From Candidatus Eiseniibacteriota bacterium (GTDB lineage Bacteria > Eisenbacteria > RBG-16-71-46), in assembly GCA_031370785.1 (NCBI GenBank), contig JANMQY010000018.1, forward strand, positions 1 to 40,809: a stretch of 40,809 bases of DNA. Direction: 5' to 3'. A program made the position numbers and the translations under genes. Numbering within the stretch: position 1 is the first letter of the stretch; each line of letters begins with the position of its first letter. Positions 1 to 40,809 of this stretch are shown here, piece after piece. The notes under the pieces were generated by a model, which worked only from the letters and a program-made list of their open reading frames with translations, searched no databases and was not told the origin of the DNA.

Positions 1-1158
1 GCGCGCGAGCGCTGGAGCGAATGGCGTGGCAAGGAGCCAGGCCCCCTGGTGGTGGTGGACGACGTGACCGTCGGCCTGCAGCGCCTGGCGCATCGCTTTC
101 GCCAGAACTGGAGCGGGCTGATGGTCGGCGTGACCGGCAGCACGGGGAAGACCACCACCAAGGATCTGGTGGCCGCGGTGCTCGCCACCGCCGAGCCGAC
201 CCTGAAAACGGAAGGCAATCTCAATAACCACTGGGGCGTGCCGCTGACGCTGATGCGCCTGCGCAACGAGCACCACGCCGCGGTAGTGGAGATGGGCATG
301 AGCCGACCGGGGGAGATCGAGATGCTGGCCACCATCGCGATGCCGAATGCGGCGGTGATCACCAATGCCGGCAGCGCGCACCTCGAGGGGCTCGGCTCCC
401 TCGATGCGATCGCCTACGAGAAGGCCGCGCTGGCGCGGGCTCTCAAGCCGGACGAGGTGGCGTTCGTCGGCTCCGACTCGGCACGGCTGATGGCCGCGAT
501 CGAGGGCGTCCGGTGCCGCGTGCTGCGCTACGGGCTTTCGCCGGATGCCGACATGGGACCCAAGCGCATGACGATGCGCGAAGACGGCGGCACCACGCTC
601 GAGGTCGAGGGTTTCCCGCCGATCGCGCTGCGCCTGGTCGGCCGCCATCAGGTGGCGAACGCGCTGGCCGCGCTCGCGGTCGCGCGCGAGTACCGGCTCG
701 ATCCAGATGCGGTTGGGATCGCGCTCGGCGCCTACCATGCGCCCAAGGGGCGCATGGAGCTCAAGCACTGGCATGGCGCGACGCTGCTGGTGGACTGCTA
801 CAACGCCAACCCCGACTCGACCAGGGCGGCGCTCGAAACCCTGGCCGCGTGGCCGGATGCGAAGCGGCGCATCGCGGTACTCGGCGACATGCTCGAGCTG
901 GGGAGCACGGCGGCCGCGCTCCACCGCGAGACCGGCGGCGCGGTGCGGGACGCGGAGCTGTGGGTGATCGGCGCGCACATCGAGGACTACGCGGCGGGCG
1001 CGAAGAAAGCGAAAGTGAGCACGCGGACATTCGACGACATGAAGACGCTGTCCACGGCGCTGCGCGACGCGCTGGCGCCCGGGGTCACGGTGCTGGTCAA
1101 GGCCTCGCGTGGCGCTGCTCTCGAGCGCGCGCTCGAGGGCCTGAACCTGGAGGAATAG
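1..1158 (+). CDS. murF: UDP-N-acetylmuramoyl-tripeptide--D-Ala-D-Ala ligase (5' partial)
   Basis: VTGSTGKTTTK P-loop, GNLNNHWGVPLT, VEMGM, DCYNANPDS, LGDMLELG and KASRG motifs; frame open from base 1; immediately upstream of mraY. Confidence 0.95.
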   Translation, partial: ARERWSEWRGKEPGPLVVVDDVTVGLQRLAHRFRQNWSGLMVGVTGSTGKTTTKDLVAAVLATAEPTLKTEGNLNNHWGVPLTLMRLRNEHHAAVVEMGMSRPGEIEMLATIAMPNAAVITNAGSAHLEGLGSLDAIAYEKAALARALKPDEVAFVGSDSARLMAAIEGVRCRVLRYGLSPDADMGPKRMTMREDGGTTLEVEGFPPIALRLVGRHQVANALAALAVAREYRLDPDAVGIALGAYHAPKGRMELKHWHGATLLVDCYNANPDSTRAALETLAAWPDAKRRIAVLGDMLELGSTAAALHRETGGAVRDAELWVIGAHIEDYAAGAKKAKVSTRTFDDMKTLSTALRDALAPGVTVLVKASRGAALERALEGLNLEE

Positions 1159-1161
1159 CTC

Positions 1162-2253
1162 GTGTTCTTCGAGTGGGTGTATCCGCTTCACCATCTGCCG
1201 GGGTTTTCGGCGCTGAACGTTTTTCGATACATCACGTTTCGCGCCGCCTACGCCGCGATCACCGCGTTGCTGCTGTGCTACTGGCTGGGCCCGCCGATGA
1301 TCGCGTGGCTGCGCCAGGTCAAGCTCGGGCAGAAGATCCGCGAGGAGGGCCCCAAGGCGCACCTCGCCAAGGCGGGCACGCCGACGATGGGAGGCATCCT
1401 GATCGTGATCTCGATCGTGGTGCCGACCCTGATCTGGGGAAACTTCCATTCGCTGCCGCTGTGGCTGGCGCTGCTCGCGACGGTCTGGCTCGGCGCGCTC
1501 GGCTTCCTCGACGACTACCTGCGCGTGGTGAAGGGCTATCCCAAGGGATTGCTCGGCCGCTACAAGCTGACCGGACAGATCCTGCTCGGGCTCGTGATCG
1601 GGATCTGCCTGCTGGTGTGGCCCGAGACCAGCTTTCCATCGAGCGCGACCCACGTTCCGTTCCTCAAGTTCCGCTTCGTGGACTTCGGCTGGTTCTTCAT
1701 TCCGTTCGTGATCCTCGTGATCACCGGCTCCTCGAACGCGGTCAACCTCACCGACGGCCTCGACGGTCTCGCCTCGGGGCTGGTCGCGATCGCGGCGCTC
1801 ACCTTCGCCGGCATGTGCTACCTCGGCGGACATCTCAAGTTCAGCGGCTACCTGCACATCAGCTACCTGCCGTATAGCGGCGAGCTGACCGTGTTCTGCG
1901 CGGCGGTGCTGGGGGCCGCGCTCGGCTTCCTCTGGTACAACTGCCATCCGGCCGACGTGTTCATGGGAGATACCGGCTCGCTCGCGCTGGGCGGGGCGCT
2001 CGGCACGGTCGCGGTGCTCATCAAGCGCGAATTCTGGCTGGTGCTGGTGGGCGGGGTGTTCGTGGCCGAGGCGCTCTCGGTGATGATCCAGGTCGCGTCG
2101 TTCAAGCTGTGGGGCCGGCGCGTGTTCAAGATGGCCCCGCTCCATCACCACTTCGAGCTAATGGGCTGGGCCGAGTCGCGCGTGGTGCTGCGTTTCTACA
2201 TCGTCGGCGCACTGCTGGCCCTGCTCTCACTCTCGACCTTCAAGCTCCAATGA
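1162..2253 (+). CDS. mraY: phospho-N-acetylmuramoyl-pentapeptide transferase
   Basis: KAGTPTMGG, GFLDDY, NAVNLTDGLDGL, VFMGDTGS and MAPLHHHFEL motifs; GTG start with GGAGG upstream. Confidence 0.97.
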   Translation: MFFEWVYPLHHLPGFSALNVFRYITFRAAYAAITALLLCYWLGPPMIAWLRQVKLGQKIREEGPKAHLAKAGTPTMGGILIVISIVVPTLIWGNFHSLPLWLALLATVWLGALGFLDDYLRVVKGYPKGLLGRYKLTGQILLGLVIGICLLVWPETSFPSSATHVPFLKFRFVDFGWFFIPFVILVITGSSNAVNLTDGLDGLASGLVAIAALTFAGMCYLGGHLKFSGYLHISYLPYSGELTVFCAAVLGAALGFLWYNCHPADVFMGDTGSLALGGALGTVAVLIKREFWLVLVGGVFVAEALSVMIQVASFKLWGRRVFKMAPLHHHFELMGWAESRVVLRFYIVGALLALLSLSTFKLQ

Positions 2254-3641
2254 CCATAGACGCCCGCCATCCGCTGCCCGGCACCAAGCCACTGGTGGTC
2301 GGGGCCGGCAGGTCCGGCATCGCCGCGGCGGCGCTTCTGGCGCGGCACGGTTGCGCGGTCACGGTGTGCGATGCGCGCCAGCTCGCGCAGGCCGGAGAGG
2401 TTGCGGCCGCGCTCGCGCGCCTCGGAGTCGAGGTGGTGTGGGGCCGCGACGATGCGGCGCTGCTCGAGGGACATGACTTCGTGGTGTGGAGCCCGGGCAT
2501 CGCCACCAGTCATCCGCTGGCGGTCGCCGCGCGCGCCGCCGGAATCCCGCTGCTCTCCGAGCTCGAGATCGGGTTCCTCGCCGCGCACGCGCCGCTGCTG
2601 TGCATCACCGGCACCAACGGCAAGAGCACCACCACCGATCTGACCGGCGCCCTGCTTCGCGCGGCGGGCCGCGAAGTGGCGGTGTGCGGCAACATCGGAC
2701 GCGCGATCTGCGACGTGGCCGAAGGCATCGGCCCGGCCGGGCTGCTGGTCGTCGAGGTCAGCTCGTTCCAGCTCGAGACCGTGGATCGCCTCAAGCCGTT
2801 CGTCGCGACCTGGCTCAATCTCACCCCGGATCACTTCGACCGTCATGGCGACCTTGGAACCTACGCCTCGACCAAGCAGCGCCTGTTCGCGCGCCAGGAC
2901 GAGCATGACTACGCGGTATGGAATGCCGACGATCCGGCGCTCGCGCGCCTGCGCAGCGGGGATGCCACGCTGCTCGAGTTCTCGCTGGATCGGGCGGTGG
3001 ATTCCGGAGCGTGCGTGGTCGACGGCGCGCTGCAGCTCGCGTGGCGCGGCGGCGCCGAGCGGGTGATGGGGGTCGACGAAGTGCGCCTGCGCGGCCGCCA
3101 CAATCGCGCCAACGTCGCGGCCGCGCTCGCCACTGTGCTGCCGCTCGAGATCGCGCCGTCCACGCTGCGCACGGTCCTGCGCGAGTACGCCGGGCTCGAG
3201 CACCGGCTGGAGCCGGTAGACCAGATCGAGGGGGTCGAGTTCGTGAACGATTCGAAGGCGACCAACACCGATTCGATGGGCGTGGCGCTGGCCTCGTTCG
3301 ACCGCCCGGTGGTGCTGATCGCGGGCGGGCGCGACAAAGGCCAGGATTTCGCGCCGCTCCTGCCGCAGGTGAGGCAGAAGGTGCGCCACGCAGTGCTGAT
3401 CGGCGAGGGCGCGGAGCGGATCGCCGCCGCATGGAACGGCGTGCCGCAGTCGCGGGCCGCGACGCTGGCCGATGCGGTGGATCGGGCGTTCGCCGAGGCG
3501 CGGCGTGCACCGCAGGGACCGAGTCCGGTGCTGCTGTCGCCGGGCTGCGCCTCGTTCGACATGTTTCGGGACTTCGAGGACCGCGGCACCCGCTTCAAGG
3601 CCGAAGTCGCTCGACTCAAGCACCGGGAGGCCCACGCGTGA
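2250..3641 (+). CDS. murD: UDP-N-acetylmuramoyl-L-alanine--D-glutamate ligase
   Basis: ITGTNGKSTTT, EVSSFQL, NLTPDHFDRH, NDSKATN and LSPGCASFDMF motifs; ATGA overlap with mraY stop. Confidence 0.96.
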   Translation: MTIDARHPLPGTKPLVVGAGRSGIAAAALLARHGCAVTVCDARQLAQAGEVAAALARLGVEVVWGRDDAALLEGHDFVVWSPGIATSHPLAVAARAAGIPLLSELEIGFLAAHAPLLCITGTNGKSTTTDLTGALLRAAGREVAVCGNIGRAICDVAEGIGPAGLLVVEVSSFQLETVDRLKPFVATWLNLTPDHFDRHGDLGTYASTKQRLFARQDEHDYAVWNADDPALARLRSGDATLLEFSLDRAVDSGACVVDGALQLAWRGGAERVMGVDEVRLRGRHNRANVAAALATVLPLEIAPSTLRTVLREYAGLEHRLEPVDQIEGVEFVNDSKATNTDSMGVALASFDRPVVLIAGGRDKGQDFAPLLPQVRQKVRHAVLIGEGAERIAAAWNGVPQSRAATLADAVDRAFAEARRAPQGPSPVLLSPGCASFDMFRDFEDRGTRFKAEVARLKHREAHA

Positions 3642-4774
3642 ACCGTGGCGACCGCTGGCTGATCGTGCTGCCGCTCGTCCTGACCGCGGTCGGCGTGGTC
3701 ATGGTCTACAGCTCGAGCGCGATCCTCGGGATCACGCGCTTCCAGGATCCCAACTACTTCCTGTCGAAGCAGCTGTTCCGCACCCTGCTCGGAGTCGTGG
3801 TGCTGATCGCGGCGGCGCGCGTCGACCTGCGCCGGCTCGAGGCGCTCGCACCCGCACTCATGGTGGTCGGGGTTGCGCTGCTCGGGCTGGTGGTCGTGGC
3901 CGGGCACATGTCGAACGGCGCGACGCGCTGGCTCCGGCTCGGCTTCCTCACGCTCCAGCCCACCGACGTCGGGCGGCTGAGCGCGGTCATCTTCCTGGCG
4001 TGGTGGCTCAAGCGCCGCCCGCCCGGCGAGCTGGGATTCATGCGCGGCCTGGTTCCACCGCTCGCAATGGTTTCAGGGCTCGCCGGGCTGATCCTGCTCC
4101 AGCCCAATCTGTCGAGTGCCGCGCTGCTCGGCTTGAGCGGTTTCCTGCTGGTGTACCTTGCGGGCGCACGCCTTTCGCACCTCGCGGTGCCGATCGGCCT
4201 CGGCGTGCTCGGGGTCGCGGTGGCGCTCCAGACGCATCCGTATATGATGGGGCGGTTCGCCACGTACACCCGCTTCCTGTTCACCGGCGATCTCGACAAT
4301 CGCGGCGCCGGCTGGCAGCTCGACCAGTCGCTGATCGCGATCGGCTCGGGTGGCTGGTTCGGGCGCGGGCTGGGCGGAGGGTTGCAGAAGTACCTGTTCC
4401 TGCCCGAAGCCCACACCGATTTCATCTTCTCGATCCTGGCGGAGGAGCTCGGCTTCCTCGGGGCCAGCGGACTGCTGGTGGTGATCGCGCTCCTGGTCTG
4501 GCGCGGCATGCGCACCGCGGCCCGCGCCCGGGATCCGTTCGCGTTCCTGCTCGCTGGAGGGCTCACGTTGCAGATCGGTCTCTACGCGCTCGTCAATCTG
4601 GCGGTGGCCACCGGGCTCGCGCCCACTACCGGCCTGCCGCTGCCGTTCGTCTCGTACGGAGGATCCGCGCTGCTCGCGAACCTCGCGGCCGCGGGCCTCT
4701 TGTATCGGATCAGCGTAGTCAACGGTTCGGGCGAGGCCCTGGCCCGCCAGCGCTGGTCGCGGGAGGATGCATGA
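3638..4774 (+). CDS. ftsW: SEDS family peptidoglycan polymerase FtsW
   Basis: MVYSSS, NGATRW, LQPNLSS, LPEAHTDFIF and LPFVSYGGS motifs; lies between murD and murG; GTGA overlap. Confidence 0.95.
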   Translation: MNRGDRWLIVLPLVLTAVGVVMVYSSSAILGITRFQDPNYFLSKQLFRTLLGVVVLIAAARVDLRRLEALAPALMVVGVALLGLVVVAGHMSNGATRWLRLGFLTLQPTDVGRLSAVIFLAWWLKRRPPGELGFMRGLVPPLAMVSGLAGLILLQPNLSSAALLGLSGFLLVYLAGARLSHLAVPIGLGVLGVAVALQTHPYMMGRFATYTRFLFTGDLDNRGAGWQLDQSLIAIGSGGWFGRGLGGGLQKYLFLPEAHTDFIFSILAEELGFLGASGLLVVIALLVWRGMRTAARARDPFAFLLAGGLTLQIGLYALVNLAVATGLAPTTGLPLPFVSYGGSALLANLAAAGLLYRISVVNGSGEALARQRWSREDA

Positions 4775-5907
4775 AGGTCCTCATCGCCGGCGGTGGAACG
4801 GGAGGCCACGTGTATCCAGGGATCGCGGTCGCCGAGGAGATCCAGCGCATGCGCCCGGGGTTCGAGATCCTGTTCGTCGGCACGCGGCGCGGGCTCGAAT
4901 CCCAGGCCGTGCCCGAGGCCGGCTTTCGCATCCGCTACGTGCTCACTCGCGGGTTCCCGCGCCGCGCGTGGTGGCGCTGGCCATGGGCGGTGCTCGCCAA
5001 CCTCATCGGACTGGTGCAGGCGCTGTGGGTGGTGATGAGCGAGCGCCCGAGCGTGGTGCTCGGAACCGGAGGATACGTGAGCGGCCCGGTGTCGCTGGCG
5101 GCGTGGATGCTCGGCCGGCCCTTGCTGCTGCAGGAGCAGAACAGCGTGCCCGGAATCGCCAATCGCTGGCTCGGGCGCATCGCCGACGAGGTGCATCTTT
5201 CGTTCGTGGAGGCACGCTCCTATTTCGTGCGCAAGGACAACCTCAAGGTGAGCGGGAATCCGGTGCGGGCCCACATCCTCAGTGGCGACCGCACTACCGC
5301 GCTCGAGGAGTTCGGGCTGGACCCGGGCAGGCCGACCGTCTTCATCTTCGGGGGCAGCCGTGGCGCGCATCGGATCAACGAGGCCGCGATCGATGCCATG
5401 CGCCGGCTCAAGGGCCGGGTCGACGTGCAGTTCATCCTGCAGACCGGTCGCGAGGACTTCGAATGGGCGAAGGGCGTCGTCGACGCCGAGCAGCTTCCGG
5501 CCCGGGTGATGCCCTACCTGCGCCGCATTCACATGGCCTACGCCGCGGCCGACCTGGTGGTGTGCCGCTCGGGCGCCATGACCCTGGCCGAGATCGCGGC
5601 GTGCGGAACGCCCTCGATCCTGGTCCCGTATCCGCACGCCGCGCACGATCATCAGGTGATCAACGCGAGCAACCTGGTGGACCGCGGAGCCGCCGCCATG
5701 ATCCTCGACCGCGAGCTGACCGGCGAGCGCCTCGCGAACGAGGTCGCACACTGGCTCAGCGACCGGCAGGGCTTGTCGCGCATGAGCGCGAACGCGCGCA
5801 CGTTCACGCGCCCCGATGCGGCCGAGCGCATCGTGCGCAGCCTCGAGCGCTGGGGCCAGGGCCGGGTCGCGGCGCGCACCAGCAGCGACGAGGGAGGCGG
5901 GTACTGA
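4771..5907 (+). CDS. murG: undecaprenyl-PP-MurNAc-pentapeptide N-acetylglucosaminyltransferase
   Basis: GGGTGGHVYP, GTGGYVS, EQNSVPG, GNPVR, GGSRGA and CRSGAMT motifs. Confidence 0.97.
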   Translation: MKVLIAGGGTGGHVYPGIAVAEEIQRMRPGFEILFVGTRRGLESQAVPEAGFRIRYVLTRGFPRRAWWRWPWAVLANLIGLVQALWVVMSERPSVVLGTGGYVSGPVSLAAWMLGRPLLLQEQNSVPGIANRWLGRIADEVHLSFVEARSYFVRKDNLKVSGNPVRAHILSGDRTTALEEFGLDPGRPTVFIFGGSRGAHRINEAAIDAMRRLKGRVDVQFILQTGREDFEWAKGVVDAEQLPARVMPYLRRIHMAYAAADLVVCRSGAMTLAEIAACGTPSILVPYPHAAHDHQVINASNLVDRGAAAMILDRELTGERLANEVAHWLSDRQGLSRMSANARTFTRPDAAERIVRSLERWGQGRVAARTSSDEGGGY

Positions 5908-5908
5908 G

Positions 5909-7315
5909 ATGTACGGGCGAACCCACCGCATCCACTTCGTCGGCATCGGCGGCTCCGGGATGTCGGGCATTGCCGAGGTGCTGCTCAACATGGGCTACCA
6001 GGTCTCGGGCAGCGATCTCAAGTCCAGCGACGTTACCGATCGGCTGGTGCGGATCGGCGGGCGCGTCTTCATCGGGCACCACGCGGCGAACGTCGAAGGT
6101 GCGCAGGTGATCGTGTTCTCCTCCGCGGTGCGCGAGGACAACCCGGAGCTGGTGGCGGCACGCTCGGCCGGTGTGCCGACCATCGGACGCGCCGACATGC
6201 TCGCTGAGCTGATGCGCATGAAATACGGAGTCGCGGTGGGTGGCTCACACGGCAAAACCACCACCACCTCGATGATCGCGGCGGTCCTGGCTCGTGGCGG
6301 CGTGGACCCCACTATCGTGGTCGGTGGGCGGCTCAAGGCGCTCGGCACCAATGCCAGGCTCGGGCACGGCCAGTTCCTGGTGGCCGAGGCCGACGAGAGC
6401 GACGGCTCCTTCCTGCGCCTTTCGCCGGCGGTCGCGGTGATCACCAACATCGACCGCGAGCACCTCGATCACTACCTCGATCTCGATGCGATCCGGCAGG
6501 CGTTCGTCTATTTTGCGAATCGGGTGCCGTTCTACGGAGTCAGCGTGCTGTGCGCCGACGATGCGCAGGTGCGCGAGATCCTGCCGCGCGTCACCAAGCG
6601 CAGCCTGCTCTACGGCACGCGCGCGGAGTGCGAGGTGCGGGCCACCGACGTGCAGCTGCGCCCGCACGGCTCGCGCTTCCTGGTGAGCGCGAGCGGAAGG
6701 GCGCTCGGGCAGATCGAGCTGCACGTGCCCGGGCACCACAACGTGCTGAACGCGCTTGCCGCGGTCGCGGTCGGACTCGAGGTCGAGGTGGGCTTCGGTC
6801 ACATCGCCGAATCGCTCTCGGAATTCCGCGGGGTGAGCCGGCGTTTCGAGACCCGCGGCGAGGTGGAAGGGGTGCGGGTGGTGGACGACTACGGTCATCA
6901 CCCGACCGAGGTGATCGCGACGCTGGCCGCGGCCAAGGGCATGGGCGGGCGCGTGCTGGTGATCTTCCAGCCGCACCGCTACTCGCGCACCGCGGCGCTG
7001 CAGCAGGAATTCGGCGCAGCGTTCAGCGACGCTGACCGGGTGTGGGTGCTGGACGTGTACGCTGCCGGGGAGGCGGTGCTGCCGGGCGTCTCGGGACGCA
7101 CGATTGTCGAGAGCGCAGAAAGGCTGGGCGTGCGTCACGTGACGTTCGCGGGCGGAGGCGCCGAAGCGGCGGCCGCCGCCGCCAACGAAGCGCGTCGCGG
7201 CGATGTCGTGATCACGCTCGGCGCCGGAGACGTGTGGAAGCTGGCGGATCGGGTGCTGGAGCACCTGCGCGGAGTTACCGTGGTCGATCCGGCCGCGGGA
7301 TCGGGAAGAGGCTAG
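5909..7315 (+). CDS. murC: UDP-N-acetylmuramate--L-alanine ligase
   Basis: HFVGIGGSGMSG, GSHGKTTTT, EADESDGSF, DDYGHHPTE and FQPHRYSRT motifs. Confidence 0.97.
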   Translation: MYGRTHRIHFVGIGGSGMSGIAEVLLNMGYQVSGSDLKSSDVTDRLVRIGGRVFIGHHAANVEGAQVIVFSSAVREDNPELVAARSAGVPTIGRADMLAELMRMKYGVAVGGSHGKTTTTSMIAAVLARGGVDPTIVVGGRLKALGTNARLGHGQFLVAEADESDGSFLRLSPAVAVITNIDREHLDHYLDLDAIRQAFVYFANRVPFYGVSVLCADDAQVREILPRVTKRSLLYGTRAECEVRATDVQLRPHGSRFLVSASGRALGQIELHVPGHHNVLNALAAVAVGLEVEVGFGHIAESLSEFRGVSRRFETRGEVEGVRVVDDYGHHPTEVIATLAAAKGMGGRVLVIFQPHRYSRTAALQQEFGAAFSDADRVWVLDVYAAGEAVLPGVSGRTIVESAERLGVRHVTFAGGGAEAAAAAANEARRGDVVITLGAGDVWKLADRVLEHLRGVTVVDPAAGSGRG

Positions 7316-7317
7316 GG

Positions 7318-8151
7318 ATGGCGCTCTACCAGGGACGGGCACTGCGAACCGAAGCGGCACGCCGCGCACCGCGTGGCGCCGGCGCACGCCTGCGTCGCGT
7401 GCTGATCGCGCTCGGTGCGCTGATCGCGCTCGCCCTGTTCGTGCAGGTGCCGTGGCGTGCGCTCGGCCGGCACTGGCTCAAGGTGGGCGAGGTGCGCGTC
7501 GAGGGCCTGCGCTACCTGGATCCCGGGCGGGTGATTGCGCGCTCCGGCCTCCATCGCGGCGACGAGCTGTTCGGCGTGGACCTGGACCGGGCGCGCCAGG
7601 CGCTGCTCATGGACCCTCGCATCGCGGGCGCGGCGGTGCGGCATCGCTGGCCGTTCGGGCTCGAGCTCGACCTGGAAGAGCGCGTGCCGGTTCTGCTGGT
7701 TCAGCACGGCGTGCCGTGGGAGCTGGACTCGGCCGGCGTGCTGCTCGCCCCCCTCGCCGAGGGCGTGGTCGCCGACGTGCCGATGCTGCTCGGTCCCAGG
7801 CTCGAGTCCCTGCCCGCGGGATCGCAGCTGCGGACGCGCGATGTGCAGCGCGGGCTGGCCTGGGTGCGCGCGCTCTCGCAGCGCGAGCTGCAGCTCACCG
7901 GACAGGTGAGCGAGGTCGACGTGTCCGAGGCGGATGTGACCGCGCTCACCCTGATGAGCGGCACGCGCGTGATCACCCCGGCGTGGCCCCCGGGCACGCG
8001 CACGCTCTCGGCGCTGCGAGTGGTGCTCGCCGATCTGCACAGCCGCGGCACGCTCGCACAGGAAGTGGACATGCGATTCGAAAACCAGGTCATCGTCAGA
8101 CCCGTTGAACCGGCGGCGGAGCCGTCCGCCCCGCTGGCCCGAAACAGCTAG
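7318..8151 (+). CDS. ftsQ: cell division protein FtsQ/DivIB
   Basis: basic N-terminus, single TM helix, POTRA-like region ending in EERVP, C-terminal VDMRFENQVIV; directly upstream of ftsA. Confidence 0.85.
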   Translation: MALYQGRALRTEAARRAPRGAGARLRRVLIALGALIALALFVQVPWRALGRHWLKVGEVRVEGLRYLDPGRVIARSGLHRGDELFGVDLDRARQALLMDPRIAGAAVRHRWPFGLELDLEERVPVLLVQHGVPWELDSAGVLLAPLAEGVVADVPMLLGPRLESLPAGSQLRTRDVQRGLAWVRALSQRELQLTGQVSEVDVSEADVTALTLMSGTRVITPAWPPGTRTLSALRVVLADLHSRGTLAQEVDMRFENQVIVRPVEPAAEPSAPLARNS

Positions 8152-8184
8152 GAGCAACGCGATCACAGGGAGGTGAAACACCCA

Positions 8185-9432
8185 ATGGCACAGGCAACCC
8201 GGATCTACGTAGGCCTCGACATCGGCACCACCAAGATCTCGTGCATCGTCGCCGACATGAACGGCACCGGTGAGCTGCGCGTGGTCGGCGTGGGCAATGC
8301 GCCGAGCGAGGGCCTCAGACGCGGCGTGGTGGTGGATCTCGAGAAGACGGTGGCCAGCATCCAGCGCGCGGTCGACGAGGCCGAGCGCATGGCCGGCGTC
8401 CCGGTCAAGGGTGTGACCGCCGGCATCGCCGGCGATCACATCCGCAGCATCAACAGTCGCGGCGTGATCGCGGTCTCGCGCAAGGACAACGAGATCGGAC
8501 CGGCCGACGTGGACCGGGTGGTCGAGGCCGCCAAGGCCATCGCCATCCCGATGGACCGCGAGATCATCCACGTAATCCCGCAGGAGTTCATCGTGGACGA
8601 TCAGGACGGGATCAAGGATCCGATCGGGATGAGCGGCGTGCGCCTCGAAGCCGAGGTGCACATCATCACCGGCGCGGTGACCTCGGCCAAGAACATCTGC
8701 CGCTCGATCCAGCGCGCCGGGCTCAAGGTGTACGACCTCGTGCTCGAGCCACTGGCCTCGAGCCACGCCGTGCTCGGCCCCGACGAGCGCGACCTCGGGG
8801 TGGTGCTGCTCGACCTGGGCGGCGGAACCACCGATGTCGCGGTGTTCTTCGAGGGTTCGATCCGCCACACCGCGATCGTGCCGTTCGGAGGAGCCAACGT
8901 GACCAACGATCTGGCGATCGGGCTGCGCACTCCGATCGACAAGGCCGAGCAGATCAAGATCCAGCACGGCTCGGCGCTGGCAAGCCTGGTCTCGCTCGAC
9001 TCCAGGGTCACGGTCTCGGGCGTCGGCGGGCGGGCGGATCGCGAGATGTCGCGCCACGTGCTCGCCTCGATGGTCGAGCCGCGCATGGAGGAGATCTTCC
9101 AGCTCGCCAACAAGGAAGTGAAGAAGAACCACTTCGCCGAGCTGCTGGGCGGCGGTGTGGTGCTGACCGGAGGCACCTCGCTGATGCCGGGCGTGGTCGA
9201 GCTGGCCGAGCAGGTGTTCGAGATGCCAGTGCGGCTCGGAGTGCCGTCCGGGCTGGGCGGCCTGTCCGCCAACGTCGCCGATCCGCGTTACGCGACCGGC
9301 GTCGGGCTGGTGCTGCACGCGGCGCATGGCGAGGGCGCCGACATGGGTCTCAGGGAGCGTCGTGGGTCATCGGAGCGCAGGGCCGGCGTCGCCGGCTTCG
9401 ATCTGCGCCGATGGTTCAGCGACCTTTTCTAG
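8185..9432 (+). CDS. ftsA: cell division protein FtsA
   Basis: GLDIGTTKI, PIGMSGVRLE, DLGGGTTD, VVLTGG and C-terminal amphipathic RRWFSDLF; GGAGGTGA SD. Confidence 0.97.
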   Translation: MAQATRIYVGLDIGTTKISCIVADMNGTGELRVVGVGNAPSEGLRRGVVVDLEKTVASIQRAVDEAERMAGVPVKGVTAGIAGDHIRSINSRGVIAVSRKDNEIGPADVDRVVEAAKAIAIPMDREIIHVIPQEFIVDDQDGIKDPIGMSGVRLEAEVHIITGAVTSAKNICRSIQRAGLKVYDLVLEPLASSHAVLGPDERDLGVVLLDLGGGTTDVAVFFEGSIRHTAIVPFGGANVTNDLAIGLRTPIDKAEQIKIQHGSALASLVSLDSRVTVSGVGGRADREMSRHVLASMVEPRMEEIFQLANKEVKKNHFAELLGGGVVLTGGTSLMPGVVELAEQVFEMPVRLGVPSGLGGLSANVADPRYATGVGLVLHAAHGEGADMGLRERRGSSERRAGVAGFDLRRWFSDLF

Positions 9433-9567
9433 TGCCGCAGTGGGAACAGAAGTTCATGGAGGAGCACGCGTCGTCCATTTGACCGCCACCCCTTGAAGGT
9501 GGGTACGACGCCGGCGGAAAGTCCGCCGGCGCCGGATCCGAAAGGGGCAGGCACAGGGAGAAGTGCC

Positions 9568-10716
9568 ATGTTCGAACTCGAGATCGACAGCACCAATACC
9601 GCAAAGCTCAAGGTCATCGGCTGCGGCGGCGCGGGCGGAAACGCCGTGAACCGCATGATCGGCGCGGGACTGCGCGGCGTGGAGTTCATCGCCGCCAACA
9701 CCGACATGCAGGCGCTCAACCAGTCGCTGGCACCGCATCGCATCCAGATCGGCATGAGCGCCACGCGCGGACTCGGCTCGGGCGGCGACCCGTCGCAGGG
9801 CCGGCGCGCCGCCGAGGAAGACGAGCAGACCATCGCCGAGGCGCTGACCGACAGCGACATGGTGTTCATCACCGCCGGAATGGGCGGCGGCACCGGCACC
9901 GGCGCGGCGCCGGTGGTGGCGCGCCTCGCGCGCCAGAGCGGTGCGCTCACCGTGGCGGTCGTCACCAAGCCGTTCGCATTCGAGGGCCGGCGCCGCATGC
10001 GCCAGGCCGAGGAGGGCCTGGCCGAGCTGCGCGCCGAGGTGGACACGCTGATCGTGATCCCCAACGAACGCCTGCTCGCGGTGGTGGACAAGAGCACCTC
10101 GCTCAGCGATGCGTTCTCGGTGTGCGATGAAGTGCTGCTCAAGGCCACCAAGGGGATCTCGGACCTGGTGACGGTGCCGGGCCTGGTGAACCTGGACTTC
10201 GCCGACGTCAAAGCCGTCATGTCGAACCGGGGCAACGCGCTGATGGGCACGGGCCGCGCCACCGGGCAGAATCGCGCGGTCGATGCGGCGCAGGCCGCGG
10301 TCTCGAGCCCGTTGCTCGAGGACGTTTCGATTGCCGGCGCGGAAGGCGTGCTGGTCAACATCACCGGCGGCCGCGATCTCACCCTTCACGAAGTGAACGA
10401 GGCGGCAAGCGTCGTGGTCGGCGCGGCCGGGGAAGAGGCCAACGTGATCTTCGGCTCGGTCATCGATCCGAACATGGATGGCGAGATGATGATCACCGTG
10501 ATTGCGACTGGATTCGGGCACGCCGAACCCCGGCTCCGTTTGATCGAGAAGAACGCGGCCGCAGCGCTGGCGGAGGGCGAGGACTATCGCCGTCCGGCCG
10601 CGTGGCATGGCGAAGAGGCGCAGCCGGGCCGTCCGAGCCGGTGGACGCGCACCCAGCAGCAGTCGCGCGGCGGCTCGCTCGAGGTGCCGGCGTTCCTGCG
10701 TCGCCAGATGGACTGA
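9568..10716 (+). CDS. ftsZ: cell division GTPase FtsZ
   Basis: [14 protein letters not shown], tubulin signature [19 protein letters not shown] and C-terminal [12 protein letters not shown]. Confidence 0.98.
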
Positions 10717-10854
10717 TCTGGAGGGCCGGGGTCGGCCCGTCAACGCCGGTCCCGGAATACGAACGCTGTCATCCACGGCGCCGGCATTGCCAGTCGCCCG
10801 CGTCACGCTGCCCGACGCGGGGACGGGGTGCGTCGCGGCGCCCGCGAGGTCTCG

Positions 10855-12513
10855 TTGCCCCTGTTCTCGGCCCTGCTGCGCTGGGGCCATCATCGCGAGT
10901 ACAACCGCGGCATGCTGCATTTCAACCGCGGCGAGTTCGCGCTCGCGGCGGAGTGCTTCGAAGCCGTGCTGCGCGAAGTGCGCGACCCGGATGATCCGGA
11001 TCACAGTCTGGCGAGCTGCTACGCGGCCGAGGCTCGCGCGCGGCTCGGGCTCGCGTTCTTCCACGCGGCCCAGTATCCGCGCGCCGAGGCCGAGTTCACG
11101 CGCGCCCTGGAAGAATCCCCGTCGTTCCCCGACCTGCGCTATTACCGGGCGCGAATCTACGAGCGCTCAGGGCGCGCGCGCGAGGCGCTGGCTGACCTGG
11201 ATCGCGCGCTCGCCGATCAACCGCGCTACACCGAGGCGTACCTGCTGAAAGCGGTGTGTCACAGCGAGGTCGATGAGCCCGAGGCGTCCGTGGCCGCGCT
11301 GACCCGCGCCCTCGAGCTCGGCTTCGCGCTGCCGCCGGGCATGAAAGCCGGGCACACGGCCGACTGGAGCCGCACCGACTGGGCGCACCTGGTGGGCCCG
11401 CTCGAGAGGGCCGCGGGCGGGGCCTCGGCGCTCGATCGCGCGCTCGAGCGCCATCATGCTGGCGACGCCGAGGGTGCGCTCGAGGAGATGGACCGCGCGG
11501 TGGGTGAGCGTCCTTCCTATGCCGACCTGCGCTGCCGCTACGGCGGTCTGCTGCTCGAGGCCGGGCGCATCGACGATGCGCTGGTCCAGATCGAAGCCGC
11601 GCTGCGCATCAATCCCCGCTACCTCGAGGCCCGCATGCTCGCGGCCCGCGCGCGCCTCGAGCAGGGCGAGGCGCTAGTCGCGATTCCGCATCTGGAGGCC
11701 GCGCTCGAAGCCTATCCCGACTATCCCGATCTGCACTTCTGGCTTGGACTCGCGCGATTCCGCGCCGGACAGCTCGCGGCCGCGATCGCACCGCTCGAGC
11801 GCGCGGTCGATCTCAATCGCCAGTTCGCGCGCGCCCAGCGCCTGCTCGGACTGCTCTACCATGCGCTGGGCCGTCCCCAGGACGCGTTGCGTGCAGTGCG
11901 GCGCGGCATGATCCGCGATCGCGAGCTGGTGCGGGTCGCGATGGAGACCGCGCCGATGCTGGCCGCGCTCGGAGATCCCTCGGGCGCCGAGCAGGAGCTG
12001 GTGCGCGCGGTCGCGGTGCAGCCCGACTACCCCGATCTGCATGTGGCGCTGGCCCGCGCGCGGCGCCTGCGCGGTGCGCTGGAAGAGGCGCGGCACGCCT
12101 ATTACGCGGCGCTCGCGCTCAAGCCCGACTACGCCCCCGCCGCGCTCGAGCTGGGCGCGCTCGAGCTGATTCTCGGGCGCCCGCAGGCCACCGAGGAGCT
12201 GGTGGTCAGGCTGGTCGAGCGCCGCCCCGACTGGCCCGACGCGCAGGCACTGCTCGGGCGCACCCGACTGCAGCTCGGAGACCCGTGGTCGGCCGAAGCT
12301 CCGCTGCGCGCCGCGCTCGCGCGCAATCCCGGACTGGGCGCGGCCCATGCCGATCTCGGCTGGGCACTGCTCGGCCTCGGCCGCACCGCCGAGGCCGACG
12401 CGTCGTTCGAGCGCGCGGTCGCGCTCGACCCGTCGCTGGCGCTCGCGAGGCGCCAGCTCGCGTGGCGCGAGCTGCTCGCGCCCGGGACCGGCTCGGCCTC
12501 GATCGGGGAATGA
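10855..12513 (+). CDS. multi-TPR repeat protein
   Basis: repeated TPR-like units (FPDLRYY, YADLRC, YPDYPDLH, QPDYPDLH, NPRYLEAR); TTG start chosen after GAGGT, start uncertain. Confidence 0.8.
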   Translation: MPLFSALLRWGHHREYNRGMLHFNRGEFALAAECFEAVLREVRDPDDPDHSLASCYAAEARARLGLAFFHAAQYPRAEAEFTRALEESPSFPDLRYYRARIYERSGRAREALADLDRALADQPRYTEAYLLKAVCHSEVDEPEASVAALTRALELGFALPPGMKAGHTADWSRTDWAHLVGPLERAAGGASALDRALERHHAGDAEGALEEMDRAVGERPSYADLRCRYGGLLLEAGRIDDALVQIEAALRINPRYLEARMLAARARLEQGEALVAIPHLEAALEAYPDYPDLHFWLGLARFRAGQLAAAIAPLERAVDLNRQFARAQRLLGLLYHALGRPQDALRAVRRGMIRDRELVRVAMETAPMLAALGDPSGAEQELVRAVAVQPDYPDLHVALARARRLRGALEEARHAYYAALALKPDYAPAALELGALELILGRPQATEELVVRLVERRPDWPDAQALLGRTRLQLGDPWSAEAPLRAALARNPGLGAAHADLGWALLGLGRTAEADASFERAVALDPSLALARRQLAWRELLAPGTGSASIGE

Positions 12514-12570
12514 AGAACGCGGCCCCGAGATGCGGAGCCGCGTATCACCGATGCGAAGTGTGGCGCGAGA

Positions 12571-12789
12571 TCAGGCGGTGGCCAGGCTCCGCCGGCCGCG
12601 CACGGCCTTGACCACCTTGTTGCCGCGCAGGCAGCGCGTGCACACGTTGATGTTCTTGACCTGGCCCTCGACCAGCGCGCGCACGCGCTGCAGGTTCGGA
12701 TTGAAGATCCGCTTGCTGACATTGTTGGCATGACTCACGGTCTGGCCGAACATGGGTCCCTTGCCGCAGACGTGACAGCGCTGAGCCAA
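12571..12789 (-). CDS. rpmB: 50S ribosomal protein L28
   Basis: MAQRCHVCGKGPMFGQTVSHANNVSKRIFNPNLQ...VCTRCLR; TTG start preceded by AAGGAGG. Confidence 0.95.
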   Translation of the reverse strand: MAQRCHVCGKGPMFGQTVSHANNVSKRIFNPNLQRVRALVEGQVKNINVCTRCLRGNKVVKAVRGRRSLATA

Positions 12790-12857
12790 GACATCCTCCT
12801 TATGGATTGCGCCGCGGCCCGAGAGGGCGCGGAGGTGGTTCCGTTGCGAGGCCGGGG

Positions 12858-12887
12858 ACAATACCAGCCGGCGTGGGGGCACGACAA
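12858..12887 (-). promoter_or_regulatory. sigma70-type promoter for rpmB
   Basis: minus strand TTGTCG-N18-TATTGT with an extended -10 TG. Confidence 0.5.
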
Positions 12888-12951
12888 GCGTGGAATCGGA
12901 ACGCACGGGTCGCGCGGCCAGTTGAGGCGGCCGACCCGCAACTGTCCCCCT

Positions 12952-12975
12952 GCAACTCGCTCCAGAGCGAGTTGC
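12952..12975. repeat. perfect inverted repeat in the rpmB/recG divergent intergenic region
   Basis: GCAACTCGCTC-CA-GAGCGAGTTGC (11-bp arms). Confidence 0.8.
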
Positions 12976-13073
12976 CTGATCCGTCGAGGGTGGGAGAGAG
13001 TGTTCGCCCTGCGACGTGAAGACCTCGTTGCAGGCATCTTGCACCTTGTCCTGATCGAGCAGCCAACTACTCC

Positions 13074-15212
13074 ATGGCCACCCCTGGCCGACCCCAATCC
13101 CGGATGACAGTGACCACACGCTCCGAACCCGCCCATCGCCGCGCCGAGCCCGGCTCCCGCCTCCAGTTCCTGTCCGGGGTCGGGCCGCAGCGTGCGCTGC
13201 TGTTCGAGCGACTCGAGCTCACCACCGTCGACCAGCTGCTGCGCCACTACCCGCGCACCTGGCTCGACGCACGGCGCTTCGTGAAGATCGCCGAGCTTGA
13301 CCCCGGGCGACTGCTCACCGTGCGCGGCACGGTCAAGCATGCCGCGCTGCTTCGAACGCGCGCCGGACGTACCGACTTCACGGTCACTCTGAACGACGGC
13401 ACCGGCACGCTCGGCTGCTATTTCTTCGGCCAGCCTTTCCTCTCGCGGTCGCTCAAGCCCGGTGTCGAGGTGGTGGTGAGCGGCGAGATCGACGCGCTCG
13501 AGCGCCGCATGCTCAATCCGATGCACGAGGTTCTGGAGGGCGACGTCGCCGAGCTCCTGCACGTGGGCAGGCTGGTGCCGGTCCACGCGCTGACCAGGGG
13601 CCTGAGCGCGAAGCTCATGCGCCGCGCGATGCGCGTCGCGCTCGAAGACACAGCGGATCGGGTGAGCGATCCGGTTCCTCTGGAAGTGGCAGAGGCGCAG
13701 GGCTTCGGTTCCCTGGGCGAGGCGCTGCGCGCCATCCATTTCCCAGAAAGCGATGCCGAGCGGGCCGAGGCGAGGCGGCGGCTCGCGTTCGAAGAGCTGT
13801 TCCTGCTCCAGACCGTGCTCGAGATGCGCCGCCACCTGGTCGAGAGCGGAGGGCGCGGGCGCGCGCACCCGGCGGGAGGCGCGCTGGTGGCACGCGCGCG
13901 CGAGGCGCTGCCGTGGGCGCTGACTGAGGATCAGGCGACCGCGCTCGGCGAGATTGCCGCCGATCTGGCGCGCGATTCTCCCATGCACCGCATGCTGCTC
14001 GGCGATGTGGGAAGCGGCAAGACGGTGGTGGCGTTTCTCGCCGCGCTGCAGGTGATCGAGGCGGGCCATCAGGTCGCGTTCATGGTGCCGACCGAGATTC
14101 TCGCGCGCCAGCACGGCGTCACTCTGGCGCGGCTCGCAGAGAGCGTCGACATCCCGGTCGCGGTCGTGACCGGCAGCACCTCCGCCGCCGAGCGTCGCGC
14201 GCTTCAGGTGCGGCTCGATGCCGGGGAACCGATGCTGGTCGCGGGCACGCACGCGCTGCTCGAGGACAAGGTCTCCTTCCCCGACCTGGGCCTTGCGATC
14301 GTGGACGAGCAGCACCGCTTCGGCGTCAAGCAGCGCGCGACGCTCGCGAAGAAAGGCGTGATCCCGGACCTGCTGGTGCTGACCGCCACTCCCATTCCGC
14401 GTTCGCTCGCGCTCGCGCTCTACGGCGATCTCGACGTGAGTCGCCTGCGCGAGCGGCCCGCCGGGCGCGGGCGACTGGTCACGCGCGTGACCGGCGAGGA
14501 GAAGTTCCCGCAGGTGATCGATTTCATGGCGGAGGAGCTGGCGGCCGGGCACCAGGCCTACGTGGTGCTGCCCGCGATCGAAGAGGGCGGGCGTCCCGAC
14601 GTGCGCGCGGCCGAAGCCGAGTTCCGGCGCCTGAGCGCGCAGCCGCGCCTCAAGCCGTACCGGCTCGAGCTGCTGCACGGTCGCCTCAAGTCCGAGGAGA
14701 AGCGCGCGGCGATGGAGGCGTTCGCCTCGGGCGCCGCCTCGGTGCTGGTGACCACCACTGTGATCGAGGTCGGCATCGACGTTCCGAGCGCGACGCTCAT
14801 GGTGGTCGAGAACGCCGAGCGCTTCGGCCTGAGTCAGCTGCATCAGCTGCGCGGCCGGGTCGGGCGCGGGGCGAACCGCTCGGTGTGCGTGCTGGTCGCA
14901 GGGCCGGCCCTGACCGCTAATGGACGCGCCCGGCTCGAGGTGCTGGCGCGCACCAGTGATGGGTTCGAGATCGCCGAGGAGGATCTCCGGCTACGGGGCC
15001 CAGGAGAGATGTGGGGCACCGCACAGAGTGGGCTGCCGCGGCTTCGGCTTGCGGATCTGGCGCTCGATCACGACCTGCTCGAGCTGGCCCAGGCGAGCGC
15101 ACGCAGCGTGCTCTCGGAGGACGTCGAGCTGAGGCTACCTGAGCATGCGCCTTTGCGTGCCGCGCTCCTCGCCCAGTATGCCGCCGCGCTCGAAATGCTG
15201 CTCTCCGGATAA
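13074..15212 (+). CDS. recG: ATP-dependent DNA helicase RecG
   Basis: wedge/OB N-terminus, RRLAFEELF, GDVGSGKT, DEQHRFG, TATPIPR, QLRGRVGR and DLRLRGPGE; alternative start at 13104. Confidence 0.96.
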   Translation: MATPGRPQSRMTVTTRSEPAHRRAEPGSRLQFLSGVGPQRALLFERLELTTVDQLLRHYPRTWLDARRFVKIAELDPGRLLTVRGTVKHAALLRTRAGRTDFTVTLNDGTGTLGCYFFGQPFLSRSLKPGVEVVVSGEIDALERRMLNPMHEVLEGDVAELLHVGRLVPVHALTRGLSAKLMRRAMRVALEDTADRVSDPVPLEVAEAQGFGSLGEALRAIHFPESDAERAEARRRLAFEELFLLQTVLEMRRHLVESGGRGRAHPAGGALVARAREALPWALTEDQATALGEIAADLARDSPMHRMLLGDVGSGKTVVAFLAALQVIEAGHQVAFMVPTEILARQHGVTLARLAESVDIPVAVVTGSTSAAERRALQVRLDAGEPMLVAGTHALLEDKVSFPDLGLAIVDEQHRFGVKQRATLAKKGVIPDLLVLTATPIPRSLALALYGDLDVSRLRERPAGRGRLVTRVTGEEKFPQVIDFMAEELAAGHQAYVVLPAIEEGGRPDVRAAEAEFRRLSAQPRLKPYRLELLHGRLKSEEKRAAMEAFASGAASVLVTTTVIEVGIDVPSATLMVVENAERFGLSQLHQLRGRVGRGANRSVCVLVAGPALTANGRARLEVLARTSDGFEIAEEDLRLRGPGEMWGTAQSGLPRLRLADLALDHDLLELAQASARSVLSEDVELRLPEHAPLRAALLAQYAAALEMLLSG

Positions 15213-15252
15213 TCCGGATGCACTACGAACCTTCTTGCGGCATTATGCGGCC

Positions 15253-15831
15253 ATGAACTCCGAAGCTGCCCAGCCGGTCACCTGCCCCCACTGCGCGGCG
15301 CGCTACCTGCTGCCCGCCCAGCTGGTCGGGCCGGGAGGCGCCCGCATCACCTGTCCGTCGTGCCAGAGGACCTTCATGGTTCCGCCCGGCGTCGCGGTCC
15401 CGAGCGAACGGCTTTCACGCGGTGCCGATGAGGGCGATGAGGAATCCGAGCAACCCGCGGGAGCGCCGCAGAGACCCGACCGGATCGACCCGGTCGCGCT
15501 TCCACCCAGCGCTGCCACACCGGTCGAGGCGCGGACGCCCGCGCGACCGGCCGCCGCGCCGACCTCCGCGCCGGCACCCGCGGCTGCGATGTCGCCAGAG
15601 GAGATCGCACGCGAGGTGGTGGGAGGGCTGGCCGAGCGGCACGGCGATGCGATCCTGGCCGCGAACTCCGCGGGAAACCTGTTCGCCGAATGCGGGATCC
15701 ACATCATGGGCGCCTACGACGACTACCGGCGTCGCGCGGGGAGCGCGGCCGGTGCGGTGCCGTTCCGCAACGCGCTGCGCGAGCAACTCGGCGTCGAGCT
15801 TCCGGAAGGCACCGAACGCGCAAGGCGCTGA
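15253..15831 (+). CDS. zinc-ribbon (MJ0042-like finger) domain protein with Pro/Ala linker
   Basis: VTCPHCAARY...ITCPSCQRTF; low-complexity linker; helical C-terminal domain. Confidence 0.75.
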   Translation: MNSEAAQPVTCPHCAARYLLPAQLVGPGGARITCPSCQRTFMVPPGVAVPSERLSRGADEGDEESEQPAGAPQRPDRIDPVALPPSAATPVEARTPARPAAAPTSAPAPAAAMSPEEIAREVVGGLAERHGDAILAANSAGNLFAECGIHIMGAYDDYRRRAGSAAGAVPFRNALREQLGVELPEGTERARR

Positions 15832-15876
15832 CGTCAGCTTTCGGGCGTTGACCCTTTGAGCTCCGGGGCGTTGACC

Positions 15877-17145
15877 TCAGTTTCCGGGCGCCACCTTCAT
15901 CAGCCGTGGCGAGCGCCGTCCCCAGGCCAGCGCGAGTAGCCCCGCAGCCGCGACGATGCCGGCCGCGGTGAGCAGGGCGGGCATGGTTCCGTAGGCGCGG
16001 GTGAGCCATCCCGCCATCGTCACCGCGATCAGGAACAGCAGGCGCATCAGGAAGTCACGCATGCTGAACACGCGCCCGCGCTGGTGCAGCTCGGTGCCCT
16101 GCTGGAGCAGGGTCTCCGAGAGCATGAACGACGGCGCCGCGGCGAGCCCGATCACGAACGCCGCCGCCGCGAACACTGCGAACCGGCTCGACACCGCGAA
16201 CGCGACCAGTCCCAGACCCACGACCAGCAGGCCGACGCCGAGCAGGACCGGGCGCGGAAAGACGCGCCCCGGCCCATTGACCCACCACGTGCCGAGCCCG
16301 CTGCCCAGCCCGAGCGCGCACATCAGAAGGCCGAGGCGCTCCATGCCCGGCACGCTCGCGGTGCGCTGGATGTGCAGATTGCCGGCCACGTGGAGAAAAC
16401 CGCCGCCCAGCCACACCGCGCCGAGCGCGGTCAGCGCCAGCCCGACGTGAGCGTTCCGGCCCACGGTCTTCATGCCCTCGCCGACTTCGGTCAGGTACTG
16501 CCGCCAGCTGATCTCGGGAAGCATCGCGCGATGCGCCGAGGGGCGATAGGCGAGCAGGGCCAGACTCACCACCGAAACGAGGTAGGTGATGCCGTCGAGC
16601 CGCAATGCGGCGGGCCAGCCCCAGTGGTCCACGACCCAGCCGCCGACCAGCGCGCCGATCGCGGTCGCGATCACGCCCGCCACCGAGAGCAGCGCGTTGG
16701 CCGCGAGCAGTTGCGGCGCGCTCACGATCTCTGGCGTGATCGCGCTCTTGGCGGGCAGGAAGAACACATTGCAGGTGAACAGCGCGAACACCAGCACGAA
16801 CACCGGCAGGGTGTGGTGCGAGACCGCGTAGAGCACCGGAATCAGGAACACGATCCCGGCGCGCGCCAGGTCGGAAATGATCAGCAGGCGCTTGAGATTC
16901 CAGCGGTCCACCCAGGCGCCGGCGAACGGCGAGAACAGCAGCACCGGAGCGAGCATCACGTTGGCGAGAATCGAGAGCAGGAGAGAGGAGCGGGCGTCCT
17001 GGAACTCGCTGGTGTGCTGCGCGAGCAGTCCGACCAGCGCGAGATAGGTGAGGCGATCGCCGAGGATCGAGATGAGCTGACCCGACCACAGCGCGGCGAA
17101 GCTGCGCTGAGCGAAAAGTGGCGTCTCGCGGGCCCCGGACGCCAT
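15877..17145 (-). CDS. MFS transporter (DHA3/macrolide-efflux or LplT-like)
   Basis: multiple hydrophobic helices; LWSGQLISILGD, GAWVDRWNLK (motif A-like) and QRGRVFS. Confidence 0.85.
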   Translation of the reverse strand: MASGARETPLFAQRSFAALWSGQLISILGDRLTYLALVGLLAQHTSEFQDARSSLLLSILANVMLAPVLLFSPFAGAWVDRWNLKRLLIISDLARAGIVFLIPVLYAVSHHTLPVFVLVFALFTCNVFFLPAKSAITPEIVSAPQLLAANALLSVAGVIATAIGALVGGWVVDHWGWPAALRLDGITYLVSVVSLALLAYRPSAHRAMLPEISWRQYLTEVGEGMKTVGRNAHVGLALTALGAVWLGGGFLHVAGNLHIQRTASVPGMERLGLLMCALGLGSGLGTWWVNGPGRVFPRPVLLGVGLLVVGLGLVAFAVSSRFAVFAAAAFVIGLAAAPSFMLSETLLQQGTELHQRGRVFSMRDFLMRLLFLIAVTMAGWLTRAYGTMPALLTAAGIVAAAGLLALAWGRRSPRLMKVAPGN

Positions 17146-17153
17146 CCGGCGCC

Positions 17154-18296
17154 TCAGGCCGCGGGTTGAACCGCGCCGCGGCGGGCCAGCACGTTCCGAT
17201 AGACCGACTCGATCCGATCGGTGACGCGCGGCCATGCGAACTCGAGAGCGCGAGCGCGACCTCGTCCTGCGATCAACCCGCGCCGCTCGGGATCTTCCAC
17301 CAGCCGGACCAGCGTTGTGGTCAGCGCCTCGAGGTTCCCGGGCGGGAACACGACGCCGTTCACCTCGGGCGTCACCACCGAGCGATAGCCCGGGATGTCC
17401 GAGGCCACCACGACGCGGTTCGCGGCCATGGCCTCGATCAGCACGATGCCGAAGCTCTCGTTGCCCGAGGCCGGCGAGACGAAAATGTCGCCGGTCGCAT
17501 ACCAGCGCGGCAGATCCTTGCCCGACACGTGACCGAGGAAGTGCACGTGATCGCGCGCCGCGGGGCTGACCGAGGCTTCGAAGCGCGAGCGCAGGTAGGA
17601 ATCCCCGACGATCAGCAGGCGCGCGCGGCCGCCGGTGCGCCTCACCACTTCGGGCATGCACTGGATGAGCAGGTCCACGCCCTTGCGCGGATCGAGGCGT
17701 CCGACAAACAGCAGGTTCACCCGCTCCGGATCGCGCCACTCTTCGTAGGGAGCGACCTGCGGATGGAAGCGATCCACGTCCACGCCGTTCGGGATGACGT
17801 GGTAACGGCCCGGGTAGTACATCGCGGCCGATTCCTCGGCGGTCGGCGAGACCGCGATGCGCGCGTCGAGCTTCTCGACCACGCGACGCAGGTAACCCTG
17901 GAAAGTGTCCTGCAGGAAGCTGCGCGGCGCGGTGGTGTGAAAGGTCGCCACCTGGCGGCAGGTCGCGGTCTGGATCGCGATCACCGGCAGGCTCGGCGAG
18001 GTCGGACAATGCGTGTGCACCAGATCGAACTCGTGGCGCCGGAACACCGCCTTGAGCTCGGCGCGCAGGTTCATGCCGACCGTGAAGTCGACGAACGCGC
18101 GATTGAACGGGATCAGCAGGTTGTGCCCGACGCGCTCGAGTCCGGCGGCGGTGATGCTCTCGCCCGAGCGGAAGCGGCTGGTGATGATCGTCACCTCGTG
18201 GCCGCGCCGGCGCAATTCGAGCGCGGTGTGGTGAACGTGCTCCGTGACGCCCCCGTACCGCGGGTAGTAGGACTGCGAGACGATTCCGATCTTCAC
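17154..18296 (-). CDS. GT4 glycosyltransferase, PimA-like
   Basis: KIGIVS..GGVTEHV, VIPNGVD, FVGRLDPRKG, ESFGIVLIEAMAA and ASDIPGY; GTGA overlap with the acyltransferase stop. Confidence 0.85.
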   Translation of the reverse strand: MKIGIVSQSYYPRYGGVTEHVHHTALELRRRGHEVTIITSRFRSGESITAAGLERVGHNLLIPFNRAFVDFTVGMNLRAELKAVFRRHEFDLVHTHCPTSPSLPVIAIQTATCRQVATFHTTAPRSFLQDTFQGYLRRVVEKLDARIAVSPTAEESAAMYYPGRYHVIPNGVDVDRFHPQVAPYEEWRDPERVNLLFVGRLDPRKGVDLLIQCMPEVVRRTGGRARLLIVGDSYLRSRFEASVSPAARDHVHFLGHVSGKDLPRWYATGDIFVSPASGNESFGIVLIEAMAANRVVVASDIPGYRSVVTPEVNGVVFPPGNLEALTTTLVRLVEDPERRGLIAGRGRARALEFAWPRVTDRIESVYRNVLARRGAVQPAA

Positions 18297-19186
18297 GCTT
18301 CGACGCTCCGCCCCTCGGCCGCGAGCGAAGGCTCGGGCTGGGGAGCGCCCTCCCACATCGGGCGGAAGATGCACCACTGATCGAGGTGCGAGCGGATGTG
18401 GCTTTCGACGGTGGCGGCAACCGCGCCGTTCAGCGCGCCGACGGTCGGAAAGTTCGCGGGATCGAGTGCCTGCTCCATCACGAGGCGGAACCGTCCCGGG
18501 CCGAGCCGCTGGCAATAGCCGCAGATGATGAGCGCCCCGGTCCGCTGCGCGAGCATTCCGGGGCCGGGGGGGAAGGGCGTCTCGCGGCCGAAGAACTCGA
18601 CTGGGACCCCCTGGCTGTACATGTCTCCGTCCACCATCAGCGCCACCAGATCGTTGTGGTCGAGCGCGCGCAGAAGTTTCCGGAAGCCGTCTTCGGGCGC
18701 GATCGTGTGGATCGCAAGCTCGGTCTTGGTGTCGCGCACCGCCGGGGTGAGCCAGCGGCTCAGCTGAACTCCGGCGACCGCGTGCAGCGTGTAGCCCCAG
18801 TGCGCGAGCAACACCGCTCCCAGCTCCCAGTTTCCGATGTGGGTCGACGCGAGAATGACGCCGCGCCCGCGGGCCACCGCCTGCTCGAGATGCTCGCGCC
18901 CGACCACCTCGACCGAGCGCAATAGTTCGCTGCGGGTCAGGTGCGGCAGGCGGAAGAATTCGAAGAGCATGCAGTTGTAGCTGTGCATCATGCGGCGCAC
19001 GATCTGCAGGCGCTCGCGGCGCGTGGCGCGTGGCATGGCGACGGCCAGATTGGCGAGCGCGGCGTGTCGCCGGTCGGGGAAAAGGCGGAAGTGAATCTCG
19101 GTCGCGAGGCCCGCGATCAGGTACCCGAGCGTGAGCGGCAGGCTTGCCATGAGCGCGGTCAGCCAGCCGAAAATGAGTCGAGACAT
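18293..19186 (-). CDS. lysophospholipid/lipid A-type acyltransferase (PatA/HtrB family)
   Basis: GRGVILASTHIGNWE, VEFFG and HLDQWCIFRPMW motifs. Confidence 0.85.
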   Translation of the reverse strand: MSRLIFGWLTALMASLPLTLGYLIAGLATEIHFRLFPDRRHAALANLAVAMPRATRRERLQIVRRMMHSYNCMLFEFFRLPHLTRSELLRSVEVVGREHLEQAVARGRGVILASTHIGNWELGAVLLAHWGYTLHAVAGVQLSRWLTPAVRDTKTELAIHTIAPEDGFRKLLRALDHNDLVALMVDGDMYSQGVPVEFFGRETPFPPGPGMLAQRTGALIICGYCQRLGPGRFRLVMEQALDPANFPTVGALNGAVAATVESHIRSHLDQWCIFRPMWEGAPQPEPSLAAEGRSVEA

Positions 19187-19190
19187 CCTG

Positions 19191-19212
19191 TTCCGAACTC
19201 CTTCCGAACTCC
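19191..19212 (-). repeat. 11-bp tandem repeat in the acyltransferase leader (GGA-rich on the mRNA)
   Basis: TTCCGAACTCC x2 on + strand; mRNA reads AGAGGAGUUCGGAAGGAGUUCGGAACAGGAUG. Confidence 0.75.
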
Positions 19213-19250
19213 TCTGTGGGCACCGCCCCACGGTGCGCAGCGTGCATGCG

Positions 19251-19280
19251 AAGCTACGGCCTCGTCCAAAAGCCTGTCAA
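19251..19280 (-). promoter_or_regulatory. sigma70-type promoter for the acyltransferase-GT-MFS operon
   Basis: minus strand TTGACA-N18-TAGCTT. Confidence 0.6.
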
Positions 19281-19347
19281 GCGGAGAGACCCCGGGTCCA
19301 AGGGGCCAAGGGCGCATCGCCGCAGGGAGTTGCGAGCGAAGCTGTCG

Positions 19348-19376
19348 TTGACCGTACCCCCTGTGCCGTCTAGGAT
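19348..19376 (+). promoter_or_regulatory. sigma70-type promoter for the 19425 ORF (divergent from the previous promoter)
   Basis: TTGACC-N17-TAGGAT. Confidence 0.65.
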
Positions 19377-19424
19377 GCGTGCATGGCTCAGTGACAGACG
19401 CCAGCCCCGCCTCGGAGGTACGCC

Positions 19425-19847
19425 ATGGCCAGTCAGAAACTCGTTCGTTGTGAGATTCGGCGCCGTGGCGTTGAAGGGCCCGGCTCCCCCCGGTTCATCC
19501 CGCTCGAGATCTTCGGGCTGTGGGAGTACCTCATGGCCACCAAGCACGACTTCGAGGTGGTCCAGTCGCGCGCCTCGCTGTGGCTCGACATGGAAGATTC
19601 CCCGGAGGCGGCCTACAGCGAGAACCAGTTCGATCGCGTGACCGAAGTGACCGCGTTCGTGTACTCGGGGCGGGACGACATGTTCACCAAGGCGTGCCGC
19701 TACTTCCGCAGCGAAGAGTGCCCGGAGCTCAAGAGCATCTTCCTCAAGCACTACAGCCCGGGCGACGGCCGCCCGCAGGCGCACGTGCGCGAGCGCCAGG
19801 GGATCTGGCTGCACCGCGAGCCAAGCACGGTCGAGTCGGTCGCCTGA
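19425..19847 (+). CDS. hypothetical protein (140 aa)
   Basis: GGAGGT SD, own promoter, GC3-rich codons, globular composition; no motif recognised. Confidence 0.8.
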   Translation: MASQKLVRCEIRRRGVEGPGSPRFIPLEIFGLWEYLMATKHDFEVVQSRASLWLDMEDSPEAAYSENQFDRVTEVTAFVYSGRDDMFTKACRYFRSEECPELKSIFLKHYSPGDGRPQAHVRERQGIWLHREPSTVESVA

Positions 19848-19950
19848 TCCGGCGCCCGGCCGCCCAGCCCCACCCCGAGGCATCCCCGACCGTTGCAACC
19901 CGGCCCGCCCGGCCCTTCCCTCGGCCCGGGTCATGTCCCCCTCTTTTCGA

Positions 19951-19978
19951 TCAAGCCCCGCTTCGACCGCGCCGATAG
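19951..19978 (+). promoter_or_regulatory. sigma28 (FliA/WhiG)-type promoter upstream of the mglA-like gene
   Basis: TCAAG-N15-GCCGATAG, same spacing as the promoter before csrA. Confidence 0.65.
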
Positions 19979-20239
19979 AACTCCTGACAGCAGGCGCCGG
20001 GCATGACGCAGCGCGAGCAACAGGGACGGTTCCCGCAGACGGCCTTCAGTGCAGCGCGCCACCAACGGAATCGCGACCCCATCCGGTGCGTGCGGTCGTT
20101 CGTGCATCGTGCTTTGGCATCGGAGTCGGACGGTTCGAGCCACACTCAGGGTTCCCGTGGAGAAAGGGCGGCAAGGGGCTCCATGGGGTTCAAGCTCTGT
20201 GACAGGGTGGGGTCGCTCAGGTTCAGGGAGGAATAGACC

Positions 20240-21307
20240 GTGGTCGTCGTGAGCTATTCAGGCAAAGAGATCAACGCGAAGCTGGTGTATTACGGCGCCG
20301 GCTTGAGCGGCAAGACCACGAATCTCGAGTCCATCTACGAGGCGGTGCCCGACACCAGCCGCGGCAAGATGGTGAGCATGAAGACCCAGTCGGATCGAAC
20401 TCTGTTCTTCGACCTGCTGCCGCTGGACCTCGGCGAGATCATGGGGTTCAAGACGCGCTTCCTGCTCTACACCGTTCCGGGCCAGGTGTTCTACAACGCC
20501 ACCCGCAAGCTGGTGCTCAAGGGAGCGGACGCGATCGTGTTCGTCGCGGATTCCGAAGTCGGCAAGATGGAAGAGAACAAGGAGAGTCTCGGCAATCTTC
20601 GCGCGAACCTCGCCGAGTACAGTCTGAACCTGGACGACCTGCCGTGGGTGATCCAGTACAACAAGCGTGACATCGCGAACGCGTACACCATCGAAGAGCT
20701 GAACGCCGAGTTGAATCCCAACGGCAAGATTCCGTTCTTCGAGGCAGTCGCGACCCAGGGCAAGGGAGTGTTCGAGACGTTCCGCGGCATCTCTCACCTG
20801 CTCATGGAGAAGGTGACCAAGGATCTCAGGCGCACGCCGATGAGCGGCGCGTCGACCGCTCCGGCCAATCCGGTGAAGGATCTGCCGAAGGTCGAGCAGG
20901 GGAAGGCCGAAGCGACCCGCCCCAACATCCTGAACACGCCGCCCGGACGCGCAATCGCCAGGGAAGCTCAGCAGACCGCCAAAGCCGAACCGCCCACGAT
21001 CGGCGGTCTCGACTACGGACGGGAGCTTGACCTTCCGGACGAGATTCCCCCGCGGCCGGCTGCCCGTCCCGCACCCGCTCCGGCACCTGCTGCGCCTGTC
21101 GCGCGCAAGGTGATGCCGGCCCCGCTCGCTGCGAGCGAGGCTCCGGCTCCCCGGCGTGAAGCTGCGCCCAGGGCCACCGCGCCTCAGCGCTCGGACGGTC
21201 GCACCGAGGAGTCGTCCTCGGGAGTGATGGTGGTTCCGATCAAGGTGCCCAGAGGCGGCAACCGGGAGATCGTGCTGCGCATCATCATCTCGAGCGAAGA
21301 CGAATAA
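20240..21307 (+). CDS. mglA: MglA-family small GTPase with Pro/Ala-rich C-terminal extension
   Basis: EINAKLVYYGAGLSGKTTNL, DRTLFFD, YTVPGQVFYNATRKLVLKGAD and QYNKRD; GTG start with GGAGG SD. Confidence 0.85.
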   Translation: MVVVSYSGKEINAKLVYYGAGLSGKTTNLESIYEAVPDTSRGKMVSMKTQSDRTLFFDLLPLDLGEIMGFKTRFLLYTVPGQVFYNATRKLVLKGADAIVFVADSEVGKMEENKESLGNLRANLAEYSLNLDDLPWVIQYNKRDIANAYTIEELNAELNPNGKIPFFEAVATQGKGVFETFRGISHLLMEKVTKDLRRTPMSGASTAPANPVKDLPKVEQGKAEATRPNILNTPPGRAIAREAQQTAKAEPPTIGGLDYGRELDLPDEIPPRPAARPAPAPAPAAPVARKVMPAPLAASEAPAPRREAAPRATAPQRSDGRTEESSSGVMVVPIKVPRGGNREIVLRIIISSEDE

Positions 21308-21322
21308 TTGACCCAGGCTTGT

Positions 21323-21376
21323 AACCCGCGCCTTCCGAAGTGGGGTGTTGACATCGGAGGCGCGGGTTTCTACTTT
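21323..21376 (+). terminator. hairpin/possible intrinsic terminator after the mglA-like gene
   Basis: AACCCGCGCCTTCCGA ... TCGGAGGCGCGGGTT followed by TCTACTTT; overlaps TTGACA-N17-TACTTT. Confidence 0.5.
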
Positions 21377-21392
21377 GGGAGGTGACATGCAC

Positions 21393-21848
21393 ATGCGCAC
21401 ACTGCTTCTCGCGAGCCTGTTGAGTTCGGCTCTGGTCCCAACAGCTTCCGCTGGCGATCTGTTCGGCGGGGGCGGAGCGCCCGCCTACGCGCCGTCCGTC
21501 CCGGTCAGCGCGCTGACCCGTCCCGCAGCCTGGCTCGATCCCTCCCGGCTCCACTTCAGCACCTCACTGAGCGTGGGCACCGCGTTCGGGACCACCCAGG
21601 GCCTGCAGGTCACGAGCCTGCACTACGACTTCGCGATTCCGCTCTCGATGAGCGTGAGCCTCGGCAACGCGTGGGGACCGTCTGCGGCCGGCCGCAACGG
21701 CTCGCCGTTCCTCGAAGGGCTGAACCTCACCTACCGTCCGCTGCGCAGCCTGCTGGTGAACGTGCAGTATCGCGACATCCGCTCGCCGCTTCAGTTCCAG
21801 GACCAGAGCCTGCTGCCCCGCTACCTCCGCGACTTCGAGTACCGCTAG
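21393..21848 (+). CDS. secreted/outer-membrane beta-rich hypothetical protein
   Basis: signal peptide MRTLLLASLLSSALVPTASA, alternating beta-strand-like segments; GGAGGTGA SD. Confidence 0.7.
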   Translation: MRTLLLASLLSSALVPTASAGDLFGGGGAPAYAPSVPVSALTRPAAWLDPSRLHFSTSLSVGTAFGTTQGLQVTSLHYDFAIPLSMSVSLGNAWGPSAAGRNGSPFLEGLNLTYRPLRSLLVNVQYRDIRSPLQFQDQSLLPRYLRDFEYR

Positions 21849-21852
21849 CCCG

Positions 21853-22650
21853 ATGTCCGGCGCCACACGCCGGCTGGCTACCGCCTTCGACGCCGCCAGG
21901 GGCCGCACCGGACTCATTCCCTTCCTGACCGCCGGCTACCCATCGATCGACGCCTCGCTCGAGATGCTGCGCGGCTTCGCTCGCCTCGGGGCGCGCGCGG
22001 TCGAGATCGGCGTTCCGTTCTCTGATCCGATCGCCGATGGCGCCGAGATCCAGCGCGCCTCGGAATGGGCGCTGGCGCGACACGTCGGCCCGCCGCAGGT
22101 GCTCGAGCTGGTGGCCGCGCTGCGCCGCGAATCGTCGCTGCCGGTGGTGGTGATGACCTACGTCAATCCGGTGCTGCGCGGCGGCATCGAGCGGTTCGCC
22201 GAGGCGGCGCGCGATGCCGGAGTGGACGGCGTGCTGCTCTCCGACCTTCCTCCCGAGGAGTCGCCCGAAGTGTGGGCCGCCCTGGGCGCCGCCGCGCTCG
22301 ACACCATCATGCTGGTGGCGCCCACGACCGATCCGGCGCGCGTCGCCCAGATCGTCGCTCGCGCCAGCGGATTCGTGTACTGCCTCGCGCGCACCGGAGT
22401 GACCGGCGAGTCGGGCGGCTACGGCGGCGCGCTCGACGAGCGCATCGCACTGATCCGCCACCACACCCGGTTGCCGGTCGCAGTGGGCTTTGGAATCTCC
22501 AATGCCGAGCAGGCGCGTGCGCTCAAGGGTCAGGCCGACGCTGTCGTCGTGGGCGCCGCGTTCATGCGCGCGGTCAGTGAAGACCCCGCTCGCGGGGCGA
22601 CCGATCGCGTCGAGCGCCTGGCCGGGGAGCTGGTCGGCGCGTTGAGCTGA
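21853..22650 (+). CDS. trpA: tryptophan synthase alpha subunit
   Basis: PFLTAGYP, EIGVPFSDPIADG, MTYVNP, DLPPEES, RTGVTG and VGFGIS motifs. Confidence 0.95.
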   Translation: MSGATRRLATAFDAARGRTGLIPFLTAGYPSIDASLEMLRGFARLGARAVEIGVPFSDPIADGAEIQRASEWALARHVGPPQVLELVAALRRESSLPVVVMTYVNPVLRGGIERFAEAARDAGVDGVLLSDLPPEESPEVWAALGAAALDTIMLVAPTTDPARVAQIVARASGFVYCLARTGVTGESGGYGGALDERIALIRHHTRLPVAVGFGISNAEQARALKGQADAVVVGAAFMRAVSEDPARGATDRVERLAGELVGALS

Positions 22651-22949
22651 AGCTTCGCGCGAAACACGCAATCCAGGCCCCAGCGGCGTGTCTCGATGGG
22701 AGATAGGCGACTGACTTTGCGCCGTCGCGCGACCCCATCAGGGGCGCGAGCGGCAGGCGCGAGGCACCCGCGCGCGAGGCAAGCACGACGGCGCGAGCGA
22801 TCGCGTCCGCGTCCGTTCGCTTCAGCTCGCTCTACCTTCGGCGCCCCGGACCGTCTAGACTGCCCCTTCGTACACCACCGTCGCGCGCTACATGCTGTGC
22901 GCGAGGGACATGCCAGAGAGTCGCTGGAGACGCCACGGTCAATCTCGCA

Positions 22950-22977
22950 TAAAGCCGACTGTGTTTCTTGCCGATAC
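22950..22977 (+). promoter_or_regulatory. sigma28 (FliA/SigD/WhiG)-type promoter for csrA and the flgM-like gene
   Basis: TAAAG-N15-GCCGATAC, 55 nt upstream of the csrA ATG. Confidence 0.75.
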
Positions 22978-23032
22978 ACTGATCATCCAGGGGTGCAGAC
23001 GCACCGAACCAGGGAGTGGAGGAAGCTTCACG

Positions 23033-23260
23033 ATGCTTGTCCTAACACGGAAGTTAGGAGAGAACATTCGGATCGGCGACTCGGTGAAGATCACCGTGCT
23101 CGAAGTTCGATCCGGTCAGGTGAAGCTCGGGATCGAAGCCCCACCCGAGGTCAAGGTCCATCGGGAAGAGATCTATGCCCGCATCCAGGAAGAAAATCGC
23201 AGAGCACGACTCTCCGAAGGCGGAGCGGATACCCCTCCGCGTCGCGAACCCGAAAAGTAG
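23033..23260 (+). CDS. csrA: carbon storage regulator CsrA (FliW-type, Asn55)
   Basis: [16 protein letters not shown]...[20 protein letters not shown]; Arg44 and Asn55 present. Confidence 0.96.
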
Positions 23261-23342
23261 GACTGAGGCCGCCATCGATTCCCGGCGCCCGCGCTCCACT
23301 CCGCCGCCGACTTCTGCTCCGTCGCCACGGCGCCGTCCGGTA

Positions 23343-23540
23343 GTGACCAGCTCGCATCCCCATCCAGGCGAGGCTTCGCCTCGCGATCGCCGTGAAGCCG
23401 CCGACCGCGCGCATTTCGAGAGTGTGCGCTGGTCCCGGGTCAAGACCGCGCGCGCACGCATCGCCGCCGATTACTACGAGCGTGGCGAGGTGAAGGATCG
23501 CGTGCTCGACGCGTTGATGGACGAACTGCTCAAGCCCTGA
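23343..23540 (+). CDS. FlgM-like anti-sigma28 factor (putative; start uncertain)
   Basis: VRWSRVKTARARIAADYY...VLDALMDEL resembles the FlgM C-terminal VR.DKV..LK..I..G.Y...IA..L pattern; follows csrA behind a sigma28 promoter. Confidence 0.55.
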   Translation: MTSSHPHPGEASPRDRREAADRAHFESVRWSRVKTARARIAADYYERGEVKDRVLDALMDELLKP

Positions 23541-23555
23541 CCCCCGGTTGCACCG

Positions 23556-23592
23556 ACGCCCGCCTTCGCCAGGGATGCGGGCGTTTGCTATT
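23556..23592 (+). terminator. GC hairpin after the flgM-like gene
   Basis: ACGCCCGC ... GCGGGCGT followed by TTGCTATT. Confidence 0.35.
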
Positions 23593-24768
23593 GTGCCGCG
23601 GATGGAGTGTTCATGGCTGTGAAGCGCGCCCGTGCCCGGGAGGAGGCGCCCCCCGAAGCCCTGCTCGGCGCACTTCTCGACGACCTCGAGACCGGCGTGA
23701 TCCTGCTCGATCCCAAGGGCCGGGTGACCGAGGTCAATCCGGCCGCGCGATTCATGCTCAACGCCGCGGCCGCCCGTGGAGCGCGCCCGCGCCGCCCGCT
23801 CAGCACGCCCGCAAAGACCCTGCTGCGCACGGTGGTGGCCGGCGACGATCCGGTGCGCGAGGGATTCTCGCGCGCCCGCACCGAGCGCGAGACCGTGCTG
23901 GTGGGAGAGGACGGCGGCGAGGTCCCGGTGCTGCTGCGCACGCGGCGCGTCGGGAGTCCGGCGTGGCTGCTGATCACGCTTCGGGATCTGAGCCGGGTGC
24001 GCCGCGTCCAGCAGGAGCTACGCCGCCACGAGCGCCTCGCCACGCTCGGCCAGCTCTCGGCCGGCATCGCCCACGAGATCCGCAATCCGCTCGCCGGGAT
24101 CGGCACCAGCGCGCAGGTCCTGCTGCGCCGCTTCGAGCCGCGCGACGAACGCGCGCGCTTCGTGCAGGTGATCCTCGAGGAAGTGGGGCGCCTCGATCGA
24201 ATCGTCACCAGCCTGCTGCAGTACGCGCGCCCGCGTACCCCCGAGCTTCGGCCGCTGGCGATCGCGCCATGCATCGAGCGCGTGCTCGAGCTGTCGTCCG
24301 ATGCGATTGCGCAGGCGGAAGTGAAGGTGGAAGTGGACGTGGCATCGCGGCTCGGCGAAGTCTACATTGACGGTGACCTCGTGACCCAGGTGCTGCTCAA
24401 CGTGACCCTGAACGCGATTCAGGCCATGCCCTCGGGCGGCACGCTGCGCTACGAGGTGCGCCGCGTGCGACGCCGGGCGCCGCCGCGGGGTCCGGGACGG
24501 CGCGCCGGAGATCAGGGGGCTACGGAAGGCATGCCGCGCGCGCGGCTCGAATACCAGCAGGTGCGGATCAGCGACACCGGGGTCGGCATCCCGCGCGGGG
24601 TGCTCTCCAAGCTGTTCGATCCGTTCTTCTCGACCAAGCCGCAGGGAACCGGCCTTGGTCTGTCGATCTCCCAGACCATCATGCAGGAGCACGGCGGCGG
24701 TATCGAAGTGGCGAGTCATCAGGGACGCGGCACCACCGTGCTCCTCAACTTCCCCATGGAGAAACGAC

Positions 24769-26175
<1,407 letters not shown>

Positions 26176-26187
26176 TCGCCCGCGCAG

Positions 26188-26230
26188 CGGAACGTCCCGG
26201 CAGCCCGGAACGCCTTTCCGCCGCGGAACG
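26188..26230 (+). repeat. three CGGAACG direct repeats with exact 18-bp period
   Basis: CGGAACG at 26188, 26206 and 26224. Confidence 0.8.
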
Positions 26231-26538
26231 ATGGTTGTCCTCAAGGCCCGAAGGCCCCTCCACGCTTCGGTCGGGCACCGACCAGTAATCGGTCGCGGCC
26301 CATCTCCGGCGCAATGAGGTTGGACGGGCGAAATGGCCCCGCCGGGTGCGATCCTGCATTGGCCCCGCTTCTCACTGCGCTTTTTCCCCCGCACCCGCCC
26401 TCCTCTCGCTCGTCACCGAATTACGCGCTAACTCCGCGCTCCTGAGTCGACTCGGCTGTTCAGTGGAGGCAGGACGCGAGCCCGGATGAGCGTCGTGCCG
26501 GGCCCGGGTCGAAGACGGCTTCGAGTGGTTCTCCCGGA

Positions 26539-26554
26539 TGGCACGCGGGCTGCA
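26539..26554 (+). promoter_or_regulatory. sigma54 (-24/-12) promoter
   Basis: TGGCACG-CGGG-CTGCA, exact GG-N10-GC spacing, 40 nt upstream of the ATG at 26594. Confidence 0.8.
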
Positions 26555-26593
26555 AAAGCCCCATCACCACCTACCAACCGGGAGCCCAAGCCA

Positions 26594-26989
26594 ATGCCGC
26601 ACATCCTGATCGTCGAAGACGAGCCGTCGACCGCCTGGGCCCTGGCTGAGGGACTCTCGGACGACGGCTTCTCCATCGATACCTTCGCCTCGGCGGAGGA
26701 AGCGCTGGAGTGGCTCAGGACCGGCAAGAGCGACCTCGTCATCTCGGATCTGCGCCTTCCCGGCATGAGCGGCCTCGACCTCGCGAAGAAGCTGCGTCGC
26801 GGGCGCTGCGCCCAGCCGGTGATCATCGTCACCGCCTACGGTGGTCCCGACACGCTCGACCAGCTGCGTCGCGCCGGCATCGCCGACTGCTTCTCGAAGC
26901 CATTCCGCATCGACATCCTGCGCCGCTCGGTGCGCAGCGCGATCGAGCGCAGCGTCACGCGCCGCCCGCGCATGCGGAAAGCCGCCTGA
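26594..26989 (+). CDS. single-domain response regulator
   Basis: ILIVEDE, DLVISDLRLPGMSGL, IIVTAYG and SKPF; GGGAG SD. Confidence 0.9.
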   Translation: MPHILIVEDEPSTAWALAEGLSDDGFSIDTFASAEEALEWLRTGKSDLVISDLRLPGMSGLDLAKKLRRGRCAQPVIIVTAYGGPDTLDQLRRAGIADCFSKPFRIDILRRSVRSAIERSVTRRPRMRKAA

Positions 26990-27315
26990 TGCGCACCGCA
27001 TCCCGCCGCCCGCGCATCGCGCGTCGCGCTCTCGAGGCCTCGCGCCGCGCGCCGGTCTCCGGCCTGGCACGCGAGCGCATCGCCACCGCGCTCGAGCTGT
27101 GCTCTGCCGAGGAACGCGCGCTGCTCTCGATGATGCTGCTCGAGGAGATGACTCCGCTCGAAGCGGGGGAGGCGATGGAGCTTTCGGCGCGCGAGGTGTC
27201 GCGCACCTACACGAACCTGCTGGCCGCGTTGCGTCGCACCCTGCGCGGAATGAATTTCCGCTCCGCGCCCCGGGCTGCGCTGATCGCCCGCGAGCGCATG
27301 CGGAACGCGTCATGA
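26989..27315 (+). CDS. sigma-factor region-4-only protein (FliA C-terminus-like)
   Basis: TGATG-coupled to the receiver gene; ALELCSAEERALLSMMLLEEMTPLEAGEAMELSAREVSRTYTNLLAALRRTL aligns without gaps to region 4 of the FliA at 28474. Confidence 0.7.
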   Translation: MRTASRRPRIARRALEASRRAPVSGLARERIATALELCSAEERALLSMMLLEEMTPLEAGEAMELSAREVSRTYTNLLAALRRTLRGMNFRSAPRAALIARERMRNAS

Positions 27316-27557
27316 ACACGAGCCGCGCCTTCACCTCGAGCTCCGATCTGGACCGCTCCATGCCGGACAATCTCGCGGCGCGTCTCGACCGCATCGAGAT
27401 CGCCACCGCATCGCTGCGCGCGGAAGTCGTCCGCCTCGAGCGCCTGGGTCTGGCCGGGGCCGCGAGCCGCTGCCGCGAGCAGCTGCGTTACTGGGAATTC
27501 CTCGGCGTGCTGTTCTTGCTCACGCCGGACGGTTCGTTCCACGGGGAGGCCGCGTGA
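27312..27557 (+). CDS. small helical hypothetical protein (81 aa)
   Basis: ATGA overlap upstream and GTGA overlap downstream, so translationally coupled on both sides. Confidence 0.65.
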   Translation: MNTSRAFTSSSDLDRSMPDNLAARLDRIEIATASLRAEVVRLERLGLAGAASRCREQLRYWEFLGVLFLLTPDGSFHGEAA

Positions 27558-28459
27558 GTGCGGCGCGCTCCGGCGGCGCCGGCGGCGTTCCGCTCAAGCT
27601 GGTTCCGCGCGGCGACAATGACGCCCAGCCGGACACCGAGAACCATCCGGCGAGCTGGAGCCGTCCGCACGTGCGCACCATCGCGCTCGCGAGCGGCAAG
27701 GGTGGCGTCGGCAAGAGCACGCTCGCCGCAAACCTGGCGGTCGCGCTCGGCGAGCGTGGCGCTCGCGTGCTGCTGGTGGATGCCGACCTGTCGCAGGCCA
27801 ATCTCGACCTTCTGCTCGGGGTACACCCGCGCTTCGACCTGCAGCACGTGCTCTCGGGCGAAAAGACGCTGGAAGAGATCCTGGTGAGCGGGCCGAAGGG
27901 CGTGACGCTGGTGCCCGCCGCTTCCGGCGTGCCCGAGCTGGCCGATCTCGACGACTACCGGCGCGAAATGCTGCTGCGGGGCCTGAGCCTGCTCGAGGCC
28001 GAGATCGACCTGATGCTGATCGACACCGCTTCCGGCGTCTCGCGCCAGTCGACTTCGTTCTGTCTCGCCGCCGACGAAGTGGTGGTGATGACCTCGCCCG
28101 AGATGCCGGCGTTCTCCGACGCCTACGGTCTGGTCAAGCTGCTTCAGGCGCAGGGCATCAAGCGCGCGCCACACATGCTGGTCAATCTGGCGACCACGCC
28201 GGAGGAAGCCGAAGAGACCGCGCACCGCATCCGGCTGGTCGCGCGCCGCTTCCTTCGTCTCGAAATCGAGTGCTGGGGCTTCGTTCCGTTCGATCCGGCG
28301 ATCGCCCGGTCGGTACGACTCCAGGAACCCGTGATGACCGCTTTTCCTCAGTCGCCCGCCGCCGTGGCATTCCGCGCGATGGCCGAACGCCTGTGGCCGT
28401 CCCCGCAGCCCGATAACGACCGCTCGTTGCCGTTCACCCCTGAACGGCTTCAGGCCTGA
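27554..28459 (+). CDS. flhG: MinD/ParA-family ATPase FlhG/FleN
   Basis: ASGKGGVGKS, DADLSQANLDLLLG, LVPAASG, IDTASG and DAYGLVK; directly upstream of fliA. Confidence 0.85.
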   Translation: MSAARSGGAGGVPLKLVPRGDNDAQPDTENHPASWSRPHVRTIALASGKGGVGKSTLAANLAVALGERGARVLLVDADLSQANLDLLLGVHPRFDLQHVLSGEKTLEEILVSGPKGVTLVPAASGVPELADLDDYRREMLLRGLSLLEAEIDLMLIDTASGVSRQSTSFCLAADEVVVMTSPEMPAFSDAYGLVKLLQAQGIKRAPHMLVNLATTPEEAEETAHRIRLVARRFLRLEIECWGFVPFDPAIARSVRLQEPVMTAFPQSPAAVAFRAMAERLWPSPQPDNDRSLPFTPERLQA

Positions 28460-28473
28460 GACAGGAGCTCCGC

Positions 28474-29304
28474 ATGCCACGCTCCGCCGCCGCCAAGCCC
28501 GCTGCCCCACGTCTCACCCTGGTCCGTCGCCGCACTGCCGTGCGCGCTGTGCCGGAGCCCGCACCGCAACCGGTGACGTACTGCAAGAACGACCTGCTCA
28601 AGCGCTTCACGCCGCTGGTGAGGCACGTGGTCGAGCGCGTCGCGGCGACCCTGCCGCGCAACGTCGACCACGAGGATCTGTACTCCGCCGGAGTGCTCGG
28701 ACTGCTGGATGCGCATGCCAAGTTCGACACCGGCAAGGGCGTGAAGTTCGAAACCTATGCGGTGTGGCGCATCAAGGGCGCCGTGCTCGATCAGCTGCGC
28801 GCGCTGGACTGGGTGTCGCGTTCGATGCGGCGCAAGGCGCGCAATCTGGACGGCATCACCCGCAAGCTCGACCAGAGGCTGGGTCGCGCCGCCTCCGAGG
28901 AGGAAGTCGCGCGCGAGATGAAGATGAACCGCGCGGACTTCTACCGCCTGCTCGACCACGTTCGCGGAGCCGTGCTGGTCTCGCTCGACGAGAGCCGCTC
29001 CGGCGACGATCAGGAGCCCTCGACCCTCGCCGATCACCTGGCGGATCCCAACGCCCCGGACCTGGAAGCGAGGCTCGAGGACGAGCAGACCCGCCACGTC
29101 ATGCTGCGCACGCTCGACCAGCTTCCCGAGCAGGAGCGGCTGGTCGTCGCGCTCTACTACTATGAGCACCTCACGCTCAAGGAGATCGGACGCACGCTCG
29201 GCATCTCCGAGTCCCGGGTCTCGCAGGTCCACACCCGTGCGATGCTCCGGCTGCGCCTCAGGCTGCACAAGGCGGTGGTCGGCGGCGAGGAACGCGCGGC
29301 GTGA
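28474..29304 (+). CDS. fliA: RNA polymerase sigma28 factor FliA/WhiG
   Basis: EDLYSAGVLGLLDA, KFETYAVWRIKGAVLDQLRALDW, LYYYEHLTLKEIG..LGISESRVSQVH. Confidence 0.93.
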   Translation: MPRSAAAKPAAPRLTLVRRRTAVRAVPEPAPQPVTYCKNDLLKRFTPLVRHVVERVAATLPRNVDHEDLYSAGVLGLLDAHAKFDTGKGVKFETYAVWRIKGAVLDQLRALDWVSRSMRRKARNLDGITRKLDQRLGRAASEEEVAREMKMNRADFYRLLDHVRGAVLVSLDESRSGDDQEPSTLADHLADPNAPDLEARLEDEQTRHVMLRTLDQLPEQERLVVALYYYEHLTLKEIGRTLGISESRVSQVHTRAMLRLRLRLHKAVVGGEERAA

Positions 29305-29702
29305 GCACCCGCCCCTCTCAGCACCCGGCGATGCCGGGCGGAGCGCCGTACGTGGCGCTGGCCGAGCGCCTTCGAACGCTCGCCGTGTCGCTGGACGCCG
29401 GCGTGCCGGCCGAGGCGACCCTGCTGCGCGAGCTGGTGGCGCAGTGGGAGAACGAGCAGCGCGAGTGGGACGAACGCATGCTGCGCATACTGTCGTTGCA
29501 CCACGACATCAACAACGCGCTGGTCGGCGTGCGCGGCAACGCGCAGCTGCTTCTGCTGAGCCCGATGGGCCAGCAGCCCGGCGCGAAGGATCGCCTGGAG
29601 ATCGTGATCCGGGAATCCACCCGTATTCGGGAGGCCGCGAGCATGCTTCGCGAGCTCAAACATGGCTTCAGCGGAATCGGGCCGTCCTCGCGCGCCGCGT
29701 GA
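29301..29702 (+). CDS. stand-alone HisKA/DHp phosphoacceptor domain protein
   Basis: H-box LHHDINNALVGVRGNAQLL followed by second helix RLEIVIRESTRIRE; no ATPase domain; GTGA overlap with fliA. Confidence 0.75.
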   Translation: MSTRPSQHPAMPGGAPYVALAERLRTLAVSLDAGVPAEATLLRELVAQWENEQREWDERMLRILSLHHDINNALVGVRGNAQLLLLSPMGQQPGAKDRLEIVIRESTRIREAASMLRELKHGFSGIGPSSRAA

Positions 29703-29712
29703 CGGTGCTCCG

Positions 29713-30639
29713 GTGAGCGACGTTGCGCGCCATGCCGACGGGCACGGTGCCGTCGCCGACCGGCGCCGGGCCTCGCGCTCGCTGTGGGCCGCATGCGAAG
29801 CGCTGCTCAGCGCCTCGGCCGACCCGCGGGCGCTGCCGCGTGCCCTCGACCGGCTGCTCGCCGCCTTCGAGTGCGATGGGGTTGCGCTGCACGCGCTCTC
29901 GCCCGGCGGCCAGATCGAGCCGTGGTGTGCGCGCGGGCTGTGGCGCACGGCGCCCGGCGACCTGCGCGACTGCCTCAGTGTCCCCTTGCTGCGCGGAACC
30001 GAACGCATCGGCACGCTCGACCTGCTCGCGCGTCCCGGGCAGCGCTTCCGCGCCGGGCACCTCACCTTGATCCGCACCGCATCCGGTGCGCTCGGCGCCG
30101 CGCTCGGCGCGCGCTTCGAGCTGGAGCGCTTGAGACACCTGCCCGGTCGCGACCCGGTGACCGGACTTCCCGATGCCCGGGTGTTCCACACCCGTCTCAC
30201 CGAGGAGCTGGCGCGCGCGCGCCGTCACGGTGTGGCGCTCTCAGTGGTGACGCTCGACCTCGACCACTTTGCCGCGCTCAATGCCCGTTACGGTCGCCCG
30301 GCCGGCGATGAGACGCTGGCCGAGGCCGCACTGGTGCTCAAGCTCACGCTGCGCGATTCCGACTTCCTCGCGCGGCTTGGCGGCGACACGTTCGCCGCGC
30401 TGCTGCCCGAGACCGACTCCGCCGCCGCGCGCCGCGCCGCGGATCGGCTGTGCCGCACTCTGGAGGAGCACCACTTCCCGCGCGTGGGCCGCATCACCAG
30501 CTCCGCCGGCGTCGCGGCCAGCCCGCGCGACGGGATGGACGCGCTCGAGCTCATGAACGCGGTCGACACCGCCCTTTCCACCGCCAAGAAGTCCGGACGG
30601 CGAAGGGTCGCGTCCTCGCCCGCGACCCGGACCCATTGA
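29713..30639 (+). CDS. GAF-like plus degenerate GGDEF protein
   Basis: DPVTGL, DLDHF and RDSDFLARLGGDTF (I-site RxxD present, GGDEF changed to GGDTF). Confidence 0.85.
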   Translation: MSDVARHADGHGAVADRRRASRSLWAACEALLSASADPRALPRALDRLLAAFECDGVALHALSPGGQIEPWCARGLWRTAPGDLRDCLSVPLLRGTERIGTLDLLARPGQRFRAGHLTLIRTASGALGAALGARFELERLRHLPGRDPVTGLPDARVFHTRLTEELARARRHGVALSVVTLDLDHFAALNARYGRPAGDETLAEAALVLKLTLRDSDFLARLGGDTFAALLPETDSAAARRAADRLCRTLEEHHFPRVGRITSSAGVAASPRDGMDALELMNAVDTALSTAKKSGRRRVASSPATRTH

Positions 30640-30656
30640 TTCCGGGAGGACCCGCG

Positions 30657-32393
30657 ATGCCACCGACACCCGAGGAGACGGTGGGAGCCGCCCCGGCGCC
30701 CGCATTGCCCGTGCCTCGCGTGCTGGTGGTGGACGACGAGCCCTCGGTCGTCGACGTCTTTCAGGAGTTCCTGGGCGGGCAGGGCTACGCGCTGATCATC
30801 GCCTCGAGCGGCGAGGAGGCGGTGCGCCTGATTCCCGAACTTCGCCCCGACATCATCCTGACCGACATCAACCTGCCGGGACTCTCGGGTCTCGAGGTGA
30901 TGCGCTACGCCAAGTCCGTCGACCCCGAGGTCGCGGTCATCGTGGTCACCGGCTACGCCTCCGCCTCGACCGCGATCGACGCCCTGCGCCAGGGCGCGTT
31001 CAACTACGTGACCAAGCCGTTCGACCTCGACGAAGTGCATCAGATCGTCGAGCGCGCGGTTGCGAACCGCCGCCTCAAGGCCATCAACCGCGAGCTGGTC
31101 GAGGACCTGCGCCAGAAGAACGAGATCCTGCAGCACCACGAGCAGGAGCTGCGCGAGCGGGTGCGGGTCGCGACCTTGCAGATGACCGCGCTCTACGATG
31201 TCGGCAAGGAGATCATGGCCGACCTCGAGCTGGCGCCGCGTGTCGCCATGATCGCCGGCAAGGCCGCTGCCCTCTCCGGGGCAACGGGCGCCATCATGTA
31301 CCTCAAGCGGGGGGAGAGCACCGATCTCCACCCGGTGACCGCGCACGGCCTGGTCCTGGCGCCGCCCGACGAGGTCGGGTGGATCCTCGGCAAGGCCGGG
31401 CCGATGGCGGTGCCCATGCTCGAGCAGAAGCCGGTGCGGGTTCGCTTCGCTCCCGGAGATGAGCCGCTGATCCTGCCCGGTGTGCCCGAACACCTGGTGA
31501 CCTCGCTGCTCGCGGTGCCGCTCATCACCGGTGGCGAGACCATCGGTGTCCTCGCGCTGGTGAACAAGCCCGAGGGATTCCACGACGACGACGAGAGCTT
31601 CATGGCGCTGTACGCCTCGCAGGCCGCGGCCGCCGTGCGCAACTCGCAGCTGTACGAACACACCAAGAGCCTGGACCGGCTCAAGTCCGAGTTCGTGGCG
31701 GTGGTCTCGCACGAGATCCGCACGCCGCTCACCTCGGTCAAGGGCGCGGTCGAGCTGCTCGCCGACGACCGGTTCTTCAAGAACACCGATCAGCAGACCA
31801 AGCTGCTCACCATCGCGCACGCCAACACCGAGCGTCTGCTCGAGCTGATCAACGGCATCCTCGACTTCTCGAAGCTCGAAGCGGCTTCGCTGCCGATGAC
31901 CGTCGAACGCCAGCGAATCGAGCCGGTGATCCAGCAGGCCGCGCACAACATGAGCACGCTGATCAATCAGCGGCGCATTCATCTCGAGGTGCATCTCGCC
32001 TCGGACCTGCCCGACCTCATGTTCGACGCCAATCGGGTCGCGCAGGTGATCACCAACCTGCTGTCGAACGCCATCAAGTTCTCGCCCCAGGACGGCAGGA
32101 TCGAGATCCGCGCGGAGCGCTGGGAGGGCATGGTACGGGTGGGAGTGGGCGACGAGGGAGAGGGGATCTCGAACGCCGACCTTCCCAAGCTGTTCAAGAA
32201 GTTCTCGCAGATCGATTCCGGATCGACGCGCAGGGTCGGAGGGACCGGGCTCGGTCTTGTGATCTGCAAGGGCATCGTCGAGCAGCTCGGCGGCAAGATC
32301 TGGGTGGAGAGTGTTCCCGACCAGGGGAGCACGTTCTACTTCACGCTGCCGCTCGCCGATTCGGTCGAAGCGGCTTCCTCGGCCGCCGCCTAG
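30657..32393 (+). CDS. hybrid sensor kinase REC-GAF-HisKA-HATPase
   Basis: VLVVDDE receiver, GAF (LLAVPL..GETIGVL), SHEIRTPLT, NLLSNAIKFS, DEGEGI and GGTGLGL; GGAGGA SD. Confidence 0.92.
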   Translation: MPPTPEETVGAAPAPALPVPRVLVVDDEPSVVDVFQEFLGGQGYALIIASSGEEAVRLIPELRPDIILTDINLPGLSGLEVMRYAKSVDPEVAVIVVTGYASASTAIDALRQGAFNYVTKPFDLDEVHQIVERAVANRRLKAINRELVEDLRQKNEILQHHEQELRERVRVATLQMTALYDVGKEIMADLELAPRVAMIAGKAAALSGATGAIMYLKRGESTDLHPVTAHGLVLAPPDEVGWILGKAGPMAVPMLEQKPVRVRFAPGDEPLILPGVPEHLVTSLLAVPLITGGETIGVLALVNKPEGFHDDDESFMALYASQAAAAVRNSQLYEHTKSLDRLKSEFVAVVSHEIRTPLTSVKGAVELLADDRFFKNTDQQTKLLTIAHANTERLLELINGILDFSKLEAASLPMTVERQRIEPVIQQAAHNMSTLINQRRIHLEVHLASDLPDLMFDANRVAQVITNLLSNAIKFSPQDGRIEIRAERWEGMVRVGVGDEGEGISNADLPKLFKKFSQIDSGSTRRVGGTGLGLVICKGIVEQLGGKIWVESVPDQGSTFYFTLPLADSVEAASSAAA

Positions 32394-32451
32394 CCTGACG
32401 TCGCGCCGGGTCCCGACGCTCCGCTCTCCTGGCGGAATTCCGACTCGGCCC

Positions 32452-32480
32452 TTGATTCCACCGGCGCGCGCGGATACTTT
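32452..32480 (+). promoter_or_regulatory. sigma70-type promoter
   Basis: TTGATT-N17-TACTTT upstream of the 32528 ORF. Confidence 0.5.
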
Positions 32481-32527
32481 CGATCCCGGATTCACATCGA
32501 CGTTCCGATACTCGAAGTGCTCCAGCC

Positions 32528-34261
32528 ATGATGGCACCCATGAGCGCCACGGACGACGCCCAACCCAGGAATCATCACGGCCGAACGCGCGGTAGCGCGG
32601 CCGGCGTGCTCGCGCTCGCGGCGATTCTGCCCGGCGCGCTACTCGGCGCGGCGATGCTCACGCTGCCCGACTTCCTTCCCTCGCTCCCACGATACGAGTG
32701 CGTGATTCCCTGGCGCGGGCCGGCCCCCGGGTTCGCGAGCGCGGCGTGGGGTGGCGAGCGCGCGGCGCTGGTGCTCGGCGGCAACGCGCTCAGCGCGCGG
32801 GCGCCCGGCGCCTCGGCCGCGCGCGCGTTCGCCGAGCGCCTCGCGCTGGCGCGGGCCACCGGTAGCGCTCCGGCCGGAAGGCGCGAACGCCTTCGCGCCG
32901 ACCTCGCGCGGCGCGACCTCGCTCCGCAGCCCGCGCTCGCGCCGGCGACCGAGTGCGCGGTGCTGCTGCGCGCGCGCGCGGCGATCGGGCGCGCTCTGGC
33001 CGGCGACGGCCCGGTCGGCGCCGAGGATGCGTCGAATGCCATGCCCGCCCTGATGCTCGAGGCCGATCGCGCGGTCGAGCAGGCAGCGCTCGCGCTCGAC
33101 CCCGCCGCGTTGCGCAGCGCGCTCACCGCTGCGGATCGCGCCGAGGCGAGCTGGCTCGGGACGCTGGCGCGCACCGAGCGTGCCGGGATGTTCGAGAGAT
33201 GGCGCGAGCGCGAGCGCGGCCGCGCGGCCGAGTTCGACGACGCGGCCTCGGTGCTGCTGGTCGAGGTGACCGAATTCCAGCGCGAGCTGGCCGGGTGGTG
33301 GCTGCCCGAGTTGGCGCTGCGGCTCGAGCCCGGCACGCCCGACGCCGGATCGGCCATCGCACAGGCGTCGGCGGCTTCTCTGCCCGAGCCACGGCCGTGG
33401 TGGCCGGCGTGGCTCGCCGCCGCGCTGTGCGGCGCGCTGCTCGTGAGCACCGGAACCTTCGCGCTCGCCCGCAGTCGTCCGATGCGGCGCTTCTCCGAAG
33501 ATCCGGTGCGACGCGCCTCGCCGCAGACGAGCGAGGCGTGGCTGCACATCGTGAGCGGGAGGGACCCGGCTCACATCGCGCGGGCGATGCTCGACCTGGC
33601 CGCGCAGCTGACGAGGCCCGGGCAACGCACGCTCCTGATCGATGGCGCCCGCCGCCTGCTTCTGCACGAGCAGCTCGGCGCCGATTCGCGCTTCGGGCTC
33701 GCCGATTGCCTGGCCGGCGAGATGCCGCTGCTGGCGGCAACCCAGCAGGTCGGCGACGAGGGTCTCTTCGTGCTGGCCCACGGCGAGGCGGCGCGCGGCG
33801 AGCGCTGGTCCGCCCTTGGCCGGCTGCTCGAGGAGGCCCGGCCTCAGTTTGGCCGCGTGCTGCTCGCGATCGACGCTGCCGCGCCGCAGGCGGCGGGGGA
33901 CGCGCTCATGGGCCGGGTGCTGGAGGGCTGGTGGGCCGGCTTCGGACCGGGTCTGCCGAAGCTGGCGCTCGCGCTCTCGGAACGGACGGGCATATCATTC
34001 ACGTCCTTGACGTTGTCCGAATTACCCGAAGCATTGCCCGAGGTCCGCTCCAAGCGCCTTCAGGTGCTCCGTCCTGCGGATGTCACCCCCCAGACACTCC
34101 CCGCCATCACGCCCGCGACCGCCACAGCCGCGACGCGGCCTGAGGAGGTCGTGCTGGACTGCGACTTGCACGTCCGACAGCGGCTCCGGTTCCTCTTCTG
34201 GATGCGCCGCATCCAGGCCGAGAGCCAGCGTGAGGCCGTGACGCCGGCAAGCCGGCCCTGA
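32528..34261 (+). CDS. degenerate Wzc/CpsD-like membrane protein (TM-periplasmic-TM-pseudo-ATPase)
   Basis: two hydrophobic segments flanking a helical region; C-terminal LAAQL..GQRTLLIDG...LHEQLG...GLADCLAG typical of BY-kinase/MinD folds, but no Walker A GK[ST]. Confidence 0.55.
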   Translation: MMAPMSATDDAQPRNHHGRTRGSAAGVLALAAILPGALLGAAMLTLPDFLPSLPRYECVIPWRGPAPGFASAAWGGERAALVLGGNALSARAPGASAARAFAERLALARATGSAPAGRRERLRADLARRDLAPQPALAPATECAVLLRARAAIGRALAGDGPVGAEDASNAMPALMLEADRAVEQAALALDPAALRSALTAADRAEASWLGTLARTERAGMFERWRERERGRAAEFDDAASVLLVEVTEFQRELAGWWLPELALRLEPGTPDAGSAIAQASAASLPEPRPWWPAWLAAALCGALLVSTGTFALARSRPMRRFSEDPVRRASPQTSEAWLHIVSGRDPAHIARAMLDLAAQLTRPGQRTLLIDGARRLLLHEQLGADSRFGLADCLAGEMPLLAATQQVGDEGLFVLAHGEAARGERWSALGRLLEEARPQFGRVLLAIDAAAPQAAGDALMGRVLEGWWAGFGPGLPKLALALSERTGISFTSLTLSELPEALPEVRSKRLQVLRPADVTPQTLPAITPATATAATRPEEVVLDCDLHVRQRLRFLFWMRRIQAESQREAVTPASRP

Positions 34262-34434
34262 CTGAGCGCCACCTCCATTCGCAGTTCCGCAGTTCCGCTC
34301 GACCGGTTCGCCGCATTTCGGCGCCGGCCCGCGCAAGAGACCAGAGCGCCGCATCGTGCGCTCCGTGCTCGCGCCGCCGTTCCCGAGAAGCGCTCGCCCC
34401 GCGTTCCCGCGAGACCTGCACAAGGGCGGGTTAC

Positions 34435-35439
34435 ATGCGTGCTGTACTTCTCGAGAACCTGGATGCCGTCGGCGCCGCTGAGGGCGATGCCGATATACAC
34501 GCCGCGGCGCTGCGCGCGGCGGGCTGGACCGTTCATGCCGCGGTCGTGGGGCATGCCCCCGCCGCCGCTGATTCACTCTGCCTCGTTTCCCGAGAGCGGC
34601 TCACGCGATTCACGCGAGACGTGACCGGTCGCACTGGAGTGCGCGAGCTGGTGGCGCACGCCAAAGCCGACGCGGTGTTCGTGGCCTCCGGCGGGTCCGG
34701 TGGCGGCGATGTCGCCGAGTGGCTTCCCGTGGGGTCGCCGGCCTGGTGGTGGCCCACCGCATTTCTTCCCGGAAGCCCGCGCGGCGGCGCGCTCGAGCCG
34801 CTGGGTCCCGAGTTCGCTCACGACCCGACCTGCTGGGCGGTGGGAACGCTTCCGCGCGCCGGTCGTGGATTGCTCGCGCTGTGGGACGGTGACTTCGTGA
34901 TGTCGCCCGGGCCGCTTTCGGGCGGCGCGGGACGCCTCGCGCTCGATGCTTTCGCCGCGCTCGACGACTCGTGGAGCGGCGTCGAGTTCGTGGTGCTCGC
35001 CCATCCGCAGCCCGAGTTCGAAGTCTACGCCCGCACGCTCGGCATCGGACCTCGCCTCCACTTCGCGGGTCCCGCACCGCGCGAGGCCGAGCACTCGTGG
35101 CTGCTCTCGACCTCGGCCGTGCTGATCGCGGGCGATGAGCCGCTCGCGGGAGGCGCCGTGCTTCGCGCGCTCGCGAGCGGTGCGCCGCTGCTCACGATCG
35201 GAGTCGGCGGCGTCTCGGGAAAGGTGCGCTGCACCTTGACCGACCTCGGCTGTAAGCCTCCGCCTGCGCACGATGCGACGAGCGCGGCACTCGCGCTCGA
35301 TGAGGCGCTGCAGCGCACCGATCCCGTCGAGCAGCGCTGCACTGCGGGTCGCGCGGTGGCGGGCGCCTTCAGCCTGAGCGCGCTCACTGCGCGCCTTTCC
35401 CCGTTGATGGCGCCGCGCCGTCAGAAGCGCGCCGCGTAG
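34435..35439 (+). CDS. divergent GT-B glycosyltransferase-like protein
   Basis: LRAAGWTVH, RLHFAG and VLRALASGAPLL resemble the GT4 fold, but without the canonical acidic motif. Confidence 0.5.
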   Translation: MRAVLLENLDAVGAAEGDADIHAAALRAAGWTVHAAVVGHAPAAADSLCLVSRERLTRFTRDVTGRTGVRELVAHAKADAVFVASGGSGGGDVAEWLPVGSPAWWWPTAFLPGSPRGGALEPLGPEFAHDPTCWAVGTLPRAGRGLLALWDGDFVMSPGPLSGGAGRLALDAFAALDDSWSGVEFVVLAHPQPEFEVYARTLGIGPRLHFAGPAPREAEHSWLLSTSAVLIAGDEPLAGGAVLRALASGAPLLTIGVGGVSGKVRCTLTDLGCKPPPAHDATSAALALDEALQRTDPVEQRCTAGRAVAGAFSLSALTARLSPLMAPRRQKRAA

Positions 35440-35480
35440 CGGCCCGACAGACCTGCGGTCCGCCGGCCGCATGCCGCGGT

Positions 35481-35509
35481 TTGCGCCTTACGGCACGGGC
35501 CGCTAACTT
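35481..35509 (+). promoter_or_regulatory. sigma70-type promoter for the epimerase
   Basis: TTGCGC-N17-TAACTT. Confidence 0.45.
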
Positions 35510-35552
35510 ACCGAACCTCGGCCCCGTTCCACCCACCCTCATGGAGGACGAC

Positions 35553-36479
35553 GTGCGCATTCTGGTGACCGGAGGAGCGGGGTTCATCGGCTCCAACGTG
35601 GTGGATCGCTTCGTCGCGCTCGGGCACGAAGTCGCGGTGTTCGACGACCTGTCGAGCGGCGTGCGCGAGTTCGTGAATCCGAAGGCGAAACTCTTCGAGG
35701 CCGACCTCACCGACGCCGCGGCGGTCGAGGCCTGCTTGGCCTCATTCCGGCCCGAGGTCGTGGACCACCACGCGGCGCAGATCGACGTGCGCAAGTCGGT
35801 CGAGGACCCGATCCACGACGCGCGCACCAACATCCTCGGCGCGCTCGCGCTGCTGCAGAGCTGCACCCGGCATGGGGTGCGCAAGTTCGTGTACGCCTCG
35901 ACCGGCGGCGCGCTCTATGGCGAGGGCCGCACGCTTCCCGCCACCGAGGATCATCCGGTCAATCCCGAGTCGCCCTACGGGGTGAGCAAGCACACGCTCG
36001 AGCACTACCTCTATTTGTGGAAACTGCTCCACGGGCTCGACTATACCGTGCTGCGCTACCCGAACGTCTATGGCCCACGCCAGAACCCGCACGGCGAGGC
36101 CGGTGTGAACGCGATCTTCATCGGGCTCATGCTGCACGGAAAGCACCCGAAGATCTTCGGGACCGGGGACCAGGTGCGCGACTATCTCTACGTCGGCGAC
36201 GTGGTGGACGCGAACGTGATCGCACTCGAGCGGGGAAGCGGCGAGATGTTCAACCTCGGCACCGGCGTCGGAACCTCGGTCAACGACATCGTGCGCGAGC
36301 TGAACTCGATCCTGGGCACCCGGCTGGATCCGATCCACGAGCCGCCGCGCGCCGGCGAGGTGCAGCGCATCTACCTCGACGCCACGCGCGCGAAGCAGGT
36401 GTTGGGCTGGGCGCCCAGGGTGAGCTTCCGCGACGGGCTCACCCGCACGGTCGAGTGGTCGCGTGAGGCCGGGGTCTAG
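35553..36479 (+). CDS. NAD-dependent nucleotide-sugar epimerase/dehydratase (UDP-glucose 4-epimerase-like)
   Basis: VTGGAGFIGS, YxxxK (YGVSK), RYPNVYGPRQ and RDYLYVGD; GTG start after GGAGG. Confidence 0.92.
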   Translation: MRILVTGGAGFIGSNVVDRFVALGHEVAVFDDLSSGVREFVNPKAKLFEADLTDAAAVEACLASFRPEVVDHHAAQIDVRKSVEDPIHDARTNILGALALLQSCTRHGVRKFVYASTGGALYGEGRTLPATEDHPVNPESPYGVSKHTLEHYLYLWKLLHGLDYTVLRYPNVYGPRQNPHGEAGVNAIFIGLMLHGKHPKIFGTGDQVRDYLYVGDVVDANVIALERGSGEMFNLGTGVGTSVNDIVRELNSILGTRLDPIHEPPRAGEVQRIYLDATRAKQVLGWAPRVSFRDGLTRTVEWSREAGV

Positions 36480-36485
36480 CCGCTC

Positions 36486-38588
36486 CTACCAGATTCGCGC
36501 CTGAGTCGAGTCGGGACGCACCATCGCATCGCCTGGTCTGCACCCGAACGCCTTCGCGAACTCGGGCAGGTTGGAGAGCGGTCCGTTGACGCGCCATTCG
36601 GCCGGCGAGTGCGGGTTGGTCTGCACCTGGGTGCGCAAGGCTTCCGGCCGATCGAGATTGCGCCACACCTGTGCCCACGACAGGAAGAAGCGCTGCTCGG
36701 GCGTGAAGCCGTCGATCTTGGTGCGCGGCTTGCCGGCCAGAGCACGCTCGAGTGCCGCGTACGCGACCGCCACTCCGCCCAGATCCGCGATATTTTCGCC
36801 GAGTGTCAGCCGGCCGTTGAGGTGAACGGTGTCGAGTACGGTGTAGCTCGAGAACTGGTCGGCGACGCGGTTGGCGCGCTGCTTGTAGCGTGTGGCGTCA
36901 TCCTCCGTCCACCAGTCGCGCAGATTGCCTTTCGCGTCGAACTGGCGCCCGCGGTCATCGAAGCCGTGCGTCATCTCGTGCCCGATCACCGCGCCGATGC
37001 CGCCATAGTTCATGGCGTCGTCCCACGCGGGATCGTAGAACGGCGTCTGCAGGATGCCCGCCGGGAAATTGATGCTGTTGAGCGATGAGCTGTAGAACGC
37101 GTTCACGATCGAAGCCGGGAGGTTCCATTCGCCGCGGTCGACCGGCTTGCCGATCTTGGCGATGTTGCGGCGCGACTCGTAGGCGCGCGCGCTCAGCCGG
37201 TTCGCGAAGGGCGTCGAGGGCGAGAGCGTCACGCCGGTGTAGTCGCGCGGGTGATCCGGGTAGCCGATCTTGTTCTCGAAGGCCTGCAGTTTTTCGATCG
37301 CGCGCCGGCGCGTCTCGGCCTGCATCCAGTCGAGCGCTTCGATCCGTTCGCCGAGCGCGGCCTCGAGGTTGCGGACCATGACGAGCGCGCGCGCGCGGGC
37401 CGCGGGTGAGAACCGCGTCCGGACGTAGGCGGTCCCGACCAGATCGCCGAGATCCTGGGTGGCCCAGTCGAGCGAGCGCTTCCAGCGCGGCTGCATGACC
37501 TCGGCGCCGCTCAGCAGCCTCTGGAACCGGAAGTTCTCTTCGGCGAACGGGCGACTCAGCAGCGGCGAAGCCTCATCCACGATCTTCCAGCGCAGGTAGG
37601 CCTGCCACTCGCCTAGCGGGCGCTCGGCGATCAATGCGTTCAGCCCGCGGAAGAAATCGGGCTGGGTGACGTTGATCGAGTCGCCGGTCGGCGCGCCGCG
37701 TCGGGCGAGGTAGTCGTTCCAGTCCAGAAGCGGAGCGAGCGCGCGAGCCGAGTCGAGCGGCATCTTGTGATAGGTGGCCCTGGGATCGCGGCGCTGAACG
37801 TTGGTCATGGAGGCATTCGCGAGCGCGTTCTCGATCGCCATCACCTGGTCCGCTTCGCGCTTCGCGCGGTCACTCGGCATGCCGAGCAGCTCGAAGCTGC
37901 GCACGATGTGCTCCACGTATTTCGCGCGGGTCGCCACCGAAACCGAGTCGGTGCGCGTGTAGTAGTCACGGTCGGGCAGCCCGATTCCGCCCTGCCCGAC
38001 GATCGCGATCACCTCTTCGCTGCGCCCGGGATCCTGCGCCGCGCGAAACGAGAACAACGCAGGGATGCCGTGCGAGTGGAGCCAGGCGACCTCGGAGGCG
38101 ATCGCCGCCTTCGACGGCAGCGCGTTTACCGCGTCGAGCTGGGACTGGATCGGCTTTGCCGCGGCGGCATCGGCTGCGTTCGAATCCATGGCCGCGGCCC
38201 AGTAGGCGGCGAGCCGGTGCGAATCCGAGTCGGCGGCGGTGCCGCGGCGCAGCCCTTCGAACAGGCGATACAGCGTCTCCTGATTGCTCTCGGCCAGCTC
38301 GTCGAAGCTGCCCCATCCGGGATACGCCGCCGGGATGGTGGTGCGCTTCAGCCAGCCGCCATTCGCGTAGCGGAAGAAATCGCGGCACGGAGCGCAGGTG
38401 GTGTCGAGGTTGGCGTGCGAGAGCGCGGCTGCCGGACGAGCGACGCGGGTGGTCGCGGCTGCCGGACGAGCTCCGCGGGCAGTGGCGGCTGCCGAGGTCG
38501 AAGGGGCGCCGGCGAGCAGCGCCGCGAGCGTGCCAGCGGCCAGGAAGCGAGCGAGCGGAAGCGATGGCGTGAGCGGGCGGGGCGGCAT
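36486..38588 (-). CDS. M13 family (neprilysin/PepO-like) zinc metallopeptidase, secreted
   Basis: signal peptide, PCRDFFRYANGGW, VNAFY, GHEMTHGFDD, GENIAD and HSPAEWRVNG. Confidence 0.95.
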   Translation of the reverse strand: MPPRPLTPSLPLARFLAAGTLAALLAGAPSTSAAATARGARPAAATTRVARPAAALSHANLDTTCAPCRDFFRYANGGWLKRTTIPAAYPGWGSFDELAESNQETLYRLFEGLRRGTAADSDSHRLAAYWAAAMDSNAADAAAAKPIQSQLDAVNALPSKAAIASEVAWLHSHGIPALFSFRAAQDPGRSEEVIAIVGQGGIGLPDRDYYTRTDSVSVATRAKYVEHIVRSFELLGMPSDRAKREADQVMAIENALANASMTNVQRRDPRATYHKMPLDSARALAPLLDWNDYLARRGAPTGDSINVTQPDFFRGLNALIAERPLGEWQAYLRWKIVDEASPLLSRPFAEENFRFQRLLSGAEVMQPRWKRSLDWATQDLGDLVGTAYVRTRFSPAARARALVMVRNLEAALGERIEALDWMQAETRRRAIEKLQAFENKIGYPDHPRDYTGVTLSPSTPFANRLSARAYESRRNIAKIGKPVDRGEWNLPASIVNAFYSSSLNSINFPAGILQTPFYDPAWDDAMNYGGIGAVIGHEMTHGFDDRGRQFDAKGNLRDWWTEDDATRYKQRANRVADQFSSYTVLDTVHLNGRLTLGENIADLGGVAVAYAALERALAGKPRTKIDGFTPEQRFFLSWAQVWRNLDRPEALRTQVQTNPHSPAEWRVNGPLSNLPEFAKAFGCRPGDAMVRPDSTQARIW
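38424..38471. repeat. intragenic 18-bp direct repeat (period 30) encoding ARPAA twice in the peptidase N-terminal linker
   Basis: CGCGGCTGCCGGACGAGC at 38424 and 38454. Confidence 0.7.
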
Positions 38589-38695
38589 GAGGCGACTCCT
38601 TCGAAGGAGACCAGGGGAGTGAAGGCGAACGCCACGGAACCATAGCCGTGCGGCGGCACATCGGACCAGAAATTCCTACCAGCGTGGGCTGGGAC

Positions 38696-40267
38696 CTAAC
38701 GAACCAGCCGAATTTCGAGCGTTGCGCGCGGACTCTGGCGCGTCGCGCCGGCGATGTGATCGCGGTTCTCGATCCGGGACCAGCCGCCCGACAGCGCCAC
38801 ATCCACGCCGCCGGCGGGCCACCAGCGCAGGCCGAGGTCGGCCTCGCGGGTGCGCTCGACCACGCCCTCGAAGTCCGCGCCGGAAGAGCGGAGAGTGCCG
38901 GGCACGTATGGTTCGTCGAGCGAATTCTCGCCGCGGTCGGTCTGGGCGGCGCGGGCGAACAACTGCCACGCCACACTCGGGTCCCACGTCCCGCGCACCC
39001 GCACACGCCGGCTGTCAGGACCGGTCGGAAATCCGAGCGGCATGCCCTGCGCTTCGAACGCGCGCCCGAAGTACGAGGTATAGACGTAGCGCCACACTCG
39101 CGTGTACTCGCCGTTCCAGGTCAGGCGCGAGGGGCCGATCATGCCCGCGCCGTCCCAGCCCACCTGCCACGCGATCTTGTCCGGATTGTCCGAAGTCCTG
39201 GCGTGGAGATCATCCACCGCGATCTCGCCGTAGATCCGAGTGCCATCAGCCACGCGCCACGAGGCGTCGCCTCCGAGCATGATGTTGTTGTGCAACGTTC
39301 CCGACCCATTCAGCTCATCCTGATTCTCGAGCCGCTGCACCAGCACGTAGGGGATCAGTCCGACCACGTAGAGAGGCGACCAGCCGTCGGATTGATAGCG
39401 GGCCGCTTCGGTCGCGCCGAGCCGAAGCGCGTCGAACGGCTGCCACTCGAGCCGGTGCGCGGCGAGCTGTTCGCCGGCCGAGCGCGCCAGTGTCGCGCTC
39501 AGCGCGGAGGCATGCAGTCGCAGCGACGGCAGGTCGGCATGGAACTCGAGCGCGGTCAGCGGGGCCGAAGTCTCGGAGAGGATCAGCGAGCCCTCGTCCC
39601 CGGGCCCCCAGTGCCAGCGACTCCGCCCGAAGTGCGCGCCCCACGCGCCAGAGCCGGAAGCGTATGCGAGGTAGGTCTCTTCGGTGAGCATGGTCACATC
39701 GGTGTTGGCGACCACCGGATCCGCGAAAGCGCGTGCGTTGTCGAATCTCCCGAGCACGATGTTGGTGAACGCCAGCAGCCGGTCGAGTTGCAGCGCGGCG
39801 CGCAGGTGCGCGCCCGAGCCGCTCTTTGCCTCGGTCCGATCGCGGTCCGCGACCAGCGCGCCTTCGAGCGCGACCGAAACCTCGAGACGTTGCGCGGGCG
39901 GCTCGACGTGCGAGAACAGGCGCGGCGTCGGAAGAAAGCTCTCGTTCGGGACGAAGCTCTCGACCGGGTCGCGTCCGAGCACGCGCTCGAGCCGCGCGAG
40001 AGCGATCGAGGCCGGAGCCGCCCCGAGCGTGACGGGCGCAGCCGAGCCCTGCAGGGCGGAGCGTGTCAGCGGGCGGGTTCCGAGGTGCGCGAGCCGGATG
40101 CGTTCCGCGAGTGCGCTCGAGGGATACAGATCCAGCACGCGCAGCTCGGCCTCGATGGGATCGCCGACCGGCAGATCCTCGAGCGCGCTCGCGCGCAACG
40201 ATCCGGCGCCGAGAGCGAGCGCGAGCGCGACGCCGGGCACCAGCCACGAGCGGCGGGGGTTGAGCAT
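38696..40267 (-). CDS. Wzi-like (capsule assembly) outer-membrane beta-barrel protein
   Basis: signal peptide; GRSRWHWGPG..GSLILS, AAHRLEW, NIMLGGD, IYGEIAVDD and PLGFPTGPD are typical of the Wzi family. Confidence 0.7.
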   Translation of the reverse strand: MLNPRRSWLVPGVALALALGAGSLRASALEDLPVGDPIEAELRVLDLYPSSALAERIRLAHLGTRPLTRSALQGSAAPVTLGAAPASIALARLERVLGRDPVESFVPNESFLPTPRLFSHVEPPAQRLEVSVALEGALVADRDRTEAKSGSGAHLRAALQLDRLLAFTNIVLGRFDNARAFADPVVANTDVTMLTEETYLAYASGSGAWGAHFGRSRWHWGPGDEGSLILSETSAPLTALEFHADLPSLRLHASALSATLARSAGEQLAAHRLEWQPFDALRLGATEAARYQSDGWSPLYVVGLIPYVLVQRLENQDELNGSGTLHNNIMLGGDASWRVADGTRIYGEIAVDDLHARTSDNPDKIAWQVGWDGAGMIGPSRLTWNGEYTRVWRYVYTSYFGRAFEAQGMPLGFPTGPDSRRVRVRGTWDPSVAWQLFARAAQTDRGENSLDEPYVPGTLRSSGADFEGVVERTREADLGLRWWPAGGVDVALSGGWSRIENRDHIAGATRQSPRATLEIRLVR

Positions 40268-40383
40268 AGCGCGGCATGCTAGCAGCGCGCTCCGGGAGCC
40301 GCCACCGATGGGGCCTGGAGAGTCGAACCGCGAAGCGTCGACGCGAGGAATCGGTTCTGCCGCGTCCGCTGGAACCGGCGCTG

Positions 40384-40809
40384 TCATGAAGTCACATGTA
40401 CGGCACGGCGCGCGGAGGGCGGAGCGAGTCCACGTACCGCAACGCGCACTCGCTCCTCGAGAGGAGCATCGGGCATGTCCGCGCAGAGCGCGGCCCCTCG
40501 ACGCGCCTCCTCGGCGCTGAAACCGAGCCGGCGAAGCCAGGGAACCACGTCGCTCTGGCTCACTGCTGTCGCTGCGGCGTGCGCTCGCGCCTTGGCCGCA
40601 GCTTCAGACGTCGCATGCGCCCGCTTCTGCGCCTGCTCCCGGGACAACGCCGCCGTGCGCTGAGCCTCCTGCCGCTTCTCGCGCATGAACCCGGCGCCGA
40701 ACGTGCACTCGGCCGTGTACTGGTTGTGCGCCCGGCACCGCAGCCGCATGCGGTCCGCCGTCGTCTGTCCGCCACGCGCGACCGGGTCCACGTGATCGAA
40801 CTCCAGCCG
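40384..40809 (-). CDS. HNH endonuclease domain protein with RuvA-C-terminal-like tail (5' partial)
   Basis: RLEFDHVDPVARGG...LRCRAHNQY; C-terminal WLRRLGFSAEEARR...LEERVRVAVRGL; frame runs off the window end. Confidence 0.75.
   Translation of the reverse strand, partial: RLEFDHVDPVARGGQTTADRMRLRCRAHNQYTAECTFGAGFMREKRQEAQRTAALSREQAQKRAHATSEAAAKARAHAAATAVSQSDVVPWLRRLGFSAEEARRGAALCADMPDAPLEERVRVAVRGLAPPSARRAVHVTS

Follow-up and report, generated by a model that had tools for sequence, protein, structure and literature searches.

Regulators left at an ancestral flagellar locus of a non-flagellated Eiseniibacteriota genome probably form a working sigma-54/sigma-28 cascade with pilus-related targets

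Gene content and origin of the locus

The window, the whole stretch of 40,809 nt that was analysed, belongs to an Eiseniibacteriota genome (G000) that is 100% complete and split over 147 contigs. As listed in Table 1, it carries two sigma-28-type promoters, a sigma-54 promoter and an array of regulatory genes. The parts named in an earlier note on this DNA (csrA, a FlgM-like gene, a PAS kinase, a sigma-54 activator, flhG and fliA, with sigma-54 and sigma-28 sites) were recovered by domain searches and as conserved sites, and its statement that the window holds no flagellar structural gene can be extended to the whole genome. Family searches for FlhA, flagellin, rod proteins, FliW and FliF gave 0 matches in G000, with the positive controls detected, and tblastn with the flagellar proteins of a relative returned paralogues only. 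A complete flagellar set elsewhere in the genome, which would have spoken against the note, was therefore not found; G000 also has no type III system, and no flagellar structural genes are present for these regulators to control. FlhF of two relatives matched at most an SRP-type paralogue (E 8e-6). The absence of che genes, likewise reported, concerns the 40-kb window, and a che cluster with a sigma-28 site in front lies elsewhere in the genome, on contig C34.

Table 1. Features of the window, with their positions and the evidence for each
Feature	Position	Strand	Evidence or remarks
Sigma-28-type promoter	19951..19978	+	~260 nt upstream of mglA
Second MglA-family small GTPase, long Pro/Ala tail, no adjacent mglB	20240..21307	+	Solved MglA structures, E ~1e-70, residues 3-194
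Sigma-28-type promoter of csrA and flgM-like gene	22950..22977	+	
CsrA	23033..23260	+	Pfam CsrA; NCBIfam equivalog above cut-off
Truncated FlgM	23343..23540	+	C-terminal core retained, N-terminal half gone (aligned to the full-length protein of flagellated G025)
Cytoplasmic PAS histidine kinase (HK1)	23607..24830	+	Phospho-His box intact
Receiver-AAA-HTH sigma-54 activator	24769..26175	+	GAFT-type motif and receiver Asp intact
Conserved non-coding blocks, candidate activator binding sites	26279..26331	+	210-260 nt upstream of sigma-54 site; 11-locus alignment
Sigma-54 -24/-12 promoter of fliA operon	26539..26554	+	Invariant in 11/11 aligned family loci
Stand-alone receiver domain	26594..26989	+	Orthologue in G025 flagellar locus
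Stand-alone sigma-28 region-4 paralogue (mini protein), altered recognition helix	26989..27315	+	Best solved matches of profile are FliA/WhiG region 4
Conserved 81-aa protein, no family assigned	27312..27557	+	Alignment of 11 orthologues
FlhG/FleN (MinD-type) ATPase	27554..28459	+	Deviant Walker A KGGVGK motif present
FliA (sigma-28)	28573..29304	+	TIGR02479 and PRK06986 above cut-off; regions 2, 3, 4
DHp-only (HisKA-like) protein	29301..29702	+	Conserved in f1, f3
GAF-GGDEF protein, degenerate active site GGDTF	29713..30639	+	RxxD retained
Receiver-GAF-histidine kinase	30681..32393	+	Final gene of ancestral flagellar operon

In the flagellated relative G025, a flagellar locus of ~60 kb occupies the same chromosomal slot, and its gene order is collinear with that of the window. 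The FlhG orthologue comes after flhF in G025, G027 and G029, a sigma-54 site likewise precedes the orthologous receiver gene in flagellated G027, and the region-4 mini protein is also present in flagellated relatives. Judged by this orthology and gene order, the window is the ancestral flagellar locus minus every structural gene, with the regulators in their original order. The earlier description of a self-contained cascade can be refined, as the locus is a residue of this ancestral one and the predicted regulon (~40 sites) is genome-wide. Synteny of the regulator locus, the loss of which had been put forward as a sign of a decaying remnant, is conserved among relatives.

With the genome in 147 contigs and FlhA present in 19 of 60 family genomes, it might be argued that these are ordinary flagellar regulators, the structural genes of which are missing from the assembly, or that they serve a second flagellar system. 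However, the deletions lie at several points within one contig, they are shared by the single-contig genomes without FlhA (G013, G086 and G160), and they are bridged by a 28-kb contig of a relative, whereas the second, patchily distributed flagellar system has its own distant FliA (36-42% identity). On the present assembly this reading is refuted for G000, and overall we regard it as extremely unlikely.

FliA was matched in 147 of the 153 genomes searched. Among the 100 that lack FlhA, FliA is kept in 97 and the FlgM core in 86, and the leftovers of the flagellar locus differ between lineages, some of which still contain fragments of flagellin, FlgN, FliN or FliO. In a quick FliA tree, unrooted and made without a clade test, flagellated and non-flagellated rows are interleaved, which implies that the flagellum was lost at least five independent times in the phylum.

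The sigma-28 motif and its predicted regulon

The earlier note had proposed a genome-wide motif scan as a way to define the regulon. The motif, TCAAG-N15-GCCGAWA, occurs at 42 intergenic sites in G000, versus 0-4 at wrong spacings, and the cognate promoter TAAAG/TCAAG-N15-GCCGATAA is enriched upstream of genes. With gene starts taken from a simple gene caller, the motif precedes 44 of 2615 genes in G000, versus 2.8. Because 16 G000 sites served as the seed of the weight matrix, the G000 motif scores are partly circular; over 41 genomes, 311 strict matches were found against 4 for the reversed motif. Among homologous genes with a strict site in four relatives, 15 of 20 also carry a site in G000, compared to a background of 82 of 2630. 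Sites conserved across relatives are located before csrA-flgM, mglA, type IV pilus operons, c-di-GMP and kinase genes, and lptC-lptB-rpoN, and these promoters are conserved over ~20 genera. The proposed wiring from sigma-54 to FliA to csrA, flgM and mglA is thus backed by conserved sites. In front of HK1, the last kinase and galE, the sigma-28 sites are not conserved, and a string resembling the motif at the pilB 3' end (five loci) was excluded from the counts, since it follows from conserved codons.

The site upstream of csrA scores at least 14 bits in 12 of 13 f1/f3 loci, 50-60 nt upstream of the gene, and is found in none of the five loci that retain fliW upstream. An orthologous mglA site is present in all 11 loci from f1 and f3, the nearest two families that are non-flagellated, and absent in flagellated G025, and mglA is a predicted sigma-28 target; an mglB-mglA pair is located on C124. 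A site precedes pilB in 20 of 29 loci, the second pilB in 23 of 28 and lptC-rpoN in 22 of 29. The rpoN site is present in 21 of 21 f1 loci but in only 1 of 8 others, and the pilB site is family-specific, with 0 of 7 f3 loci having the strict -10 box and 0 of 7 further f2-f6 loci having a site. As judged from these sites, mglA, pilB and rpoN are targets gained after the flagellum was lost.

Pilus-linked sites were found in f1, f2, f3, f4 and f15, flagellated genomes included. In G025, where the motif precedes fliC and flgN, sites also lie in front of minor pilins and of pilR. G078, which became non-flagellated independently, has them ahead of its pilin and its pilU unit, and in G000 they occur at five separate pilus units. 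In G160, G086, G073, G075 and G050 the strict pattern yielded 3-7 sites, none preceding pilus genes, and in G086 these were not in excess over the control. FliA is retained in several non-flagellated lineages with no observed pilus site, and most of the ~40 targets have to do with signalling, the envelope or metabolism; many are non-pilus genes (ppx, malate synthase, SpoIIE, glycosyltransferases and genes of unknown function). This would fit a living cascade in which FliA acts as a general sigma factor for stress, starvation or differentiation, with pilus genes having joined its targets late, in a family-specific way, and not accounting for its retention, and there are precedents in the available parts of the accounts on Chlamydia (PMC10597470) and Streptomyces (PMC13595943). 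However, the spread of pilus-linked sites over five families and five pilus units, and the lack of an evident known stress or sporulation regulon among the first genes of the G000 targets, make this alternative rather improbable.

State of the regulators and the proposed circuit

Collinearity with a complete flagellar locus, intact catalytic motifs, purifying selection, and conserved sigma-54 and sigma-28 sites suggest that the cascade is still alive and rewired to non-flagellar targets. Over most of the family the identity of FliA is 81-94%, with a dN/dS of 0.05, and CsrA has a dN/dS of 0.06 against G001. A decaying remnant of recent flagellar loss, serving no present function, would account for the relaxed appearance of some accessory genes, namely the region-4 mini protein (dN/dS 0.96, core pN/pS 0.85), the DHp-only protein (dN/dS 0.58) and the GGDEF motif, and for the lingering flagellar fragments in some lineages. 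Such decay is at odds with the constraint on FliA and CsrA, with promoters conserved across many genera and with targets that were acquired once the flagellum was gone. It is largely refuted for FliA and CsrA as well as for the kinase/activator pair, single accessory genes may still fit it, and as an explanation of the locus it appears very unlikely. Among the loci read, the GGDEF active site is intact in all 5 that are natively flagellated and degenerate in all 9 full f1 loci, as well as in G000; the window protein lacks the GG(D/E)EF of an active diguanylate cyclase, a feature variable in the family, and is likely a c-di-GMP binder or a decaying cyclase.

The best explanation, which we consider probable, is that the leftover flagellar locus is still a working cascade, its most likely output being a pilus-based surface-motile or surface-attached state. 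The PAS kinase would phosphorylate the sigma-54 activator, which we assign by adjacency to the sigma-54 site ahead of the fliA operon, and sigma-54 polymerase would then transcribe this operon, from the receiver gene through flhG-fliA to the last kinase. FliA would transcribe ~40 promoters, including those of pilB-pilT-pilC-pilS-pilR, a second PilB with a c-di-GMP motif, minor pilins, pilMNOPQ and a pilU unit, and further those of MglA, an SgmX-like TPR protein, the che cluster, HD-domain (HD-GYP-like) and hybrid-kinase genes, and glycosyltransferases. Transcription of lptC-lptB-rpoN by FliA would give positive feedback on sigma-54, csrA and the truncated flgM could provide negative feedback, and PilR with sigma-54 would drive the pilins, which carry sigma-54 sites. 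The regulators may have survived because FliA, already in the ancestor, had pilus and signalling genes among its targets alongside flagellin. Of the non-flagellar programmes suggested earlier, polarity or surface motility is favoured, since the regulon includes type IV pilus operons and rpoN, and for a developmental programme we found no evidence.

The three feedback loops postulated before (FlgM, FlhG and CsrA) are hypothetical. FlhG has been dropped in several lineages. CsrA has lost FliW and its FliW-type C-terminal tail has been replaced, so that neither FliW, flagellin nor the CsrA C-terminal helix of the CsrA-FliW-flagellin partner switch is present; a scan for CsrB-like RNAs returned 266 GGA-rich windows, offering no discrimination in a 68% GC genome, and Rfam gave 0 matches in the window. 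FlgM is normally inactivated by export through the flagellum, and G000 has neither the FlgM N-terminal part nor a type III export route. Pfam FlgM matches 4 of 12 aligned orthologues, the window protein alone falls below the threshold, and the FlgM profile gave no real match among solved structures; the core has a pN/pS of 0.28 against G001. As this core is kept in most FlhA-less genomes, another FlgM release mechanism should exist. The region-4 paralogue is a candidate FlgM decoy. In a secretion-free switch of this kind, the region-4 mimic, encoded in the sigma-54 operon beside a lone receiver, would pull the non-exportable mini-FlgM off FliA, FliA-driven rpoN would lock the checkpoint on, and the switch would toggle a pilus/MglA surface lifestyle across most of the phylum; we consider this extended scheme unlikely. 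In a phylum-wide search the region-4 profile matched all sigma factors and gave no clean count. The neighbouring 81-aa protein obtained no family in the domain search and Atlas matches below 0.9, and a FliJ remnant was ruled out by profile comparison (probability 0.3%). Two RNA runs (X1 and X2; 18% of words) were rejected as expression evidence, since their depth was flat and a 28-kb contig ran through genes on opposite strands, which points to DNA of a relative that is ~94% alike.

Comparison with known systems

In polar flagellates the sigma-54/sigma-28 hierarchy consists of FleQ/FleSR-FleN-FliA-FlgM or FlgSR-FlhFG-FliA. The window resembles it, apparently by direct descent, in its kinase and sigma-54 activator, the sigma-54 promoter of the flhG-fliA operon, FliA, FlgM and CsrA, but differs in lacking the export apparatus, flagellin, FlhF, FliW, the N-terminal half of FlgM and flagellar secretion, and in its predicted non-flagellar targets. 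Chlamydia, which has a type III system, differs in this from G000. Its non-flagellated cell has a developmental cascade with sigma-54 epistatic to sigma-28, an arrangement like that proposed here, although its sigma-28 regulon comprises two genes in the part of the account available (PMC10597470) and that of G000 ~40 sites.

Co-option of sigma-28 is already known from Chlamydia and WhiG. According to the accessible part of the source, WhiG of Rubrobacter (Actinomycetota), which had a motile ancestor, was redirected to genes for type IV pili and c-di-GMP, as G000 FliA may have been, and in Actinomycetota RsiG, which is armed by c-di-GMP, took the place of the lost FlgM after a duplication (PMC13595943). 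Unlike in that case, the original FliA, FlgM, FlhG, CsrA and sigma-54 tier here appear to have stayed in place, repeatedly, and in the literature searched we found no precedent for a whole cascade, FlgM included, being kept at its original location. The phylum may serve as a natural, replicated deletion experiment on a textbook circuit, with FliA almost always and FlgM usually kept, the sigma-54 tier retained and intermediate stages visible. It makes testable how a regulon outlasts the machine for which it evolved, and it predicts, for organisms that are uncultured, a lifestyle based on pili together with the promoters behind it.

A model for the decoy idea is the sigma mimicry of PhyR-NepR-EcfG, in which, in the portion of the article at hand, PhyR combines a receiver with sigma regions 2 and 4 in one protein (PMC4598750). 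By analogy, a sigma-like domain beside a receiver could titrate an anti-sigma factor, but G000 has region 4 only, in a separate and weakly conserved gene. In Bdellovibrio, a flagellated bacterium, FliA is reported in the parts consulted to have a broad non-flagellar regulon in the attack phase and a motif near-identical to that of G000 (PMC3627812), whereas G000 shows no evidence of predation. The Bdellovibrio MglA-TPR-CdgA pilus hub, as far as the available part describes it (PMC3983030), shares with G000, judged from its genes, an MglA with no MglB beside it, a TPR protein (in G000 a putative partner), a GGDEF protein that is degenerate, and type IV pili.

Origin and maintenance of the cluster

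The earlier note had described a flagellar-type sigma-54-to-sigma-28 cascade without flagellar machinery, and every part that it listed was found in the window (see the table). Besides mglA, csrA and a flgM-like gene, the cluster comprises a PAS kinase, a sigma-54 activator, a lone receiver and a protein with sigma region 4 only. These are followed by an 81-aa unknown, FlhG and FliA, and then by a DHp-only protein, a protein with a GGDEF fold and a receiver-GAF kinase (the last kinase). The kinase His box, the activator motif and the FlhG Walker A are intact, and the GGDEF site is degenerate with RxxD retained. The absence of flagellar genes extends to the whole genome (G000; 3.44 Mb, 68% GC, completeness rating 100%), since profile searches that detected their positive controls gave no match to the FlhA, flagellin, rod, FliW and FliF families, and tblastn with flagellar-region proteins from two relatives returned paralogues only (such as F1 ATPase, OmpA, FlgD-Ig and M23 domains). 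G000 has a single che cluster, on contig C34. The window makes up all of its contig C102.

G025, from the same order (family f2; G000 is in f1), carries a complete flagellar locus in the same slot, mglA-trpA to wzi. Named mostly by eye from translated starts, with some genes confirmed by Pfam, it runs flgFGAHIJNKL, fliW, csrA, glycosyltransferases, fliC, fliS, fliD, flaG, flgM and anti-sigma-type genes; then kinase, activator, receiver, cheR, cheY, region-4 protein and a second kinase/activator; then flgBC, fliE-J, fliK, flgDE, motAB, fliL-R, flhB, flhA and flhF; and finally flhG, fliA, a GGDEF gene and the last kinase. The window is this series minus the structural genes, in unaltered order. 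When synteny was checked, the reduced order was conserved in 10 other f1 loci and two f3 loci, that is, all those compared; one f1 locus is cut short by the contig end, and certain small genes lie below the blast threshold. Between flgM and the kinase, G025 also holds a possible partner-switch module that is lost from the corresponding slot in G000.

Comparison of G000 with G001, of the same genus, gave the lowest dN/dS for fliA (0.05) and csrA (0.06), followed by the activator and receiver (0.25), flgM (0.39), the 81-aa gene (0.45), DHp (0.58) and the region-4 gene (0.96), against 0.36 for trpA, the synonymous distance being deflated by high GC. The sigma-54 site was unchanged in all 11 f1 loci aligned, and conserved blocks lie 210-260 nt upstream of it; flagellated G027 has a sigma-54 site ahead of the orthologous receiver gene and another ahead of flgB. 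We consider the cascade to be under maintenance and the cluster, as far as sequence can tell, to be real, conserved and functional.

Features located in the window, in G000 and in relatives (C, contigs of G000; L, compared stretches)
Feature	Position	Remark
dcw cluster murF to ftsZ, then TPR gene, rpmB, recG	49-10716	ordinary; order identical in G025
Conserved protein beside mglA	19425-19847	phylum-wide; no Pfam or NCBIfam family; dN/dS 0.12
mglA	20240-21307	
Conserved protein beside mglA	21387-21848	phylum-wide; no Pfam or NCBIfam family
csrA	23033-23260	
flgM-like gene	23343-23540	
PAS kinase and sigma-54 activator	23607-26175	
Region-4-only protein	26989-27315 (+)	
Last kinase	30681-32393	
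Unknown membrane protein, GT1, NAD-dependent epimerase, wzi	32606-36479 and 38696-40387	downstream of operon; first two variable or absent among relatives
HDOD, SpoIIE, anti-sigma kinase, STAS and HEAT genes	L022:938-5947	G025; names by eye
DUF6982 gene	C83:62478-62936 (L035)	top sigma-28 site of G000
Sigma-28 sites, no called gene shortly downstream	C61:327, C83:99115, C129:840, C95:1800, C34:1087	
Leader and microprotein	L003:3895-4098 (-); C15:22115 to contig end	also L001, L004-L007, L011, L012, L015, L023, L032
Orphan flagellar regulators	L019:9276-14350	G001

Predicted sigma-28 regulon

The pattern T[AC]AAG-N15-GCCGATA occurred 11 times in G000 versus 0-2 times at other spacings, and a strict pattern gave 311 matches in 41 genomes versus 4 for the reversed control. 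A weight matrix seeded with 16 G000 sites found 42 intergenic sites at N15 versus 0-4 at eleven other spacings; at 15 bits or more, 44 of 2615 genes had a site, versus 2.8 on average when the spacing was wrong. The motif also stands ahead of fliC and flgN in flagellated G025, which ties it to FliA.

Predicted targets in G000 include pilB-pilT-pilC-sensor kinase-sigma-54 regulator-pilin (15.2 bits; PilB above the TIGR02538 cut-off, PilS and PilR named by position), a second PilB that bears a c-di-GMP motif and has an HD-domain gene after it (21.0 bits), a minor-pilin operon (18.1 bits), pilM...secretin (12.2 bits), accB-pilU (19.7 bits), a TPR protein with a partial, below-cut-off SgmX match (21.3 bits) and lptC-lptB-rpoN (18.6 bits). 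Others are mglA, cheA, an ExeA-like ATPase, HEAT and HD-domain genes, several PAS/GAF hybrid kinases, glycosyltransferases, ppx, malate synthase and unknowns. The three pilin genes examined carry sigma-54 sites and lack a sigma-28 site.

The -10 box of pilB occupied the same position in 20 of 29 loci (f1 20/22, f3 0/7) and absent from two control windows; a further seven loci had no site. Sites were present at the second pilB in 23 of 28 loci and at lptC-rpoN in 22 of 29 (f1 21/21), one short locus being excluded from each of these three counts. The mglA site was found in 11/11 f1/f3 loci and was absent in G025; the csrA site was found in 12/13 f1/f3 loci. Of 40 strict sites of four f1/f3 relatives plus two of a fifth, drawn from the larger set of strict matches, 20 precede a gene that has a homologue in G000 with at least 40% identity, and 15 of these 20 also carry a site in G000, versus 82 of 2630 genes overall.

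Sites precede pilR in two of three flagellated f2 genomes, and minor pilins plus two signalling genes common to G000 in flagellated G025. The separately reduced G078 has sites ahead of a pilin, a pilin ABC transporter and accB-pilU, G053 ahead of mglA, and G038 ahead of a pilC-like gene and a pilin; in G160, G086, G073, G075 and flagellated G050 strict sites are few, and none of them lies at a pilus gene. We propose that the ancestral FliA served flagella as well as some pilus and signalling genes, and was retained after flagellar loss because of these additional duties; f1 would later have gained sites at pilB, mglA and rpoN together with a promoter dedicated to csrA-flgM.

The site of the DUF6982 gene, with equivalents in G014 and G002, offers a strong handle on the function of this family, and the sites lacking a called gene possibly mark small RNAs or microproteins. 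Behind a PDZ-SpoIIE gene, a conserved site putatively drives a conserved leader, without matches in an Rfam search, and a hydrophobic microprotein of 18-20 aa whose last residues are two Trp and Arg; the unit was present in 12 of the 15 loci inspected, both flagellated and non-flagellated.

FlgM and CsrA without a flagellum

FlgM release is described in PMC13595943 as export through the hook-basal body, and family searches of G000 found no FlhA or FliF/YscJ member. The flgM-like gene nevertheless lies behind a predicted FliA-dependent promoter and retains the FlgM core; the f1/f3 proteins (47-85 aa) lack the N-terminal half present in the 106-aa FlgM of G025. In all 5 loci that carry fliW, and also in f3, CsrA has a helical tail; this tail is replaced in 7/7 f1 loci read, a change that matches the FlgM truncation. 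An altered CsrA role fits with the prediction in PMC13443453 that few Eisenbacteria CsrAs repress flagellin mRNA.

The region-4-only protein is a candidate factor for FlgM release: its best profile match is FliA/WhiG region 4, and its recognition helix is altered. As a putative decoy that frees FliA, it would resemble PhyR mimicry as outlined in PMC4598750. However, it is weakly constrained (core pN/pS 0.85), it also occurs in flagellated relatives, and f17, G053 and G075 have FlgM without this protein at the locus. FlgM may equally well be handled by proteolysis or simple stoichiometric buffering.

Repeated flagellar losses across the phylum

Among 153 genomes of at least 85% completeness, FlhA scored above cut-off in 53, FliA matched in 147 and the FlgM core in 131. 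Cross-reading of these tables showed that the 100 FlhA-less genomes retain FliA in 97 cases and the FlgM core in 86, with two of the 22 FlgM misses assigned via family tallies. A quick FliA tree (43 rows, midpoint-drawn) contains five pairings of natively flagellated with non-flagellated rows (SH-aLRT 84-100): f2 with f1+f3, G084 with G085, G062 with G067, G074 with G075, and G050 with f9. Provided that FliA was inherited vertically, these pairings imply at least five separate losses.

The stage at which reduction halted differs between lineages: fliW is retained in G053, G067 and G075, the last of which also has flgN and a fragment of flagellin, f18 retains fliN- and fliO-like pieces, and flhG is absent at the locus in f4, f5, f11, f12, f14 and f17. 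By choice of region, fliA is in all 21 non-flagellated loci read for gene content. The last kinase and the kinase/activator pair were present wherever the stretch covered them, except that in f18 the pair is elsewhere or absent and in f17 the last kinase is absent at the locus.

Titles and abstract openings, covering few subscription journals, contained no account of this locus or of in-place retention of FliA and FlgM after flagellar loss. Relative to known sigma-28 co-option, what seems new is the repeated in-place collapse of the locus, the retention of a presumably non-exportable FlgM and a pilus-rich predicted regulon, further distinguished by its predicted feedback on rpoN.

Some f1 genomes have a second flagellar system, which includes a distant FliA of its own; this system is patchy in f1 and other families (L017, L018, L020, L026, L144) and was probably acquired sideways. 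A third type, present in G100, is more distant. G001, which has no FlhA match, holds an orphan set from the second flagellar system (activator, flhG, fliA, FlaF, FlgM-like), a second instance of regulator retention.
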